Assembly: GCA_034661075.1 (NCBI GenBank)
Contig: JAYEKP010000098.1
Coordinates: forward strand, 1 to 59,984
Length of the DNA stretch: 59,984 nucleotides
Direction of reading: 5' to 3'
DNA from: Bacteroidota bacterium
Lineage (GTDB): Bacteria; Bacteroidota; Bacteroidia; Bacteroidales; UBA12077
The notes under the pieces were generated by a model. That model was not told the origin of the DNA. It worked only from the letters and a program-made list of their open reading frames with translations, and ran no database searches. Each line of letters starts with the position of its first letter. The stretch's first letter is position 1. This document shows positions 1 through 59,984 of the stretch, piece by piece. The translations under genes were made by a program, and so were the position numbers.

Positions 1-657
1 TTATCCGTTTACTTTTTTATAATCAGCTAAAAATTTTTCTAATCCAATATCGGTTAAAGGATGTTTTAGTAAACCTAAGATGGCATTTAACGGACAGGTA
101 GCAACATCAGCTCCTGCTTCCATACATTGAATAATGTGCATGGTGTGCCTGATTGAAGCTGCTAGCACCTGTGTTTCAAAACCATAGTAATTGTACATTT
201 CAACAATTTGGGCAATTAATTCCACGCCGTCGGTAGAAATATCGTCTAATCGTCCAATAAAGGGAGAAACGTATGTAGCACCTGCTTTAGCTGCAAGTAA
301 TGCCTGCCCGGGAGAGAAAACCAATGTGCAGTTGGTTTTTATTCCTTTATCCGATAGATATTTTATGGCTTTTATACCCTCTTTGATCATCGGTACTTTT
401 ACTACAATTTGCGGATGAAGAGCAGCCAGTTCTTCGGCTTCTTTGATCATTCCGTCAAAATCGGTAGATATTACTTCTGCACTTACATCACCATCCACAA
501 TTTTACAAATGGTTTTGTAATGATTGATAATGTTTTCCTGGCCACTAATTCCTTCTTTTGCCATTAACGAGGGATTGGTTGTTACTCCATCCAGTACTCC
601 CAAATCCTGGGCTTCTTTTATTTGGTCTAGGTTTGCTGTATCAATAAAAAATTTCAT
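1..657 (-). CDS. fsa: Transaldolase / fructose-6-phosphate aldolase (TalC/FSA family)
   Basis: MKFFIDTAN start, [13 protein letters not shown] Schiff-base Lys, [11 protein letters not shown] and HPLTD motifs. Confidence 0.95.
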
Positions 658-791
658 AATGTATGTTTGATTTAAATGAATAACCTGATTTTTATGTTGC
701 GAAATTAATTTATTTTTTCGACTATTAAAATTTTCATTTTATCAATTAAATGGAAATGATAATAAACGTAGTATTTTTTTGTTTTTAAATA

Positions 792-1265
792 TCAGGAACA
801 ATCAGGTTGAAGCAAAAATTCAAGAAGGGTAAAGGCTTTTTTAGCAATGCCCGGACTCTGACTTTCTCTGTTTCCTGCGATATTTAACACTTTGATATTG
901 TTTATTTTTAACCAACTAATAAATTTATCGTAATCTTCAGGTTGGAAATTTGTCTCGGCAATAAAAAATGGTTTTTTATCTTTTTTACATAATTCAAGGG
1001 TATTCATTGCGCCCTCTCCCAGAGGTTGATTATCTTTTATAATTAAGGTTCCATCTGATATGCTTATATTTTTCTTTGTTCGATCTATGTATTCATTACT
1101 TTCCAATTCAATAAGGGGATATTTCTTTGGTATTTTCCCTTTTTCTGATTTTCTGTTTTTAGGACAATACCCCCCGGATGGATAACTATAATCTAATGCA
1201 AAATCCAGAGCACCCCGGTCAACACCGGTTTGCCCTCCGGAAACAATTTTTAATAAATGTATCAT
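792..1265 (-). CDS. Putative molybdenum-carrier / YpsA-like SLOG family protein
   Basis: KIVSGGQTGVDRGALDFA, RTKKNI..SDGTLI and LNIAGNRES motifs typical of this family. Confidence 0.85.
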   Translation of the reverse strand: MIHLLKIVSGGQTGVDRGALDFALDYSYPSGGYCPKNRKSEKGKIPKKYPLIELESNEYIDRTKKNISISDGTLIIKDNQPLGEGAMNTLELCKKDKKPFFIAETNFQPEDYDKFISWLKINNIKVLNIAGNRESQSPGIAKKAFTLLEFLLQPDCS

Positions 1266-1693
1266 CAGGATTTTTCTTTTAATACTTGATAAATTCCGTT
1301 TTTTCTACAATAACGGAAAAACCAGCTATATTCCAGCTCAATATGATATTTTTCTTTTACCTTACACCTTAGTTGCTCAATGGTTTTTACACTTTTAGCC
1401 GAGGCCATTCTTTTAATCTGATGTTTGTATGGATGTAATTTTGATTTCCGCCTTTCGGCGTATTTAAATTTTAATAAACCCTCAATCCCCTTTTTTAAAT
1501 AAATTTTAGTCCAATCAGCAATAGAATCTTCATGGATTCCTAACAATTGTGTGATATTTTCGTTTTTTTGTCCTTCGTGTTTTAAAAGAATACAATATAA
1601 TCTTTTTAAAATGTTTTTTCGGTTCTGATTTTCCCGAACAAGCTTTCTTAACTCGTTTTCCTGTATCTGAGTAAGATTTATTTTATAACCCAT
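1265..1693 (-). CDS. Helix-turn-helix protein resembling the IS630 transposase N-terminal domain (no DDE domain)
   Basis: RLYCILL..EG..LLGI..SIADW..Y..KGIEGLL..RKSKL pattern. Likely start is MGYKINL at 1693 (ORF track extends to 1768). TGATG overlap with the SLOG gene. Confidence 0.65.
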   Translation of the reverse strand: MGYKINLTQIQENELRKLVRENQNRKNILKRLYCILLKHEGQKNENITQLLGIHEDSIADWTKIYLKKGIEGLLKFKYAERRKSKLHPYKHQIKRMASAKSVKTIEQLRCKVKEKYHIELEYSWFFRYCRKNGIYQVLKEKS

Positions 1694-1870
1694 GGATGCA
1701 AAATATTTTTTATACAAGTTATAAAAACGGAAATTAAAAAGCAAGTATTTATAAGATATTTTGTTCATTCATTTTATTTTGGTGGATAAATAAAATCCAA
1801 ATATTTTGAATGATTTGATCGAAAGGTATTATTTTTACCTCAATCAAAAATAATTAATTTTAAAAAGATT

Positions 1871-2770
1871 GTGCATCAAACATTAATTGTAATTCTTGGA
1901 CCTACGGGTATAGGTAAAACAGACCTAAGCATTGATATTGCGCGTGAGTTGGGTACGGAAATTATATCTTCCGATTCACGGCAGATATATAAAGAATTAA
2001 AAATTGGAACGGCCGTACCTTCTGATGCACAGTTAATGAAAGTAAAACATCATTTTATAGGGAATAAATCCATTTACGACTATTACAATGCCAGTATGTT
2101 TGAATTCGAGGTGCTTGATTTGCTAAATGAATTATATAAAACTTATAATCAGGTAGTAATGACCGGCGGGTCGGGAATGTATATTCAGGCAGTTTGCGAT
2201 GGCATAGATGAACTTCCTACCATTGATAAGCAATTGCGTAATGATTTTATCCAAAAATACCATGATGAAGGAATTGAAAGTTTGCGTATCCAGCTTAAAA
2301 TGTTGGATCCTGAGTCGTACCAAAAAATGGATTTAAAAAATCCTAAACGTATTCTTAAAGCACTTGAGGTTTCGATACAAACCGGAAAACCGTATTCTTC
2401 ATTTCTTACCCGGCCAAAAAAACAACGCCCGTTTCATATTTTAAAAATAGGATTACAACGTGATCGGGAGGAGCTGTACGAAAGAATCAATAAACGGGTG
2501 GACGAGATGGTTAAGGAAGGGTTAGTAGAAGAAACCCGTAAATTTTTCAAGGACCGACATTTAAACTCATTAAATACCGTGGGGTATAAAGAACTTTTTG
2601 AACATTTCGAAGGTAAAATCAGTTTAACTAAAGCCATTGAGTTGATTAAACGCAATTCAAGACATTATGCCAAACGACAAATGTCCTGGTTTAGCCGGGA
2701 TAAGGAAATATCCTGGTTCCACCCGGAAAGCAAACAAAAGATTATGGATTTTATCCAAAACAATATATAG
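1871..2770 (+). CDS. miaA: tRNA dimethylallyltransferase
   Basis: GPTGIGKT P-loop, DSRQIYK, IGTA, TGGSGMY, TVGYKE and YAKRQ motifs. Confidence 0.97.
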   Translation: MHQTLIVILGPTGIGKTDLSIDIARELGTEIISSDSRQIYKELKIGTAVPSDAQLMKVKHHFIGNKSIYDYYNASMFEFEVLDLLNELYKTYNQVVMTGGSGMYIQAVCDGIDELPTIDKQLRNDFIQKYHDEGIESLRIQLKMLDPESYQKMDLKNPKRILKALEVSIQTGKPYSSFLTRPKKQRPFHILKIGLQRDREELYERINKRVDEMVKEGLVEETRKFFKDRHLNSLNTVGYKELFEHFEGKISLTKAIELIKRNSRHYAKRQMSWFSRDKEISWFHPESKQKIMDFIQNNI

Positions 2771-3229
2771 ATGAATAACGAATATAAAAATTTTGTAATC
2801 AGGGTTTATGGGTTGTTTGTTAATTCTCAAAAAGAGATTTTGATTAGTGATGAGTATCAGCTAGATATGAAGATGACTAAATTCCCGGGGGGAGGAATGC
2901 ATTTTGGCGAGGGGACGAAGGATTGTTTAAAACGTGAAATTATGGAGGAAATGGGACAGGAGATTGAAATAGCCGAACATTTTTACACTACCGATTATTT
3001 CCAGCCTACTTATTTTTACGATAATTTTCAGTTGGTTAGTATTTATTATCTGGCTAAATTCAAAAACGAATTAAAATGTAAGATATCTACAAAACCATTC
3101 GATTTTTCCGAACTTAAAAATGGAAATATGTCCTTTCGTTGGGTTTCTATTGCTCAATTATCCGAAAAGGATATGACTTTTCCCGTGGATCAGAAAGTGG
3201 TTGGTTTATTAAAACAGCGAATTCTATAA
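2771..3229 (+). CDS. NUDIX hydrolase
   Basis: Nudix box FPGGGMHFGEGTKDCLKREIMEE. Confidence 0.9.
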   Translation: MNNEYKNFVIRVYGLFVNSQKEILISDEYQLDMKMTKFPGGGMHFGEGTKDCLKREIMEEMGQEIEIAEHFYTTDYFQPTYFYDNFQLVSIYYLAKFKNELKCKISTKPFDFSELKNGNMSFRWVSIAQLSEKDMTFPVDQKVVGLLKQRIL

Positions 3230-4342
3230 ATTTTTTATCCCTTCGATAAATTTCTCCCAGCTAAATTTCTTTTTTTCAATGGCTACATTCCTGGAGAATT
3301 CTTCTTCACGCTGGTTTTCAAAAAAATCGAATAATGCATCTGCCACCGATTGTGGGTTTATTGCTGTAATATAGCCTACTTCTTGATGAGGAACAATCTC
3401 TGCCAGGCCTCCAACATTTGTAACCAGCATGGGCCGTTCAAAATGATAGGCAATTTGGGTAACTCCGCTTTGTGTAGCACTTTTGTAAGTTTGTACGATC
3501 ATATCTGAAGCACAAAAATAATATTTTACTTGATCTGTGGGGACAAAACCATTGGTAAAGATAATTTTATCTTCCAGATGATATTTTGCCACCAAATCGT
3601 CATAAAATTTACGTTCTTCATAAAATTCCCCGGCTACCATTAGTTTTATCGGAAACCTGGATAATCTTTTGTCTGTCAGGGCTTTTATAAGGATATCCAG
3701 TCCTTTATATTTTCTAATAATGCCAAAAAATAACAGATATTTAAATTCAGATGAAAGATTAAGATTTTTTAAGGATTCCTGTTTCGGGATCTTTTCTCCA
3801 AAGGTGTTATAAATAGGATGGGGAATAAATATCTTGTTTTGGTTTGTAGTAAACTGCTCTAAATCTTTTAATACAGATCTTGACATCGCAATAAACCCAT
3901 CGCATTGATTGACAAAGTATTTGGTTAGCTGGTTTTTAAGAGGGAAATTTTCGTGCGGAATTACATTATGCATAATTCCAATAATCTTTGCATTACTATT
4001 TTTTTTAATTTGTTTGGCTATTGTTCCTAAGCATGGAGCCATAAAGGGCATCCAATAATGTATTATAACTTTTTCGGGATTTTCTTTGGCTATCCTTTTT
4101 CCCATTTTAATCCAGTTGAATGGATTAATGGAGTTTATGGAGACATCAATAGGGATATGATCGGGTTTGCCTCCTTCAGCATATTGCGTTTTCCCGGGAA
4201 AGAGAAATCCCGGATACTGGAGCGAGAAGGTGTAAATTTTTACCCGTTTGTTTAATTGCAGGTAGGTGTTTCCCAAAGCATGGTTAAAATCAGCAATACC
4301 TCCACGTAATGGATATGCAGGGCCAATAAGTATTTTTGTCAA
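3224..4342 (-). CDS. Glycosyltransferase family 4
   Basis: GPAYPLRGGI, FFGIIRKYKGLD, SATQSGV and TNVGGLAE motifs; TTG start. Confidence 0.9.
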   Translation of the reverse strand: MTKILIGPAYPLRGGIADFNHALGNTYLQLNKRVKIYTFSLQYPGFLFPGKTQYAEGGKPDHIPIDVSINSINPFNWIKMGKRIAKENPEKVIIHYWMPFMAPCLGTIAKQIKKNSNAKIIGIMHNVIPHENFPLKNQLTKYFVNQCDGFIAMSRSVLKDLEQFTTNQNKIFIPHPIYNTFGEKIPKQESLKNLNLSSEFKYLLFFGIIRKYKGLDILIKALTDKRLSRFPIKLMVAGEFYEERKFYDDLVAKYHLEDKIIFTNGFVPTDQVKYYFCASDMIVQTYKSATQSGVTQIAYHFERPMLVTNVGGLAEIVPHQEVGYITAINPQSVADALFDFFENQREEEFSRNVAIEKKKFSWEKFIEGIKNL

Positions 4343-4344
4343 AA

Positions 4345-5298
4345 CTATAAATTTATTTTTTGCTCTATTTGATAATCATTTCTATCCGATGAATTTCTGG
4401 ATATCAATTCGCCTAAAAATCCAGCCAGGAATAGTTGTGTTCCCATAATCATGGATGTAAGGGCGATATAAAAAACTGGACTATCGGTTACTAAGGGTGC
4501 TTTTATATTATTCCATAAAAAGTAGAGTTTTTGTCCGCCAAGCCAAGCAGCAGCAAGAAATCCGGCAAAAAACATCAACGTGCCCAGGGTCCCGAAAAGA
4601 TGCATGGGACGTTGACTGAATTTTGAAATAAAGGTTATGGATAATAAATCAAGATATCCTTTGATAAAACGGTCGAGCCCAAATTTGGTAACCCCATATT
4701 TCCGAGCCTGATGTTGCACTATTTTTTCTCCGATATTTGAGAATCCAGCTTTTTTGGCAATTACAGGAATATAACGATGCATCTCGCCATAAACTTCAAT
4801 ATTTTTAACTACCTCGTTTTTATACGCCTTTAATCCGCAGTTAAAATCATGGAGCTTTATGCCGGTAAGTATACGTGCTGTGCGGTTATATAATTTACTT
4901 GGGATAGTCTTGCTTATAGGGTCGTACCTTTTTTTCTTCCATCCGGAAACCAGATCGTAGTCTTCTTCTTTGATCATCCGAAATAAATCAGGAATTTCAT
5001 CGGGGTTGTCCTGTAAATCAGCATCCATAGTAATTACTACATCGCCTTTTACAGCGCTAAAACCGGTATGTAGAGCTGCTGATTTGCCATAGTTTTTACG
5101 AAATTTTATTCCTTTTACTTCCGGATGTATTTCGCTTAACTCCTGGATTACATGCCATGAATTATCTTTACTTCCATCATCAACCAAAATTATTTCAAAA
5201 GTAAATTGATGGGTTGTCATTACTTTTTTAATCCACTGAATCAGTTCTGGCAATGATTCTTCTTCATTTAACAAAGGTACTACTACAGAAATATCCAT
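4345..5298 (-). CDS. Glycosyltransferase family 2 (ArnC/DPM1-like)
   Basis: VVVPLLNEE, VDDGSKD, NYGKSAAL, TMDADLQD and HDFNCGLK motifs; two C-terminal TM helices. Confidence 0.93.
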   Translation of the reverse strand: MDISVVVPLLNEEESLPELIQWIKKVMTTHQFTFEIILVDDGSKDNSWHVIQELSEIHPEVKGIKFRKNYGKSAALHTGFSAVKGDVVITMDADLQDNPDEIPDLFRMIKEEDYDLVSGWKKKRYDPISKTIPSKLYNRTARILTGIKLHDFNCGLKAYKNEVVKNIEVYGEMHRYIPVIAKKAGFSNIGEKIVQHQARKYGVTKFGLDRFIKGYLDLLSITFISKFSQRPMHLFGTLGTLMFFAGFLAAAWLGGQKLYFLWNNIKAPLVTDSPVFYIALTSMIMGTQLFLAGFLGELISRNSSDRNDYQIEQKINL

Positions 5299-5315
5299 AA
5301 TATATTGTTATCAAA

Positions 5316-5409
5316 TGTCATACTAAGCTCCTCGAAGTATGACAAAATTAGATGTTCAATAGTCACACTTCGACAGGTCTGACTGCCGTCAGGCAGGCTC
5401 AGTCTGACT
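5316..5409. repeat. Inverted pair of REP-like palindromes; the second carries a 20-bp palindromic insert
   Basis: 5316-5344 tgtcatact-aagctcctcga-agtatgaca; 5361-5409 agtcacacttcgacagg[tctgactgccgtcaggcagg]ctcagtctgact, which is the approximate reverse complement of the first once the insert is removed. Confidence 0.75.
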
Positions 5410-5426
5410 ATTATAAAATAAAATAT

Positions 5427-5975
5427 TTATTCTTCGTCAATGTCTTGCATTGCATTTTGATAAGGATCTCCTTCTTTTTTAAGAAAAGCCGATGTGATTA
5501 AGGAAATGATAAATCCCCAAAACATCATTCCCAAAAAGCTAAAAAGGGATATTAGCACAGGAGACATCATTTTTTTCTGCAACGAAAGTCCCATTTCTAT
5601 CTGCTCATCAGGAATTCCTTGTTTTAAAAGCTGTTCCTCAGCTAATGCCAACATCTTTTCAATATAATCCGGGTCGATTATGCTAATGAGTAAATAATTG
5701 TAAATACCAAATATAAGAGAAGCAATTAATACAATGATTGTGCTAAATCCTAAAGCCTTACCATAAGAAATAACACCATTCAGGCTATTATCCCGGTAAG
5801 ATTTAACGACCCATATCAGAAAAGCAATAATGATTACATAATTGACATAACCTAGATATTTATTCAGATGTAAATTAAAAATAAAAAGCAATACGGCAAA
5901 AATTACTAATGCTAATCCTAATATAAGCCCATGATTTAAAGCAGCTTTAAAGACTGAGTTTGATTTTTTTTCCAT
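5427..5975 (-). CDS. DUF4199-like membrane protein
   Basis: Four TM segments, G.ISYGKALG and IDPDY motifs; usual neighbour of this GT2 in Bacteroidota. Confidence 0.8.
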   Translation of the reverse strand: MEKKSNSVFKAALNHGLILGLALVIFAVLLFIFNLHLNKYLGYVNYVIIIAFLIWVVKSYRDNSLNGVISYGKALGFSTIIVLIASLIFGIYNYLLISIIDPDYIEKMLALAEEQLLKQGIPDEQIEMGLSLQKKMMSPVLISLFSFLGMMFWGFIISLITSAFLKKEGDPYQNAMQDIDEE

Positions 5976-6066
5976 AGTTATTAGAGGTTTAATTAATTAT
6001 TGAAACAAATATATCAGTTTTTCGATAAATAATAACTCAATTATTTGAAAAGATTTATTTAATTAT

Positions 6067-6074
6067 TACTTTTG
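6067..6074 (+). promoter_or_regulatory. Bacteroidota sigmaA -7 box for ffs
   Basis: TACTTTTG matches TAnnTTTG, 7 nt upstream of the SRP RNA stem. Confidence 0.65.
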
Positions 6075-6081
6075 TGCCCCT

Positions 6082-6180
6082 TGGGCAAGTCTTACACGAC
6101 CAGCTCCTGTTGAACTCCCCCAGGTCCGGAAGGAAGCAAGGGTAAACGGTTGTAGCGGTGCGATGTAAGTAGCTTGCCCA
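6082..6180 (+). ncRNA. ffs: Signal recognition particle RNA (4.5S, small type)
   Basis: Domain IV signature CAGGTCCGGAAGGAAGCA; terminal stem tgggcaag/cttgccca followed by a T-run. Confidence 0.93.
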
Positions 6181-6210
6181 CTTTTTTTGCATTTTTTTAG
6201 GAAACGATAT

Positions 6211-6248
6211 AAAAAAATCCCGCATCAATTTTTGATACGGGATTTTTT
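6211..6248. terminator. Bidirectional intrinsic terminator
   Basis: aaaatcccgcatcaa-ttt-ttgatacgggatttt with A and T tails, between convergent ffs and the POT gene. Confidence 0.8.
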
Positions 6249-6263
6249 GTTGAATTATTTTTT

Positions 6264-7811
6264 TTATGATTTAGTTATTCTTTCCAGCCATCTTAGCATA
6301 AAAAACATCGTGGCCATGGATAAAACACAGACTACAACAAACATAGTCCAGGTTAACCACAGTGGTACACTTTCATAAAGAATCGCACCAATAAATAATA
6401 ACTGGTTACCAACAGCGGTTGCACCTAGCCAGCCACCTTGCATGATACCCTGGTATTGAGGGGGCGCTACTTTAGATACAAATGAAATTCCAAGTGGGCT
6501 AATAAATAGCTCAGCTACAGTAAGAATTAAATAGGTCCCAATCAATAGCATTGGAGTTACTCTTAGGGATTGCTCAAGAGGAATCCCATCTCTCGCGGGG
6601 TCAATGGTTTCATAAGCAGGTAATCCTATAGAACCTAATGTCATCACTAGATAGGCAGTCGCTGCAATTCCCATACCGATAGCAATTTTCTTTGGCGTTG
6701 ACGGTTCCATTCCTTTAGCACGCAACCAACCAAAGAATCCTACAACAATAGGTGTTAACAGAACAATAAATAATGGGTTAATGGATTGGAATATTTCAGC
6801 CCCTTCAATGGTAACAAAACCAAGATTTATTGCAATTCCGCTTAAATCAGTATAGTCACGGGCAAACATGGTAAGTGTCAGGCCGTTTTGGTGAAATGAA
6901 AACCAGAAAAAGATTACTACGCCAAATACAGCAAATAATGCATATAAACGTTGTCTGATTTCCTGAACACTCATTTCAGGGATAGCATCGGTTTTTGTAC
7001 CGTCTTTTGCTTTTTTCTGTACGGTAGGGAATTTCCTAGCATTTGTTAGATAAATAACCAATGAAATAACCATGGCTCCAACAGCTATTCCAAATGCATA
7101 ATGATATCCTGTTGTAAAGATATTAAGATATTCGTTAGCAAAAGCATCCAGGCTTTGTCCTGCTCCGCCTACAGAAGCTTTAATCTCTTCGAAACGGGTC
7201 ATTGCTTCCTGTGTTAATCCTGAGTCTAAATGTTTGTGGCATAAAGCAGGAAGGTCCGAATTGTAGTTAAATCCGTTATTGTTTAACCACCAGTTACGGA
7301 TACCAATCGCTGCGAAAGGAGCAAAAATGGCACCTACATTAATAAACATATAGAAAAGAGAGAAACCTGAGTCTCTTAATTTTCCATATTTTTCGTTGTC
7401 ATACATCTGACCAACTAGAGCCTGTAAGTTCCCTTTGAATAATCCATTACCAAAAGCAATAACAAACAAGCCAAAGATTGTTAAAATGAGCATGGCCATT
7501 CGGCTGCTTTCGGGTACCGGTGTTGGTGATGGAAGGGCTACAATTACATAACCTACTGCCATAATGATGATCCCGGTAAAAATGGTTCCTTTGTAATTTC
7601 TTAATCGGTCGGCAATTAATCCTCCAACAAAGGCGAGGATATAAATGGAAAAATAAAAAACCGAATAAATTAAACCGGCATCTTTACCCGATAAACCAAA
7701 TTTTGCTTGTAAGAAAAGCACCAGAATAGCCATCATGGTATAGAAGCCAAACCGCTCCCCCATATTTGCCAGAGCTGCTGCAATTAATCCTTTAGGATGT
7801 CCTTTAAACAT
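6264..7811 (-). CDS. Proton-dependent oligopeptide transporter (POT/PTR, MFS)
   Basis: GHPKGL, ERFGFY, GNGLFK, FSLFYMFINVG, FQSINP and ELFISP motifs. Confidence 0.93.
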   Translation of the reverse strand: MFKGHPKGLIAAALANMGERFGFYTMMAILVLFLQAKFGLSGKDAGLIYSVFYFSIYILAFVGGLIADRLRNYKGTIFTGIIIMAVGYVIVALPSPTPVPESSRMAMLILTIFGLFVIAFGNGLFKGNLQALVGQMYDNEKYGKLRDSGFSLFYMFINVGAIFAPFAAIGIRNWWLNNNGFNYNSDLPALCHKHLDSGLTQEAMTRFEEIKASVGGAGQSLDAFANEYLNIFTTGYHYAFGIAVGAMVISLVIYLTNARKFPTVQKKAKDGTKTDAIPEMSVQEIRQRLYALFAVFGVVIFFWFSFHQNGLTLTMFARDYTDLSGIAINLGFVTIEGAEIFQSINPLFIVLLTPIVVGFFGWLRAKGMEPSTPKKIAIGMGIAATAYLVMTLGSIGLPAYETIDPARDGIPLEQSLRVTPMLLIGTYLILTVAELFISPLGISFVSKVAPPQYQGIMQGGWLGATAVGNQLLFIGAILYESVPLWLTWTMFVVVCVLSMATMFFMLRWLERITKS

Positions 7812-8199
7812 AATGTATTCGTTTTAGTTAATATTAATTTTCAAATCATTTACAAAAGGAATGACAAATATAAAAATCTTTTTTTTGTGATCAAGTATTT
7901 ATACAAAGGTTTAAAGTAAAAATTTGAATGAAAACTGCTAGTTGTGATTTTGTGTTTAAGTGCTGTTTTATAAGTATTTATGGTGCTAGGTATCAGGGAA
8001 ATCAGGTAGAATGTCTTTTCTCTCAGAATAAATGATATTATACTAACATATTGGTTGGAGATGTTTTATCAAAGGTTAAGTTTATTAAAACATCATAATC
8101 TGATATCTGGAAAATTTATTTATATTCACATCTTGATGGATGAAAATGATGGATTTTTCGATAGAACCTTTTAAATTTGTTCAAAAAGGAGCATAAAAA

Positions 8200-9714
8200 A
8201 TGAAAATACTTAAATCAGATCAAATACGCGAAGTTGACGCTTTTACGATAAAAAATGAACCGGTAGCATCTATTGATTTAATGGAACGTGCGGCCATGAC
8301 CATTACCCGGAAAGTTGCTGATTATTATGCACCCGAAACAATTGTAAAGTTGTTTATTGGCCCGGGAAATAATGGAGGCGATGGATTGGCTGTTGCTCGC
8401 CAATTGGTAGAATTTGGATTTTTACCCGAAGTTTATTTGCTTAAAATAACGGACAAGCTTTCACCCAATGCTGAAATTAATCTGGAACGATTAAAAAAAA
8501 TCAATAAAGTAAAGATTTCTGAAATAACGAATGAAAATGTTTTTCCCAAATTGCAACGTAATGATTTATTGATTGATGCGTTGTTCGGTTCCGGGTTATC
8601 AAGAAAACTTGAAGGGTTACCTGCAGGTTTAGTAAAACATATGAATCAATCGGCTGCCGATATTGTATCTATTGATATCCCTTCCGGATTGTTTGGCGAA
8701 GATAATGGAACAAACGACAGCGATTTAATAATTAAGGCAAAATATACTTTTACTTTTCAGATGCCAAAACTATCGTTCTTTTTTCCTGAAAATGAAAATT
8801 TTGTTGGATATTGGGAAGTAATGGACATTGGATTAATGCAGAAAGCGATAGATAAAATGAAGTCCGGTTATTTTATGCTTACTCCGGAGGATATAGCTTC
8901 TAAAATTGTACAGCGCAAAAAATTTTCTCATAAAGGAACTTATGGACATGCGTTGCTTATCTCCGGAAGTTATGGAAAAGTAGGAGCCGCTGTTTTATCG
9001 GCAAAAGCTTGCTTACGAACTGGTTGTGGTTTGGTAACGGTACATGTTCCTAAAGTGGGCTATGAAATTGTACAAACAGCACTCCCCGAAGCAATGATTA
9101 GTATTGACTGGTCGGATATCATTTTTACTGATGTACCGAATATTGAGAATTTTTCGTGTGTAGGAATTGGCCCTGGAATTGGGACAAAGCAAAATACCAA
9201 AAGAGCATTACTGAATCTTTTTGAAAAAGTGAAAAATCCGATTGTTATCGATGCTGATGCGCTGAATATTTTAGGTGAACATAAAGAATGGATACAGAAA
9301 ATTCCTGCAAATAGTATCTTAACGCCGCACCCAAAGGAGTTTGAACGCTTAGTTGGAAAATGTGCCGATGATTATGAAAGAAATCAACTACAAATAAAAT
9401 TTGCTGTAGAAAATAAAATTATTTTGATACTAAAAGGTGCTTATACATCTATTGCTTTGCCTGACGGAAATTGCTATTTTAATAGTACCGGAAATCCGGG
9501 AATGGCAACTGCTGGAAGCGGCGATGTACTAACAGGGATGATTCTTTCGTTATTTGGACAAGGCTACCATCCTGCTGATGCTGCAAAAATTGGTGTATAT
9601 TTGCATGGCCTGGCCGGAGATTTGGCTTCAGAAAAACTAGGAGAAGAAGCAATGATTGCTTCTGATATTATTGAAAATATTGGGAATGCATATTTAAAAT
9701 TTAAAAGGAAATGA
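8200..9714 (+). CDS. nnr: Bifunctional NAD(P)H-hydrate epimerase/dehydratase
   Basis: LMERAA, GPGNNGGDG, IDALFGSG, DIPSG; HKGTYG, IDADALN, TPHPKEF, GSGDVL. Confidence 0.95.
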   Translation: MKILKSDQIREVDAFTIKNEPVASIDLMERAAMTITRKVADYYAPETIVKLFIGPGNNGGDGLAVARQLVEFGFLPEVYLLKITDKLSPNAEINLERLKKINKVKISEITNENVFPKLQRNDLLIDALFGSGLSRKLEGLPAGLVKHMNQSAADIVSIDIPSGLFGEDNGTNDSDLIIKAKYTFTFQMPKLSFFFPENENFVGYWEVMDIGLMQKAIDKMKSGYFMLTPEDIASKIVQRKKFSHKGTYGHALLISGSYGKVGAAVLSAKACLRTGCGLVTVHVPKVGYEIVQTALPEAMISIDWSDIIFTDVPNIENFSCVGIGPGIGTKQNTKRALLNLFEKVKNPIVIDADALNILGEHKEWIQKIPANSILTPHPKEFERLVGKCADDYERNQLQIKFAVENKIILILKGAYTSIALPDGNCYFNSTGNPGMATAGSGDVLTGMILSLFGQGYHPADAAKIGVYLHGLAGDLASEKLGEEAMIASDIIENIGNAYLKFKRK

Positions 9715-10856
9715 AAAAAATATATTTAATCTATGTTGTAATTGTGCTAACAATTTTTTCCTGTAAAACAATATCAGAAACCAAAGTGTCTAAAATTGAT
9801 GGTTTAACAAGTCAATCTGAAAACAGTATAATATATGCATTGCCAAAAACTACATTGCGTTTTACTGTTGAGGCTTTACGGACAGATATTATTCCCGGCC
9901 CATATTATGAGTATGCCGAAAAATATTTAGGAATGGATGATGTTCCCGAAGAAGAGTATTCTGACTGGCAAATTTCAAATATTATTATCGAATCATATAA
10001 TGAAATAGATCCTTCTCAGTTTTATGTTTTAGAGCCTGAAGGGAAGATGAATATTAACATGCAGAAATTGATTGAAAGTGGCAGTATTCTGCCTGTTAAT
10101 ATGCGGGCAAAACACCAATTTCCCAATGATTTTTATGGGTTTAATGATCCCGGAAAAGAGGTCGTTTTTACCGATTTGAGTGTAAAGAAATATATTGGCG
10201 AAGAAAAAGTAACCTATTATAAACGGGTGCAATGCGATTCACTTTTTGCAAAGGTTCCGGTAGTAAAAACCCAGTCGGTTACCAAAACCTTTGAAGACAA
10301 AGCCGAAGAAGCTGCCAATTTCATTTTTATGATCCGCGAAAAGCGGTTTGAATTATTAACCGGAATGGCTGATTTTTATCCCGAAGGGAAATCACTTGAA
10401 GTAGCTATCAATGAGTTGAATAATTTGGAAAGTGAATATTTGTCGTTGTTTATTGGAAAAAAGTTTACGAGTACATACAAAGCAACTTTTGAATACTCAC
10501 CTCAGAAAGAAGATTTGAATCAGCCTCATATTTTATTTCGTTATTCGGATGAAAGAGGAGTACTTCCGCCAAATGATTTAAGAGGACGGCCCATTATTGT
10601 TGAGATAGAAAAATTAAATCATACCAAAAACCTTGATTTTTTACTTGCCGACCAAATTAATCGTGAAGGTACAAACTATAAAAATAAATTTTTTTATCGC
10701 ATTCCAGACCAGGCATTTATTCAGGTAGTTGATGGGAATCAGTTGCTGGCAAAACGAAAATTAACCATTGAACAATTTGGTACAGTAGTACAAATTCCAT
10801 CAATGTTTTTAATGGATGAAGAGAAGTTTATTGAGTTTTACAGAGATGAAGAATAA
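9711..10856 (+). CDS. DUF4831-like lipoprotein
   Basis: Lipobox IFSC; IYALPKT, PGPYYEYAEKYLG, YLSLFIG and YRIP motifs. Confidence 0.75.
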   Translation: MKKIYLIYVVIVLTIFSCKTISETKVSKIDGLTSQSENSIIYALPKTTLRFTVEALRTDIIPGPYYEYAEKYLGMDDVPEEEYSDWQISNIIIESYNEIDPSQFYVLEPEGKMNINMQKLIESGSILPVNMRAKHQFPNDFYGFNDPGKEVVFTDLSVKKYIGEEKVTYYKRVQCDSLFAKVPVVKTQSVTKTFEDKAEEAANFIFMIREKRFELLTGMADFYPEGKSLEVAINELNNLESEYLSLFIGKKFTSTYKATFEYSPQKEDLNQPHILFRYSDERGVLPPNDLRGRPIIVEIEKLNHTKNLDFLLADQINREGTNYKNKFFYRIPDQAFIQVVDGNQLLAKRKLTIEQFGTVVQIPSMFLMDEEKFIEFYRDEE

Positions 10857-10868
10857 ACTTTAAAAATA

Positions 10869-11414
10869 TTACTTATCGGCCGTTATTTCGCTTTGAAAAT
10901 TTTTCTGAAATTCTTCAAATGATTTTGATTTATACGCATCATCAGCAAAAAATCTGAGAATAGGCTCCAGCCTTTCGGGGGTGTAATATTCGGGGACAGC
11001 AGTAAGCAGTTGGTTGTTTTCGTTCATATAGGCCACACTGGGATACGACATTTTGCCTTGTAACAAAGCTACTGCCAATTGATGAGGTGAACGGGTACTA
11101 TTCCCCTCGTTAATAAATTGTTTCCCGGCAAAAACAATGGTATCTCTGCTTTCTGCATCAAATTTTACGGCATAATAGTGCTCATTTAATAATTTGGCAA
11201 TGGTAGGATGTGAAAAAGTATTCGCATCCATTTTCTTGCACCACCCACACCAATCGGTATATACATTAATAAATATTTTTCGTTGTTCTTGTTGATTCAA
11301 TTCAACAGCCTCTTCAAAAGTATACCATCTTACTTCTTTCTTTTGGGCAAAGCTTTGCCCAATTATTCCGGCAAAAATTACAGTGAACAGTATTCGTAAA
11401 ATGCTTTTCGTCAT
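10869..11414 (-). CDS. Secreted thioredoxin-fold protein (DUF255-like)
   Basis: Signal peptide, WCGWC active site, YYAVKFDAE; ATG at 11414 preferred over the ORF-track start. Confidence 0.85.
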   Translation of the reverse strand: MTKSILRILFTVIFAGIIGQSFAQKKEVRWYTFEEAVELNQQEQRKIFINVYTDWCGWCKKMDANTFSHPTIAKLLNEHYYAVKFDAESRDTIVFAGKQFINEGNSTRSPHQLAVALLQGKMSYPSVAYMNENNQLLTAVPEYYTPERLEPILRFFADDAYKSKSFEEFQKNFQSEITADK

Positions 11415-11741
11415 AAAAATCGTTTCTTTAATTCGTGTAATATGCAATTATTTATATATATCATTACAACGCAAATTAAAATATTTTGTTCTAAAAATAC
11501 AATATCTTTTGGTGTGATAAAAATTTTAGGGTACAACAAATATATATAGTATGATCCTTAAAAGCATTTTTTTATAATATGTTAAGGAAAATATTTATTA
11601 ATGAGTAAAATTTTAATAAGCCCGTAAATTTTTGCTAAATTTGAGCTTTATAAATAAAATTAACGTTGAGTAAACATTGTTATTTCTTATATGTTTCTCA
11701 ATAATAATAAGATATTAATAATATAAAAAGGAGGAAAACTC

Positions 11742-13199
11742 ATGAGTGATATTCGTAATTTAGAACCCAAAATAGTATGGGATATATTTCAACAATTATG
11801 CGACATCCCTCGTCCATCGAAAAAAGAACGTAAAGCAGTAGATTTTGCTAAAAAATTTGGTGAAGATTTAGGGCTTGAAACCATTGTTGACGAAGTAGGG
11901 AATGTAGTTATAAAGAAACCAGCCACTCCGGGGATGGAAGATCGCAAAACGGTTATCTTACAAGGACACCTGGATATGGTTCCACAAAAAAATAGTGACA
12001 TCCAGCACGATTTTGAAAAAGATCCGATTCAAGCCTATGTGGATGGTGAGTGGGTTACTGCCAAAGATACAACGTTAGGTGCGGATAATGGTATTGGTGC
12101 GGCAGCTTCATTAGCCGTATTAAAATCAAAAGATATTGAACATGGCCCGGTTGAAGTATTACTTACCGTTGACGAAGAAACCGGAATGACTGGTGCAAGA
12201 GCATTAAAGCCAGGACTTTTAGAAGGTGAGATTTTAATCAATACCGACTCTGAAGACGAAGGTGAACTATATATTGGATGTGCTGGGGGTGTAGATACCA
12301 ATGCAAAATTTCATTATAAAGAAGAAGCCGTTCCTGCTGACACGGTTGCTTACCGAATAGATGTGAAAGGAATGAAAGGCGGACACTCCGGACTTGATAT
12401 TGCTTTAGGAAGAGGAAATGCAGCCAAAGTTCTAAATCGTTTTCTTTATCAGGTAAATAAATCACTTGATATTCGTTTAGCCGATATCCAGGTTGGGAAT
12501 TTGCGAAATGCTATTCCACGCGAAGGATATGCTGTGGTTGTGGTACCGAATGCTCAGGTTGGTGAATTTAAAAGTTTTATCGACGAATTGATTCCGGTAA
12601 TTAAAGATGAGTTATCAGTTACAGAATCTGACTTACAAGTTGCTTACAAAGAAACCGATATGCCCAATAAAGTTATTGATGATAAAACACAAAATAATTT
12701 AATTAAGGGTGTTTATGGTTGTCCAAATGGTGTAATGCGAATGAGCGATACCATGGAAGGTTTGGTTGAAACATCAACAAACCTGGCTGTTGTTAAAAAA
12801 GATGAAGGATTTATACGAGCCGAAACATTACAACGAAGCTCTGTGGATAGTGCTAAAGAAGATTTGGCAAACATGATTCGAAGCGTATTTGAATTAGCCG
12901 GAGCAGAAGTAGAGCATAGAGGAGCTTACCCCGGATGGAAACCAAATATTAATTCTCCTATACTAAAAATTATGCAGGATGTGTATAATAATAAATGGGG
13001 AAAAGTGCCTGAAATGAAAGGGATACATGCTGGGTTAGAGTGTGGTATCATTATGGAAAATTATCCTGATTTGGATACTATTTCGTTTGGACCAACAATT
13101 AGCTTCCCTCATTCGCCTGACGAAAAAGTTAATATTGAAACGGTTAAGAAATTTTATGAATTCTTAATTGAAACCTTAAAAAATATTCCTAAGAAATAA
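11742..13199 (+). CDS. pepD: Aminoacyl-histidine dipeptidase (M20C)
   Basis: LQGHLDMV, TTLGADNGIG, DEETG, GGHSG, HAGLECG and HSPDE motifs. Confidence 0.96.
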   Translation: MSDIRNLEPKIVWDIFQQLCDIPRPSKKERKAVDFAKKFGEDLGLETIVDEVGNVVIKKPATPGMEDRKTVILQGHLDMVPQKNSDIQHDFEKDPIQAYVDGEWVTAKDTTLGADNGIGAAASLAVLKSKDIEHGPVEVLLTVDEETGMTGARALKPGLLEGEILINTDSEDEGELYIGCAGGVDTNAKFHYKEEAVPADTVAYRIDVKGMKGGHSGLDIALGRGNAAKVLNRFLYQVNKSLDIRLADIQVGNLRNAIPREGYAVVVVPNAQVGEFKSFIDELIPVIKDELSVTESDLQVAYKETDMPNKVIDDKTQNNLIKGVYGCPNGVMRMSDTMEGLVETSTNLAVVKKDEGFIRAETLQRSSVDSAKEDLANMIRSVFELAGAEVEHRGAYPGWKPNINSPILKIMQDVYNNKWGKVPEMKGIHAGLECGIIMENYPDLDTISFGPTISFPHSPDEKVNIETVKKFYEFLIETLKNIPKK

Positions 13200-13242
13200 G
13201 ACCTCATAATTAATATATTTTAAGATTAATAATTAAAGTGTG

Positions 13243-13273
13243 AAGGATGCTGCTTACGTGGCATCCTTTTTTT
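13243..13273 (+). terminator. Intrinsic terminator after pepD
   Basis: aaggatgc...gcatcctt hairpin followed by a T-run. Confidence 0.8.
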
Positions 13274-13338
13274 GTGGATAAAAGTTTATATTGTTGGGTT
13301 TATTTCGTAATTTGTAACTGATATTTAACCCTTCAACA

Positions 13339-13995
13339 ATGAAAAGACATCTTTTTATATTATTTTTAATTTTATTTTTTGTAAGCTGTAGCCCTTATAT
13401 TTGGTTTCAATCGCCACAACCCGAAGGCCGAAAAAACCTCGACACTTTTCCAAATGAATTAATTGGGAAATATGTTTCCGTATCAGATAGTTCTATAATT
13501 ATTATTAATAGCGATAAAGTGATTAAACAGTATCATGAAAAATTGATGATGTCAAATACTGAATTTTATGAAGAAACTGGAGATTCGATAGCTAAGGATA
13601 CCAGTTTTCTATTTACCGATAACTGGCATATTAAGATGAAAGCATTTGGCGATTCGGTAAAAGTTTTTTCATGGAAAGATGAAACGCTTTTTCAAATTTC
13701 AGATGATCAGCTTTTAAGAGAATATAAGGGATACTATTTTTTGAATACAAAAGACACCAACAATTTATGGAAAGTTGAAATATTAAGACAGGCAAAAGAT
13801 ACGCTTGAATATGATGATATTTTGAAAAAAGAAGATATTGATAAAATTAAGTCAATTACCGCTGTTAAAGAAATAAAAGATACAACCAGAGAAAAAATAA
13901 CCAGATACTATCTTAATCCTTCGAAAAGAGAGCTGAGGGAAATTTTAAAAACCCGATCAAGAGGAGAAAAGTTTTTTAGAATTCATGAATTTTAA
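13339..13995 (+). CDS. Hypothetical lipoprotein
   Basis: Lipobox FVSC after a hydrophobic signal; F..PQP motif. Confidence 0.7.
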   Translation: MKRHLFILFLILFFVSCSPYIWFQSPQPEGRKNLDTFPNELIGKYVSVSDSSIIIINSDKVIKQYHEKLMMSNTEFYEETGDSIAKDTSFLFTDNWHIKMKAFGDSVKVFSWKDETLFQISDDQLLREYKGYYFLNTKDTNNLWKVEILRQAKDTLEYDDILKKEDIDKIKSITAVKEIKDTTREKITRYYLNPSKRELREILKTRSRGEKFFRIHEF

Positions 13996-14000
13996 ACACA

Positions 14001-17000
14001 TTACAATTTTATTCCCATTAAAATAATATCATCTAACTGGTCTAAATCTCCTTTCCATTTATTAAAGCGTTTTTCCAGAATTTCTTTTTGTTTATTCATG
14101 GGTTGATCTACAATTTCTGATAAAAGTTTTTTCAGGTTCGAAGATTTGAATTTTGTTTGTGCCGGCCCCCCAAATTGATCGGCATATCCATCCGAAAAGA
14201 TATAAATAGTATCATTGGGCTGAATATCAATGGTATGATTTGTAAAAGACTCTTTTTCGATATGATAAATACCAATAGGCATCCGGTCGGCTTTATATTC
14301 ATTTAACTTGCCGTTTCTAAAATGATAGAGAGGGTTAAAAGCACCTGCAAATTCTAACAGTGCAGTTTTTTTATGTAAAACGCACAGGGCAATATCCAAT
14401 CCATCTTTAGTTTCACCTTCTTTGCCGGTTTGGTGTAAAGAAAATTTAACTTTTTCGCGTAATTGGTTTAAAATTTTAGCTGCCGTAAGATTATTTTTTT
14501 CACTGCCAATAATTTCGTTTAACGACGATATGCCCAGCATGCTCATAAATGCTCCAGGGACACCATGGCCGGTACAATCGGCTGCGGTGAAATAAATCTT
14601 ATCATTATCTTCGGCAATCCAGTAAAAATCCCCACTTACAATATCGCGAGGTTTATAAAGAATAAAATATTCATCAAAGGATTTTTCAAAATGCTCATCC
14701 ATAGGTAGCATTGCTTTCTGGATTCTGCTTGCATATGTAATACTGTCTGTAATATCTTCCTTTTGTCTTAGGATTTCGTCACGTTGTATAGCTAGCTTAT
14801 CTCTTTGGGTTTCAATTTCTTCCTTTTGTTCTTGTATTTCAATGGTTCGTTCTTTTACCTTTTGCTCTAAAATTTTCTTATCATGTTTAAGTTTCTTTTC
14901 CCGAATTTTTAATATAAAATAAAAACTAATAATAGCAGCTAAACCAATTAAAATATAAAACCAAATCGTTTCGGTAAATGGAGGTTTAATCGTAAAATGA
15001 ATGGATTTTATCTGGCTTTTATTTCCTAATATATCTTTTGCTCTAACATGTAAGGTATATTTCCCGGGTTTAACAATTAGGTTGATCGTTGGGTTTGTAC
15101 TCCATTTAGACCAATCATTCATTAAGCCATCAACAAAGTATTGATATTGTGTTGTTTAGTTTTTTAAGTAACTGGGTGCAATGATATCAACATAAATTGC
15201 TTTATTATCCGGCTCAAATACAATATCTGACAATTCGAAACTTAACCCTTTATCATTGGTAATACTTTTAAAATAAACATTAAAAGCAGGTTTTGATTTA
15301 AAACTTATATTTTGGGCAATCTTATGTATTTGATTATTATTGTTTATTACCCAAAGGTTATTCTGACTGTCTGTGTTTATTGCATTGATATCATCAAAAA
15401 GTTTAAGTAACGATTCTTCAAAATTACTCCAGGGTTTATCCGCTTTTAAACACTTCCATTGTTGTTGGTTGTAAATCCAGGGTTTACCTTGTTCTGCAAG
15501 TAAGAATTTCAATTTTTCCTGACCTAAAAATTTATTTTTGTATATTTTAAAAGAATCAATTGCCTGGGTATAATAAAATATACCCGATTCGAGAAAAAGA
15601 AATAAAGTATCGTTAGTTATATCTAATTGGTAAATCTCAGGAAAATCAGTTTGTATTTTATATGATTTTATTGAAAGAGGCTCGCCCAATGAATCAATAG
15701 ATACCTGGAAAGCAATATTATCACCTCCAAGCCATATTTTTGATTCATAATTGGAGCAAATAGAATAAACAGGCTCTTGAAAATCAACAAACTGCGATTT
15801 GACATCTCATTCATTTTCATCGAAATGAATTAAAGATATTCCATTGTTAGTGGCAATATAAAATTTGTTGTTATCCGGTTGTTTACTTATAGAATTTATA
15901 TTTTTGTTTTTGATAATTTTATTTGCTTGTTGGTTTTCGATAGCGTATAATCCTGTATTTGCAGCTACTAAAATTCCATGTTCGGTTGATACCATTTGTT
16001 TACATTTATCATCAATGCCATCAACTTTTTTAAAAATATGATTTATTGATTTTAGTTCGCTTTTAGTTTTTTTTTACATAACGCGGTTTTGGAGATGTGG
16101 TTTTTGTTTTTTCTATTGGAGTATCTGGCTCTTTTTGATCTTTATCTTCTTCATCTTTACTTCCAAAAAGCCTGGAGAATAATTTACGGACAGGTTTTTT
16201 TGTTTCTTTTTCTTTTGTTCCTGTTTCTTGTTGTGTTGTAGTAGGTTGTTTTGTTGTAGCAGGTTTCGTTTTTACATAAATTTCCACCTCTTTAAAATCT
16301 TTTACTTCGTCTAAATAAAAAACACCTTCGTTTGTAGCAACATAAAGTTGATTATTGTGCCAAAGCGTTGAGATAAGGTTTCCTTTTAGTCCGGGATAAG
16401 TACTATAATTGCGGATGGGTAGGTTGAAATCGACTCTGCTTATACCAAATTCGTGAGTTAACCAAAGTCCGTTATTATTGTCTTTACCCAGGGCATAAAT
16501 TTCATCATCGGGCAATCCGTTTTGATAGTTAATAGTATAAACAATTTTCCCCGTTTTTTTACTAACAACTTCCACTCCTCCGTAAAGCGTGGCAAAAGCA
16601 ATTAAAGTGTCAGAAATCTCAACAGCATCAGCCAAAATGCTTTCTTTTAAGTAACCTTCGTCATTAATCTTATAATTGTAATATTTAATTCCATCGAAAG
16701 TATACAATTTGCTTTCGTCGGTTCCTACAATAACTCTTTGTTCGTTATAAGGGAGGCTGAAAAGGATTTCACTATTTTCTGTATAAAAACCGGTTACAAT
16801 AGGGAAAAGCGTGTCGCTTTCTAACCGGTAAAGACCTTCACCGGCTACGTTAAAAAACGTATTTTTTGAAGTTAGAATAATCCTTGTAAAAAATTTATTT
16901 TTAGCATTCCACCTTTTAAATATATTTGGATTTTCCATATTATGCCGGCTAATAGATTTTTCTCCATAAAAGAAAATGGTAGAATCGGTAAATTCTATCT

Positions 17001-17373
17001 TGGTTATGATGCCAACATCTAAAGTGTCGGGAACAAGCGAAATATATTCATATAAACCTAAGCTATTTTTTTCTAATACACCATAATTATTATTTGTTCC
17101 GACATAAACTTTATGGTTATATGGATTTTTCTTAACCACAAAGGGGATATAAGGTAGTTTGATGGTATTCCATTCATGCCCGTCGAACGTTAAAATTCCA
17201 CGGCGGTTAGCAAAAAGCATTATATTCTCATAATCCTGGCTTATACTCCAGTTTTGTGTTTCAAACTCCTTAGCTTCATTAAAGTGAGTAATAAAAGGAG
17301 TCCCCTCCTGAGCAAAAGTTTCGCAGACAATAAAAATAAATAGTAAAAAATAGATTCTTGTAATAAAATACAT
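14001..17373 (-). pseudogene. Disrupted sensor beta-propeller / Y_Y_Y / SpoIIE (PP2C) phosphatase
   Basis: Four ORF-track pieces join into one gene: +1 frameshift in the T9 run at 16067-16075, in-frame TGA at 15807-15809, in-frame TAA at 15156-15158. C-terminal PRDIVSGDFY, DCTGHGVPGA, SDGYADQFGG and DDI motifs. Confidence 0.88.
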
Positions 17374-17476
17374 CGTTTATCTATTTATAAAATCGTAGAT
17401 AAGTTACAAAAAAATGAGGAAAAAAGCTTGAAAAAACACAAGCTGTTGCAATTATTTGAAATTTTATCCCGTCTGT

Positions 17477-17842
17477 TTTAGCTGACGGTTTTTGAAAAAA
17501 ATCATTGGGTTAGCAGATACATAGGGGTGAAGACGAAGTAAAAACTAAAAACTAAAAAGCTTATTGGATTTACATACATAATTTTAAAAAATACTGTAGT
17601 TGATAAATATGGTAATGGTATCCGTCCAGCCGTTTCAATCGGCCAGACGGATTGGTAACAACAGTACAGCAGACATTCCTGTCTGCTGAAAAAATGAAAC
17701 AGTCTTGTCTGCCGAAAGAATACGACAACCCAGCGCACAAGAATGTGCGCTGTACTGTACTTTTTGGTAAACCGAAGGGTTAATCCCTCGGTTATAAACA
17801 ATACCTCCTATAAAAAAAATGCCACTGTTGAAAAGTTTTGGT
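17477..17842. repeat. Composite REP-like hairpin cassette, copy A
   Basis: Hairpins at 17620-17652, 17667-17688, 17731-17752 and 17770-17793; homologous to 27650-28128. Confidence 0.85.
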
Positions 17843-18063
17843 TGAATATACACTCAATCGGTATTATGTATTTGATCTTTTAACGCTGATGTTTATCAAT
17901 ACTTTTGCTGCATTTATCAAAAAAAAGAAAACCCTTTTTATTTACGTACGTTAAATAAATTTAGGTAAAAGGGGAAAGAGTATTTGTAAAAAAACAAACA
18001 AAATAGATTAAATTTAACCGATTGTTTTGGATTGCTGGCAGTTGCTATTTAAAAAAATTTTAT

Positions 18064-18071
18064 TACTTTTG
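18064..18071 (+). promoter_or_regulatory. Candidate -7 promoter box of the giant surface-protein gene
   Basis: TACTTTTG about 65 nt upstream of the ATG. Confidence 0.45.
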
Positions 18072-18134
18072 GTTTTTAAATTACATTGGGAAATTTTTGA
18101 TTCAATTAGCTAATTATTAACCTTATAATATTAG

Positions 18135-21100
18135 ATGTTTAAAAATTATTATCATATGATTAAATTAAGGAGATTTTTATTTTTAGTATTATTCATTGGA
18201 ATTTCCTTAAATACTTTTGCTCAGACTGTAATTTTATCTGAAGATTTTAATGGAAGTTTCCCTGCAGGATGGTCCAATATTGTCATTGATGGTCCTCCAA
18301 GATTCCCGGGCTGGGAATGGACTGATGTTGGTGGAAATCATGGAGGACAGCTCAATTCTACTACATCAGCCAACGGTTATATGATCTTGGATTCTGATCA
18401 GTATGGTATAGTGGGAGTAGGAGTAAACGAGGATGCTGAATTAATATCACCTTCATTTGACTGTAGCGATAAGGATATTATTAATTTTTCTGTTGAGCAT
18501 TGGGCCCGTTCTTATGGTAACGCTAATATTACAATATCTGTTAGCTCAGATAATTTTACAACAGAGGATATAATTTATAATTGGAGTGGTGGAATCGATG
18601 AAACTAATGGGGCGAATCCTGTTGTCTCAAATTTTGATATTTCAGCTTATGCAGCAAGAGAAAGTAATGTGAAAATAAAATTTAAATGGCAGGGTTCCTG
18701 GGATTATTGGTGGTTAGTTGATGATGTTCAGATTACCGGCCTAGAAGCACCCATTGGTAATACAACCGATTTGGTTTACTGGCTCCGCGGCGATTTAGGT
18801 GTAACTGGTGCTACCCCAATAACAAATTGGGCAGACCAATCATTAAATGGCAACGATGCGACGCCTGGTGGTACAGGACCCGACCAGATTGTTTCCCCTG
18901 ATATGAATAACCAGGAAGTAATGTCTTTCGATGGTAATCGTGAATTAAATATTGCCGATGATCCCAGGATAAATACAGGAACCGGGTACGATGGAACAGA
19001 AAGGACTATGTTTGTTGCATTTCAAACAGGAGCAGATGTAACTTCTACCCAATATATTTATGAACAGGGAGAAAATGTAAATGGAATTGGTGTTTATATA
19101 AAGAATGGAAATTTATATGTTACGGCTTATAATAATGACGCCGCAGATCGAGTTACGGTCTATGAATCTGTTAGTACCAACACTCCATATATTTTGTCGT
19201 TTAACTGGAATAACGGGGCGCTTTCTGCAAAATTAAATAATGTCAACTTTACTAATCAGTCTTCGACAGGAAATATAAATTCTATTAATAGTCACTTAGG
19301 GGATATATCCATAGGTTTTACTGATGGTACTACAAGAGATGAGACAGGAACAAGTGTTGGTGGAGGATTAAACTTTTCAGGAAAGATCGCAGAATTAATT
19401 TATTATGATGCAGCACTAACCGAAGTGGACGAAGTAGAAATTAATAATTACTTAGGCGACAGGTATGGGGTAGATGTTAGTGTAGACTACGACTACGATA
19501 TTTACTATTCCTATCAAACAGGCGACTGGGATGATCCCGATACCTGGACCTTTGATCTGGGAGGTACTACATTAACACCCACTGATATTCCGAATAAGAA
19601 CGATAAAGTAGTAATTTTAAATGACAGAACCGTTACCCTGACTACTGATGTAGATACTGCCGGGTTGGATATTACGGTGAAAGAAGGAGCTGTCCTGGAT
19701 TTAGCAAGCTACACCTTTACTAATGGTATAGCTACCCTTCAGGGGCAAGGTACTTTTAAGCTCGCTTCGGTTAATTATCCGTCTGTAACATCCAATTTGT
19801 TTGTGCTTGCCGGAGGAGGAACCACCGAATATTACAATGCTGCTAATTTTACTTTACCTCCTGCGCAAACCGAATACAACCATTTGCGGATTAATACCCC
19901 CGGCCCCGGCTTTACCGCAACCCAATTAAATAATATTACGCTTAATGGCGATTTACATGTGAAACAGGGCACATACCAAATTAATGATAACTCAGCAGCC
20001 TGCCGACAATTAACCATTCATGGGGATGTATTGGTGGATAATGGCGCAAGTATTACTACTGGTACTGGAAATACAGTTAGTGGTATCGAAGATGGAGGAA
20101 CAGCACCGTTCACAAATTACTACGACTTAAACTCACACAGGGTAGTTGTTTATGGTGATTTTACCAACAACGGAACCGTCCGGTTTACCAATCAAAGTTA
20201 TCCGGTATACAATGCCTTCCCAACTGATGGTATGGCAACGGTGTATTTTATGGGAGCAACTAACAATACCCTACACTGTAATGGTACCACCGATTTCTAC
20301 AACCTGGTGTTGGATAAAGGGATTGACCAGACCTATAAACTGTCCTTATATTCAACGGCTTACCAGAATTTCAGGCTTTTTGGACGGAACGATATTGGAG
20401 GTGAAAATGGCGGAGCAAATCCTGATTTACGAAAAGCTTTGTGGATTCGTACCGGTACATTGGAGCTTAAAGGAATGACCATTATTCCTTCATTAACTGA
20501 AGCCAACACAGGAGGATCACCCAATGGAGATTTTTACGTACCTGCTAATGCAGCTCTTCACATCAGTGGCAGCGAGGTAATTGTTTTATCTACAGCTGAC
20601 GATTATCGCGAAGTTAATCTGGCTTATGGGGTATCTGCAACATCCAACGATCAAATTGGAGTTCGTACATCAGGTGGTACACAGTCATTCTCTATATATG
20701 GAAAATTGCAGATTGATAATGGGGTTTTCTCCACTAGAGAATCAGGCGGTATTATCACCTGGGATGTTTCGTCAGGGGTATTAGTTATTAACGGCGGTAT
20801 TGTGGATGTAAAACAATACCGTTCGGCAGGAACCTCAGGTGGATTAGCTTCTTATACTCAAAGTGGTGGTACATTCCTTTTACGTGGCCGCTTTCAGCGT
20901 ACCCCGACCGCTTATTCATCTATTGCCAACCTAAAGGATTTTTCTACCGCAACGTTAAATACTACAAGAGAAACAGGAGGATTACAAGGTAATCTGGGAA
21001 CGTTTAACATTAATGAAGCCCCTAACGTATTCAGTATGTCTGGAGGAACCATACGTATTTATGATGTTTGTGGTACCGGAGAGAGTGAAGCCTTTCAGGT

Positions 21101-24100
21101 CTTTTCCGACGAAAACAATAATAGTGTAACCGGAGGAACCCTTGAAATTGTACCTACAGCAGGTACCACCGGTACAGATGCTACAGAATTTAGGATAGAA
21201 ACGACTGCAGACCTTTATAATCTTTCTATAAACCGCGCAAGCAGTACTGCTTCTGTAGATGTGAATCTGTATGATTTAACGGTAATTAATGACTTAACCA
21301 TTACTTCCGGAGAATTCGTGGCTAATGATTATGATATAACCATTGGTGGTGATTTTATCGTGGAAAACGGAACCACTTATACTCCTGGAAATAACTGGAC
21401 CATATTTAATGGAACGGGAACACAAAGTTTTGAAATAAATACAGGATCAGCCTTGGATTTGTATAAGTTTATGCTCGATAAACCTTCTGGTTATGTTTTA
21501 ACCATAGCCGGAACACAAAATGTACTGAATGTGGTCGACTCGCTGATGATTCAAAAGGGAACGCTGGCGGATGGCGGAAAAACCATTTATATGAACGGTA
21601 GTTTGTTGTATAATTCAGGAGTGCATGAAGGTACCGGTAAAATTGTGATGAATGCAACGAGCCCACAAATCATTACAGGAGATGGTAACGGCGTTTTTGA
21701 AAATATTGAGTTGAATAATACCGATGGCAGTGCAGCACCTGTTTCTTTAGGAGCAAATACAACCATCAATGGTACACTTACTTTTTCGCAGGATAATTTA
21801 TTTGACATTTCTACCTACAGATTAACCTTTGGAGCAGATGCAACGGTAGTAAATGCCGGAACCAATCGATTTATTCAAACGGCCGGAAATGCCGGAGATG
21901 GAGGAGTTAGTAAGGTTTATTCCACTTCATCAACAAGTTTTACCTTTCCAGTGGGAGCTCCTTCTACTAGTCATGCGGCTGCTGCCGAATATTCCCCGGC
22001 TACTTTATCGTTTAGTACTAATCCAACAACATTTGGAACAATAACAGTGGTGCCGGTAGGATACGAACATCCCAATACAACTAATAAAAACAGAAGCTTA
22101 ACTTATTTCTGGCGAACCAAATCCGAAGGGTTTACATTAGGTTCAGCTGTTATAAATCATGCATATACTTATTCTGATAACGATGTTATTGATAATGGAA
22201 CAACTATTACAGAAGATGAATATGTTGCAGCCATGTATGATAATGCATCCTATACATGGACTAAGTATAATGTAACAGATGTGGAGGATGGTACGAATAC
22301 AATAGGAGGAACAGGAACATCTTTGGCATCACTTAATTACATTGATGGTGAATTTACTGCTGGTGATGATACACCGATCGCTGATGATCCTTTTGGAACA
22401 CCGGTAGTTTATTATAGTGTTGCAGATGGTTTCTGGGGTGATGCATCAACTTGGTCGAATACAAGTGGAGGAACACCTGGTGCAGGTGTACCCGGGCAAA
22501 ATGATGTTGTAATTATAGAAAACAATCATACTGTTGAATTAGAACATAATGGGGCTGATTATCCAATGAATTATGATGTTAGAAGTTGTGCAACATTGAA
22601 AATTGAGGAAGGTTCAGTGTTAGATATTAAAAGTAATACTGCCAGTACGTTTAGTACAGTTTTAAGTCATCCTAATGGTAATGGGTTATTTAGAGTTACC
22701 ACTGAAAAAGCTCCTGATAATTCAGAACCACAATTTTTTACTTTTCCTTCTGGAGATTTTTCAGATTTTAATTTGAATGGTGGAACAACCGAATACTATG
22801 ATATAGATGGAACAGTTGGAGCTCTTTATATTTTGCCACCCAATGTTACGCAATATGGAAACCTTATTCTTACTGCCAGAGGAGGCGCTAATTTGGTATT
22901 GCCAAATAATTCATATACGACAATAAATGGCGATTTTACATGTACTGGAAATCAAACTATAGCATGGATCGCTATGTCGTGGAATACAACTGTCGGGCCT
23001 TATTATACCGATGATTATGATCCTACACTGGAAAAAACAGTTCACATTAAGGGGGATATGTTAGTTGATGCAGGAAGCTTTGAGTTTTTTAATGATGAAG
23101 CAGTCCAACATTTAATCGTGGAAGGAGATCTTACTATTGCTGAAGGCGCTGTTTTGGAGACATATGGGGATTATCCATTTGCTACGCCTGTAGTTACCAA
23201 TACTATTAAAATTGGAGGGTCATTAACTAATAATGGTACTTTTAGATTAAGACGAAATGCCGAAGGAAGAACATATATAGTTAATGCAACTTTTTATGGG
23301 GGAAATACTTCAAGAATAACGAATACAGCCGGTACACCTACAACCATTTTTAATGATGTTACTGTTAATAAAGGTACATCACAAGCCGATTCCTTAATTG
23401 TTGATATTGAAGGGACCTTATCAACCCCAACAGATGCTTGGCTAACCCTTGAAAATGGAACATTTTATTACGAACATGACGGCGATTTAAGAATTACTGA
23501 AGACAGCCAATTTACCATTCCTGCAACAGCTGCTCTTTCAATCAACTCTCCGGGTAATACAGTATATCTGGCCAACGATAATGTAAATGATAACGATGTT
23601 TACCTAAACGGAAAACTAACCATTATTGACGGAGATGTTTTTATAGGTCAACCGGGTGCCCCAAGCAATAATAATGATATTGAGTATTCGGGTGGTGGAA
23701 ATTCTACCATTGATATTCAGGGCGGTAGTTTGACTGTGAATGGACAAATTAGGAGAAATCCATCTACATCAACAGGTATTTTAAAATATAATCAATCAGG
23801 TGGAGCTGTTACCATTAATGGGCGTAACACCATTACTGAAAATGCAAAACTCGAAATCTTAAATAATGGAAGTGAATTCAATATGTCCGGGGGTACACTC
23901 ACTATTGTGCGTGGAGGTGGAGGTGGAGGTGGAGGTGGAGGAGGAACCTTTGGTGATTTATACCTTCGTCCGGATAACTCAACCGTAACTGGAGGAGAGA
24001 TAATATTTAACCCCGGCGCTGCGGGTGCTCAAAATTTTATTTTTGATGCCGATATCCCCATTTGGGATTTAACAGTCAATACTGATGCAAATGTCGAATT

Positions 24101-27100
24101 ATTAGTGAGTCCGCTAACTATTAAAAACGACCTTACTATTGCAAGCGGAGGAACCCTGGATGCCAATATTAATTTTGATATACCGATAACCATTGAGGGT
24201 AATTTTGACAATTCAGGAATCTATGAGCATCGAAATAACTTAACTACATTTAGTGGAGGTACTCAACAGATTTTGGGAAGTGCTGCAATTGAATTCTATG
24301 ATTTAAAGGTTGATCCTGTAACAAGTTTGACCTTAGATCGTGATGCAAATGTTCAGAATAATTTGATGATTAGCAGGGGAACATTGGTTTGTGATGTGAA
24401 TTCAGTTTATGTTCAAGGTAATGTAACTAATAATTCAACTTATAGTGACAATAACGCAGGATTGATACTAAATGGTACTAAAAAACAGCAATTAATTTCT
24501 GGGACAGGTACTTTTGGCCGCTTGGAATTGAATAATTCACAAGGTGCCAGAATAGAAAATAATCTTTCTTTGCAAGATGATTTGATATTAACTAAAGGAA
24601 TTTTGGACATCAATAATAAACTTTTAACCTTAGGCCCTTCAAGCAACATCTTGGGTGCCCCTTTTGATGAAACTAAAATGATTATTTCCGATGGAGTATT
24701 TAGTGATATAGGTTTACGTAAGTACTTTAATATATATTCAGGTGCAAATCAGACTTTTACTTTCCCAATAGGTACTTCAGGGAAATATACTCCGGCAATT
24801 TTAACATATTCAGATATTGCCAATGTAGGTTATATTCGTATTAATAATATTAATGATAATCATCCTGGTGTTTTTGATGAATCAAATGTACTTGATTATT
24901 ATTGGGAGGTTGAAAGTGATGGAATAACAGGGTTTAATGGAAGTCTCTTATTTAACTATCTCGAAGAAGATATTGAGGTTACTGGCTCAAATACCGAAGC
25001 TGATTATATAGCTGCAGCATTATTACTACCAGGTACAAGTTGGTCAAAAGCTGCACCGGGTGCTGGTACCGATAGGGTTGATGAAAACAATAATACAATT
25101 ACTTTTAATTTTGCCGGAACAAATTCTTTGTCAGGCGAATTTACCGCTGGTATTGATAATGCATTACCCGATAATGTACCTGAGTTTACCAGTATTAATG
25201 ATGGCGATTGGTCTGATTCCGATAATTGGGTTCAAACAGGAGGGGATACATTTGAATTAACAGGAGCTCCCAACGGTTTTATTATAGTTATTGATTCTGA
25301 TGATGAAGTTTCTACAGATATTAATTACGCATCTGCTTATAGAATAACTATTAATGGAGAACTTAAAGTAAATAAGCCTACTTATGGACACAATCTTGGT
25401 ACGGTTTCAGGAACGGGAACCTTATATCTTGAAAGCGGAATGTTCCCTGCTGGCCGTTATACCGATTTTCTGGATTGTGCAAACAACGCTACCCTCAAAT
25501 ATGGAGGAACTGGAACCTATAATTTAATAGCGGATCTGTATTCTTCTGTTCCAAACTTACATTTTACAGGAACAGGGACAAGAATTTTACCTAATAAAGA
25601 CCTTACTATCTGCAACCAATTATTAATCGATGGGCCTACATTGGATAATAGTGCAAATAATAGAAAGTTAATTATTCAGGGAACCATGGAACGTTATAAT
25701 ACCGGCGCATTTAACAGTGGTACCGGAGCAAACGCTACGGTAAGTTTCGTAGGTTCTGCTGCTCAAACCATAGGTGGTACTCTGGGCGATTTTACAGGAA
25801 CCAATGCATTTAATAACCTGGAAATTAATAATAGTGCCGGCTTAACCGTAAATTCAGGAGGTGCCATTGAGGTGGGCGGTAATTTGTTATTAACCAACGG
25901 GAATATTGTTACTTCCTCAACCAATACATTTACCATTACAAATGATGCTATAAATTGTGTATTTCCTGCCGGAGGAAGTTTTTCTTCATACGTAGACGGG
26001 CCTTTAACCAAGTATATCCGACAGGGAGATGATTTTAAATTCCCCATTGGTAAAGGCGATACATTAGGCAATAAACTTACATTATCATCCATTCGTCTGG
26101 GTACCATTGCCTGGACAGCCGAATTTTTTACACCAAACCCAACCTATACTGATTTTGCAAGTCCGTTAACTTACGTAAATTCTAAGGAATATTGGACCAT
26201 AACAGCAAATGATGGAGATGAGGCTAAGGTGGGATTGGATTGGGATCCACAAAGTGATTTAACCCCGCTGATGACACAGAATGGTTTGAGTGATATGCGT
26301 GTTGTAGGTTTTAACACGGGAACAACACAATGGGAAGAAATATCCTCTACTCAAAGTGGAGATTATAATAATGGTACCGTAACTACATCAACTGAAATTA
26401 TTATTCCTGCGAGTGGATCAAGTGATTTTACAACCGCTTGTGTAAATGTTACCAAACCACGGGCAAGATTAAATCCTTCAGGAGCTGTTTGTGGCGACGA
26501 AGGCATTCCTGTTGCATTTACCGGTGTGGATGCAAGTGATTTGGATTATGTGTTAACTTATGAAAAAGGGGGTGTTTTACAGCCTTCTGTTACTATTACT
26601 TCAGCTGATTTGCCTTATATCTTGCCAACAGATGCCATTGGTACTACTTATGAGTTAATTAGTTTTACCTATAATGAGCCCGTTAGTCCTAAATCAGGGG
26701 TTGTTGATCCGGCAATAATTACAACATATACGGTTCCAACTACTGCTGATGCAGGCAATGATCAGTCGATTTGTGGGGGAACTTCAGCGGTTATGGATGG
26801 AAATACACCGGGTGTTGGTACAGGCCAGTGGAGTGTGGTAAGTGGTACCGGAGGATCATTTGTAGATCCAACCAACCCTACCACAACGTTTAACGGAACC
26901 AATGGTACGACTTATACCTTGCGATGGACGATTACCAATGGAGACTGTTTTTCTACAGATGATGTTGTAATAGCATTTCCATTGTTTCCCGAACAACCTG
27001 ATGATTTTACCACGAGTTCGGCAATTGTTTGCCAGGGAGATGAAGATGTAGAATATACCGTTCCTAATGATCCTTCGGTTACATATACCTGGGGTTATGA

Positions 27101-27599
27101 TGTTGGTACTGGAGCTACAATTGTTGGATCAGGAAATAGCGTTACGGTTGATTTTGCAAACAATGCTACAAGTGGAACATTATATGTATTTGCAACCAAT
27201 GGTTGTGGTGATAGCGATCGAAGAGAAATTGATGTAACTGTAAATGAGATGCCACAATTAACCATTACAGTTGACCCCCTTGTAGATACAATATGCGATG
27301 GAGAAACAACGCGTTTAGAAATTGACTTTACAGCTGGTTCAGGCACCTATGATTTTACAATTACTGATGGAACAAATAGTGAAGATTTATCTGGTATTAC
27401 CGATGATCCATATACTTATGAAAAGGCACTGAATTGGGTAGATGATGGGACTCCCGATACTGATTATAATTTTATCATTACAACTATTACCGATAGTAAT
27501 GGTTGTAGCAATACCAACCTGGGGAGCGAAGCTGTAAAAGTTTTTAAAATCCCGGGTTCTGGAGATGTTTACCATATTTCCAACGATTGGAATAATTAA
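18135..27599 (+). CDS. Giant secreted adhesin-like protein (3154 aa)
   Basis: Sec signal ending TFA-Q. N-terminal MAM/cleaved-adhesin-like jelly-roll (WQGSWDYWWLVDDV), LamG-like lectin domain (LVYWLRGD..WADQS..IAELIYY), three G8/beta-helix-like modules, C-terminal Ig/PKD-like repeats. No type A or B CTD. Domain names are by-eye inference. Confidence 0.85.
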   Translation: MFKNYYHMIKLRRFLFLVLFIGISLNTFAQTVILSEDFNGSFPAGWSNIVIDGPPRFPGWEWTDVGGNHGGQLNSTTSANGYMILDSDQYGIVGVGVNEDAELISPSFDCSDKDIINFSVEHWARSYGNANITISVSSDNFTTEDIIYNWSGGIDETNGANPVVSNFDISAYAARESNVKIKFKWQGSWDYWWLVDDVQITGLEAPIGNTTDLVYWLRGDLGVTGATPITNWADQSLNGNDATPGGTGPDQIVSPDMNNQEVMSFDGNRELNIADDPRINTGTGYDGTERTMFVAFQTGADVTSTQYIYEQGENVNGIGVYIKNGNLYVTAYNNDAADRVTVYESVSTNTPYILSFNWNNGALSAKLNNVNFTNQSSTGNINSINSHLGDISIGFTDGTTRDETGTSVGGGLNFSGKIAELIYYDAALTEVDEVEINNYLGDRYGVDVSVDYDYDIYYSYQTGDWDDPDTWTFDLGGTTLTPTDIPNKNDKVVILNDRTVTLTTDVDTAGLDITVKEGAVLDLASYTFTNGIATLQGQGTFKLASVNYPSVTSNLFVLAGGGTTEYYNAANFTLPPAQTEYNHLRINTPGPGFTATQLNNITLNGDLHVKQGTYQINDNSAACRQLTIHGDVLVDNGASITTGTGNTVSGIEDGGTAPFTNYYDLNSHRVVVYGDFTNNGTVRFTNQSYPVYNAFPTDGMATVYFMGATNNTLHCNGTTDFYNLVLDKGIDQTYKLSLYSTAYQNFRLFGRNDIGGENGGANPDLRKALWIRTGTLELKGMTIIPSLTEANTGGSPNGDFYVPANAALHISGSEVIVLSTADDYREVNLAYGVSATSNDQIGVRTSGGTQSFSIYGKLQIDNGVFSTRESGGIITWDVSSGVLVINGGIVDVKQYRSAGTSGGLASYTQSGGTFLLRGRFQRTPTAYSSIANLKDFSTATLNTTRETGGLQGNLGTFNINEAPNVFSMSGGTIRIYDVCGTGESEAFQVFSDENNNSVTGGTLEIVPTAGTTGTDATEFRIETTADLYNLSINRASSTASVDVNLYDLTVINDLTITSGEFVANDYDITIGGDFIVENGTTYTPGNNWTIFNGTGTQSFEINTGSALDLYKFMLDKPSGYVLTIAGTQNVLNVVDSLMIQKGTLADGGKTIYMNGSLLYNSGVHEGTGKIVMNATSPQIITGDGNGVFENIELNNTDGSAAPVSLGANTTINGTLTFSQDNLFDISTYRLTFGADATVVNAGTNRFIQTAGNAGDGGVSKVYSTSSTSFTFPVGAPSTSHAAAAEYSPATLSFSTNPTTFGTITVVPVGYEHPNTTNKNRSLTYFWRTKSEGFTLGSAVINHAYTYSDNDVIDNGTTITEDEYVAAMYDNASYTWTKYNVTDVEDGTNTIGGTGTSLASLNYIDGEFTAGDDTPIADDPFGTPVVYYSVADGFWGDASTWSNTSGGTPGAGVPGQNDVVIIENNHTVELEHNGADYPMNYDVRSCATLKIEEGSVLDIKSNTASTFSTVLSHPNGNGLFRVTTEKAPDNSEPQFFTFPSGDFSDFNLNGGTTEYYDIDGTVGALYILPPNVTQYGNLILTARGGANLVLPNNSYTTINGDFTCTGNQTIAWIAMSWNTTVGPYYTDDYDPTLEKTVHIKGDMLVDAGSFEFFNDEAVQHLIVEGDLTIAEGAVLETYGDYPFATPVVTNTIKIGGSLTNNGTFRLRRNAEGRTYIVNATFYGGNTSRITNTAGTPTTIFNDVTVNKGTSQADSLIVDIEGTLSTPTDAWLTLENGTFYYEHDGDLRITEDSQFTIPATAALSINSPGNTVYLANDNVNDNDVYLNGKLTIIDGDVFIGQPGAPSNNNDIEYSGGGNSTIDIQGGSLTVNGQIRRNPSTSTGILKYNQSGGAVTINGRNTITENAKLEILNNGSEFNMSGGTLTIVRGGGGGGGGGGGTFGDLYLRPDNSTVTGGEIIFNPGAAGAQNFIFDADIPIWDLTVNTDANVELLVSPLTIKNDLTIASGGTLDANINFDIPITIEGNFDNSGIYEHRNNLTTFSGGTQQILGSAAIEFYDLKVDPVTSLTLDRDANVQNNLMISRGTLVCDVNSVYVQGNVTNNSTYSDNNAGLILNGTKKQQLISGTGTFGRLELNNSQGARIENNLSLQDDLILTKGILDINNKLLTLGPSSNILGAPFDETKMIISDGVFSDIGLRKYFNIYSGANQTFTFPIGTSGKYTPAILTYSDIANVGYIRINNINDNHPGVFDESNVLDYYWEVESDGITGFNGSLLFNYLEEDIEVTGSNTEADYIAAALLLPGTSWSKAAPGAGTDRVDENNNTITFNFAGTNSLSGEFTAGIDNALPDNVPEFTSINDGDWSDSDNWVQTGGDTFELTGAPNGFIIVIDSDDEVSTDINYASAYRITINGELKVNKPTYGHNLGTVSGTGTLYLESGMFPAGRYTDFLDCANNATLKYGGTGTYNLIADLYSSVPNLHFTGTGTRILPNKDLTICNQLLIDGPTLDNSANNRKLIIQGTMERYNTGAFNSGTGANATVSFVGSAAQTIGGTLGDFTGTNAFNNLEINNSAGLTVNSGGAIEVGGNLLLTNGNIVTSSTNTFTITNDAINCVFPAGGSFSSYVDGPLTKYIRQGDDFKFPIGKGDTLGNKLTLSSIRLGTIAWTAEFFTPNPTYTDFASPLTYVNSKEYWTITANDGDEAKVGLDWDPQSDLTPLMTQNGLSDMRVVGFNTGTTQWEEISSTQSGDYNNGTVTTSTEIIIPASGSSDFTTACVNVTKPRARLNPSGAVCGDEGIPVAFTGVDASDLDYVLTYEKGGVLQPSVTITSADLPYILPTDAIGTTYELISFTYNEPVSPKSGVVDPAIITTYTVPTTADAGNDQSICGGTSAVMDGNTPGVGTGQWSVVSGTGGSFVDPTNPTTTFNGTNGTTYTLRWTITNGDCFSTDDVVIAFPLFPEQPDDFTTSSAIVCQGDEDVEYTVPNDPSVTYTWGYDVGTGATIVGSGNSVTVDFANNATSGTLYVFATNGCGDSDRREIDVTVNEMPQLTITVDPLVDTICDGETTRLEIDFTAGSGTYDFTITDGTNSEDLSGITDDPYTYEKALNWVDDGTPDTDYNFIITTITDSNGCSNTNLGSEAVKVFKIPGSGDVYHISNDWNN
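23913..23945 (+). repeat. (GGAGGT)n microsatellite encoding Gly11
   Basis: Four GGAGGT units plus GGA x3, in frame. Confidence 0.95.
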
Positions 27600-27649
27600 A
27601 AATATTTTTAGCAGGATAAATCTGCTAATCATAAAACGTTCTTTGAAAA

Positions 27650-28190
27650 GTACAGAAGACTTTTTTAACTACCTGTGGCAGTCCTGTCTGTTGAAAAAAT
27701 AAACAGCTTTAGCCGGTTTTTTTGGAAAAACTCATTGGGCTGGCAGAGAGACAAGGGTAAAAAAAGTGAGTAAATGCCGGAGACTGATGAATAAAATGAA
27801 AAAAAAATCCGGATTTATTAACAAACCTGGTTTTAAAAAAAATGCTACTGTTTAAAAAAAAAATTTTGGTAAGTCACGGTGTGAATTCCTGAATAAGGGT
27901 AGTTCATAGTTTTTTATAACTATAACTTGCAAAAGGCTCATTGTATCCGTCAAGCCGTTCTAATCGGCTAGACGGATTGTTAAAAGTACAGCAGACATTC
28001 TTGTCTGCTGAAAGAGTGAAGCATTTTTGTCTACTGTAATATACTCAGCGCACAGGACTGCCTAAACGGCAGTTAAAAATGTGCGCTGTACAGGCAGGGA
28101 TAAAAACACACGGGTTAACTCGTGTGTTATATTTGCGCCCCGTCCTGATCCCGATAGTTATCGGGATTATCGGGAGTTATCGGGATGGCG
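27650..28190. repeat. Composite REP-like hairpin cassette, copy B, with an extra partial unit and a palindrome array
   Basis: Hairpins at 27945-27977, 27989-28010, 28046-28088 and 28105-28128; partial unit at 27650-27693; atcccgatagttatcgggat with ttatcggga x3 at 28148-28186. Confidence 0.85.
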
Positions 28191-28566
28191 AGAAACAAAA
28201 AATGAGGGTATTGCCAGAAAATAAGAACGAGTTATCAAAAAAAAATACTATATTCGTCTATAGTAACTGTTTGTTAACGGAATATTTTTGGCATTTATCC
28301 TTTAAAATAATACATTTACACGTTTTTTTAATGGATTAATCAAAGGAAGGTTAAATAAAGAAACAAGATGTTTATAAAATCGTTAAATATATTTAGAAAA
28401 TTAACAAACTGTAAAATATTAAAAAATAATGCCTATGATGAAACATTAAAAATTAAATAAGTCCATAAAACAATGACTTAAATTACTATAATATATAAAT
28501 ATAATAACACATAAAAATTATTGAAAATTAAACATTTAATTAAATACAAACTTAAATTTTGAGATT

Positions 28567-29514
28567 ATGAAAAAAACAAACTTTTTTAAAATGGTAATGA
28601 CGCTTGTTATGGCGTTTATGGTTACAGGAGCTTTTGCTCAGGTGTACGAAGATGGTAATTACACTGAGAATCAGTTAGAAGATATTTACCAGACAGCTGG
28701 TTCTGATTTTGGTCTTTATGTCATACCAGATGCAAATTATAGTCCAGAATATACTACCAATGGAACAATTGGTGCAGGTGTAGAATGGACATGGACATTT
28801 GATGCTGGTCTTGGAACAGCATCAGTTACAAGTGGAACTGCTCAAAGTTCAAATTATGTGGAATTTACGAATCCTACAACTACTGGCTCACCTTATACTG
28901 TAGATGTTGAGGAATCAAACACAGCTGTTGCTTGTACTGGTGGTGGTATAAGTCAAAAAATAAATGTTATAGATGCTCCTTCAGCTCAAATTACAACATC
29001 TGATCCAGCTACAGCTTGTGGTAACCAAGCTGCTAATTCTGTAACAATTGAATTTACAGAAGATGTACCTTCTGCTCTTGCAGGTTATGCATTTGCTGTG
29101 ACAGAAACTGTTGATAATTTATCGGATCTAGGTGGTAGCCCTACCGTTAATAATGTATCAAGTACTGTAGATTTTGTTGACTATCCAACAACTAATAAAC
29201 TGAATACAATGAATGATTTGACAGGTGCAGCATCTCCTTATTCTTATTCTTTTAATACATCTGCTCTTGATTTGCAAAATAATAAGATTACTAGGTATAC
29301 TTACACTATTGTAAAAGCAACTGATGCACCAGTTGCTGCTGATGATGGTCTAATCTCTGCAATAAGTCAGAAATCAGAATATATTAGTAATGTTATTAAT
29401 GGTAATGTCTTAACTACATATTCTTTTGGAGCAAAAACAACTTATGTTGCGATTGTCGTTCCGACTCCTGAAACAGGACCAATTTATCATATACCTAATA
29501 ATTTTGCGTATTAA
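28567..29514 (+). CDS. Secreted two-Ig-domain-like protein; candidate major filament subunit
   Basis: Signal peptide ending AFA-Q; T/S/A/V-rich beta composition; ends PETGPIYHIPNNFAY, matching the giant protein's C-terminus. CDS is secure, role is inferred. Confidence 0.75.
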   Translation: MKKTNFFKMVMTLVMAFMVTGAFAQVYEDGNYTENQLEDIYQTAGSDFGLYVIPDANYSPEYTTNGTIGAGVEWTWTFDAGLGTASVTSGTAQSSNYVEFTNPTTTGSPYTVDVEESNTAVACTGGGISQKINVIDAPSAQITTSDPATACGNQAANSVTIEFTEDVPSALAGYAFAVTETVDNLSDLGGSPTVNNVSSTVDFVDYPTTNKLNTMNDLTGAASPYSYSFNTSALDLQNNKITRYTYTIVKATDAPVAADDGLISAISQKSEYISNVINGNVLTTYSFGAKTTYVAIVVPTPETGPIYHIPNNFAY

Positions 29515-29558
29515 TTAGTGATAGAATTATAAGTGAACACAAAATAACTCAAAAAATT

Positions 29559-29597
29559 GAACTGGTTTAGGAGCTTACTCTCCTAAGCTAGTTCTTT
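29559..29597 (+). terminator. Strong hairpin after the 315-aa gene (terminator / mRNA stabiliser)
   Basis: 15-bp stem gaactggtttaggag/ctcctaagctagttc with two G-U pairs and a short TTT tail. Confidence 0.7.
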
Positions 29598-29610
29598 AAA
29601 AAAAGCATAC

Positions 29611-29997
29611 ATGCAAAAAAATATTAAATATTGGATTGAATTGTCTGATTATGACATGGAAACGGCAGAAGCTATGCTCAATAGCAAAAGATTTCTGTAT
29701 GTGGGCTTTCTGTGCCACCAGACAATAGAAAAGATATTTAAAGCATATTATACGCATGTAAAATAAGAAACAGCGCCATTCTCTCATAGTTTATCCTACC
29801 TGGCAAAAAAGGGAGATTTTTACGATCTTTTTACCGAAAGCCAGAAGGATTTTATCGATCAGATTGAACCATTGAATATCGAAGCAAGGTATCCATCGCA
29901 TAATGAAAGGTTAATGCAAAGCCTTACCGAACAAAAATGCATGGAAATAATTAAGCATACAAAAGAGATTCAATCGTGGATAAAAACGAGGTTATAG
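29611..29997 (+). pseudogene. HEPN domain gene with an internal stop (missed by the ORF track)
   Basis: MQKNIKYWIELSDYDMETAEAML..YVGFLCHQTIEKIFKA..VK*ETAPFSHSL..NIEARYP..WIKTRL; TAA at 29764-29766. Confidence 0.88.
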
Positions 29998-30278
29998 AAA
30001 AAGTTAAAGCTTATAAAGCATTATTGAAAAATCATTTCAATATGCACTCGGTATATCTTTTTGGTTCGTATGCTAAAGATAACCACACAGAAGATAGTGA
30101 TATTGATGTGGCGGTTATTGTTGATCAGGTCGATGGCGATTTTTTTGCGATTAATCCTTTACTGTGGAAATTGAGAAGGCAAATTGATGATCGAATTGAA
30201 CCGATCATTATTGAAAAAAAATACGATGATGCAAATTTCCTGGATGAAGTTATTCGGACAGGCATTGAAATAAAATAA
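29976..30278 (+). CDS. Minimal nucleotidyltransferase (MNT), HEPN-MNT antitoxin
   Basis: YLFGSYAK..EDSDIDVAV motif; overlaps the HEPN 3' end; GTG start. Confidence 0.92.
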   Translation: MDKNEVIEKVKAYKALLKNHFNMHSVYLFGSYAKDNHTEDSDIDVAVIVDQVDGDFFAINPLLWKLRRQIDDRIEPIIIEKKYDDANFLDEVIRTGIEIK

Positions 30279-30303
30279 AAAGCATAACAATAAATTTAAT
30301 CCT

Positions 30304-31314
30304 TTGAAAAAATATCATAACAGATTATCATTTTTAGTTATTCTAATGTTAGGATTAGGATTAAAAGGTTATACTCAATCTGATTTGCCGGTAGCCTGTG
30401 GTGGCGAAACAGTTCGCTGCGGTGTGGTAGGCGATAACGGCAATTCTGTGTTTTTCTGGGAAGTTACAGGAGGCACCATTATTAATAATTATAACGATTC
30501 AGTGGATATTCAATGGACATCGGTTGATGGGATGAGAACCATTACAGTTACTGAAACCAACTTGTATGGTTGCGAAGGCGAGCCATATTCTCAGCAACTG
30601 CTGGTTTCGTCGCCTTTTGTTGACTTAGGTGGGGATGGAGAAGTTTGTGCGGGTGAAACGTATGAATTTTTTGCTTCGGCAGATGATGTTTCCTCTTACC
30701 TGTGGCAGGACGGAAGCTCCGGAGAAACTTTTATTACCTCCGAAGAGGGCGATTACTGGGTACGTGTTGTCGATGAGTATGGATGTGTATCATCCGATAC
30801 CGCAGGTTTAATTGTTCATCCGTTACCGGATGTTGATTTAGGGCATGACACCACACTTACTGCCGACGATCAGCAAATTACCTTTGATGTGAGTGAGTAT
30901 GGTACGTTCTACGATTGGTTTGATGGTAGCAATGCTTCAACCTATACGGCATATACTCAATTAGAAACCCAGGAAATTTGGGTTAAAGTAACCAGTGAAT
31001 ATGGTTGTGTGGGTGCAGATACCGTGTATGTTGAATTTGGTGAATTTACAATCCCAACTGCTTTTACACCTAACAACGACGGGCATAACGATGTTTGGAA
31101 AATTGATTTCTTATTTTGCTTTCCAGATGTTACTGTTGATGTTTATAATCGTTGGGGCGAACGGGTATTCCATTCTAAAGGATATTCATCCGATAAACAT
31201 TGGGATGGTACCGATGAAAAGGGTAAGAAATTACCTATGGATGCCTATTATTACGTAATTGACTTGCATAATGGAGAAACACCAAAAGTGGGTCATATAA
31301 CCATTATTCGTTAA
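30304..31314 (+). CDS. Small secreted Ig/PKD-like protein with T9SS type B (gliding-motility-associated) C-terminal domain
   Basis: IPTAFTPNNDGHNDVW..VYNRWGERVF..WDG..YYYVI..GHITIIR; Y.WQDGS Ig repeats; signal peptide; TTG start. Confidence 0.92.
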   Translation: MKKYHNRLSFLVILMLGLGLKGYTQSDLPVACGGETVRCGVVGDNGNSVFFWEVTGGTIINNYNDSVDIQWTSVDGMRTITVTETNLYGCEGEPYSQQLLVSSPFVDLGGDGEVCAGETYEFFASADDVSSYLWQDGSSGETFITSEEGDYWVRVVDEYGCVSSDTAGLIVHPLPDVDLGHDTTLTADDQQITFDVSEYGTFYDWFDGSNASTYTAYTQLETQEIWVKVTSEYGCVGADTVYVEFGEFTIPTAFTPNNDGHNDVWKIDFLFCFPDVTVDVYNRWGERVFHSKGYSSDKHWDGTDEKGKKLPMDAYYYVIDLHNGETPKVGHITIIR

Positions 31315-31350
31315 ATGTTTGTAACTTAGTAGGAAAGAATTTTTATAAGC

Positions 31351-32331
31351 ATGATGAAAAAAATAGTAATATTATCCATTGTTGTTTTGCTGAATACACT
31401 CGCTGTATTTGGACAACACGATTTCTCCTACAGTCAGTATATGAACAATAAATTCCTGGTTAACCCTGCCTTTGCAGGCAGTGAAGGATTTACCTCTTTT
31501 GATTTTTCTGCCCGGCAACAGTGGTTGGGATTCGAAAATGCGCCCAGTACACAGTCCATCAGCGGGCAAACACGAATATTAAAAACAAGCTATGTTGCCA
31601 AAGCCCGATCGGTTAGAAAAAGAATACGTAAAAGACGACCCAGTGGAAGAGTTGGGTTAGGTGCTTATGTATACAATGATCAAAATGGACCCATTGGCAA
31701 AACAGGAGCTGAATTAACCTATGCCTATCACATTTTTATTAATAATGGACAATTGTCGTTAGGTTTATCGCTTTCGGCTTATCAATTTAGGGTAAATACC
31801 AAAGATCTTACCACTGCTGATGATTTTGATCCACTAGTAAGTCAGGCAAGGGAGAGTATGTTTATTCCCGATGGTAGTTTTGGTATTTTTTATTCTTATC
31901 AACCTTTTTATGTGGGTGTTTCGGCGAAAAATTTATTTCAGGCTGCCCTTAAATTTGGGCAGGATAATAGTTTTGCCGATTACCAACAAATCCGGAATTA
32001 TTATTTTATGACCGGTTATCGATACGATATGGAAAATGATTTTGAGATTGAACCTTCCATATTACTTAAAACCACAGAAGTCTTTAATTTACAGGCTGAT
32101 ATATCCTTACTAGGTTATTATAAAAGAGACTACTGGCTTGGATTCTCTTATCGTACCGGAAATGCTTTTGTTACCATGATTGGTATTCGGGTAGATAAGA
32201 TTAACATTGGCTACGCTTTCGATTATTCGTTAAATGATATTCAACGAATAAGCTACGGCTCTCACGAAATTGTCCTTGGATTAAAGTTTGGTGATAATGC
32301 AAGACGTTACCGTTGGCTAAATCGTTTCTAA
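31351..32331 (+). CDS. T9SS membrane protein, PorP/SprF family
   Basis: YSQYM.N..LVNPAFAG, RQQWLGF..AP, TYAYHI, GFSYR, GYAFDY and GSHEI motifs; adjacent to the type B CTD gene. Confidence 0.93.
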   Translation: MMKKIVILSIVVLLNTLAVFGQHDFSYSQYMNNKFLVNPAFAGSEGFTSFDFSARQQWLGFENAPSTQSISGQTRILKTSYVAKARSVRKRIRKRRPSGRVGLGAYVYNDQNGPIGKTGAELTYAYHIFINNGQLSLGLSLSAYQFRVNTKDLTTADDFDPLVSQARESMFIPDGSFGIFYSYQPFYVGVSAKNLFQAALKFGQDNSFADYQQIRNYYFMTGYRYDMENDFEIEPSILLKTTEVFNLQADISLLGYYKRDYWLGFSYRTGNAFVTMIGIRVDKINIGYAFDYSLNDIQRISYGSHEIVLGLKFGDNARRYRWLNRF

Positions 32332-32342
32332 AGAATTTTGAA

Positions 32343-32579
32343 GGATCACCGCCATCCCTGGCGGTATTTTATAAATACATGATAGAACAGTTCAATTGGG
32401 TCTCTGTTCGTTTTTCATTCCATAATCGTTTTGATTTAGTTTTAATATTATGCATGAACCGGCTGGAAGCCGGCGATCTTTTTTGTAATACCGGCTGGAA
32501 GCCGGCGATCCATTTTAGCTGCCTGAAACCGGCATTCCAGCTGGATCACCGGCTCCCGAAAGTTTTCGAAACTGCCGGT
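32343..32579. repeat. REP cluster left of RAYT
   Basis: gatcaccgccatccctggcggt at 32344; accggctggaagccggcgatc at 32458 and 32490; variants at 32528-32579. Confidence 0.9.
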
Positions 32580-32647
32580 ATTAACTATTATTAATTCTAC
32601 ACCTGAATTTACATAATTTGGAAAAAAATAGTAGTTTTATACTAAAA

Positions 32648-33258
32648 ATGTCCAAACATCAAGTTCCAGAAGAATATAGAAGAAAGTTGCCTCACATACA
32701 GCCAAAAGATGCTGTTTATTTTGTTACCTTTAATCTTAAAGGAGCATTACCTTTACATATTTTAGAGCTATTAAGAGATAATTTTAAGGAGGGAATACAT
32801 AATTTACATCACAACCATAAAATAAAAAAAGAGGCTTTTGAGAATTATTACAATCAAATTAACGATATTTTAGATGATGGAGAATTTGGACCTCATTGGT
32901 TGCAAAATCATCACGTAGCTCAAATTGTAGCTGATAGTTTCCATTATTTAGACCATAAAGTATTTAAGTTAATATGCTTTTGTATAGTAATCATGTACAT
33001 TTTATTGTATATAAATTAGATAAACCATTACATAATATCATGCACTCATTAAAATCATATACAGCTAATCAATGTAATGATGCATTAAAAAGACAAGGTA
33101 GATTCTGGCAGCGTGAATATTTTGATCGTATTGTGAGAGACAGAAATGATTTGACAAAAAAAATTGAATATACGATAAATAATCCAGTAAAAGCTGGTAT
33201 TGTAAATTATTGGAAAGAATACTTTTTTACCTATTGTTGTTCTGAATTTATTGAATAA
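32648..33258 (+). mobile_element. REP-associated tyrosine transposase (RAYT, HUH/Y1), frameshifted
   Basis: RRKLPH..YFVTF; NHVH HUH motif; SLKSYTA, FWQREYFDR and Y..NNPVKAG motifs; frameshift near 32986 just before the HUH. Confidence 0.9.
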
Positions 33259-33287
33259 TAAACAATAAATAAATAGTGGTTACTTTT

Positions 33288-33497
33288 ACCGGCTTCCGAA
33301 AACTTTCGGGACTGCCAGAGATCCTTTTGGATCACCGCCATCTTAGGCGGTATTTTCGATAATATAGACAGAACCATTATTTTTAATCTCTTGTCGTTTT
33401 ACATTTAATAAATGTTTTGAAATAGATTCTTATATTCCACAACTACCGGCTGGAAGCCGGTGATCCTTCTTGTAATACCGGCTGGAAGCCGGCGATC
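33288..33497. repeat. REP cluster right of RAYT
   Basis: Variant at 33288-33323; gatcaccgccatcttaggcggt at 33330; accggctggaagccggygatc at 33445 and 33477. Confidence 0.9.
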
Positions 33498-33581
33498 TAT
33501 TAAATAAATCATCCAATTTATTAAACATTATAAAGCTAAAATGCGTATTTTAGTAAACATAATCTTTAAAAGTAAATCATT

Positions 33582-34922
33582 ATGAAGAAACTGTTTATAG
33601 CAATAATTATAGTAGCCTTACTTATTTCTGCATTTTTTATCATTAAGCCCATTATCGTAAAAAATAATTACCAGCAAGGGCTTACTTATAGCGATTCATT
33701 AAACTATAAAAAAGCGCTAGAACATTTCAATACATCTATTCAATGGGATAAAAAAAATATACCTGCCTTAATAGCCCGGGCCAATGTTTTTTACCAGTTA
33801 GAAAATAAAGAAGCTGCGATTAATGATTATAATAAAGTACTGGCATTGGATTCCATAAATTTTAGTGCCTGGTTTGGACGCGGGCTGGTATATCTGAAAA
33901 ATGAAGATTACCAAAATGCTTTACAGGATTTTAAAAAAGCCGAATCGGTGGATACAACAACCGACCTGTTTTATTTTTTAGGTTATACAAAATCAAATCT
34001 TAAGAATTTCCAGGAAGCATTAAAGGATTTAAACCAGGTAATCGAAAAGGATTCTTTATATGCTGAAGCATACCACCAGCGAGGAATAGTATGGGCTAAT
34101 TTAGATAACCTGGAAGCCTCGGTACAAGATTTTAATAAAGCACTAGAATTAGATAAAGATAACCTGGATGCTTATCAGCGTAGAGTAAAATACAGAGTTG
34201 GTAAAAAAGATTATAGCGGTGCCATTGCCGATTATGATGCCATTATTGAGTTAGATCAAAATAACCAGGATGCTTACTATCAACGAGGTTATTTTAAATT
34301 GCAGATTCAGGATTATCACGGAGCTTTAGCCGATTTTAACCGGGCTATTGAAATTAACCCAAAGGATGCCCGGTCGTATCAGAAAAGGGGGAATGCGAAA
34401 GCCGGATTGGGAGATTATCAGGATGCATTAATTGATTTTAACCAGGCTATTGCATTAGATAAAACCAATGTCGAAAGCTATCATCGCAAGGGCCTGGTGT
34501 ATTTGCATTTGTCTGATCCTGATAAAGCAATACATGCTTTTACTCAGGCCGTGAATTTAAAAACGGATTATGCTGATGCTTATTATTTAAGGGGAGTGGC
34601 TAAAGCCATGCAGCAAAAATATGAAGCATCCATCACAGATTTTGATCGGGCGATTCAATACAACAAAAATCATGCTCAGGCTTATTTAGGACGTGCGGTT
34701 TCTTTAGGAATCCTGAAAAAGCACGAAGAGGCCATTGCCGATTATGATCAATATATTAAAATGGAGCCTGATGACGGAACGGCATACTTAAATCGGGGAA
34801 AATCTAAAATTAACCTGAATAATTATACTGATGGCTGTAATGACTTTCAAAAAGCGTTGGAGCTTGGGGTAGAAGAAGCTCAGGAGATGTTAAATATGTA
34901 TTGTAAATCGAATTCCAAATAG
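33582..34922 (+). CDS. Tetratricopeptide repeat protein with N-terminal anchor
   Basis: Repeated 34-aa AY..RG.....DY..A..DF..AI units. Confidence 0.93.
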   Translation: MKKLFIAIIIVALLISAFFIIKPIIVKNNYQQGLTYSDSLNYKKALEHFNTSIQWDKKNIPALIARANVFYQLENKEAAINDYNKVLALDSINFSAWFGRGLVYLKNEDYQNALQDFKKAESVDTTTDLFYFLGYTKSNLKNFQEALKDLNQVIEKDSLYAEAYHQRGIVWANLDNLEASVQDFNKALELDKDNLDAYQRRVKYRVGKKDYSGAIADYDAIIELDQNNQDAYYQRGYFKLQIQDYHGALADFNRAIEINPKDARSYQKRGNAKAGLGDYQDALIDFNQAIALDKTNVESYHRKGLVYLHLSDPDKAIHAFTQAVNLKTDYADAYYLRGVAKAMQQKYEASITDFDRAIQYNKNHAQAYLGRAVSLGILKKHEEAIADYDQYIKMEPDDGTAYLNRGKSKINLNNYTDGCNDFQKALELGVEEAQEMLNMYCKSNSK

Positions 34923-34931
34923 TGTAAAATA

Positions 34932-36005
34932 ATGAAGAAAATAGTAGGATTATTTTTTGTTTTAGGTTTCATAATATCGGCTCAGATAAGTTTCGCACAG
35001 ACCAATTATACTATCGATAGTATTGAAAAAAATATCGATAAATATTTACAATACTTCTCCGGTAATAATCCGGGAGCTGTGGTTGCTGTTATGAAAAAAG
35101 GAGATATGGTGTTCAATAAAGCGTATGGGTTATCCAATGTGGAGCAAGATAAGATTTTAAAAAATAAGGAAGCATTTAATCTGGCTAATTTGTCTAAGAT
35201 GTTTACGGCTATGGCTATTTTTCAACTGGCCGAAAAAAATAAGCTAAGCCTGAACCAACCCATAACAGAAATCTTTTCTGATTTTCCGGCCTATGGACAA
35301 GAAATAATGATAAAACATCTTATCCACCATACCTCAGGATTACCTGAATTTGAACCGGACAAAATAAAAACAAACCAGGCGGTATTGGATTTTCTAAAAA
35401 TTCAAAAAGAAACAAAATTTGTTCCCGGAGAAGAATGGAGATACTCAAATGCGGATTATCCATTGCTTGTTCGAATTATTGAGGAGGTCTCCGGGAAATC
35501 ATACAAAGAATATATGACCAAACGGATTTTTAAAAAGATAAAAACCGATCAGGCATTTTTTAGTGAAGATTTGGATGCATATACTGATATTGCTGCCGGA
35601 CACTTTAAGGAAGATGATCAATATAGGGTTACTAATGAGCAAAATATGATTTATGGGGAGCATGGAATTTACATGACCTCCGAAGATTTTGCCAAATGGG
35701 ATAAAGCATTATATACCGATCGGCTTTTAGATTGTAATCATCTTACCAACTTTTTTAGCCGGGGCAAATTAAATAATGGTGAACAAATCCCAAGTTATTA
35801 CGGAAATGGTTTGGTTATTATGAAACGCAATGATGAAAGGTATTGGTGGCATGGTGGTTCAGGGAATGGATATACAAATATGTATTTGCATTTGCCTAAT
35901 CATGATCTGACCGTATTGATTCTTTCAAACCGTCAGGATGGATATGACTTTCTGAAAATGGCTATTTATATTGCCAAAGAATTTGAAAAAGGAATTAAGC
36001 TGTAA
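34932..36005 (+). CDS. Serine hydrolase, beta-lactamase/AmpC-like fold, catalytic Ser apparently replaced
   Basis: PGAVV, F.LANLSK.F at the SxxK position, HLIHHTSGL, YSN and HGG motifs. Confidence 0.85.
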   Translation: MKKIVGLFFVLGFIISAQISFAQTNYTIDSIEKNIDKYLQYFSGNNPGAVVAVMKKGDMVFNKAYGLSNVEQDKILKNKEAFNLANLSKMFTAMAIFQLAEKNKLSLNQPITEIFSDFPAYGQEIMIKHLIHHTSGLPEFEPDKIKTNQAVLDFLKIQKETKFVPGEEWRYSNADYPLLVRIIEEVSGKSYKEYMTKRIFKKIKTDQAFFSEDLDAYTDIAAGHFKEDDQYRVTNEQNMIYGEHGIYMTSEDFAKWDKALYTDRLLDCNHLTNFFSRGKLNNGEQIPSYYGNGLVIMKRNDERYWWHGGSGNGYTNMYLHLPNHDLTVLILSNRQDGYDFLKMAIYIAKEFEKGIKL

Positions 36006-36061
36006 TTTTGAATGGATGATGGATTAAAGGTTTGAGTATCAGATATTAAGCATCAAGACAC

Positions 36062-36135
36062 AAGAAACAAGTAAAAAGAAACAAGTAAAAAGAAACAAGT
36101 AAAAAGAAACAAGTAAAAAGAAACAAGTAAAAAGA
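36062..36135. repeat. 14-bp tandem repeat x5
   Basis: (AAGAAACAAGTAAA) x5 plus AAGA, between convergent genes. Confidence 0.95.
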
Positions 36136-36192
36136 TATTAAAGCACAATTTTACCAATAAACAAATTACGAATTACAAATTTACCATTGTTG

Positions 36193-37537
36193 TTAAAAAG
36201 TTAGAATAAAGGTAGTGCCTTCATCTGGCTTAGAGTTAGCAGCAATAGAACCTCCATGCAACCGCATAATTTGTTTCGAAAGGCTTAGGCCAATACCGGA
36301 ACCTTTTGGTTTGGTAGTAAAGAAAGGAATAAATATTTTATCAAGCACCTCTTTTAAAATTCCCTGTCCATTATCGATAACCTGAATAGTTACCCGGTTT
36401 CGTTTATTTAAGAAACCTCGAACAATAATCTTTCCATTTTCCCGGTTTTCCATGGCATGGATTGCATTTTTAATAAGGTTAATCAATACCTGCTCAATAA
36501 GTTTTGTATCTGCATAAAATTCCAGGGATTCAGGCTCTACGGTCATTTCCAGCTTTATTGGCTTTTCACCAATTTCGTCAAGCATAAGCGGTTTTATATC
36601 ATCAAAGAGTTCTTTAACACCCGCAATCCTAAAATTAGGCTTAGGTATTTTAGTTAAGTTACGGTAAGTATTCACAAAATGCAATAATTCGTTACTTCGT
36701 TTATGGATGGTTTTTATGGCCATATGTACTTCTTCTATGGTTTCCATATCCGGAATGGATTTATTTCTCTCTGCATCTTTAAACATTAAATCCAGGGTAG
36801 ATGTGATGGATGATATGGGGGTAATTGAATTCATGATCTCGTGGGTTAACACACGGATTAATTTTTGCCAGCTTTCCGTCTCTTGATCTTCCAATACACT
36901 TTGTATGTTTTTAATAGTAACCAGCAGAATACTTTTATGGTGTATTTTAAATTCGGTTCCCGAAATGCTAAGCTGTAGAATATCATCTTCTTCCTGTACT
37001 TTTACCAGGCAGTTTTTCCCTGGTTCAAAATTTAATAGTGTATTTACCAACTCAGAGCTGATAGGAGTTAAATTTTTAATATTTTTGATGGTTGCAATTT
37101 GAAACAATTTTTTAAATGCATTATTTACCATATCTACCTTTCCGTCGCGCTGGTAGGTGATAATACTTACATCAATATTTTTAACTAAAACCTGTAAATA
37201 TTGGTACTGCTCTTCTTTTTCTGAACGTACTTTTTGGAAATCATGGATAACATCATTAAACGCTTTGTTTAACTCATCGAAAGATGAGCCGAGTCCTTCG
37301 ATTTTAAAAGAGCGTGTAAACTCTGAAAACCGAATGGATTCTAAAAATCCGGCCAGGTCGCGGTTGGTTTTATCAATATATTTAAATAGTAGATAGATTT
37401 GAAATATAATAATCAACCCCACTAAAAAAGGAGTAATAAAATATTCAAGGGTGATGGTATAGAAAAAAAAGAAATATTGTTGCTGTTAACAACAATATTC
37501 TGAATATAGTTACAAATCTAAAATTCCTAAAGACCAT
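36193..37537 (-). pseudogene. NtrY-like sensor histidine kinase with N-terminal frameshift
   Basis: RVLTHEIMNS H-box, QVLINLIKNA, DNGQG, FFTTK, GSGIGL. Natural start MVFRNFRF at 37537 is out of frame by one base at the A8 run 37463-37470. Confidence 0.8.
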
Positions 37538-38936
37538 ATTTTTCCATTCTTCGATATAATGATGTTCGCGTTAACCCAAGCATATTGGCAGCTTGAGATA
37601 CATTGCCTTGATTTTGTTTCAGCACTTTTTCAATCACTGTTTTTTCAATGTCGTCGAGATTATACGTGTCAAGTTCAAGTTCTCCAACTTTATCTTTTCT
37701 GGAGGAGAGAATAAAATCATCAGGTTGTAATGTGTCCGAATCACTCATGATAATAGCCCTTTCAATGGCATGTTGAAGTTCACGAACATTGCCTGGCCAT
37801 TGATATTGCGATAATTTTTTCATGGCTTCGGCGTTAATTCCTTTAATTTTTTTACGATATTTCTTAGAATATACTCCAATGAAATGTTCGGCTAATAAAG
37901 GAATATCTGTAACTCTTTCCCGTAAAGGCGGGAGATTTATTTCAACGGTATTGATACGATATAAAAGATCTTGCCTGAAAAATTCCTCATCAACCATTTG
38001 GTGTATATCGTTATTTGTGGCGCAAATAAGCCTAACATCTATGGGTTTCGATTTTGTAGCTCCTACGCGTGTTATCTCACGGCGTTCGAGTACAGTTAAT
38101 AATTTAGCTTGCATTGGTAAAGATAGGTTCCCAATTTCATCTAAGAATAAGGTGCCACCAGATGCAATCTCAAATCGGCCGGGTTTATCCTTCTTGGCAT
38201 CGGTAAAGGCTCCTTTAACATAACCAAATAATTCGCTTTCGAAAAGGGTTTCGGCAATTGATCCTAAATCTACATTAATAAATACTTCGTCTTTACGTAA
38301 TGAGTTACGATGAAGGGCACGTGCTACCAATTCTTTCCCTGTACCATTCTCACCTAATATTAATACATTGGCATCGGTTTTTGCTACTTTTTTTATGGTA
38401 GAAAAAACTTGTTGCATTTCGGGCGAATTACCAATAAATTCATGAAAAGGCTGGTCTTGAATAGCGCTAATTTCTTTTTGTTTTTTTCGTAAATCCGTAG
38501 CTTCGTTTTTTGAGCGGCGTAGTTTTATGGCCGATGAAATGGTGGCGAGTAATTTTTCATTTTGCCAGGGTTTTAAAATAAAGTCAGTAGCTCCTGATTT
38601 TATTGCTTTTACGGCTTTTTCGGCATCGCCATAAGCGGTAATAAATACTACAACTGCATCAGGATCAATCTCCATAATTTTCTCGAGCCAGTTAAAGCCT
38701 TCCTGCCCACTTATAGCATCCTGCGTAAAGTTCATGTCCAAAAGGATAACATCATACACATTTTCGTGCAACAATTCAGGAATAACGGAGGGATCTGTTT
38801 CAGTTTGGATTAGCTCAACATGATTTTTTAATAAAAGTTTAAGTGCAAATAAAATATCTTCATTATCATCAATAGCCAGTATTTTACCAATTTTTTTACT
38901 TTGAATTGCAAAGGTAAATATACAATATATTTTCAA
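37527..38936 (-). CDS. Sigma54-dependent (NtrC/AtoC-family) response regulator; start uncertain
   Basis: Receiver DD..LLDMNF, GENGTGKE, ESELFG..KGAFTDA, LFLDEIG, WPGNVREL and Fis-type HTH; no ATG at the expected start. Confidence 0.92.
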   Translation of the reverse strand: MKIYCIFTFAIQSKKIGKILAIDDNEDILFALKLLLKNHVELIQTETDPSVIPELLHENVYDVILLDMNFTQDAISGQEGFNWLEKIMEIDPDAVVVFITAYGDAEKAVKAIKSGATDFILKPWQNEKLLATISSAIKLRRSKNEATDLRKKQKEISAIQDQPFHEFIGNSPEMQQVFSTIKKVAKTDANVLILGENGTGKELVARALHRNSLRKDEVFINVDLGSIAETLFESELFGYVKGAFTDAKKDKPGRFEIASGGTLFLDEIGNLSLPMQAKLLTVLERREITRVGATKSKPIDVRLICATNNDIHQMVDEEFFRQDLLYRINTVEINLPPLRERVTDIPLLAEHFIGVYSKKYRKKIKGINAEAMKKLSQYQWPGNVRELQHAIERAIIMSDSDTLQPDDFILSSRKDKVGELELDTYNLDDIEKTVIEKVLKQNQGNVSQAANMLGLTRTSLYRRMEKYGL

Positions 38937-39087
38937 AGAAAATAAGTAGAATTTGTTCGTATCATTATTGTTATTTGTTTAACTAAATTTTAAAAACAAC
39001 TAAAGATTTTCGATTCTTTCATCAGTTATAAACTATCCATCAGTAGAAAGTAACAACATATGGATTAACCTGTATATTTTTTTGATG

Positions 39088-39203
39088 TGTTCGATATCGT
39101 ACCCTTCTTGTTTCGGAATCGAACAGTTTTAAAAATCATATTATTAATGTTTCTGCAAATAAGCTTTAAATCAGGGTTTTATAGGTTTTGGCATAATAAA
39201 TGT
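39088..39203 (+). promoter_or_regulatory. Paired enhancer-like palindromes plus sigma54-type -24/-12 box
   Basis: tgttcg-atat-cgtacc at 39088 and gtttcg-gaat-cgaaca at 39110; TGGCA-N8-GT at 39189-39203. Confidence 0.55.
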
Positions 39204-39245
39204 TTACTTGAAAACAGAATGTGAATAATTTAAAATTTTGATATA

Positions 39246-40498
39246 ATGGATAGAGTAATTGAAAAAAGCATAAGTGGTTGAACAAAAAAACAATTTGGAT
39301 AACCATAGGAGTATTTTTTATTTTATTGATTTCTTATAATATCTTTTTTGGTGATAAAAGCTCAAAATTAAATGTTGAAAAAGATAAAATTACCATTGAG
39401 TCAATTGTTGAAGATGAGTTTAAAAATTACATTGCCGTTATAGGTACCGTGGAACCCATCAGTACAGTATATCTCGATGCCATTGAGGGTGGAAGGGTAG
39501 AAGAAATTCTTATTGATGAAGGAAATATGGTTGAGGAAGGTGATGTAATCCTTAAATTAAGTAATACAAACTTAATACTAGAAATTTCGAATAACGAAGC
39601 TTCTGTTTCCCGATCGATTAATGAATTTGAAAATACGAAGATTAATCTTGAATTGCAGCGTATTAACAGGCAACAAACCCTGATTGAAACGGAGCGTCAG
39701 CTTAAGATGTACAAACGGTAGTATGAGTATAATAAAAAATTATACGATGATGAGCATATCTCTAAAGAAGAATTTGACCAATCTTTAGAAAAATATGAAG
39801 CTACCAGGAAGCAATTTCAGTTGTTTAAAGAAGCGCTTAAAAACGATTCAATTTACAGGCACGTTCAGCTTAAAGCAATGGATCAGCAGATTAGGAATAT
39901 GCAAGAAAACCTGAAAATTATTCAGGGACGAATGGAAAATTTAAATGTAAGAGCAACTTGTGATGATGAGTTGGCTACATTAAACCCTGAAATAGGAGAA
40001 GTTATTGGATATGGCACGCGTATTGGCACTATTAATATTTTAGATGATTATAAACTAAGAGTAGAAATTGATGAGCATTATATTGCCAGGGTTGTAACAG
40101 GCTTACCAGGAAGTTTCGATTTTGCCGGCTCAAAGTATAATTTAAAAATTGTAAAAGTTTATCCGGAAGTAAATGCCGGCCGATTTGCGGTTGATATGGA
40201 GTTTGTTTCTGAAAAACCAGAGCAGATAAGAATTGGCCAAACATTTAGAATAAAACTGGAGTTGGGAGAATCGAAACAAGCAGTATTAATACCTCGTGGG
40301 GGATTCTATCAAAGCACTGGAGGACAATGGGTATATGTTGTCGGCCCATCAGGAGAAATGGCCGTTAAGCGTGAAATATCTATCGGACGCCAGAATCCAA
40401 AATATTATGAAGTGCTTGAAGGATTAAATCCCGGAGAGAAAGTGATTGTATCAAGTTACGATAACTTTAATAATGTAGATAAAATTATTTTGAAATAA
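39246..40498 (+). pseudogene. Efflux periplasmic adaptor subunit (MacA/HlyD-like), disrupted
   Basis: MDRVIEK start at 39246; frameshift in the A-run 39262-39267; in-frame TAG at 39719-39721 joins ORFs 39278-39721 and 39821-40498; EGGRVEE, IDEHYI.RV and GRQNP.YYEVLEGL motifs. Confidence 0.88.
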
Positions 40499-40536
40499 AT
40501 AAAAAATGAAAATACAATAATTAAATTTTTAAAGTC

Positions 40537-41220
40537 ATGATTAAAACAAACGATCTAGTAAAAGTTTTCAGAACGGATGAAGTAGAAACAACGGCTCTGA
40601 ATAAAGTGAATTTAAATATTGATAATGGAGAATTTGTAGCCATTATGGGACCCTCTGGATGTGGTAAATCTACATTGCTTAATATTATTGGATTACTAGA
40701 TAATCCTACATCAGGTGAATTATATTTTCTAGATCAGGAAGTATCAGGTTATACTGAAAGACAAAGGACAAACCTTCGAAAATCAAATATCGGTTTTGTT
40801 TTTCAGAGTTTTAATCTGATTGACGAATTGACTGTTTACGAAAATGTGGAATTGCCTTTGTTGTATCTGAATATGCCATCATCTGAGCGCAAGGAGAAGG
40901 TTGAAGCTGTATTAGAGCGAATGAAAATGTCGCATCGTAAAAAGCACTTTCCACAGCAATTATCCGGTGGTCAGCAGCAAAGAGTTGCTATTTCGCGCGC
41001 TGTAGTTACCAATCCAAAATTAATATTGGCCGATGAGCCTACCGGTAATTTAGACTCGGCAAATGGCGAAGAAGTGATGAATCTGTTAACACAGTTAAAT
41101 AATGATGGAACAACCATCGTTATGGTAACTCACTCTCCATCGGATGCCGAAAAAGCACATCGTATTGTTCAGTTATTCGATGGCCATATAGTTACCGAAA
41201 ATATTAAGAAAGTATTATAA
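40537..41220 (+). CDS. ABC transporter ATP-binding protein (MacB/LolD-like)
   Basis: GPSGCGKS, LSGGQQQRVA, ILADEPTGNLD and VTH motifs. Confidence 0.96.
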   Translation: MIKTNDLVKVFRTDEVETTALNKVNLNIDNGEFVAIMGPSGCGKSTLLNIIGLLDNPTSGELYFLDQEVSGYTERQRTNLRKSNIGFVFQSFNLIDELTVYENVELPLLYLNMPSSERKEKVEAVLERMKMSHRKKHFPQQLSGGQQQRVAISRAVVTNPKLILADEPTGNLDSANGEEVMNLLTQLNNDGTTIVMVTHSPSDAEKAHRIVQLFDGHIVTENIKKVL

Positions 41221-41230
41221 GCATACGGAT

Positions 41231-41316
41231 AAAAAAAAGGCAGAAGTAATTCCCTCTATACTTTCCCGTTTTTTGAGTATATAAGATCCCCAATTAGTTT
41301 ACTTCTGTCTTTTTTT
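41231..41316. repeat. 18-19 bp inverted repeat enclosing about 49 nt
   Basis: aaaaaaaaggcagaagtaa ... ttacttctgtcttttttt. Confidence 0.7.
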
Positions 41317-41330
41317 ACCTAAAGAATATA

Positions 41331-42053
41331 ATGATGAAGGTGATGGAAAACATGAAAACTATCCGGATTGGTTCCCTTATAGGAGCCTTCTTTATTTTGT
41401 TCTCAGTTGCACCTACAACTGCACAGGATGTCTCAAAAGAGATTCCTATTGAAGGTTTTACAAAAGTGTATATAAATATTGCCTGTGAGGTTGATTTGAT
41501 TCAGTCCGAAGAAACAAAACTGGTAATGGAAGCAGAAGAGCAGTTACTGGAAGAGATTGACGTGGAGGTTAGCAATGGAACATTGCGCATTACATCTGAC
41601 AGGAAAGGATGGAAAAAACGGAAAGATGATGTAGACATTTCCCTGACTGTTAAGGATATTGAGAGCTTTCAGGTAGCAGCTGCAGTGAATCTCTATGCCA
41701 ATAAGAAAATTTATGCGGATAAGCTCAGAATTCTTGTTGGCGGCGTTGCAAATATCAATATGGAATTGGAATGCAATAAACTGATGGCTGATTTAAGCGG
41801 AGTAGCCGATATTGATATTAGGGGTAAAGCTTCTCTGGCTGTTTGGAAGGTATCCGGAACGGCTACCCTCGATGCTGAGGATTTTATTACAGAAGCAACA
41901 CGTGTTGATTTTAGTGGAGTAGGAAAAGGAGAAGTGCATGCTACAAAAATTTTAAAAGCATCTGTTTCAGGCCTTGGATTAATTGAATACTCAGGAAGTC
42001 CGGCCAGTATTACCACGAATGTTTCAGGTCTTGGGAAAATTATGCAAAACTAA
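41331..42053 (+). CDS. DUF2807 / GIN-head domain secreted protein
   Basis: Signal peptide; V.NGTLRI; repeated .SG.. beta-solenoid units ending in Y.GSP. Confidence 0.85.
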   Translation: MMKVMENMKTIRIGSLIGAFFILFSVAPTTAQDVSKEIPIEGFTKVYINIACEVDLIQSEETKLVMEAEEQLLEEIDVEVSNGTLRITSDRKGWKKRKDDVDISLTVKDIESFQVAAAVNLYANKKIYADKLRILVGGVANINMELECNKLMADLSGVADIDIRGKASLAVWKVSGTATLDAEDFITEATRVDFSGVGKGEVHATKILKASVSGLGLIEYSGSPASITTNVSGLGKIMQN

Positions 42054-42065
42054 GATATAACAATT

Positions 42066-44489
42066 ATGTTTAAAAATTATTTTCGCATTGCAATAAGGGG
42101 GCTTATCAAACACAGGCAAGCCTCGTTTATAAATATTGGAGGCCTGTCCATTGGTTTTGCCTCCTTTATTTTTATTTTTTTATATATACAGACAGAATTA
42201 AATTTTGATAAGCATTGGGCTGATGCTGACAAGATCTATCGGGTATCTGAATCGGTAGATTATGGTGATAGATACACCGATTTTGCCGTTTCACCTTTCC
42301 CTTTGGGTCCTTCATTTGTGGATTATTTCCCGGAGATAGAAGCGGCTACAAGACTTGGCTTCGGCAGATCCCAACTTATACGATTGGAAGAAACAAAATT
42401 TATGGTGGATGATATTCATTATGCCGATGCAAATTATTTTCAATTTTTTCCTCATGAATTTTTGGAAGGTAGCGCTGCCTCTGCCCTGGATGCCCCCGAT
42501 AAAATTGCCATATCGCAAGAGGTAAAAGAGAAATTTTTTCCCAACGAAAACGCCGCAGGGCAAAGTTTATATCTGGATACTATCTCTTATATGGTGAGTG
42601 CTGTTTATAAAGAAACCAGTGGTGAATCGCATTTAAAACCACAAGTGCTTCTTCCTGTTAGTGCTATATCCCAGGCTGCTCAAGATGCTTACAACAGGGA
42701 TTGGACACGCCTTTTTGGTTATACCTATTTAAAGTTTAAAAGCCCCGGCAGTATTTCTGATTTTCAGTCGAAGCTGCCAGCCTGGATTGAGAAAACAATT
42801 CAACCCTGGAGAGAATTGCATGAACTTACGTTAACACTTGATTTTAAATTGCAAGCGCTCCCTTCAATTCATTTTCAAACAGATTATGATTATGATGTAA
42901 AAGGGAATACGGATAAGCGGTATATCTATATCTTTAGTTTTGTTTGTGCATTTATCTTGTTGATAGCAGCCATTAATTATATTAACCTGGCTACCGCACG
43001 AGCTATTCAGCGTTCAAAAGAGGTAGGCGTGAGAAAACTTGTAGGCGCAAAAAGGAAGCAACTTATATTCCAATTCCTGGGTGAGTCTGTTATCATTGCC
43101 CTGCTTGCAATGCTTATCAGCTTAATTCTGGTGGAACTGTTAAGTCCGGTATTTAACAATCTAACGGATAAAAATATTGACCTTCTTCAGTTACTTCAGA
43201 CCGGAACGGGTCGATTGCAGTGTCTGATTATTGTTATCACTGTTATTTTTATTGGTTTGTTGAGTGGTATTTTCCCTGCTTTTGTTTTATCAGGTTTTCA
43301 TCCTGTTTCTATGGTAAAACAACAATTTGGCAATTCGAGTAAGAGCAGAGGTAAGAGCATAAGTTCCGGATTTTATAGAAAAGCGCTGGTGGTACTTCAA
43401 TTTGCTATATCTGTCGGGATGATTGTAGCTACGCTCGTTGTTTTTATGCAAATGCGCTATTTAAAAAGCCGTAACCTGGGTTTTGCAGGAGAGCAAACGA
43501 TGGTTATCCGCTACGCATCTCAACCTCATATTATTGCCCAACGAGAGGCAATTAAGAAAGAATTGACCGACCATCCTGGTGTGTTGGAAGCAATAACAAC
43601 AAATGACCTTCCGGGATACCATCATGGAAGATTAACTTATTATATCGACAGAGATGGAAAATGGGAGCAGGAAATGGTGAATTTCTACCAGGTGGATCAT
43701 GATTTTGAAGATATGTTAGATCTCGAAGTTGTTGAGGGACGGTTCTTTTCACTGGATTTTCCTTCTGATCCTAACACCAGTTTTGTTATTAATGAAGCTG
43801 CGAAAAAGGTTTTTGGGAAGAACCCTATAGGCCAGCATGTAGCTTGTGGTTTAGGCGTAGATGGTGAAATTGTAGGTGTGGTTAAGGATTTCAATTACAC
43901 GTCTCTTCACCAAAAGATAGAACCGCTTGTTTTTATGAATAAGCCGGAAAGAATGCGATTCTTTGCCGTAAAGCTGGACGCAAAACAGATTCAATCAGCT
44001 ATGGAACATGTAAAGAAGGTATGGACCGGTTTTCCCACGGATTATCCTTACGAATACGAATTCTTAGATACTGGTTTTAATGAGCAGTATCTGCAGGAAC
44101 AGAAAATGCAAACTATTTTTAGCTACTTTGCTTTAGTTACAGTCCTTATTGCCAGCCTGGGTTTGTTTGGCCTTTCTTCTTACATGGCAGTGCAGCGACA
44201 GAAAGAGATGAGTATTCGGAAGGTTCTGGGCAGTTCTGCAACACAAGTTGTGAAAAAGTTTCTGGGGCAATTTTTAATTTGGGTTGCTCTTGGTAATTTG
44301 CTTGCCTGGCCTTTGGCATGGTGGGGGCTTAATACCTGGCTGCAAAATTTTGCCTATCATATTGAACTGAATGTTATTCCCTTTGCACTTGCTGCTTTGT
44401 TAAGCTTAACGGTAGCTATAATAACTGTTTCTTTTCAGGCTTTAAAAACAGCCAATTCTAATCCGGCAGAGGTGCTTGCATGTGAATAA
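42066..44489 (+). CDS. ABC transporter permease (duplicated MacB-PCD/FtsX)
   Basis: MFKNYFRIA, INYINLATA..RSKEVGVRK, QFAIS and KEMSIRKVLG motifs. Confidence 0.94.
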   Translation: MFKNYFRIAIRGLIKHRQASFINIGGLSIGFASFIFIFLYIQTELNFDKHWADADKIYRVSESVDYGDRYTDFAVSPFPLGPSFVDYFPEIEAATRLGFGRSQLIRLEETKFMVDDIHYADANYFQFFPHEFLEGSAASALDAPDKIAISQEVKEKFFPNENAAGQSLYLDTISYMVSAVYKETSGESHLKPQVLLPVSAISQAAQDAYNRDWTRLFGYTYLKFKSPGSISDFQSKLPAWIEKTIQPWRELHELTLTLDFKLQALPSIHFQTDYDYDVKGNTDKRYIYIFSFVCAFILLIAAINYINLATARAIQRSKEVGVRKLVGAKRKQLIFQFLGESVIIALLAMLISLILVELLSPVFNNLTDKNIDLLQLLQTGTGRLQCLIIVITVIFIGLLSGIFPAFVLSGFHPVSMVKQQFGNSSKSRGKSISSGFYRKALVVLQFAISVGMIVATLVVFMQMRYLKSRNLGFAGEQTMVIRYASQPHIIAQREAIKKELTDHPGVLEAITTNDLPGYHHGRLTYYIDRDGKWEQEMVNFYQVDHDFEDMLDLEVVEGRFFSLDFPSDPNTSFVINEAAKKVFGKNPIGQHVACGLGVDGEIVGVVKDFNYTSLHQKIEPLVFMNKPERMRFFAVKLDAKQIQSAMEHVKKVWTGFPTDYPYEYEFLDTGFNEQYLQEQKMQTIFSYFALVTVLIASLGLFGLSSYMAVQRQKEMSIRKVLGSSATQVVKKFLGQFLIWVALGNLLAWPLAWWGLNTWLQNFAYHIELNVIPFALAALLSLTVAIITVSFQALKTANSNPAEVLACE

Positions 44490-44686
44490 TTATTTTTTAG
44501 GATGACTGGTACAAAGTTCATTATTAAAATACCGAATATCATGCTTTAGAATTTTTACATTAGCTGTTTCTGTTTTTTCAGATACAGCTTTTTTGTTTAA
44601 AGTATCTTTTTTGATAATTATGTTTATAGATATTCTACGATTCTTTTTCGCTTTGCACAATTTAGCATATGGATTAAAAAAACAAG

Positions 44687-44804
44687 TGTGCGTAAGCGTA
44701 CATTGTTTGAACGGTTACGAACGAAATTACGATAGAATTTGTTCATGGACTTTGGTGTAATATATTGATATGTAGAGTTATGTATTGATGGGCATGCAAG
44801 TTGG
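44687..44804 (+). promoter_or_regulatory. Second enhancer pair plus sigma54-like box
   Basis: tgtgcg-taag-cgtaca at 44687, tgaacg-gtta-cgaacg at 44708, GGCA at 44791; same spacing as the 39088-39203 element. Confidence 0.5.
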
Positions 44805-44840
44805 TTTTAATTTGTAAGAATTATAAAAAGGAGTTTATTT

Positions 44841-47216
44841 ATGTTTAAAAACTATGTTAAAATAGCGATACGAAATTTAATCTCGCAAAAGTTTTTTTCA
44901 GTGATTAATATTTTGGGCCTGGCAACAGGTATCGCTGCAACTATAATGCTTTTGTTATATGTGCAGCACGAGTTAAGTTATGATAAATTCCATGATAAGT
45001 ATGAAAACACATACCGTATCATTTCATCTGTACAACAAGGTGATGCTGAACCGATGGTAGTTCCTGTTGCATTGGCTAATGCTGCTGAGGTTGTTCAAAC
45101 AAAAATACCTGAGGTTGTTACTGCCTGTAAATTAGATAAAAGAGAAGCCAATGTAACCATAGAAAATAAAGTTTTTAGCAGTCAGCAGTTTTTTTATGTT
45201 GACAGTACTTTTTTTGATGTATTTTCTTTCCCAGTAATCTCGGGAGATTGTAAAGAGGCTTTATATAATCCTAAAAATATTGTAATTACAAAAAGTACAG
45301 CCAAAAGATATTTTGGCGATAGCAATCCAATCAATCAACAATTTGAATTAAATGGCATAGAATTTACTGTAAAATGTCTTATTGAAGATATCCCGGCTAA
45401 TTCGCATTTTTCGTTTGATTTTATCACATCGTTTACTTCTATTAATCAGCTTGAACGATATTATGGGAACCGGGGGTTTGGTTTTTATACCTATTTTGTT
45501 GTCGACACAAAAGCGAAAGACGAAACCTGGAAAGCAAAAGTTGTTGCAGAAAGTAATGAGAACATCTCTAAACGCTTTAAGGATGAAGGGATGGATAGGG
45601 CTTTTCAGATTGATACCAAAATACAAAAAATGAGTAAAATTCATTTATATTCCGATTATAACTGGGAAATAGCTCCACAGGGAAATATCCGGAACATTTA
45701 TATCTACTCTTTTTTAGCTTTTTTTATCATTGTTATTGCCATAATAAATTTTATAAATTTAGTAACGGCAAGATCCGAAACCCGCTCAAAAGAAATTGGA
45801 TTGCGAAAAGTTATTGGAGCACAGCGCAAAAATATTGTTAAACAATTTTTAGGCGAGGCGGTAATTGTATCTTTTATTTCTTTATTGGTTGGTTTACTAA
45901 TTGTCGAAATATTTCTCGATTCATTCATTAACCTTGTAAACAGAGAACTGGTATTAAATTATACCAATGTTAAATTAATCGGATTGTTTATTATCTTATC
46001 CGTTATCATTGGTTTAATCGCCGGAGCTTATCCTGCTGTTTATCTTTCAAAATTTAATCCTGTACGAATTCTTAAAGGGATTACCCAAAAAGGACGAGGT
46101 AACGAATACTTGAAAAAAGGATTGGTAATTTTTCAGTTTTCCATAGCCATCTTTTTAATTATCTCCTTATTGATAATGAATCTGCAAATGAATTATGTTA
46201 AAAGCAAAGATTTAGGATTTGATAAAGAACATGTATTGGTGATTAATAATCTTAAACCCGGAATCTATAATGATTTACAGCTAATTAAATCAGAACTGGA
46301 AAATTTACCTCAGGTTATTTCTGCTTGTGGTTCAGAGAATATTCCAACGTATCATATGGTGCAGAATGCATATAAAAAAGGAGATCATCCCGACAACTCA
46401 ATTGTAATCAATGAAATGGCTGTGCAGGATGATTTTATCGAAACTTTTGGGATGGAGATTATCGAAGGTCGGGATTTTGACTCCAAATTCAGAACCGACA
46501 CTTTTTCTGTTATTATTAATCAAACAGCTGCACGAAAGTTAGGCTTAAAAAATCCTGTGGGTAAGAAAATCTTTGTTTGGAAAGTCGAAGGTGAAATTGT
46601 GGGTGTTGTGAAGGATTTTCACTTTAACTCCTTTCATCAGGAAATTGAACCTTTGGTATTAACGAAATATCGTGATTACATATCTTATATTTCCGTAAAA
46701 GTAAGCGGCGAAAAATTAAATTAAACCATAGCTGCCATCGAAAAGGTTATTAATCAGTATAATACAGGTTACGAATTTCGCTACTATTTTATGGATGATA
46801 GATTTGATAATCTTTACAAGGAAGAACAACGCAGCAATAAATTAAACCTGTTTGGTTCGGTGCTGGCTATTATTATTGCCATGTTAGGAATTTTTGCTTT
46901 AACATCCTATACTGTGATAAAAAGAACCAAAGAGATCGGAATACGCAAAGTTCTTGGCACACCGGTAAGTCGGATTTTATGGATGTTATTAGCCGATATT
47001 TCGAAATGGGTTTTATTGGCAAATATTATTGCGTGGCCATTAGCATATTATTTTATGAATGGCTGGCTCAACAATTTTGCGTATAAAATTGATATGCATA
47101 TTTGGATGTTTATTGCCGGAGCATGCATTGCTTTTATCATCGCCATTATAACCGTGATTGTTCTTGCCTATAGGGCAGCATCAGCAAATTCGGCCAATGC
47201 CTTACGCTATGAATAA
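44841..47216 (+). pseudogene. ABC transporter permease with one in-frame stop
   Basis: TAA at 46722-46724; reading continues in frame (TIAAIEKVI..YYFMDDRF) into ORF 46791-47216. Confidence 0.9.
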
Positions 47217-47239
47217 TTATTAATTCAAAAGAAAGGATC

Positions 47240-47539
47240 TTGATTATGTTAAAAGACCTATGTATTCCCATTCCCGGATTTGGCGAAAATGAAATCGCCG
47301 AATTACACCTTAAAGTGGGTGACCGGAAAATCAGCTATGATTTCCGGGTCGAATCCTTCCCTTGGAACGTTGAAGATGAGTTGAATGGTGACTCAGATGA
47401 AATTACCCGATCGCTTGCCAGAATTAGCCGACTGAGGACAGCTATTCAAAATTACGATAGAAGCTGGGAGTTAATACAAATTTTTACGCCTGCTAATCAC
47501 GCAAGTTACATTCAGGTATTATACCGTAAGAAAAATTAA
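47240..47539 (+). CDS. Hypothetical protein
   Basis: 99-aa ORF with normal composition, co-oriented in the operon. Confidence 0.65.
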   Translation: MIMLKDLCIPIPGFGENEIAELHLKVGDRKISYDFRVESFPWNVEDELNGDSDEITRSLARISRLRTAIQNYDRSWELIQIFTPANHASYIQVLYRKKN

Positions 47540-47697
47540 ATTTACTTTTTCCTGTTGTTTTCCAATGTCTTTTTTTTAATGTAAAAACCTAGTGCTTGTT
47601 TTTATTATCTTTACTCAAAAATTAGATGTTATGAAATAAGCATAAGTGAAATAAACTTTTACATGCCAAACAAAATGATTATTTTACTTTTGCGATT

Positions 47698-47719
47698 ACC
47701 TGTCTGCCGACAGGCAGGT
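47698..47719. repeat. Short palindrome acctgtctgccgacaggcaggt
   Basis: 17/20 identical to the insert at 5378-5397. Confidence 0.75.
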
Positions 47720-47753
47720 ATGTGACCTTTAAAACAATTAAAAAAATAAACAC

Positions 47754-48128
47754 ATGAAAATTAATAAAAGATCACTAATTCGTTGGAAAGTTTATCTCGA
47801 CCGCTCTAAGATGTATATTAGCTATATTAATTTGTTTATGATGGTGACAATTTTTTTGGAAGCCATTAAAAATACGGCTGTAGGTAAATATTTAATTGCT
47901 CATGTATATGTTGCTATTCCTGTATTAGTTATAATTTTTATTTTTTTTGCTCTATTATTAGGTTACTGGGACTCAAAATATGGTATTCGTAGCGAAGAAA
48001 TGCGTAACCTTACCTTACAAAATCCTATTCAGATGGAAATATTGGAGTCGGTAAGAGATATAAAGAAAAACCAACAAAATATTGAAAGCAGATTAGATAA
48101 AATTGAAAATGAGCTGTTAAAAAAATAA
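47754..48128 (+). CDS. Small membrane protein (2 TM plus coiled coil)
   Basis: Two hydrophobic helices and a C-terminal heptad region; upstream TACTTTTG box near 47685. Confidence 0.7.
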   Translation: MKINKRSLIRWKVYLDRSKMYISYINLFMMVTIFLEAIKNTAVGKYLIAHVYVAIPVLVIIFIFFALLLGYWDSKYGIRSEEMRNLTLQNPIQMEILESVRDIKKNQQNIESRLDKIENELLKK

Positions 48129-48189
48129 TTTATGCAGCATGAAAAGATAAAATGCGTCTTTATCATATAATCAATAAAATTTTTAAATT

Positions 48190-49086
48190 ATGAAAAGCAG
48201 AATACTAACTATTATTTTTTCAGTCTTACCCTTGTTTGCTTATTTACAAGTAAATGTAGATGCGCAGGAAATAATTGCGAAAATAAATAAGGGAGAAGAT
48301 ATTTTCTACCAAAATGCAACTATCATTGGTGATTTGGATTTTAGGTTAATTAATGATGTTGAAGAAGATAGTGATTGGGAATTTTTGGGTAATGATGACC
48401 ATACTTATAAGTATCATGTTCGTTCGGAAATAAAATTTGTCCGATGTGAATTTCAAGGTAAAGTAATTGGTTATTGGCCAAATGATGATAAGGATGAGTT
48501 ACATATTGCTTATTTCCATAATGATGTATATTTTGAGAAGTGTACCTTTAAGGATGATTTTTTGGTAAAATACTCTGATTTTAACAAGAAAGCAGCATTT
48601 TCCGACAATGTTTTTGAAGAAGAAGCTTTATTTAAATATACTGTTTTTTCGTCCGATGTTAATTTCTCTAATACTATTTTCAAGGAAGAAGCTAATTTTA
48701 AATATGCTAAATTCCCTGAATATACTGTTTTTGAACATTCAACATTTAATGATTTAGCAAATTTTAAGTACACTAAATTTAGCGGAGAAGTAAATTTTAA
48801 GAATTGTAATTTTGAAGAATCCGCTTATTTTAAATATACCGAATTATCTGATTATATTGATTTTTCCAATACAAAATTTAGAGGTGAAGCTATTTTTAAA
48901 TATATTGAGTTTTCTAATGGGGTAAATTTTGAGAATTCCATATTCGATAACTTTGCTGATTTTAAATATGCAAAATTCCTGGATCCTATTCGATTAAATA
49001 ATGTGGCTTTTAATGGTGCCACTTCCTTTAAATATGCAGAAGTTGAGGGAAAAGAGTTTATCCCTTATTTATTAGATAGTAAATAA
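48190..49086 (+). CDS. Secreted pentapeptide-repeat-like protein
   Basis: Repeated F...A.FKY..F....F units; signal peptide. Confidence 0.85.
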   Translation: MKSRILTIIFSVLPLFAYLQVNVDAQEIIAKINKGEDIFYQNATIIGDLDFRLINDVEEDSDWEFLGNDDHTYKYHVRSEIKFVRCEFQGKVIGYWPNDDKDELHIAYFHNDVYFEKCTFKDDFLVKYSDFNKKAAFSDNVFEEEALFKYTVFSSDVNFSNTIFKEEANFKYAKFPEYTVFEHSTFNDLANFKYTKFSGEVNFKNCNFEESAYFKYTELSDYIDFSNTKFRGEAIFKYIEFSNGVNFENSIFDNFADFKYAKFLDPIRLNNVAFNGATSFKYAEVEGKEFIPYLLDSK

Positions 49087-49144
49087 TACCTAGTATTATG
49101 GTAAACTGTTTGCAGTAGTGATTTTATTTACCACTACTGCATTT

Positions 49145-52100
49145 TTATATTGGGATAGTAATTTCAACCCTTGTGCCACAAGGCAGATTATAATCATCAT
49201 ATAAGTCTGTGGTATTTATATGATATCCTTTGCGTGATTGCGAATTATTTAATAGCATTAATCGTTCCTGGGTAATAAAGCTACCCTTTGATTGATGTGA
49301 TTTATTATTTTTTCGGTTTAATTCTCTTGATTTTTGTCTCCCAATACCATTATCTTCTATAATGCAGTGTAGTATATTATCATTAATGATTTTAAATTCA
49401 AGTTTTAATTTAGCATCTTCTTTTTTATAAATAAAACCATGTTTAATGGCATTTTCTACAAACGGCTGGATTAACATGGGCGGAATTTCAATTTTACGTT
49501 GTTCAAACTCATTCGGAAGAATAATTTCTGTATCGAAATGCCTATCGAATCTCATTTTTTCTAAGTTTAAGTAAAATTTTAAATAGTTTAACTCTTCTTC
49601 GAGGGTAACTTTTTTCTTAACTACATTATCGAGGGTTATTCGAATTAATTTGGCAAAATCCGATAAATAACCTAGCGCAGCATCAATATCATTATCAAGC
49701 ATATAATTCTGAATAGAATTAATGGCATTAAAAATAAAATGAGGGTTCATTTGTGCCCGCAAAGCTTTCATCTCAAATTCGGCAATTCTTTCTGAAATCT
49801 CGGCTAAATTTCTTTCGCGTTTTTTTATCTGTTTTGTTCTTAAATAGATGATAAACCAAATGAGGAATATCATAAAAATTGTAGCAGGAACGTAAAACCA
49901 CCAATTTGCCCAAAATGGAGGTTTAATGTTGAAATTTACTGATAACTCTTTTGTACTATTAAAATTAGTTGTATTAATAGCTTTAACTCTAAAACGGTAA
50001 TTCCCCGGGCTTAAATTCTGAAAAGCAGCGCGGCGTTCGTTGGTAATTTCTGACCATTCTTCGGAAAGTCCTTCTAATATATAACGAAACTTAATATTAT
50101 CATAATCCATAAATTGAATGATATCATAATTGAAAGCAATGGAATTTTTATGCGAAGGAAAAATGAACTCTTGTTTATGAGTTAGCGTTTGATCATAGAA
50201 TATAGAATCATTTAACCTATTTGAAGGTTTATTATTTACTTGTATTGTCTTAAAATAAAAATTAAAATTACCACCCGTAGATTTTAAAAGATCATGTATA
50301 GCCCCTTTTATTAAATAATTGTGGGTGCCAATCCAAATATTGCCTTCGTGAATAAGAGATATTTCTCCTGAATAATCTTTAAATCCATGGATATGTTCAA
50401 TTTTTTTAAGCGATATTTGCCCTTTTTGATACAGTAAGTTTAAATTAATAATGTTAATTCCTGAGTTTGTGCCAGCAATTAAATAACCTTCATTTGTGCA
50501 ATTTAGCCATCTAATACTTGTTCCCAGTAAATCATTCTTTTTACTAATATGAAACTGAGTAAAAATAGAATCATTTTTTAAAGTTGCTATATATATTATA
50601 CCATTTTCACCTCCTATAATAATATTCCCGGTGTTATCAAAACATACATCATTAAAAGAGTTTATTTTTAGCGATTTATTGGAAAACGATTGGAAGTTTC
50701 CTTTGTTATAAAGAAAAATCCCATGATCTCTACTAATTAACCATATTTTATCATCATGTATTTTTATTCGTTTAATATTTACGGGGGCTAGGCCATCAAA
50801 ATAATTATATACTTTTCTTTTTAAGTTTTTTTCAATATGGGGGTAAACAAAAACATCATTCCAGCTTGTCACGATTAATTCATTGTCCGGACCAAATACA
50901 AAATTCGATATATCAATGGCTTCAAGGTCGTAATATTTTATTGTTTGTTTATTTTTTGAGATTTTAAATAATCCGACATTACTCCCGATCCAAATGTTCC
51001 CTTTTTGATCTTTTTTTATGGTGTTTAAATTTTTTAATTTTTTGTTTATTAAAACATCGTATTTAAGAGGTTTATATAAACTGGCAGCAGGAATAATTAT
51101 CTCTTGGTTATTTTCATACGCTAAGTAAGGATTAGGATAAGGATACTTCCCTTTTTTTATCAAACGTTGGTATTTTTCATACGATCCGGTTGGATCTTTC
51201 AGGTAATAATACTTTATTTTTATCGCATTTTTAGTAAACTGATGAAATTCCTTTTCAAATAAAGCAAACGGATATGTTTTATAGGTCTCATCCGGAAGAA
51301 TTTCTACCACGTTTTGGGATGTTGCAAACCATATATGATGATTATTATCAACTAATAAATTATTTACAGGAAAATTGTTAATTTCAAAATCTTTAGGTTG
51401 GTAGTAAAGAAAATTATTTTTAGGATACATGTATAAACCATTATTTTCTGAACCTATCCACAATATTTTTTCTTTTTTATCATACGCTAATGCTGATATA
51501 TTTTGGGTTTTGATATTTAAGCATTTATTGTAATAAGTTAATTTTTGGTTTTTGTACTGATATAATCCTCCCGTATTTTTAAATTGATTATTTACTGCAA
51601 TCCAAATATTAGTTTCATCATCATCAATAAAATCAGCGATATTCCCTAACGTATCATTGATAAAAACATTTTCTTTTCCCACACCCTTAAATCCAACATG
51701 GTTTATTCCAATTAATGTGTCTTTCTTTTTAGTGATATGCGAGGCAGAAACCGAGCTATAGAATAATGGATGAGTAACGGGTAAATGGTTAAGTTCATTA
51801 TTGTTGAGGTTTAGTTCATAAACACCTTTGTCGTAGGTAAAAACATAAATAGATTGGTTGGTTGCTAAAAATGAAGTAATATAAAATCGTTGATTTGGAA
51901 TAATTGAGTTTTTGGGGAAAGAAAAAAATTCTTCTCCATCGTATACAGATAATCCATTTTCGGTTCCAATGCAAAGTAGGTTAAATTCTTCAAAATATTT
52001 TAGCGTTGTTATTTTATTGCTAATAAGCCCGTCATCTATAGTAAAAGAATGAATCTCCGTTCCGTTATAACTCGTAATTCCACCCTTGTTGCATCCAAAC

Positions 52101-52378
52101 CATAAATTCCCGTTATTATCTTCGGTAATTGCGATAACTTGATTTCCGGCAAGTCCATCAATGGTTGATTTAGTTTCAAAAATATTGCCATCGAATCTTG
52201 CGGCTCCTGCATTGGTACCTATCCACAAAAAACCTTTGCTATCTTTGTATATCGTATTAATCGTATTGTCTGGCAACTCATCATTGATAGTGTAATTACG
52301 GGTATAAAAATGTTGTCCTACTGTATTTTGGATAAATAAGAGCGTACTAAAAATACTAATCAGGATTATTTTTCTCAT
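49145..52378 (-). CDS. LytS-type sensor histidine kinase with beta-propeller and Y_Y_Y domains
   Basis: DSKGFLWIGT repeats, FQNLSPGNYRFRV, TM helix, LRAQMNPHFIFN, QPFVENAIKHG and DNGIG motifs. Confidence 0.93.
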   Translation of the reverse strand: MRKIILISIFSTLLFIQNTVGQHFYTRNYTINDELPDNTINTIYKDSKGFLWIGTNAGAARFDGNIFETKSTIDGLAGNQVIAITEDNNGNLWFGCNKGGITSYNGTEIHSFTIDDGLISNKITTLKYFEEFNLLCIGTENGLSVYDGEEFFSFPKNSIIPNQRFYITSFLATNQSIYVFTYDKGVYELNLNNNELNHLPVTHPLFYSSVSASHITKKKDTLIGINHVGFKGVGKENVFINDTLGNIADFIDDDETNIWIAVNNQFKNTGGLYQYKNQKLTYYNKCLNIKTQNISALAYDKKEKILWIGSENNGLYMYPKNNFLYYQPKDFEINNFPVNNLLVDNNHHIWFATSQNVVEILPDETYKTYPFALFEKEFHQFTKNAIKIKYYYLKDPTGSYEKYQRLIKKGKYPYPNPYLAYENNQEIIIPAASLYKPLKYDVLINKKLKNLNTIKKDQKGNIWIGSNVGLFKISKNKQTIKYYDLEAIDISNFVFGPDNELIVTSWNDVFVYPHIEKNLKRKVYNYFDGLAPVNIKRIKIHDDKIWLISRDHGIFLYNKGNFQSFSNKSLKINSFNDVCFDNTGNIIIGGENGIIYIATLKNDSIFTQFHISKKNDLLGTSIRWLNCTNEGYLIAGTNSGINIINLNLLYQKGQISLKKIEHIHGFKDYSGEISLIHEGNIWIGTHNYLIKGAIHDLLKSTGGNFNFYFKTIQVNNKPSNRLNDSIFYDQTLTHKQEFIFPSHKNSIAFNYDIIQFMDYDNIKFRYILEGLSEEWSEITNERRAAFQNLSPGNYRFRVKAINTTNFNSTKELSVNFNIKPPFWANWWFYVPATIFMIFLIWFIIYLRTKQIKKRERNLAEISERIAEFEMKALRAQMNPHFIFNAINSIQNYMLDNDIDAALGYLSDFAKLIRITLDNVVKKKVTLEEELNYLKFYLNLEKMRFDRHFDTEIILPNEFEQRKIEIPPMLIQPFVENAIKHGFIYKKEDAKLKLEFKIINDNILHCIIEDNGIGRQKSRELNRKNNKSHQSKGSFITQERLMLLNNSQSRKGYHINTTDLYDDYNLPCGTRVEITIPI

Positions 52379-53145
52379 TCTTTTTTCAGTCGCTTGTCTT
52401 TAGTTAATGCTTTTAAGAATTCTTCGTTTCGGCGTGTGGCCACATCCAGCTCGATGCCATTATCAAGTTTTATTTTATACCCATCGGTTTTACTATACGA
52501 TTTAATATAGTTCATATTTACCAGGTGAGATTTATGAATACGGAAGAATAGCTCTTCGGGCAACATTTCTTCAATACTTTTTAAGTTGCGTGCTACCAAA
52601 ATAGCTTCGTTCCGGTTGGTAAAAATTTTGGTATAACTCTCTTCGGCCTGGCAATACACTATATTGTTTACTTTTTCTAATTGAAAACCATCCAGTGTGG
52701 GAAGAGCAATTTTATTAAAATTCCCATTATCACTATTTAATGTACTTAAAAAGGCTTCTATTTGTTCCGTATTCGAAGAGCTTTTCTGTTTTTTTTCCAG
52801 CCGGGTAAGGACTTCACGTAAATCAATATAATTAATGGGTTTAAGTAAATAATCCAATGCAGCAAATTTTATTGCATCTATGGCATATTGCTTATAGGCA
52901 GTAGTAAAAATTACCTCGAAGTTGTAAATATCAAAATAATCGAACAGCTTAAACCCATTCTCTTCAGGCATTTCAATATCAAGAAAAATAATATCTGGCC
53001 TGTATTTATTTATAGCAAAGACTCCTTCTTTAACCGAATCGGCCATAAAAACAATTTGCAGCTGAGAACTAAAATAACGTTGAATAATTTTTTCTAAAGC
53101 TTCTCTTGCGTTCTTCTCATCATCAATAATAATACAGGTTCTCAT
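52375..53145 (-). CDS. LytTR-family response regulator
   Basis: IDDE, FLDIEMP, FTTAY, DYLLKP and FFRIHKSHLVN motifs. Confidence 0.95.
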   Translation of the reverse strand: MRTCIIIDDEKNAREALEKIIQRYFSSQLQIVFMADSVKEGVFAINKYRPDIIFLDIEMPEENGFKLFDYFDIYNFEVIFTTAYKQYAIDAIKFAALDYLLKPINYIDLREVLTRLEKKQKSSSNTEQIEAFLSTLNSDNGNFNKIALPTLDGFQLEKVNNIVYCQAEESYTKIFTNRNEAILVARNLKSIEEMLPEELFFRIHKSHLVNMNYIKSYSKTDGYKIKLDNGIELDVATRRNEEFLKALTKDKRLKKE

Positions 53146-53224
53146 AAAATAAACTCAATTTTTATTTTTTATATTGCTTAATTAAAGATAGAAGATTAAA
53201 AATTGTTATCAAAATACTTTTATT

Positions 53225-54079
53225 TTAAATTTTATCTTCAGTTTCAATATGATATTCTACTAACTTTTTTATTGGATCTTTTACAATTTTTGTAATGTTA
53301 ATCCTGTAAATTTGAGCGGTATCCTCCAGTTCTGATTTTAGGGAATGAGCTACAGATCCTACAAATCCTAACGAATAGTTTTGATAATCCGGATATTGGC
53401 AAATATACTTTTCAAAAAGTTCTTGTATGGATTGCTGAATTAATTTTTTTACATACGGATGGTTTTTATTTTTGATAATAAAGGGAGTAAACGAAGCTAA
53501 AAATTTGCTTGGTGATGGTTTTTTGTAAATCGAATAGATAATATCAGCACTACTTAAAGTATAATTTTTATGAAAATTTTTTATTAGATCTTTGGGTAAA
53601 TGGTTATGCAGATAATCAATCATAAGCAATTTTCCTAAATGAGCACCGCTTCCTTCATCGCCCAAAGCAAACCCAAGCGAATTAATTTGATGGGTAATTG
53701 TTTTCCCATTGTAAATTCCTGTATTTGAGCCGGTACCCATAATGGCTATAACTCCTCTTTGATTGAAAAATACAGCCCTGGCAGCTCCGAGCAAATCACT
53801 TTCTATGGTTATTTTTGACCCTGGAAAAACATCATTGCATCCTTCAAAAATAATTTGTTTTGTTTGTGGCGAAGAACATCCTGCACCATAAAAGTATATG
53901 TTTTGAATTTTTTCTTGATTTATAGTATCGGGGAAATTGTGCATTATTTCTTGACTGATTGTTGCACTGTTAATAAAATATGGATTAAACCCATTGGTTC
54001 TGAAAGAATAAATTACGCTTCCCTTATCTATAACTGACCAGTTTGTTTTGGTCGATCCGCTATCGGCAACAATAATCAT
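53225..54079 (-). CDS. N-acetylglucosamine kinase-like (BadF/BadG/BcrA/BcrD) protein
   Basis: ADSGSTKT.W, FYGAGC, SDLLGAARA, GTGSN and LGDEGSG motifs. Confidence 0.88.
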   Translation of the reverse strand: MIIVADSGSTKTNWSVIDKGSVIYSFRTNGFNPYFINSATISQEIMHNFPDTINQEKIQNIYFYGAGCSSPQTKQIIFEGCNDVFPGSKITIESDLLGAARAVFFNQRGVIAIMGTGSNTGIYNGKTITHQINSLGFALGDEGSGAHLGKLLMIDYLHNHLPKDLIKNFHKNYTLSSADIIYSIYKKPSPSKFLASFTPFIIKNKNHPYVKKLIQQSIQELFEKYICQYPDYQNYSLGFVGSVAHSLKSELEDTAQIYRINITKIVKDPIKKLVEYHIETEDKI

Positions 54080-54084
54080 CGTTT

Positions 54085-55704
54085 TTAGTTGGTTTTAGAT
54101 ACATATTTTAAATTTAATAAATTCATCGGATTGCATTCGAATCCATTAATGTTATGATGTACAAAACGTACCACCTCGTCGTAATATAAGGGAACAACCA
54201 CTGCATCATTAATAATTATCCGGTCCATTTGTCGGTACAATTTATATCGAATAGAATCAACGGTTTGTTCCATTGCTTTTTGGTAAAGATGATCAAATGA
54301 TTGGTTTGCATAATGCGTATAATTAGGGCCTGTTGGACTAAAATTTTTACTGTAAAACAATGCCATATAATTCTCTGCATCCGGATAGTCGGCAATCCAG
54401 GAACCACGGAAAAATTCAAGCTTCGAATGGGAGACCATTTCTCTGAATGTAGCTCCTGTGCTAACATCTATATTTATTTCAATACCAAATTGCGAGAGCT
54501 CTTGCTGAATGTATTCACATAAATCGAGATAATCACTGGTAGTGGTGAGGTTTATCGGAGCTAACCCTTCTCCGTTTGGGTATCCGGCCTCTTTTAATAA
54601 CGTCCTTGTTTTCCCCGGGTTATATTCATACCCTTTAACTTTACTTGAAAATGAAGGCATTCCTTTAGGGATAAATCCATTGGTAGCTGGTGTCCCAATG
54701 TTATTACGCAGGTATTTCATCATTTTTTTACGGTCGAATCCGTAATTTATAGCTTGTCGGATTTTTTTATTTTTTACCGGTGAATCTTTAGTGGATATTT
54801 TGGAGGTGTCGAGCAAAAATCCCAGATATTCAGTGTTTAGGTAAGGTTGTGAAATCATTTTGATTTGGCCTTTGTATTTTGGATTTAACCGCCCGTTTCG
54901 GGTGATCAATTCATCTTTATTTGCCGGGCTTAGTCCTGAAATAAAATCGATATTGCCTTTTAAAAATTCTAAAAATTCCGATTGTTTATCGTTAATAAAA
55001 GTTATAGATATGGCATCGAGATAAGGCAACGGATTTCCTTCTTCATCTTTTTCAAAATAGTTGGGATTTTTGGTGAGAATGAGTTTTTCCCCTTCTTTCC
55101 AGAACTTAATCTGAAAAGGTCCGGTACCTATCGGATGGTTTCTGAAATCCTGCTTGTAATAATCTATGGCTTCTTTAGGTACAACAGAACAATAGGGCAT
55201 TGTGAGCAGTCCTAAAAAAGCAGGAAAAGGATTTTTAAGTTTGATTTGCAACGTGGTATCATTTAGGGCAGCAATCCCGTTTTCTGCCACCTGGTTAAAT
55301 ATCCATGCTCCGGGTGATCCCGTTTTAGGATTTATAATCCGATGGAGGCTGTACTCAAAATCATGTGCGGTTACGATTCGTCCTTTTTCATTGGGGAATA
55401 CCTTTGAGTTATGAAACCGGACATCCGTCCTTAAATAAAAAGTATAGTGTTTTCCGTTTTTTGCTATTTCCCATGATTTGGCAATACAAGGTTTAATAAA
55501 TAGCTTTTTGTCCATTTGGACAAGGCCGTTAAAAAGTTGATTAACAGGCCAAATGAGTACCTGGCTTTTGGCAAAAGCCGGATCGAGCGTAGCTATCCCT
55601 TTCGATTCGTTGTAGCGAAAAACATTAGGATGCCTGATTGTATTTTCTGTGCAAGAGAAAAAAAGTAGGGATAAGAAGATGGTTAAAACTGCCGGTTTTA
55701 TCAT
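54085..55704 (-). CDS. ABC transporter substrate-binding lipoprotein, family 5
   Basis: Lipobox FFSC; TLDPA, GTGPF, RQAINY and WIADYPD motifs. Confidence 0.92.
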   Translation of the reverse strand: MIKPAVLTIFLSLLFFSCTENTIRHPNVFRYNESKGIATLDPAFAKSQVLIWPVNQLFNGLVQMDKKLFIKPCIAKSWEIAKNGKHYTFYLRTDVRFHNSKVFPNEKGRIVTAHDFEYSLHRIINPKTGSPGAWIFNQVAENGIAALNDTTLQIKLKNPFPAFLGLLTMPYCSVVPKEAIDYYKQDFRNHPIGTGPFQIKFWKEGEKLILTKNPNYFEKDEEGNPLPYLDAISITFINDKQSEFLEFLKGNIDFISGLSPANKDELITRNGRLNPKYKGQIKMISQPYLNTEYLGFLLDTSKISTKDSPVKNKKIRQAINYGFDRKKMMKYLRNNIGTPATNGFIPKGMPSFSSKVKGYEYNPGKTRTLLKEAGYPNGEGLAPINLTTTSDYLDLCEYIQQELSQFGIEINIDVSTGATFREMVSHSKLEFFRGSWIADYPDAENYMALFYSKNFSPTGPNYTHYANQSFDHLYQKAMEQTVDSIRYKLYRQMDRIIINDAVVVPLYYDEVVRFVHHNINGFECNPMNLLNLKYVSKTN

Positions 55705-55753
55705 GGGTATTTACTTTTTGCAAAAATAGGTAAAAGTTACGAAACCCATCATT

Positions 55754-55788
55754 AAAAAAGCCAGAAACCTAATGTCTCTGACTTTCTT
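55754..55788 (-). terminator. Orphan intrinsic terminator
   Basis: Minus strand aaagtcagagac-attag-gtttctggcttt followed by TTT. Confidence 0.7.
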
Positions 55789-55883
55789 AATACCCTAAAA
55801 ATTAAACCTAAAATTTAAATGAAAAAACTGTCCCTTAAACAAAACTTGACTACAGACACTAAAGTCGATAAGTAAACAATTTA
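55754..55883 (-). ncRNA. Candidate small RNA (about 130 nt)
   Basis: TATATTAG -7-like box at 55889-55896 (minus), no ORF in the track, own terminator; neighbours have separate signals. Confidence 0.4.
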
Positions 55884-56019
55884 TTTTGCTAATATAACGA
55901 TTTTGACTTTAAAATTGTTTCAAATTTTTAGCATAAAAATCAATTTTTTTTATAAGCTTATGTTGTGTATTTCAGCAAACTATTGACAAATCAACATCCT
56001 GGAATGTTTATCCAAAAAT

Positions 56020-56053
56020 AAAAAAACCGACACAATAATTTATGCCGGTTTTT
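56020..56053 (-). terminator. Terminator of the TonB-dependent receptor
   Basis: aaaaccg..cggtttt hairpin with an A-tract, 80 nt past the stop. Confidence 0.65.
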
Positions 56054-56131
56054 AAAGATACTGAAAGTTTATTTACCTAACCTGACATATTCATAAATAT
56101 TATATTTCCCAATATTTATGAATAATGCAAG

Positions 56132-58576
56132 CTAAAATTTTAGGGTTAAACCACCCATAATATTTATTCCTGCTTGTGGGAAATAACCATCCATAACATA
56201 TTCTTCGCCGCCTAAAATGTAACGATAAACCCAGGCGTTGGATTCGTATTGGTGGTTAAATATATTATTTACCATCAGGTTAATCCCTATTTCTTTTATT
56301 TTATTAGTATTTATTGTATAACTTAATTTCACATCATTAACAAAGTAAGGATCAATAGAACGCTTATTATTTGATGTATTGTCAATGTATTGTTTTCCAA
56401 CATATTTTGAAATTAATTCGGTTTTGAATCTTTTAGTAATATCATAAGATATTGTAGTATTTGCAATTACTTCTGGCGAAAAGGAGAGGTCTGTTTGTCC
56501 CAGGTTTCTTTCTTCTTGCCCCCATGTATCCCAGTTATCTACATATTCTGTAAAATCATTAATTTTATTTTTACTTAAAGTAATATTTGCATCTACTTGC
56601 AACTTATTTAAAAATCTGATACCTCCCGAAAGTTCTAATCCTAACCGGAAGCTTTCGTCTACATTGGTCATAATTGCAGAGCCAACATCATTAATTTCTC
56701 CGGTTAAAACCAATTGATCTTTGTAAAACATATAATAAACATTGGCCTTTAAATATTTGTTGGTAGATTTGAAATTGTAGCCTAATTCAAAATCGTATAA
56801 TGTTTCAAATGTTGGTGCCGGATGGTTAGGGTCTGCATCGGTATAATTGCTTCGATTTGGCTCTCGGTTGGCAACTGCGAAAGTAAGGAAGCTTGAATGC
56901 AAGTCGTTAATTTCATAAAAAAGCCCAAGCTTAGGATTGAAAAAACTAAAATTGTGGCTTTGAGTTATATCCCTCAAATCATCATCAATCCCATTAATAT
57001 CATAATCTATTTTTCGGTATTGCAGATCGATAAAAGTGCTTAGTTGCGACGTAAAATGGTATTTTAATTTTGAGTAGATATTAAAATCTTTTTTATCGCC
57101 GTCTCCTTCGTACCATCTGTGTCTCATGTCTCCATTGCTGGCAAATTGTGCCCAGATTACTTCGCCAAAATGATCACCAATATATTTATTCCATCCTCCG
57201 CCTACAGTTATTTCGTATTTATCCTGTTTATAATCAACAGAGAAAATTCCTCCATAAAAATGATTGTCGAGCCATTTTTGTTGGATAAGGTCAGTGCTTG
57301 TTATCGTATCGTTTCCTATGATTTCATTGTCGAGGAGGTAATCTTCAAAGTCACGGTCTTTTTTATATTGTTCGTAGAAACCTCGTCCACGTGTATAATG
57401 CAATGCTGTATTAATATGAAAATCAGGATTTATTTCGTATGAGTAAAACAATTGATAATGATCTTGTTGATAATTATCGGTCTCATTATCATAGGTATAT
57501 AAATTATAGGTGCGGCTATCTGAATTTATCATGTGTTCATATTCTTCTTCGTCGATTAACCAATGGTCAAGATAACGCTGCATTCCTTCATAATCATCTT
57601 TAAGCCGTACTTTTGGGATGCCGTTCCATGCCTGGTATGTTTTTTCTTTGCCCGAAATGATATTAACTTTTAAAATACTACTGCTGGAATGATATGCTCC
57701 TGATAAATAAAATGATTTTAGGTCAGACGAGGCTCTATCTATAAACCCATCGGAGGTAACTTTTGATAAGCGTCCGTCAAAAGTGAATTTATTGTTAAGC
57801 AGACCTGTGCCGAAACTTACGGAGTTTCTGAAAGTGTTAAAAGAGCCTGCATAAGAGTTAATCTCAGCATAGGCATCTTTATGATAGGTTTTGGTTTGTA
57901 GGTTCAGTGTTGCACCAAACGAAGCAGCTCCTTGTGTAGAAGTTCCTACGCCACGTTGTATCTGGATGTTATTTACCGAGGACAATAAGTCGGGCATATC
58001 TACAAACCAAACTCCATGAGATTCGGCATCGTTCACCGGAATCCCGTTTACGGTAATGTTAATCCGGTTTATGTCAGATCCGCGAACTCGGAAATAGGTA
58101 TAACCCACACCGGTTCCTGCATCCGATGTGGAAACAATAGAAGGAGTGCGGCTAAGCAAATAAGGAATATCCTGCGTAAAATTATTTTCTTTAATTTGAC
58201 GATTGGAGATATTGGTAAAAGATACCGGGTCATTCATTTTTGTCCGTGTTGCTTTTATGATTACATCATCCGTAAGGATATTAGAAGGTTCGAGAATAAA
58301 TTCTAAATATTTGGATGCTTTAACCTTAATAGTTTTTTCAAGGGTTTTGTAGCCAATATAAGAAATGATAAAAGTATAACTACCGGGTTTTAGTTTTGAT
58401 AATTTGAACTCTCCATTTGTATTGGTTGCCGTCCCCCTGTATGTTTCTTTTATGGTAATGTTAGCTCCTATAAGAGGTTCTCCTTTTTTATTTTTTACTA
58501 CTCCAGAAATGGTTTGCTGAGCATAAGCAGGCAGCATAAATGATACTAAAAGAAAAATAAATACTATCCTTTTCAT
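56132..58576 (-). CDS. TonB-dependent receptor, probable thiamine transporter
   Basis: CarboxypepD-like N-domain, plug (RVRGSD..RINITVNGIP.ND.ESH; QRGVGTS), C-terminal Phe; TPP riboswitch upstream. Confidence 0.9.
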   Translation of the reverse strand: MKRIVFIFLLVSFMLPAYAQQTISGVVKNKKGEPLIGANITIKETYRGTATNTNGEFKLSKLKPGSYTFIISYIGYKTLEKTIKVKASKYLEFILEPSNILTDDVIIKATRTKMNDPVSFTNISNRQIKENNFTQDIPYLLSRTPSIVSTSDAGTGVGYTYFRVRGSDINRINITVNGIPVNDAESHGVWFVDMPDLLSSVNNIQIQRGVGTSTQGAASFGATLNLQTKTYHKDAYAEINSYAGSFNTFRNSVSFGTGLLNNKFTFDGRLSKVTSDGFIDRASSDLKSFYLSGAYHSSSSILKVNIISGKEKTYQAWNGIPKVRLKDDYEGMQRYLDHWLIDEEEYEHMINSDSRTYNLYTYDNETDNYQQDHYQLFYSYEINPDFHINTALHYTRGRGFYEQYKKDRDFEDYLLDNEIIGNDTITSTDLIQQKWLDNHFYGGIFSVDYKQDKYEITVGGGWNKYIGDHFGEVIWAQFASNGDMRHRWYEGDGDKKDFNIYSKLKYHFTSQLSTFIDLQYRKIDYDINGIDDDLRDITQSHNFSFFNPKLGLFYEINDLHSSFLTFAVANREPNRSNYTDADPNHPAPTFETLYDFELGYNFKSTNKYLKANVYYMFYKDQLVLTGEINDVGSAIMTNVDESFRLGLELSGGIRFLNKLQVDANITLSKNKINDFTEYVDNWDTWGQEERNLGQTDLSFSPEVIANTTISYDITKRFKTELISKYVGKQYIDNTSNNKRSIDPYFVNDVKLSYTINTNKIKEIGINLMVNNIFNHQYESNAWVYRYILGGEEYVMDGYFPQAGINIMGGLTLKF

Positions 58577-58759
58577 TGTTTTTAAATTTTTAATCGATTC
58601 ATACAATTGGATAGTTGATTTTGAACGGTATAGCTTACAGAATGAATCTGAGGCCTCAGATAAATCATTGTTTTTATAAATAATGATTACGTTTACTTAT
58701 TTCCTAAGCAAACAGCACAAATCAACTATAATAAAAATAATGGGAAATTTTTGATTTAC

Positions 58760-58840
58760 TCTTTTTCCCTATCCGGAATTACCCGGACCAGGTTCGAAGG
58801 GTATGATCTCAGCCTGTAATATTTGGCACCCCATTGGATG
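58760..58840 (-). promoter_or_regulatory. TPP riboswitch
   Basis: Minus strand GGGGTGC..GGCTGAGA.CATACCC.TCGAACCTG.TCCGGGTAATTCCGG.TAGGGA; -7 box TACATTTG at 58844-58851. Confidence 0.92.
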
Positions 58841-58872
58841 GTTCAAATGTAAAGCTAATTTTTGGTGTAAAC

Positions 58873-58898
58873 AAAAAAACCGGCAAAAATGCCGGCTT
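58873..58898 (-). terminator. Terminator after thioredoxin
   Basis: ccggc-aaaaat-gccgg with an A7 tract. Confidence 0.75.
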
Positions 58899-58923
58899 TA
58901 ATTATATAGAGTCTAATAAATGT

Positions 58924-59286
58924 TTAGTTTTCTTCAACATTAAGTACATCTTTCATCGCTTTTACTAGCGAGTCTTTGGGTAATGCACCCTGTGCTATTT
59001 GTGGTTGTCCGTCCTTCGGAACAAAAAGTAGCGAAGGAATACTTCTGATTCCAAACATCGCTGCTAACTCTTGCTGATCCTCTGTATCTACTTTATAAAT
59101 ATTAATTTTTCCATTGTATTCTTCTGATAATTCTTCCAAAATAGGAGCTACCATTTTACAAGGCTGACACCAATCAGCATAAAAATCGATTAAACAGGGT
59201 AAATCACCTTCAAATTTCCAATCTTTATTTTCTTCCCAGTTAAAAACCTTTTCCTTAAATGTTTCTTTTGTTAAATGTTCTAGCAT
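58924..59286 (-). CDS. trxA: Thioredoxin
   Basis: DFYADWCQPCK and FGIRSIP motifs. Confidence 0.9.
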   Translation of the reverse strand: MLEHLTKETFKEKVFNWEENKDWKFEGDLPCLIDFYADWCQPCKMVAPILEELSEEYNGKINIYKVDTEDQQELAAMFGIRSIPSLLFVPKDGQPQIAQGALPKDSLVKAMKDVLNVEEN

Positions 59287-59465
59287 TACTTTTTTAATTT
59301 TATTAGTTATTGATTAAAATATTTATATTTCTAAAATACTAAATATATGAATTTATGATGATTTATCAAATTATATTCCAAATGTTAAAATACACTAAAT
59401 AGTTCAAATAAAATGTAAATAATTGTAATTTTGTCATGTGTTTCAATAAATTGTCATATATATAT

Positions 59466-59984
59466 ATGAAGAAATGTCTTAATAATAAAATTTTTAAAAT
59501 TATTTCTGATGTAGCCGATAAAAACAAACTGCCAACTTTTGTAATTGGTGGTTTTGTTCGAGATTGTTTATTAAAAAGGCCATCGAAAGATATTGATATT
59601 GTTACCGAAGGGAGTGGAATAAAATTAGCCAAAGAAGTTGCTCATGAAATTAATCCAACCTTAAAAGTAAGTGTGTTTAAGAATTTTGGCACAGCAATGT
59701 TTAAATACGATGATTTGGAAATTGAGTTTGTTGGCACTAGAAAAGAGTCGTATCGAAAAAGTTCTCGCAAACCTATTGTTGAAGATGGGACCCTTGAAGA
59801 TGACCAAAAACGAAGAGATTTTACGATAAATGCTTTAGCTATTGGATTAAATAAATCAAATTATGGGCAATTGGTCGATCCTTTCGACGGACTTGATGAT
59901 TTGAAAAATAAGATAATTAGAACACCCTTAAATCCTGATACTACATTTTCTGATGACCCTTTGCGTATGTTTCGTGCCATTCGG
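59466..59984 (+). CDS. CCA-adding tRNA nucleotidyltransferase / poly(A) polymerase family, runs off the window (not in ORF track)
   Basis: MKKCLNNKIF..VIGGFVRD..KDIDIV..RRDFTINALA..DPFDG..FSDDPLRMFRAIR. Confidence 0.93.
   Translation, partial: MKKCLNNKIFKIISDVADKNKLPTFVIGGFVRDCLLKRPSKDIDIVTEGSGIKLAKEVAHEINPTLKVSVFKNFGTAMFKYDDLEIEFVGTRKESYRKSSRKPIVEDGTLEDDQKRRDFTINALAIGLNKSNYGQLVDPFDGLDDLKNKIIRTPLNPDTTFSDDPLRMFRAIR

Follow-up and report, generated by a model that had tools for sequence, protein, structure and literature searches.

The 59,984-nt stretch of DNA analysed here (the window) carries a giant gene for a 3154-aa surface protein, a putative adhesin, which is bracketed by two direct copies of a hairpin cassette 10.3 kb apart, and this raises the question of whether the hairpins serve the gene or are repeats that happen to lie beside it. 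The original prediction had set three readings side by side: a RAYT-spread composite element, a shared structured RNA or regulator, and recombination handles for deleting or swapping the adhesin gene. With a probability of about 0.85, both cassettes (A and B) are BIME-like mosaics, built up from small extragenic palindromic repeats (REPs) that gathered in the intergenic stretches flanking the giant gene. The hairpin cassettes are an ordinary kind of bacterial genome litter made up of selfish REP elements, a further example of a kind of element already known, and not a dedicated switch for the giant surface-protein gene.

Direct reading of the sequence placed four hairpins (H1 to H4) in the same order and on the same strand in both regions (Table 1), as had been predicted, and BLAST against the whole 3.03-Mb genome aligned the two cassettes at 72% identity over 169 nt (E 3.6e-21; E 4.8e-22 in a second search). 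Mean column identity was 73% in a MAFFT alignment of the two regions, a repeat search returned one segment of 58 nt (83% identity) and one of 53 nt (81%), and exact runs common to A and B reached at most 16 nt. The spacers between the hairpins were shared in addition to the hairpins themselves, a decayed half-unit was located between H2 and H3 in both regions, and H3 of B featured an additional 21-nt hairpin nested in its loop. The extra unit in front of cassette B is the inverted partner of H3 of B (24-nt arms, 79% complementary, 394 nt apart). Two further blocks predicted to be shared, one of them in shuffled order, were real if weaker: the copies of block 1 matched at 79% of 43 nt (E 0.004) and were the sole such pair in the genome, and those of block 2, whose order is shuffled between A and B, matched at 82% of 44 nt (E 0.011), its A-rich module being present in the mosaics of genome G021 as well. 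Because the spacers between the hairpins are also conserved, the ~190-nt H1-H2-H3-H4 composite was probably copied as one unit, after which the surrounding 400-550 nt would have gone on gaining and shuffling modules.

Table 1. Positions in the window of the two hairpin cassettes, their component repeats and the neighbouring shared modules.
Feature	Positions	Strand	Remarks
Shared block 1, copy A	17489..17531	+	
Cassette A: H1, REP unit (+), decayed half-unit, REP unit (-), H4	17606..17797	+	72-83% to cassette B
H1 of A: 33-nt palindrome, dispersed H1 family	17620..17652	.	
H2 of A: GTAC-headed REP unit, 9-bp stem, 4-nt loop	17664..17688	+	
Decayed 3' half of a further REP unit, between H2 and H3 of A	17700..17714	+	repeat search; direct reading
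H3 of A: inverted GTAC-headed REP unit, compensated stem change AG/CT to GC/GC	17731..17755	-	
H4 of A: AAC-N4-GGGTTAACCC-N4-GTT palindrome family, imperfect copy	17770..17793	.	
Shared block 2, copy A: A-rich ...TGCYACTGTT... module	17792..17834	+	
Extra GTAC-headed REP unit with hairpin nested in loop	27650..27693	+	50 nt past giant gene stop
Shared block 1, copy B	27719..27761	+	
Shared block 2, copy B, here upstream of the hairpins	27815..27857	+	
Cassette B: H1, REP unit (+), decayed half-unit, REP unit (-) with nested hairpin, H4	27931..28133	+	
H1 of B	27945..27977	.	
H2 of B: GTAC-headed REP unit	27986..28010	+	
H3 of B: inverted REP unit with nested-hairpin insertion, as beside the RAYT gene on C59	28046..28091	-	
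H4 of B	28105..28128	.	
Fifth dispersed palindrome family copy, TCCCGATA-N2-TATCGGGA, then extra TTATCGGGA half-sites	28142..28195	.	

H2 and H3 are 25-nt short palindromes of the REP kind with a 9-bp stem, a 4-nt TTCY loop and a conserved GTAC head (GTAA in a partner subtype) in place of the canonical GT[AG]G (PMC6006769, PMC3733652). H3 was indeed an inverted relative of H2, the arms being 28 nt long, 82% complementary and 42 nt apart, so that the two form an inverted pair as REPs do and would be REP units set tail to tail in a REPIN-like arrangement. Head-to-head REP pairs 2 nt apart were located on contig C59. About 14-19 such units were present in the genome at 8-10 loci, all intergenic, a number that may be an undercount because the assembly is broken into 247 contigs, with several copies at their ends. 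Counts of GTAC-headed units were 4 for exact matches, 12 at <=2 mismatches and 19 at <=4 mismatches, including compensated stem variants, and 14 canonical hairpins were confirmed by stem extension. The unit was present in 16 of the 37 genomes of the genus, and a reversed-pattern control gave 0 in all 37. A scan of public genomes, using a pattern that left three stem positions free, returned 88 units, of which 74 were fully paired, with 11 different stem variants; one REP consensus is common to genomes of several phyla. An H1-REP-REP composite occurred as three tandem units of ~300 bp in sister genome G022 and in a rearranged form in G021. Alternating REPs and other conserved motifs are therefore repeated together as a unit, both between A and B and in the G022 tandems, which is the organization of a BIME.

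A gene encoding a 206-aa HUH/Y1 transposase on C59 was flanked on both sides by GTAC-headed units, including the nested-hairpin variant of H3 of B, and the same flanking was observed for its orthologues in G022, G007 and G021 (85-94% identity, units within ~25-250 nt of each) and for a homologue in G054 that is 36% identical. This enzyme is most likely the cognate RAYT of H2 and H3. The protein keeps the HVH and Y motifs of Y1 HUH enzymes (invariant HVH and Y...N in the alignment) and scored 39.3 bits on PF01797 (cut-off 23), a family with five matches in the genome. It fell 1 bit short of the NCBIfam model NF047646 REP_Tyr_transpos (79.0 bits, cut-off 80), and the next NCBIfam family was the IS200 transposase at 30.3 bits (cut-off 55). 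A search of the PDB with the single sequence gave no match; a profile built from the protein and its relatives had as its best solved structure the E. coli TnpA-REP 4ER8 (E 6.5e-7), ahead of the IS200-type TnpA 2XM3 (E 2.8e-5). Among the genomes with >=6 units, six of nine encoded a RAYT homologue at E<=1e-49, and among the 21 genomes without the unit two had weak or fragmentary matches. No RAYT homologue was found at E<=1e-10 in G023 (10 units), G024 (11 units) and G052 (6 units; 77% complete). By analogy to the E. coli TnpA-REP, the C59 RAYT would bind its hairpin in single-stranded DNA, for example at the replication fork, and would presumably copy or move units by cutting beside the head tetranucleotide. 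Two other Y1 candidates were set aside: a Y1_Tnp match on C65 is internal to a long ORF (an open frame of 784 aa; ORFs of 595-660 aa), where an H4-like hairpin was treated as chance, and the Y1 gene on C116 (92.9 bits) had none of the cassette hairpins nearby. The genome holds at least two RAYT paralogues, each with its own REP family.

H1 and H4 are two palindrome families separate from H2/H3 and independent of them. H1 was found at 10 loci in the genome and in 14 of the 37 genomes of the genus, H4 at ~10 loci, and the fifth family, TCCCGATA-N2-TATCGGGA, at 17 sites. As predicted, H4 keeps a core as its stem changes: the outer AAC/GTT and the GGGTTAA core are constant, and the inner 4-5 stem pairs differ and remain complementary. 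The spread of these families across the genus differs from that of the REPs, with 39 H1, 0 REP and 1 H4 in G015, 15 H4 with 0 REP and 0 H1 in G005, and 11 REP with 0 H1 in G024. No enzyme was found for H1 or H4. Three or more such 'orphan' palindrome families form mosaics with REPs here. Altogether, 50 of the 51 sites of the five palindrome families were intergenic, and the flanking genes were mostly housekeeping ones (SDR, P-type ATPase, FGGY kinase, DHFR, ClpX, MutS2, UvrB, Glu/Gln-tRNA synthetase).

That the cassette is a structured RNA (leader, sRNA or riboregulator) or a regulator-binding platform co-controlling the giant gene and the 315-aa gene behind cassette B is extremely improbable. 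Such a role would agree with the strong predicted folding of the two regions (z -6.1 and -9.0; 0 of 200 shuffles as stable), with the compensatory stem changes and with one G-U pair in H4 of B that is tolerated only on the + strand. The stem covariation is, however, equally well explained by selection on DNA hairpins, and Rfam gave no match over either cassette even at E<=1; the only sub-threshold match was Ysr100 (22 bits, cut-off 47) at 27605-27715, outside the cassette. The position of the shared sequence also argues against a common control element, as it is distal to both genes, cassette A ending 342 nt before the ATG of the giant gene (18135) and cassette B 439 nt before that of the 315-aa gene (28567), and the 290-440 nt adjoining the two start codons have no A/B likeness. 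Each hairpin type recurs elsewhere in both orientations beside unrelated genes; all four hairpins have many scattered copies with no link to surface-protein loci, the outcome that the original prediction itself had named as refuting a locus-specific role. Gene order in G043 was the same (giant gene, 317-aa gene, PorP, TPR), and the gap between the first two genes was 417 nt compared to 968 nt here. Everything from 27600 to ~28130 was missing from G043, and the promoter-proximal segment 28270-28566 aligned. With cassette B missing from this orthologous site and its family members beside unrelated genes, the cassette does not behave as a locus-specific cis-regulatory element. Upstream of the giant gene G043 had no cassette match in a region too diverged to align, and alignment there with G043 and G044 was uninformative, being too diverged and having a different upstream gene. 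A locus-specific RNA or regulator role is therefore not supported, whereas the RAYT-spread REP doublet of the original prediction is borne out by the RAYT gene flanked by units, the dispersed extragenic units, the co-varying stems and the H1-H2-H3 composite in the sister genome.

Direct repeats that bracket a giant gene could also act as recombination handles to delete, swap or amplify it. The exact runs common to A and B do not exceed 16 nt, at an identity of 72-83%, and runs this short are a poor recombination substrate given the minimal homology required by RecA. The contigs joining A to B that this reading called for were absent from runs X1-X3, which come from this strain and reproduce the window over both cassettes, with the limit that contigs drop rare variants. 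Run X5, from another study and 90-95% alike, did yield three contigs with short A-to-B joints; with the likeness setting at 90, these joints had sides no longer than 22-32 nt and coincided exactly with repeat units, and they were read as cross-matches between repeat copies, as such cases can come from repeats or from other organisms. The giant gene is kept in G043 without cassette B. Handles of this kind are unsupported and very improbable, though such a role may arise as a side effect of the repeats. It is likewise quite improbable that the ~190-nt module is a self-contained, non-autonomous mobile 'loaded REPIN', inverted GTAC units carrying unrelated palindromes, which the C59 RAYT would mobilise in trans and which species of the genus would share. 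The entire 9.5-kb adhesin gene, bracketed by two direct copies, could then be excised or relocated by the RAYT or by slippage between hairpins during replication. If true, this would provide a REP-based route to surface-protein gain and loss.

REP clusters by origin may still be used by the cell. Cassette B and the unit at 27650 could form a transcription stop and/or a barrier to 3' exonucleases for the 9.5-kb giant mRNA, with H1 and H4 as bidirectional terminator-like palindromes. Roles of REPs in termination and mRNA stabilisation are on record, being named in PMC3733652, and region B begins ~50 nt after the giant gene stop codon (27599) and precedes the conserved segment near the promoter of the following gene. 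Numerous H1 and H4 sites are located a few tens of nt past stop codons and between convergent genes. No T-run, however, follows any of the four hairpins on the + strand, and no + strand intrinsic terminator was predicted in either region, only H2 being flagged, on the minus strand, by a consensus of the sigma-70 or E. coli type that may not fit Bacteroidales. A terminator at cassette A would have no obvious use, as the genes on either side diverge in orientation, and G043 manages without the cassette B insert. This reading is unlikely, though compatible with the REP-cluster explanation as a secondary role, and if the cassettes affect the adhesin gene, for instance by terminating its transcription or protecting the 3' end of its mRNA, that effect would be incidental and would not account for their presence.

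The closest known system to these REP clusters is the REP/REPIN and RAYT (TnpA-REP) 'REPtron' of E. coli, Pseudomonas and Stenotrophomonas, which shares the extragenic stem-loops, the conserved 5' tetranucleotide head, the inverted pairs, the co-varying stems and the flanked Y1 HUH gene. Classical REPs number >100 copies. The system here differs in its GTAC or GTAA head instead of GT[AG]G, in its ~14-19 units per genome, in its Bacteroidales MAG host and in the second hairpin nested in the loop of some units. The BIMEs of enterobacteria are described as alternating REPs interleaved with other conserved short motifs and copied as composites (PMC2817692), as would be the case here, but the accompanying modules in this genome (H1, H4 and the TCCCGATA palindrome) are independent dispersed families with their own genome distributions. 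CGTC-tagged palindromic repeats, reported in Bacteroidetes without a dedicated transposase by Di Nocera et al. 2013, are defined there by a CGTC tag that stays unpaired, a stem of 8-9 bp, a loop of 4-5 nt and a CCA tail (PMC3733652). H1 and H4 likewise seem to be without a dedicated transposase and H1 contains CCGTC; H1 falls outside this group by those features because its 33-nt palindromes have the CGTC base-paired, within a stem of 13-14 bp. Quentin et al. 2018 describe RAYT subclass 2.4 (Bertels group 4) as abundant among Cyanobacteria and Bacteroidetes, with scattered members in further phyla, and as having proteins of ~194 aa, the motifs NH[IFV]H, WQ and YIxNNP, and REPs carrying GT[AG]G (PMC6006769). 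The C59 protein resembles this subclass in NHVH and its 206 aa and differs in having WH and YVLDNP, and assignment to it is a motif-level guess. A broken RAYT in the window (32618-33258) likewise resembles the subclass, in its NHVH, WQ and YTINNP. REPs in Bacteroidales were not among the literature matches listed, which were dominated by taxon terms and do not imply an absence from print.

Annotating the duplicated hairpins as a riboregulator or switch common to the adhesin genes would be wrong. The genome instead provides a compact, well-resolved example of REPs and RAYTs outside Proteobacteria, of use in annotating intergenic DNA and in explaining contig breaks in Bacteroidales MAGs, and it could provide material for work on how RAYTs recognise their hairpins. 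The full four-hairpin composite was found in this genome only at sites A and B, and a partial H1+H3 copy on C88 adjoins a PorP/CHU_C locus; there may therefore be a weak local preference. Unit number in the fifth-family stretch at the end of region B differed among metagenome contigs, with 9- and 10-nt deletions at 28158 and 28167 in X2 and X3.

The genome that holds the window (3.03 Mb, 247 contigs, 34% G+C), in which the window is contig C98, carries two composite cassettes, A and B, bracketing the gene for a giant adhesin, and the Bacteroidales small SRP RNA is present in the window. Direct reading bore out the original prediction that four hairpins, H1 to H4, are common to both copies in identical order and strand, and the inter-hairpin spacers were common to A and B as well. 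A repeat search aligned the copies in stretches of 58 nt (83% identity) and 53 nt (81%). When searched against the whole genome, the A/B match had an E-value of 4.8e-22, with 3.6e-21 obtained for a 169-nt alignment at 72%. The two regions had folding stabilities with z-scores of -6.1 and -9.0 relative to shuffles, of which 0 of 200 were equally stable. Two extra shared blocks, also predicted, were real and individually marginal (E 0.004 and 0.011 genome-wide), and the genome contained them as this single A/B pair only. H3 of copy B has an additional 21-nt hairpin nested in its loop, and another nested-hairpin unit, close to the end of the giant gene, forms with it an inverted pair spanning 394 nt. 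The start-codon-proximal stretches (17843-18134 and 28129-28566) had no mutual similarity.

Coordinates of the hairpins, repeats and genes discussed, in window positions
Feature	Copy A	Copy B	Elsewhere	Remark
Cassette	17606-17797	27931-28133		H1-H2-H3-H4
H1	17620-17652	27945-27977		read directly from sequence
H2	17664-17688	27986-28010		read directly from sequence
H3	17731-17755	28046-28091		read directly from sequence
H4	17770-17793	28105-28128		read directly from sequence
Extra unit with nested hairpin			27650-27693	50 nt past giant gene stop codon
Fifth palindrome			28142-28195	directly after cassette B; 17 sites in genome
Giant gene			18135-27599	3154 aa
315-aa gene			28567-29514	follows giant gene
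Nucleotidyltransferase region			29614-30278	between 315-aa and CHU_C genes
Nucleotidyltransferase gene			29976-30278	Polbeta/NTP_transf_2
CHU_C protein and PorP/SprF			30304-32331	come next
Second RAYT gene			32313-33500	ORFs 32618-33019 and 32974-33258
REP copies flanking second RAYT			32458-32505, 33445-33492	two copies per side

Read on their own strand, H2 and H3 consist of GTA, a 9-bp stem, a TTCY loop and the complementary arm. This pattern, with three free stem positions, was found in the genome four times exactly, 12 times at up to two mismatches and 19 times at up to four, and stem extension confirmed 14 canonical hairpins whose stems vary yet remain complementary. A genome scan for the Y1 transposase domain (PF01797) gave five matches, and a 206-aa PF01797 gene on contig C59 sits between arrays of precisely these H2/H3 units, among them the nested-hairpin form that H3 takes in copy B. 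The C59 protein scored 79.0 bits against the NCBIfam model for REP-associated tyrosine transposases, or RAYTs (NF047646, cut-off 80), and 30 bits only against the IS200 model, and it retains the HVH and Tyr motifs. When a profile of this protein and four relatives was compared with solved structures, the best match was E. coli TnpA-REP (4ER8; E 6.5e-7). Together these features point to H2 and H3 being REP units with a RAYT.

At up to one mismatch the REP unit occurred in 16 of the 37 genomes of the genus, while a reversed-pattern control gave zero in all 37. The C59 protein had orthologues (85-94% identity) in G022, G007 and G021, each with units approximately 25-250 nt away, and a RAYT homologue at E<=1e-49 was found in six of the nine genomes with at least six units. 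No homologue of the C59 protein at E<=1e-10 was found in G023, G024 and G052 (at least six units each), a gap that either weakens the case for a strict one-to-one link or reflects unassembled repeats. Weak or fragmentary RAYT matches were seen in two of 21 genomes without the unit. These comparisons indicate that the unit-enzyme link holds beyond the window's own genome. A scan of public collections, taking one genome per species, returned 76 loci with 88 units, 74 of which were fully paired, with 11 different stems. As full pairing with three free positions is expected by chance in about 1.6% of cases, the hairpin itself must be under selection.

H1-like 33-nt palindromes were located at 10 loci in the window's genome and in 14 of the 37 genomes of the genus, and the H4 family, 24-nt palindromes of the form AAC-N4-GGGTTAACCC-N4-GTT, at about 10 loci and in 12 genomes, respectively. 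The inner four pairs of H4 vary freely with complementarity kept, which accounts for the earlier statement that the H4 stem changes completely between the copies. Among the other genomes, G015 had 39 H1, one H4 and no REP unit, G005 had 15 H4 with neither H1 nor REP unit, G024 had 11 REP units and no H1, and G043 had five H1 with neither REP unit nor H4. By these counts, H1, H4 and the REP unit are separate dispersed families that do not travel together. One H4 copy in G021 lies inside a sequence that in other places forms the 5' arm of H1, showing that the palindrome families insert into one another. No enzyme was found for H1 or H4. A fifth palindrome (TCCCGATA-N2-TATCGGGA) had 16 sites besides that in the window, including C9:90015, C81:97, C190:111 and C243:25759, and often lay within a longer repeat and at contig ends. 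Its window copy is followed by extra TTATCGGGA half-sites that differ in number among metagenome contigs, with 9- and 10-nt deletions in contig sets X2 and X3. The C243 copy adjoins a tRNA-like sequence.

The orthologous locus in G043 has the same gene order of giant gene (52% identity across the first 600 residues), 317-aa gene, PorP and TPR gene. The spacer from the giant gene to the next gene was 417 nt in G043 versus 968 nt in the window; in the alignment, the whole stretch from the giant-gene stop codon to approximately 28130 was missing from G043, and the 300 nt ahead of the start codon of the 315-aa gene aligned well. This places cassette B between the end of the giant gene and the conserved DNA near the promoter of the gene that follows. 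On the cassette A side the spacers were unalignable, and the gene upstream is a different one. The cassettes would therefore be insertions and not conserved regulatory DNA, as judged from an alignment covering the B side. A function of copy B as a terminator or mRNA stabiliser is plausible from its position, although none of the hairpins has a T-run after it on the + strand. An RNA role had also been proposed for the cassettes as a shared structured RNA, but no Rfam family matched region A or B even at E<=1, and the sole sub-threshold match (Ysr100, 22 bits against a cut-off of 47) was at 27605-27715, outside the cassette. A and B had further been proposed to act as recombination handles, which is not supported. 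The longest exact run between them is 16 nt, and contigs of three runs holding the window strain, which may miss rare variants, reproduced the window with no A-B joint. Three apparent A-B joints came from a fourth, more distant run; their sides were 22-32 nt long, and they were positioned on repeat units.

For the insertions, there appears to be no link between the palindromes and particular genes. With five families pooled, 50 of 51 sites in the window's genome were intergenic, and many H1 and H4 sites lay shortly past stop codons, between convergent genes. The neighbours were mostly housekeeping genes (short-chain dehydrogenase, P-type ATPase, FGGY kinase, tRNA methyltransferase, APS kinase, DHFR, ClpX, MutS2, IPP transferase, UvrB, Glu/Gln-tRNA synthetase and proline dehydrogenase), and a few encoded type IX secretion cargo. 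In G022 and G021, both sister genomes, the composites have as neighbours a MerR/B12 regulator, a serpin and genes without annotation. One further composite, a partial one (H1 and an H3-like unit on contig C88), is the only other in the genome, and it too adjoins a PorP and a CHU_C gene. This makes three cases, which, as genes of this type have no background rate to compare with, do not establish a preference for this neighbourhood.

A substantial literature exists on REPs, REPINs, BIMEs and RAYTs. Two RAYT subclasses are reported to be common in Bacteroidetes (PMC6006769), and tagged palindromic repeats are reported from eight phyla (PMC3733652). The motifs of a broken RAYT in the window (NHVH, WQ and YTINNP) fit subclass 2.4 as outlined in PMC6006769, and the C59 protein is a less exact fit at the level of motifs. 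This case departs from textbook REPs in four respects: the head is GTAC, the copy number is low, some units carry a nested hairpin, and several independent families of palindromes accompany them.

The broken gene, a second RAYT, is paralogous to that on C59, with which its C-terminal half shares 49% and its N-terminal half 35% identity; a frameshift just ahead of the HUH motif splits it. Both of its flanks carry another REP family (ACCGGCTGGAAGCCGG), along with two further shared hairpins. G049 and G022 have intact orthologues (65-78% identity) that also lie between copies of the ACCGGCTGGAAGCCGG REP, and in G043 the corresponding interval from PorP to TPR contains no gene. An array in G022 (L048, G022:C40:11680-12523) consists of three tandem units of approximately 300 bp, each ordered as H1-like palindrome, GTAC-headed unit, second REP family hairpin, inverted GTAC-headed unit and H1, and extends into the contig end; 4-5 kb away, the same contig has the second RAYT in two tandem copies. 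A third RAYT-like gene (G000:C21:8862-9591; PF01797 16 bits, below cut-off) has another palindrome (CCTACGAGGGTTTGAAACCCTCGTAGG) on both sides.

Ahead of the small nucleotidyltransferase gene lies a frame that a stop codon interrupts at approximately 29766 and that is presumably a HEPN-like partner; G043 has a similar-sized gap at this position. The giant protein has a G8 domain (residues 484-562) and a PKD_6/Ig_7 'CHU_C-associated' domain (2959-3037), and shares with the 315-aa protein weak C-terminal similarity only (E 0.003), with a similar short motif at both C-terminal ends.

The GTAC-headed REP consensus was also found outside Bacteroidales (loci L082-L151; genomes G053-G056), with 14 units at 13 high-GC loci (56-61%) in a Fuerstiella-labelled MAG (Planctomycetota, 9 Mb), five in a Neomarinimicrobiota-labelled MAG and isolated units in MAGs bearing the labels Pirellulaceae and Fidelibacterota, one in each. 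The Bacteroidales SRP RNA was not found in any of these four genomes. A RAYT homologue in G054, only 36% identical, has identical units on both sides; a REP so conserved across phyla beside such diverged enzymes was unexpected. G057, a public MAG reached through locus L100 and labelled as a gammaproteobacterial genus, has the Bacteroidales small SRP RNA at 108.8 bits and close homologues of the RAYTs of the window's genome, and its taxonomic label looks wrong.

Follow-up and report, generated by a model that had tools for sequence, protein, structure and literature searches.

The window analysed here is a stretch of 59,984 nucleotides (contig JAYEKP010000098.1, GenBank assembly GCA_034661075.1) from a bacterium of the Bacteroidales (UBA12077), and the locus under study comprises four co-oriented genes for secreted proteins, all present on the forward strand as a preliminary description of the sequence had claimed (Table 1). 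They encode a giant protein, a small protein, a protein with a type B T9SS C-terminal domain (CTD-B protein) and a member of the PorP/SprF family. That description was correct for the four reading frames and overlooked a HEPN/MNT pair located between the second and the third. A terminator-like hairpin with a T-run, recognized by consensus match only, follows porP and likely marks the end of the transcription unit. Rfam identified no RNA family in positions 17300-33600, promoter-like sites were not enriched (61 versus 66.5 in shuffled sequence), and a Pfam survey of the four genes, the flanking frames and the conserved neighbours revealed neither usher nor periplasmic chaperone genes.

Table 1. 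Features of the locus, in coordinates of the window.
Feature	Position	Strand	Remark
Giant gene	18135..27599	+	3154 aa
Giant, last three Ig/PKD-like domains	26607..27545	+	AF2 model, PKD_6/Ig_7 match
Giant-class C-terminal tail KIPGSGDVYHISNDWNN	27546..27596	+	atypical variant of the class consensus
Small gene	28567..29514	+	315 aa
Small protein, N-terminal Ig/PKD-like domain	28639..28974	+	hhalign homology to CTD-B acceptor domain
Small-class C-terminal tail VPTPETGPIYHIPNNFAY	29458..29511	+	interface of complex model
HEPN/MNT pair	29611-30278		between small gene and CTD-B gene
CTD-B gene	30304..31314	+	336 aa, TTG start
CTD-B protein, first Ig/PKD-like domain, predicted tail acceptor	30376..30612	+	residues 25-103, complex model
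Type B T9SS CTD (CHU_C/TIGR04131)	31048..31311	+	residues 249-336, E 3.7e-24 and 3.3e-18
PorP/SprF gene	31351..32331	+	326 aa
Terminator-like hairpin and T-run, 3' of porP	32348..32365	+	consensus match only

Among the four proteins, Pfam and NCBIfam place CHU_C/TIGR04131 solely in the 336-residue one, which consists of three Ig-like domains and the type B CTD, and the adjoining gene is indeed a PorP/SprF gene (PF11751, E 6.5e-74; TIGR03519, E 1.8e-78), whose product is the putative cognate carrier and outer-membrane anchor of this CTD. Neither the giant, a secreted β-helix/Ig-repeat protein (its database copy begins at M8 and has 3147 residues), nor the small protein matches PF13585, PF18962, TIGR04131 or any other NCBIfam model at E<=0.01, and the giant is a putative distal adhesin or cargo. 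As read from the sequences, the N-termini of giant, small and CTD-B proteins are signal-peptidase-I-like with Gln at +1 (...NTFA/QT, ...GAFA/QV and ...KGYT/QS, the slash marking the cleavage site), a lipobox Cys is absent at the cleavage site in all three, and Q25 is conserved in both the small-protein and the CTD-B families.

The small protein is composed of a signal peptide (residues 1-24), an N-terminal Ig/PKD-like domain (25-136), a second, Ig/Calx-beta-like domain (137-297) and a tail (298-315). Its AF2 model has a mean pLDDT of 91.9, and structural comparison (Foldseek against the PDB, VIA-align) yielded generic Ig/Calx-beta matches only, with no pilin listed (best match: Z 7.7, rmsd 3.2, 108 aligned residues). 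For the last 330 residues of the giant, AF2 with a 23-row alignment predicts an all-β structure (mean pLDDT 80.7) with a final strand at fragment residues 301-313, and the pLDDT drops to 75 and then 52 in the tail, with the final three residues below 50. The earlier claim that giant, small and CTD-B proteins share Ig/PKD-like domains is partly borne out by a Pfam match of giant residues 2959-3037 to PKD_6/Ig_7, by an alignment of small residues 72-190 with giant residues 2982-3087 (E 0.003), and by hhalign homology between the N-terminal domain of the small protein and the first CTD-B domain (probability 86%, E 5e-6, the alignment spanning the signal peptides too); BLASTP of the CTD-B protein against the giant and the small protein, however, was not significant.

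Devoid of a CTD of type A or B, the giant and the small protein end, as had been recognized before, in the same tail PxxGxxYHIxN (giant, ...KIPGSGDVYHISNDWNN; small, ...PTPETGPIYHIPNNFAY). They are the only two among 9251 stop-to-stop frames of at least 60 residues in their own genome (3.03 Mb, 98% complete) to terminate in P..G..YHI.N, and a 26-position tail profile likewise matched just these two there (E 1.4e-12 and 3.3e-9; next E 0.17); the shared motif exceeds chance. Of the genomes sampled, 33 of 301 from within the order have the tail, on one to six reading frames each, as against none of 400 others drawn from across the phylum; a small tail-bearing frame is present in 32 of the 33. In its strict form the pattern ends 127 of the best 150 representatives of the small-protein family (485 representative clusters at E<=1e-3) and 73 among 120 listed of the 630 giant homologues (E<=1e-10, from 2617 scored candidates), the remainder of these 120 having mostly variant tails or being fragments. 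It is also found on other large proteins that are unlinked or undetected as giant homologues, and the last Ig domain preceding it differs in kind among giants. The number of different tail-bearing giants per genome ranges from one to several, and some are unlinked, which fits a role of the giants as exchangeable tips or cargo. Cultured carriers include Perlabentimonas gracilis as well as Williamwhitmania taraxaci and Tenuifilaceae bacterium CYCD, the latter two with the tail-bearing giants P0174 and P0178.

Two classes of tail can be distinguished. The giant-class consensus reads V[YFW][KR]xP[ED]TGPxYH[IV][PS]N+4, from which the giant described here departs with GSGD where ETGP is expected, and the small-class consensus reads IVNP[AT]PxTGP[IV]Y[HY][IV]PN+4, with P301, T303, G304, P305 and N311 invariant across 107 small proteins. 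Exactly four residues follow the Asn in 157/166 small and 80/101 giant tails. At position +1, all 166 small tails have I or V, as opposed to Q, A, E or S in 84/101 giant tails, and the latter are further characterized by E or D at position -2 (87/101) and by K or R at position -5 (95/101). These class-specific differences suggest that the tails have distinct acceptor sites instead of one shared site, and a chain running from the giant to the small protein to the anchor fits them at least as well as a polymer does.

Comparison of 80 loci retrieved with a small-protein profile, with counts restricted to loci having room, establishes computationally that the module is conserved and confirms that genes with the motif are linked to CTD-B/PorP pairs, as the preliminary description had predicted they should be. 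A CTD-B gene lies directly downstream of the small gene in 75/75 loci, at a median distance of 90 bp (790 bp here, due to the HEPN/MNT insertion), and PorP is present in 69/70; a giant homologue is found immediately upstream in 24 of the 54 loci whose upstream sequence extends for at least 3 kb. A profile of the N-terminal region of the CTD-B protein matches 229/301 genomes because domains 2 and 3 are common adhesin repeats, and only full-length matches in frames of 310-420 residues were considered informative on co-occurrence; such adaptor-like matches exist in at least 29 of the 33 tail-positive genomes and in at least 8 tail-negative ones (no tail match at E<=1e-4). Among the neighbours of related loci, no enzyme gene is conserved within the module. 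A protein of ~290 residues, a TPR protein, RecF-like proteins and histidine kinases were considered as further parts and rejected, being present in at most 25/80 loci and in varying orientation; they were judged to be flanking synteny.

A predicted complex of the CTD-B protein (residues 25-336) and the small protein (25-315), calculated with custom alignments, places the small tail on the first Ig-like domain of the CTD-B protein. The ipSAE values were 0.61, 0.49 and 0.61, versus 0.00 for the best of three controls (the score mark was attained by 58/80 solved complexes and 2/110 mismatched pairs), contacts agreed to at least 82% between runs, and the partner pLDDT was at least 84. In the model, small residues 298-312 contact residues 36-44 and 80-97 of the first CTD-B domain and form an added strand antiparallel to its strand 36-44, with P301, T303, G304, P305 and N311 lying within the interface. 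On the acceptor side the predicted interface comprises residues 26, 28-29, 36-44, 48, 50, 66, 80, 82-86, 88-95 and 97, with an entropy of 1.48 versus 2.08 in the rest of domain 1 (a conservation equalled by 24 of 10000 random position sets); this surface is the best-conserved part of the non-CTD region. The proposals of the CTD-B protein as the base and of strand donation by a C-terminal peptide thereby gain support in silico. The small tail also has a pLDDT of 81-93 in the AF2 monomer, i.e., without its partner, so that it may pack on its own domain.

As for a second acceptor, the homology noted above would make the N-terminal domain of the small protein a candidate, and its conserved residues Y51, V114, E116 and C123 correspond to Y39, V82, E84 and C90 in the CTD-B family. 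The V-x-E...GC signature is not confined to these two domains, however, since the tandem PKD-like repeats in a large protein have it too, and it hence does not prove that the small protein has an acceptor site. The representative search yielded three large proteins in which PKD repeats resembling this domain are arranged in 9-15 tandem copies, and its matches include no fusion of the small protein with a CTD. A search for fused forms likewise gave no relative of the small protein with 553-2000 residues at E<=1e-5, which is weak evidence.

The genome encodes a T9SS, with SprA (SprA_N, E 4.7e-175, in a 2444-residue frame), 6 PorP/SprF genes, 9 CHU_C proteins that pass the Pfam cut-off, and 26 type A CTDs that likewise pass the cut-off. 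Usually a large adhesin contains the type B CTD itself and a PorP/SprF gene comes next, and three other PorP genes of this genome indeed adjoin proteins of 1200-1660 residues that have their own CHU_C domain. The same adhesin family is moreover found with a CTD in cis: P0135 of Salinivirga cyanobacteriivorans (L21SP5_01731) shares 65.5% identity with the giant over residues 14-3076 and adds ~610 residues with a terminal type A CTD, which replace the last Ig half and the tail. PF18962 (Por_Secre_tail) occurs in 7 among 120 listed giant homologues according to precomputed Pfam assignments, and one, possibly incomplete, genome with such a giant has no small-protein homologue at E<=1e-3.

Taken together, we lean, if only modestly, towards classifying the locus as a split, modular T9SS surface adhesin, for which the secretion and anchoring CTD is provided in trans by tail docking. 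The CTD resides on the separate three-Ig protein of 336 residues, and the giant and the 315-residue protein carry the tail (PxTGPxYHIPN plus four residues), that of the latter being predicted to insert as an extra β-strand beside strand 36-44 of the first CTD-B domain. Having no CTD, both tail-bearing proteins could be cargo only in trans: they would cross the outer membrane with the CTD-B protein, which would engage its PorP/SprF carrier at the SprA translocon, and would then stay on the cell surface. The favoured order would be giant, small protein, CTD-B protein and PorP, and since C-terminal tails would dock on N-terminal domains, the polarity of the assembly would resemble that of one long CTD-bearing polypeptide. 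That docking takes place in the periplasm, that export proceeds jointly through SprA, that the proteins are anchored at the surface and where the giant sits are our inferences. Type B CTD proteins are described as exiting the translocon on PorP-like carriers (PMC10994853) and as remaining bound to them on the surface (PMC9143113). In the literature searched, no published case of the T9SS carrying a non-covalent complex was found, titles and the starts of abstracts yielded no paper on CTDs acting in trans or on T9SS cargo without a CTD, and the strings YHIPN, GPIYHI and TGPIYH occur in no paper.

The preliminary description went further and proposed a T9SS-anchored pilus, in which the 315-residue protein polymerizes as the shaft, each tail docking on the next N-terminal domain, with the CTD-B protein as base and the giant as tip. 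This interpretation is partly supported: the modelled tail does dock as a strand on an Ig-like domain, the small N-terminal domain is homologous to the acceptor and shares its conserved Y, V-x-E and C residues, a small tail-bearing frame accompanies the tail in nearly all tail-positive genomes, and some genomes hold tandem small paralogues, reminiscent of major and minor pilins. We nonetheless regard it as unlikely, considering that the two tail classes diverge at fixed positions when a uniform shaft needs one shared site, and that with an export signal on the base subunit only, SprA would have to pass a long polymer held together non-covalently. Correspondingly tentative is the thought of a new class of fibre, that is, of a T9SS-exported filament, anchored by PorP, in which insertion of C-terminal tails as strands into Ig-like domains links the subunits non-covalently. 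The assignment of roles within it, with the CTD-B protein as base, the small protein as polymerizing shaft or connector and the giants as exchangeable tips, is equally doubtful.

Less probable still is that giant and small proteins are independent cargoes, whose tails compete for the single CTD-B site without the small protein being a connector, and we rate just as low the variant in which the small protein is another surface protein, a cap or a placeholder. It would agree with these readings that one acceptor site only has support from the model, and that several different tail-bearing proteins exist per genome. The class-specific tail differences, on the other hand, are conserved across the order, the small gene lies beside the CTD-B gene in every informative locus whereas giants are often unlinked, and the small N-terminal domain is strongly conserved.

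That an enzyme reads the tail as a signal for processing or sorting, by sortase-like cleavage at PxTG or by PorU-type transpeptidation to a surface polymer, appears very improbable. The P-[ED]-T-G core does resemble LPXTG, and its constant spacing from the C-terminus would be compatible with an exopeptidase or a transpeptidase; yet sortase PF04203 has 0 matches in this 98% complete genome (three control genomes gave matches), the motif is followed by just 9-10 mostly polar residues in place of a hydrophobic anchor, the module contains no conserved enzyme gene, and the complex model puts the whole tail in a protein-protein interface. A merely coincidental neighbourhood, with giant and small proteins being periplasmic or unrelated to the CTD-B/PorP pair, is scarcely credible in view of the synteny across divergent genomes, the giant orthologues with a type A CTD in cis, and the complex model.

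In comparison with known systems, the locus resembles SprB/SprF of Flavobacterium johnsoniae in having a very large repetitive surface protein beside a PorP/SprF gene. Here, however, the CTD is located on a separate protein, the giant has a tail of only ~15 residues, and the module always contains an extra tail-bearing protein of 315 residues. Type V (FimA/Mfa1) pili are Bacteroidales surface fibres as well, whose base, shaft and tip proteins are held together by exchange of C-terminal strands. Their subunits are lipoproteins matured by proteolysis, and the proteins described here, with signals for signal peptidase I, Gln at +1 and a predicted dependence on a T9SS CTD/PorP pair, differ from them, as had been pointed out, in not being lipoproteins. 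In chaperone-usher pili and in archaeal threads and cannulae, as far as the sources describe them, a subunit contributes a terminal peptide by which the Ig-like sheet of its neighbour is completed or extended; unlike donor-strand complementation, the present system has neither chaperone nor usher, its donor is C-terminal, and its polymerization would be hypothetical. Sortase pili and LPXTG proteins differ in that no sortase gene is found here and neither a hydrophobic segment nor a charged tail follows the motif.

A small type B CTD protein of Porphyromonas gingivalis, PG1035, is comparable in kind to the CTD-B protein. Type B CTDs (CHU_C/TIGR04131) are reported to be bound and anchored by a PorP-like protein (PMC9143113, PMC12618676), and PG1035 itself is described as surface-exposed and PorP-bound with an uncleaved CTD, and as being of unknown function (PMC9143113). 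For the PG1035-PorP(-PorE) assembly no tail-bearing partners are described, and the module here has no PorE-like gene. With respect to the tail, a parallel may be drawn to Kingella kingae PilC1/PilC2, where conserved C-terminal tails are described as attaching large adhesins to a fibre-tip complex of type IV pili by β-strand augmentation (PMC13711793); in that case the machinery is that of type IV pili, the sequences are unrelated, and the tails take no part in passage across the outer membrane.

At present, T9SS cargo is defined by a C-terminal domain in cis, and secretome prediction has been built on that definition. If a tail of ~15 residues suffices for recruitment to a CTD adaptor, giants would be missed by predictors in about one tenth of the sampled Bacteroidales genomes, and the translocon would be able to move non-covalent assemblies. 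The split module then offers a testable route by which giant adhesins devoid of a CTD reach the surface, would account for a single anchor serving several exchangeable adhesins, and would constitute an undescribed mode of surface-fibre export and anchoring as well as a compact peptide-and-domain pair for surface display. Should the new fibre class turn out to exist, it would be a pilus type of its own beside types I, IV and V and the sortase pili, and would provide the first example of a T9SS export signal acting in trans.

The N-terminal head of the giant, finally, had been called a lectin. Pfam recognizes nothing in residues 1-460, and a PDB sequence search gave chance-level matches only (E > 0.5). 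What stands is a lead from a language-model atlas, pointing to LamG-like jelly-rolls (score 0.90, 160 shared features). An alignment of giant N-termini indicates that most giants are built without this head of 450 residues.

All four co-oriented genes of the preliminary description were located (18135-32331; see table), and its assignment of a T9SS C-terminal domain (CTD) to the 336-aa protein alone is borne out by Pfam and NCBIfam, which place a type B CTD (CHU_C, TIGR04131) at residues 249-336 of this 'CTD-B protein' and detect no such domain, whatever its type, in the 3154-aa 'giant' or the 315-aa 'small protein'. The same databases assign the neighbouring 326-aa protein to PorP/SprF, as had been proposed, and the common C-terminal motif ('tail') claimed for the giant and the small protein is likewise present as KIPGSGDVYHISNDWNN and PTPETGPIYHIPNNFAY, respectively.

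Features of the locus and its surroundings in the window
Feature	Position	Remarks
Repeat-containing region	17660-17834	Upstream of giant gene
Giant, 3154 aa	18135-27599	Co-oriented with other three genes
Gly run of giant, residues 1927-1937	23913-23945	11 Gly
Repeat-containing region	27815-28039	Upstream of small gene
Small protein, 315 aa	28567-29514	Co-oriented with other three genes
HEPN/MNT pair	29611-30278	Between small and CTD-B genes
CTD-B protein, 336 aa	30304-31314	Co-oriented with other three genes; type B T9SS CTD
PorP/SprF, 326 aa	31351-32331	Co-oriented with other three genes; Pfam, NCBIfam
~175-nt repeat, first copy	32343-32514	
~175-nt repeat, second copy	33329-33501	

In the assembly of origin (3.03 Mb, 98% complete), the giant and the small protein are the only two frames with such an ending, and a 26-position tail profile recognizes them with E-values of 1.4e-12 and 3.3e-9, the next match being at E 0.17. 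Among 107 small proteins, P301, T303, G304, P305 and N311 are invariant and neighbouring residues almost so. A related tail terminates the giants: 166 distinct small and 101 distinct giant tails have the core P-x-T-G-P-x-Y-H-I-P-N in common, with exactly four residues after Asn in 157/166 and 80/101, respectively. The consensus is I-V-N-P-[AT]-P-x-TGP-[IV] for small and V-[YFW]-[KR]-x-P-[ED]-TGP-[QAES] for giant tails, so that the two classes differ (i) at position +1 after TGP (I/V, 166/166, versus Q/A/E/S, 84/101), (ii) at position -2 (V, T or A versus E/D, 87/101) and (iii) at position -5 (P versus K/R, 95/101). The kind of Ig-like domain preceding the tail varies among giants, and the tail thus behaves like a portable, appended peptide. 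Of 301 genomes sampled from the order, 33 have matches to its profile (1-6 frames per genome), against none of 400 others sampled across the phylum. A small-size frame is found in 32 of the 33, a typical genome having, besides a frame of ~300 aa, one to three in the range 2500-6000 aa, of which some are unlinked.

Comparison with relatives provides evidence that the tail replaces a CTD. The strict tail pattern is found in 73 of the 120 best giant homologues, the remainder being mostly variant tails or fragments; seven contain Por_Secre_tail, a type A CTD (precomputed Pfam), and two more have CTD-like ends, one of these being annotated at source as a T9SS type A sorting-domain protein. The orthologue from Salinivirga cyanobacteriivorans (65.5% identity over residues 14-3076) extends beyond the alignment for a further ~610 residues, the last of which form a type A CTD; the corresponding part of the window's giant consists of half an Ig domain plus the tail. 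In one Salinivirgaceae MAG with a CTD-bearing giant, a single and possibly incomplete genome, no small-protein homologue was found. Three other PorP genes in the window's own genome adjoin 1200-1660-aa proteins with their own CHU_C; in this usual type B layout CHU_C is fused to a large protein beside PorP, whereas the module (small, CTD-B and PorP/SprF genes, with or without giant) has it on a separate protein. That this genome has a working T9SS gene set is evident from SprA and from 26 type A CTDs exceeding the cut-off.

The small protein is modelled as two Ig-like β-sandwiches (mean pLDDT 91.9), with tail residues 299-315 non-regular in the monomer, yet at pLDDT 81-93. Foldseek and exhaustive VIA-align retrieved generic Ig/Calx-beta folds only (best Z 7.7), with no pilin among the matches. 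Three Ig-like domains are predicted in the giant's last 330 residues, pLDDT falling in the tail to 75 and then 52, and BLASTP relates the small protein to the giant's C-terminal module (E 0.003). A complex model of the mature CTD-B protein (70-row alignment) and the mature small protein (107 rows) yielded ipSAE values of 0.61, 0.49 and 0.61, against 0.00 for the highest-scoring of three controls; this mark is reached by 58/80 solved complexes and 2/110 mismatched pairs, counts that apply only approximately given the custom alignments. At least 82% of contacts agree between runs and partner pLDDT is at least 84. The models support binding of the small protein to the CTD-B protein, with an interface formed by tail residues 298-312, plus 149, 151-152 and 188, and by residues 26, 28-29, 36-44, 48, 50, 66, 80, 82-86, 88-95 and 97 of the CTD-B protein's first Ig-like domain. 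The modelled register (CTD-B:small 41:306, 40:307, 39:308, 38:309) indicates that the tail would be an antiparallel strand added to this domain, I306 being ringed by CTD-B residues 40-42, 80, 82, 95 and 97. Within the CTD-B protein's non-CTD region, conservation is highest at these acceptor positions (mean entropy 1.48 versus 2.08 for the remainder of the domain; 24 of 10000 random position sets equally conserved). The role posited for the CTD-B protein, a base receiving a donated C-terminal strand, is thus supported in silico.

The small-protein family is unnamed: a word-indexed search gave 132 matches, the names shown being 'hypothetical protein' and none having a Pfam domain, and the family comprises 485 representative clusters at E<=1e-3, of which 344 remain at E<=1e-10. 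Its profile retrieved 80 loci from species-representative genomes, nearly all Bacteroidales MAGs and one cultured organism, Perlabentimonas gracilis; the presence of the small protein in 80/80 is by construction. The expected linkage of motif genes to CTD-B/PorP pairs elsewhere is found: a CTD-B homologue lies directly downstream in 75/75 loci with room (median gap 90 bp), followed by PorP/SprF in 69/70 with room. A giant homologue is directly upstream on the same strand in 24 of 54 loci with at least 3 kb upstream, elsewhere in the locus in 5 and absent from it in 25. Applied to five genomes whose locus had no giant homologue, the tail profile identified further tail-bearing frames of (i) 3272 and 524 aa, (ii) 3032 aa, (iii) 1920 aa (adjacent) and 2437 aa, (iv) 354 aa, a second small paralogue, and (v) 2277 aa.

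T9SS, type B CTD and PorP are known machinery. From evidence that is computational throughout, we infer that the module is a split version of the type B CTD/PorP arrangement: the CTD-B protein would supply the export and anchoring domain, tail-bearing proteins would attach to it via strand insertion, and the assembly would pass SprA with the polarity of one CTD-tailed polypeptide. The small protein's N-domain is homologous to the CTD-B protein's first domain (hhalign probability 86%, E 5e-6, over a span taking in the signal peptides). Both acceptor-like domains have a V-x-E...GC signature, but tandem repeats in a large PKD-like protein have it too; the signature is thus compatible with an acceptor site in the small protein without demonstrating one. 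(The large proteins P0353, P0365 and P0379, of 1595-2143 aa, have 9-15 tandem PKD-like repeats related to this N-domain, the signature being kept in P0365 only.) Because the tails are class-specific and the small protein is near-universal and has an acceptor-like N-domain, we favour a chain giant -> small -> CTD-B protein -> PorP, the step modelled being small -> CTD-B. The pilus proposed in the preliminary description would require the small protein to homopolymerise; a long shaft is mildly disfavoured by the divergence of the two tail classes and by there being a single export signal. If all tails competed for one site on the CTD-B protein, both their class-specific features and the constant presence of the small gene would be left unexplained. 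A sortase-like signal is unlikely: no sortase was found in the own genome, though control genomes responded, the motif is not followed by a hydrophobic anchor, and the module has no conserved enzyme gene. A search for expression data on the locus (27000-32400) gave no match. If the tail does supply the CTD in trans, perhaps to build a fibre, this would be a novel variation on the T9SS machinery; in full-text searches we found no paper on the tail motif, trans-acting CTDs or CTD-less T9SS cargo of this kind.

Several loci and sampled genomes (L017, L018, L021, L053, L066, L060, G698, G199, G273) have a tandem PorP/SprF pair or a second small tail-bearing paralogue beside the first, that of L060 (8963-9589) being 208 aa long with a giant-class PETG tail. 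Module contigs labelled as Thiohalospira, Melioribacteraceae, Acidobacteriota and Trichloromonas MAGs (L023, L029, L058, L060) are probably mis-binned, since the range is otherwise Bacteroidales-only. In the long-read MAG loci L037, L041, L052, L069 and L071, fragmentation of the giant, small and CTD-B genes into many short frames could reflect frameshift-rich assemblies or pseudogenes.

In the window, a HEPN/MNT (nucleotidyltransferase) toxin-antitoxin-like pair, overlooked previously, is inserted in the small gene-to-CTD-B gene gap (790 bp here; median among related loci, 90 bp). An in-frame TAA at codon 52 interrupts the HEPN frame, whose two halves both match PF05168. The coding sequence of the giant's Gly run is a (GGAGGT)4GGAGGAGGA tandem repeat, and the partial homologue P0183, ending just past it, has 4 Gly only in the same motif, so that the run is an in-frame expandable repeat. 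The intergenic regions upstream of the giant and small genes have two direct repeats in common, in swapped order (one of 58 nt, 83% identical and with the hairpin CAGCAGACA..TGTCTGCTG, the other of 43 nt, 77% identical), which could be common regulatory or REP-like elements. Just downstream of porP, a 133-aa ORF with no Pfam match is flanked by the ~175-nt repeat copies, which are 70-84% identical and rich in GC hairpins (ACCGCCATC...GGCGGT; CCGGCTGGAAGCCGG twice).

Follow-up and report, generated by a model that had tools for sequence, protein, structure and literature searches.

Proteins exported by the T9SS are described as marked by a folded C-terminal domain (CTD) that forms part of the same polypeptide (passages of PMC12618676). 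Substrates with a type B CTD need cognate PorP/SprF shuttles and remain anchored to them, according to portions of PMC9143113 and PMC12618676. In both SprB/SprF of Flavobacterium johnsoniae and PG1035/PorP of Porphyromonas gingivalis, the gene for the type B CTD protein is paired with one of the PorP/SprF family. SprF has a Cys-x-Cys C-tail that ties it to the gliding track, and its operon, sprC-sprD-sprB-sprF, groups accessory surface or motility proteins, a giant adhesin and the PorP/SprF partner (extracts of PMC12635249).

The window analyzed here, a stretch of 59,984 nucleotides from a Bacteroidales genome, contains a cassette with the same succession of a type B CTD gene and a PorP/SprF-family gene (table 1). 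The cassette differs from SprB/SprF and PG1035/PorP in that the CTD is carried by a separate protein of roughly 340 aa, whereas the giant protein has a 15-residue tail and no CTD, and in that the tail always recurs on a further protein, of about 310 aa. Unlike SprF, the PorP-like protein, which ends ..ARRYRWLNRF, has no Cys-x-Cys C-tail. The gene arrangement also recalls the sprC-sprD-sprB-sprF operon, but the small protein matches no named family, and the likeness noted here is one of operon grouping. We know of no common terminal tag described for SprC or SprD.

Table 1. Coordinates of the cassette genes, the two tails and a neighboring gene in the window
Feature	Position	Strand	Description
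Giant protein, 3154 aa (putative CTD-less passenger)	18135..27599	+	Signal peptide ending ..TFAQ; no CTD model match; C-terminal sequence KIPGSGDVYHISNDWNN, then stop
Tail 1, C-terminus of the giant protein	27552..27599	+	PGSGDVYHISNDWNN + stop codon
Small protein, 315 aa (putative CTD-less passenger)	28567..29514	+	Signal peptide ..AFAQ, two Ig-like sandwich domains, tail; C-terminal sequence PTPETGPIYHIPNNFAY, then stop
Tail 2, C-terminus of the small protein	29467..29514	+	PETGPIYHIPNNFAY + stop codon
Type B CTD protein, 336 aa (putative adaptor)	30304..31314	+	CHU_C 3.7e-24 (Pfam), TIGR04131 3.3e-18 (NCBIfam)
PorP/SprF-family outer-membrane protein, 326 aa	31351..32331	+	PorP_SprF 6.5e-74, TIGR03519 1.8e-78
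TPR-repeat protein, 446 aa	33582..34922	+	Recurs close behind PorP in 14 related loci

Two Adjacent Genes Encode the Same C-Terminal Tail

A preliminary description had pointed to a motif, P-x-[ST]-G-x-[VI]-Y-H-I-x-N followed by four residues, with which both the giant and the small protein end, and we confirmed its coordinates and sequences: the Pro codons at 27552 and 29467 are both in frame, and 48 nt separate the start of each from the end of the stop codon. The odds of chance were evaluated by a six-frame scan of the 3.03-Mb genome for G.[IVL][YFW][HYF][IVL].N in stop-to-stop ORFs of at least 100 aa. The pattern occurred six times in 3,335 ORFs (994,876 residues); two occurrences lay 2–6 residues from the ORF end, against 0.10 expected, and these are the adjacent giant and small genes; no other ORF of the genome ends in this way. 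The residues that follow TG are PIYHIPNNFAY in the small protein and DVYHISNDWNN in the giant, and the tail consensus is P-x-T-G-P-x-Y-[HY]-[IV]-x-N plus about four residues, then the C-terminus.

The tail does not correspond to a described CTD family in Pfam or NCBIfam. An hmmscan of both proteins against these databases (E ≤ 0.1) gave no match to the type A CTD (TIGR04183/PF18962), nor did the type B CTD models (TIGR04131/PF13585 CHU_C) match the giant or the small protein. The small protein matched no Pfam or NCBIfam family at all; the giant matched PKD_6 (4.1e-09) and Ig_7 (1.2e-08) in Pfam and no NCBIfam family. A literature search for the string YHIPN returned no occurrence. We also rejected an outer-membrane beta-signal, which belongs to a barrel protein and places a final aromatic residue after alternating hydrophobics: AF2 predicts Ig-like sandwiches and no barrel, and the giant ends ..WNN.

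In the giant, a signal peptide and beta-structure rich in repeats lead to a PKD_6/Ig_7 domain (2959-3037), which is followed by a last domain of Ig-like type and by the tail. Only its last two domains are held in common with the small protein, yet it carries the same tail. The patterns DP...C, [LV].I[DE]FT and Y.F.[IV]T that had been noted in the last domains hold only if indels of 1–2 residues are admitted; the underlying homology is nevertheless real, as BLASTP aligned residues 72-190 of the small protein with 2982-3087 of the giant (E 0.003, 30% identity) and hhalign matched the small family to giant C-termini with a probability of 97.6% (E 2.7e-12).

The Tail Is Conserved and Restricted to the C-Terminus

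The small protein belongs to an unnamed family of about 310-aa proteins, with 494 clusters at E ≤ 0.001, in which the tail is the best conserved segment and the proteins are otherwise 25–55% identical. P301, T303, G304, P305, and N311 are invariant in 50 sequences of the family, and Q25 of the signal peptide is invariant as well. As a working definition of the tail family we used the pattern [TP]-G-[PDN]-x-[YFH]-[HY]-[IV]-x-[ND], located 1–5 residues before the end of a protein that is exported by Sec and whose gene accompanies a cassette of small, CTD, and PorP genes or at least shares a genome with one; it includes both window proteins, 228 of 261 small-family members and all 16 upstream giants. 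The placement at the very end, on which the first reading of the motif depended, thus holds in homologs: beside the 228 strict tails, 26 members carry near variants at the end, six are fragments and a single one has 10 residues beyond the motif. Exactly four residues follow the Asn in 206 of the 228 strict tails, whose last residue is most often Y (111), L (41), F (26), or N (26). At the DNA level, a scan of 301 genomes of the order matched the strict pattern in 19; both directions together gave 31 matches, compared with 10 for a reversed control pattern.

Tails were likewise present in each of the 16 complete giants found directly upstream in related loci, where the core reads [KR]-x-P-E-T-G-P. 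Orthologs of the window giant (82–90% identity) end KIPETGPQYHISN[DE][YF]GN, that is, PETGPQYHISN plus four residues, which is even nearer to the small-protein consensus than the end of the window giant. Tail-bearing giants also occur at unlinked loci in five further genomes, with no CTD or PorP gene in the 5–7 kb fetched downstream; the one cassette of small, CTD, and PorP genes found in each of these genomes lies elsewhere. This distribution fits the use of one receptor by several passengers.

The Cassette Resembles a Split Type B Adhesin

The co-occurrence with T9SS genes that the preliminary description suggested looking for is almost complete. In 54 of 54 loci the small gene has a gene for a type B CTD protein of roughly 340 aa downstream of it, and 46 of 47 such loci contain a gene for a PorP/SprF barrel. 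All four cassette proteins (giant, small, CTD, and PorP) have Sec signal peptides, and the only T9SS signal is on the CTD protein. In the window, a CTD gene adjoins a cognate PorP/SprF gene and the genome encodes SprA (2754.6 bits), along with six PorP-family genes and eight type B CTDs, which identifies a type B CTD system; the PorP/SprF protein is presumed to be the shuttle and anchor of the CTD. The TPR-repeat gene falls 3–5.5 kb after the small-gene start in the window and the 14 loci with positions (neighbor clustering), and whether it is part of the cassette is uncertain.

After its signal peptide, the 336-aa protein has three PKD-like domains that contain Cys and, at 249-336, a CHU_C/type B CTD, so that the type B models do recognize their target in this window. 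Its first domain is a homolog of the corresponding domain in the small protein (domain 1; hhalign 93.8%), and its residues ~106-336 align with the extreme C-terminus of one-piece type B adhesins of 2000–4800 aa (e.g., 33% identity over 242 aa with P0207). Because of this alignment, and because three other large type B CTD proteins of the same genome have a PorP gene directly after them, the window cassette looks like a one-piece type B adhesin that has been split.

Comparison with two related loci (L024 and L025) revealed PorP proteins 93% identical and CTD proteins 82–83% identical to those of the window, whereas the small protein is only 40–41% identical, with the tail kept. Where the tail has His or Tyr, the small protein and the giant make the same choice in 19 of 19 loci, an agreement that amounts to only three independent contrasts (sign test, p 0.25) between adjacent, co-inherited genes. 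Independent contrasts in the CTD protein and PorP gave no clearly discriminating receptor column tracking the His/Tyr change.

Predicted Structures and a Candidate Complex

AF2 models of the small protein (pLDDT 87.8; last strand 292-298) and of the last 230 aa of the giant (pLDDT 84.4) both predict the tail as coil that follows the final strand of an Ig-like domain. A covariation analysis by MI-APC, the mutual information of alignment columns with a correction for background, left the tail core of the small protein uncoupled from the rest of the protein (z below 2.3), in contrast to residue 298 of the last strand, which couples to residue 241 (z 6.6).

A three-chain prediction with PorP, the CTD protein and the small protein scored 0.45 (runs of 0.45, 0.47, and 0.44), a range which the tool labels "more often wrong than right unless likely beforehand." The runs shared at least 94% of their contacts, with a partner pLDDT of at least 77. 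The best of three controls scored 0.00, as did a control in which the small protein and PorP were kept and the CTD protein was swapped. When the tool was calibrated, 58 of 80 solved complexes attained its mark, as against 2 of 110 mismatched pairs; with a score of 0.60 or under, only seven of the 80 solved complexes attained it, and both mismatches did as well. The score hints that the small protein may bind its CTD and PorP partners; in the model proposed below, the tail itself would take part in this binding.

A Proposed Docking Tag and Its Alternatives

The preliminary description had left a sorting signal, a donor strand and a piggy-back tag side by side. Our data bear out this interpretation in part. 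A classical donor strand is doubtful, as the tail is proline-rich and predicted to be coil, and strand addition is not obvious with a strand-like core of only four residues. With confidence somewhat short of even, we view the tail as a docking tag that would join CTD-less passengers in trans to a CTD adaptor and a PorP anchor; we infer that it is the binding element, what its receptor is and that export is piggy-back. In this model, the cassette would supply one or more giant adhesin-like passengers, the roughly 310-aa passenger with two Ig-like domains, the roughly 340-aa CTD protein and the PorP/SprF barrel. The flexible C-terminal tail of each passenger would bind the N-terminal PKD-like part of the CTD protein, and docking would rebuild, noncovalently, the linear order passenger-Ig-Ig-CTD of one-piece type B adhesins. 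Passengers would leave through the T9SS and then stay on the surface via the CTD/PorP anchor. A literature search found no precedent for piggy-back export through the T9SS, and the model implies that a noncovalent complex with a 3154-aa passenger survives translocation.

An alternative that we find unlikely is fiber assembly, in which each tail would act as a donor element and enter the first, PKD-like domain of the subunit that comes next, with the small protein forming the polymerized stalk, the giant a tip adhesin cap and the CTD protein a base subunit held by PorP. One domain type does recur in the small protein, in the CTD protein and, as the penultimate domain, in the giant (hhalign 93.8% and 97.6%); acceptor-like domains occur together with a tail in the small protein and without one in the CTD protein; the CTD gene is always next to the small gene; and the weak complex score hinged on the CTD protein. 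A parallel exists in the same bacterial order, as the type V pili (FimA/Mfa) of Bacteroidales use C-terminal donor strands in a tip, stalk, and anchor logic, and the cassette tail is likewise proposed to dock in a neighboring subunit. Type V pilins, however, are lipoproteins matured by proteolysis, and the signal peptides here (..GAFAQ, ..NTFAQ) have no cleavage-site Cys; we rejected a type V pilin identity for this reason, for want of any FimA/Mfa Pfam match, and because Foldseek yielded generic tandem Ig folds only, with no pilin fold (TM at most 0.33 by query). The proline-rich tail, a coil in prediction unlike the donor strands of these pili, and the lack of covariation between its core and any position of the small protein also argue against a fiber.

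Somewhat less probable again is a self-standing sorting signal, in which core machinery of the envelope, be it the T9SS translocon or a different outer-membrane pathway, would read the tail directly, perhaps along with the last Ig-like domain, and the CTD protein and PorP would form a separate unit. T9SS signals, too, are located at the extreme C-terminus; the two proteins look like surface proteins, with a Sec signal peptide each and no known CTD; and tail-bearing giants occur at loci devoid of the CTD/PorP pair. On the other hand, only two ORFs carry the tail here, against eight type B CTDs, a signal for core machinery would be expected to be more widespread than 19 of 301 genomes, and synteny with one family of CTD proteins is perfect (54/54). 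Known T9SS signals, moreover, are folded domains of about 70–100 aa and not 15-aa peptides, as stated in sections of PMC12618676.

We hold processing or ligation to be improbable. The P-x-T-G core would act like a sortase LPXTG site, the tail being cut, for example after the Thr, and the protein covalently joined to another protein or a surface polymer, or merely trimmed. The tail shares with sortase and exosortase signals a short C-terminal signature, it is invariant at Thr, Gly, and Pro and at the Pro located two positions ahead of the Thr, and the giants read [KR]-x-P-E-T-G-P. Sortase and exosortase signals, though, continue beyond their signature with a hydrophobic helix and a C-terminal basic cluster, whereas here only about 11 residues follow TG, with no transmembrane helix, hydrophobic stretch or Arg/Lys cluster, and on this ground a sortase, exosortase or rhombosortase CTERM signal was rejected. 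Neighbor clustering of 61 loci revealed no sortase-like gene and no recurrent peptidase or transpeptidase gene in cassette neighborhoods, and conservation runs well beyond TG (Y, H, I, N), which cleavage alone does not explain.

A role within its own protein, the tail packing on its last domain as a latch or cap for folding or stability with no sorting or docking, is just as improbable: the pLDDT of 84 at residues 301-310 of the small-protein monomer model, high for a free tail, leaves room for such packing, but pLDDT falls from 68 to 47 along the giant's tail, covariation of the core with the rest of the protein is lacking, unlike last domains (117 vs. about 160 aa, homologous only at the start) end in one and the same tail, and near invariance at 25% protein identity is unusual for a surface latch.

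Implications for Surface Display in Bacteroidales

To return to the docking tag, the tail may well hook passengers on the CTD partner encoded next door, a kind of T9SS sorting not yet described. In its fullest form the proposal is possible but distinctly tentative: a trans T9SS adaptor in which a 15-residue peptide would dock CTD-less proteins, including exchangeable adhesins of 2500–3300 aa encoded anywhere in the genome, onto a small PorP-held CTD protein for export and display. If true, the T9SS would have its first piggy-back route and a second mode of cargo choice, exerted in trans by a short terminal peptide and a separate CTD adaptor, and it would account for the arrival at the surface of some very large Bacteroidales proteins with no recognizable CTD. 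Adhesins would be exchangeable on a constant anchor module, as in the loci where PorP is 93% identical and the small passenger only about 40%, and the tail would provide a natural plug-in tag for adhesin swapping; a tag of 15 residues might also serve surface display. Even if docking proves wrong, the motif defines a family of 494 clusters that has no name and whose terminal signature is sharply conserved.

A Shared Tail at the End of Two Neighboring Proteins

The giant and the small protein, two neighboring products that both lack a CTD, end in the same tail, P-x-[ST]-G-x-[VI]-Y-H-I-x-N followed by four residues. The Pro codons of the two tails lie at 27552 and 29467, both in frame and each with 48 nt to the stop, and the shared C-terminal motif of equal 48-nt span proposed in the preliminary description is confirmed, in a stronger form than first stated, by coordinates, frame, and a genome-wide scan. 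A six-frame search for G.[IVL][YFW][HYF][IVL].N over the whole 3.03-Mb genome, with 3,335 stop-to-stop ORFs of ≥100 aa on 247 contigs, gave six matches, two of which lie 2–6 residues from an ORF end (0.10 expected); these two are the adjacent giant and small genes. The small protein is single-copy in this genome. The patterns also said to be shared by the two last domains match only if small indels are allowed, but real homology underlies them, as BLASTP aligned residues 72–190 of the small protein to 2982–3087 of the giant (E 0.003) and comparing the small-family profile with that of giant C-termini gave 97.6% probability (E 2.7e-12).

The Tail across Homologs

No Pfam or NCBIfam model matches the small-protein family, and no known CTD or sorting family was detected on the giant or the small protein, so that the tail stands outside the described CTD families of these two databases. 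A word-index search retrieved 132 homologs of the small protein at E ≤ 0.001, and an exhaustive profile search of 1.84 billion representatives retrieved 494 clusters at the same threshold, including 137 at E ≤ 1e-30; among the 150 family clusters listed, nearly all are 280–360 aa long. In a 50-sequence alignment (mean column identity 44%), P301, T303, G304, P305, and N311 are invariant, and conservation is 90% or higher at N298, P299, I306, Y307, and I309. The strict core [TP]G[PDN].[YFH][HY][IV].[ND] lies 1–5 residues from the end in 228 of 261 small-family proteins, with exactly four residues after the Asn in 206 of these 228, and the remaining members are one-residue variants at the end (26/261), fragments (6/261), and a single protein with ten residues beyond the motif (1/261). 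Strict tails and the 26 near variants are all terminal, which bears out the expectation that the motif is end-restricted in homologs.

The giants behave similarly. Orthologs that are 82–90% identical over the last 454 aa have C-termini KIPETGPQYHISN[DE][YF]GN; the search that found them was dominated by repeat-domain proteins and gave four ortholog rows (three complete ends, one truncated) besides the window's own protein. At related loci, every large ORF ending no more than 1.2 kb before the small gene (16/16) finishes with [KR]-x-P-[ED]-[TP]-G-P-x-[YFH]-[HY]-[IV]-x-[ND]. A weak word-index search with residues 272–315 gave nine candidates for longer proteins (553–2000 aa) with a tail of the small type, none at E ≤ 10. 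Two further tail carriers were seen at related loci, one of 208 aa between the small and CTD genes of L047 (8963–9589, ending ..PPETGNLYHIPNIFG) and one of more than 1,720 aa in L038, encoded on the opposite strand (15790–20952, −, ending ..RPAPGPVYYIPNDFGN).

Genomic Context of the Tail

Downstream of the small gene lie the genes of the CTD protein, a putative adaptor with a type B CTD, and of PorP, which together with the giant and small genes form a cassette. The window's genome also encodes SprA (2754.6 bits), six PorP-family genes, and eight type B CTDs, three of which are on large frames (1202–1658 aa) directly followed by a PorP gene, the classical arrangement.

Features of the cassette and its surroundings in the window
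Feature	Position	Strand	Remarks
Giant ORF	18135–27599	+	3154 aa; C-terminus KIPGSGDVYHISNDWNN
(GGTGGA)n	23903–23950		Hexanucleotide repeat within giant gene
Tandem repeat TTATCGGGA(G)	28156–28186		About 3 copies
Small-protein ORF	28567–29514	+	315 aa; C-terminus PTPETGPIYHIPNNFAY
Split HEPN gene and intact MNT gene	29611–30278		Between small gene and CTD-protein gene
HEPN, first ORF	29611–29766		Profile positions 2–43
HEPN, second ORF	29872–29997		Profile positions 84–115
MNT	29976–30278		Intact
CTD protein	30304–31314	+	336 aa; three Cys-containing PKD-like domains and type B CTD; CHU_C 3.7e-24, TIGR04131 3.3e-18
PorP/SprF-family protein	31351–32331	+	326 aa; downstream of CTD-protein gene; TIGR03519 1.8e-78
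TPR protein	33582–34922
Sensor histidine kinase/sigma-54 response regulator region	36193–37422 and 37527–38936

A survey of one genome per species (GTDB), with ORFs annotated by phmmer, yielded 61 related loci, nearly all from Bacteroidales MAGs and one from a cultured organism, Perlabentimonas gracilis M08_MB (L036). The small-gene ORF is present in 59 of the 61, with a strict tail in 58 of these 59. The tail does co-occur with type IX secretion system (T9SS) genes: a CTD-protein gene follows on the same strand, mostly within 120 bp, in 54/54 loci with at least 1.5 kb of downstream sequence, and a PorP gene in 46/47 loci with at least 3.5 kb. A giant immediately precedes the small gene in 16 of the 38 loci whose upstream sequence is 3 kb or longer. 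At the DNA level, 19 genomes among 301 in the order contain the pattern of the tail (31 matches vs. 10 for a reversed control pattern), and this search placed tail-bearing giants, some in tandem, at separate loci in five genomes. No CTD or PorP gene was found in the 5–7 kb downstream of these separate giants, and in each of the five genomes a single small/CTD/PorP cassette was found, at another place.

Several neighbors recur. The TPR protein is encoded after PorP in the window, as in 14 related loci, and may belong to the cassette; a sensor histidine kinase (window and ten related loci) and a sigma-54 response regulator (five loci including the window) may be cassette parts or regulators. A family of ~290–345-aa proteins, without a member in the window, flanks the cassette in 19 loci (L005, L006, L010, L011, L014, L021, L038, and others), either immediately before the small gene or beyond PorP on the opposite strand. 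Bacteroidales-type cassette contigs also occur in MAGs labeled Thiohalospira, Acidobacteriota, Trichloromonas, and Melioribacteraceae (L025, L046, L047, and L029); these are most likely misbinned contigs, gene transfer being less likely. The giant is split into several ORFs in L033, L042, and L057, as are small or CTD-protein genes in the latter two, which reflects either decay or assembly errors.

The window's cassette itself carries an inserted HEPN/MNT toxin–antitoxin module, in which HEPN is broken into two short ORFs. Relatives lack this module, since contigs of one DNA run (X5) connect 29605 to 30268 and 29608 to 30277. In the 967-bp spacer, ~400 bp ahead of the small gene, the copy number of the TTATCGGGA(G) repeat differs between strains, because a contig of another run (X3) is short by 10 nt at 28167; this repeat may act in regulation or phase variation. 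The (GGTGGA)n repeat encodes an 11-residue Gly run and is in frame, so a change in its length would leave the giant gene unbroken.

A Proposed Constant Anchor and Variable Passengers

Compared with loci L024 and L025, the window is a mosaic: PorP is 93% identical, the CTD protein 82–83%, and the small protein 40–41%, with the tail kept. The PorP and small-protein trees disagree, which accords with a constant PorP and a variable small protein. Contigs from four DNA runs were also compared with the window. Runs X4 and X5 give little cover at ≥90% likeness for the body of the small gene (28608–29271) but do cover its flanks and the CTD and PorP genes, and their contigs diverge from the window at 28617 and 28643, just past the part coding for the signal peptide. 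Joins that would skip the giant (17490 to 27700 and 17677 to 27669) were discarded as unreliable, their sides being only 22 letters.

At tail residue 308 of the small protein, the His or Tyr state is the same as in the giant in 19/19 loci with both (6 Tyr/Tyr, 13 His/His). As the Tyr state corresponds to three changes on the small-protein tree, there are only three independent contrasts; all three agree, yet with p 0.25, and coevolution of the two tails was not retained. No column of the CTD protein or PorP clearly discriminates the two states. The best tracking column is in the small protein itself, where residue 197 is Leu in 7/7 Tyr-type and 2/39 His-type loci; this residue is absent from the four strongest mutual information partners of residue 308 (280-sequence set).

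What the Tail May Do

The reading we lean towards, tentatively and at a little less than an even chance, is that the tail is a docking tag, which would attach CTD-less passengers to a separate CTD adaptor and PorP anchor, and that passengers so docked would be exported or retained on the surface in trans. The preliminary description had offered a new sorting signal, a donor strand, or a piggy-back export tag recognized by the CTD-bearing partner, an interpretation that is supported in part. Using an alignment of 46 rows per chain, we modeled PorP (21–326), the CTD protein (26–336), and, as the partner that was scored, the small protein (26–315). The complex scored 0.45 (runs 0.45, 0.47, and 0.44), rated "weak support" by a tool whose mark is reached by 58/80 solved complexes and 2/110 mismatched pairs, and at scores ≤0.60 by only 7/80 solved complexes plus both mismatches; the best of three controls scored 0.00. 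Contact agreement between the runs was at least 94% and partner pLDDT at least 77. When the CTD protein was replaced and the small protein and PorP were kept, the score was 0.00, which suggests that the small protein's predicted contact is with the CTD protein and not with PorP. We infer that the tail itself is involved in this binding.

The domain composition fits a divided adhesin. In the CTD protein, domain 1 shows homology both to its counterpart in the small protein (hhalign probability 93.8%) and to the domain before the last in the giant. Residues ~106–336 of the CTD protein, which comprise domains 2–3 and the CTD, can be aligned with the very C-terminal ends of one-piece type B adhesins 2000–4800 aa long (for example, 33% over 242 aa with adhesin P0207, reaching its last residue). 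Consistent with this, the penultimate domain of the giant bears the Pfam name "Ig-like domain CHU_C associated." Because of these homologies and alignments, the cassette resembles a classical type B adhesin divided into a tail-ended passenger and a small CTD-carrying piece.

Other readings are less probable. Fibre assembly, with the small protein as a stalk, is unlikely. For the small protein, AlphaFold2 with a family alignment predicts two Ig-like sandwiches (pLDDT 87.8, pTM 0.80), for which Foldseek found in the PDB no specific fold match but generic tandem Ig only (TM ≤0.33 by query), and matches in the ESM Atlas were limited to unnamed or PKD-like clusters. A self-standing sorting signal is somewhat less probable still, because there are only two tail carriers in the genome and the link of the tail to one adaptor family is perfect. 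Sortase-like processing or ligation at P-x-T-G is improbable: no membrane segment follows the motif, and neighborhood comparison of related loci revealed no recurrent processing-enzyme gene near the cassette. Equally improbable is a latch within the protein's own fold. In the small protein, the last predicted strand spans 292–298 and residues 299–315 are coil (pLDDT 84 for 301–310, 59 for 311–315); in the giant's last 230 residues (pLDDT 84.4), the final strand ends at position 213 and the tail, 17 residues long, is coil, its pLDDT dropping from 68 to 47. MI-APC, the mutual information of alignment columns after correction for background covariation (280 small-family sequences, Neff 226), couples residue 298 in the last strand to residue 241 (z 6.6) but gives the tail core no coupling to other parts of the protein (z below 2.3), which makes the tail an appendage outside the domain core.

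Our literature searches, supplementary tables excepted, turned up neither a trans-acting CTD adaptor nor a piggy-back route of T9SS export, nor the motif "YHIPN," nor co-secretion in work on T9SS with SprF-like adhesins. Type B CTD proteins depend on cognate PorP/SprF proteins and stay bound to them (PMC9143113; PMC12618676), and SprF is linked to the gliding track through a Cys-x-Cys in its C-terminal tail (PMC12635249). Unlike SprF, the cassette's PorP lacks these cysteines, which makes a static anchor more likely, judging from its sequence. Together, the tail and the cassette represent a type B CTD/PorP system with a previously unnamed terminal tag.
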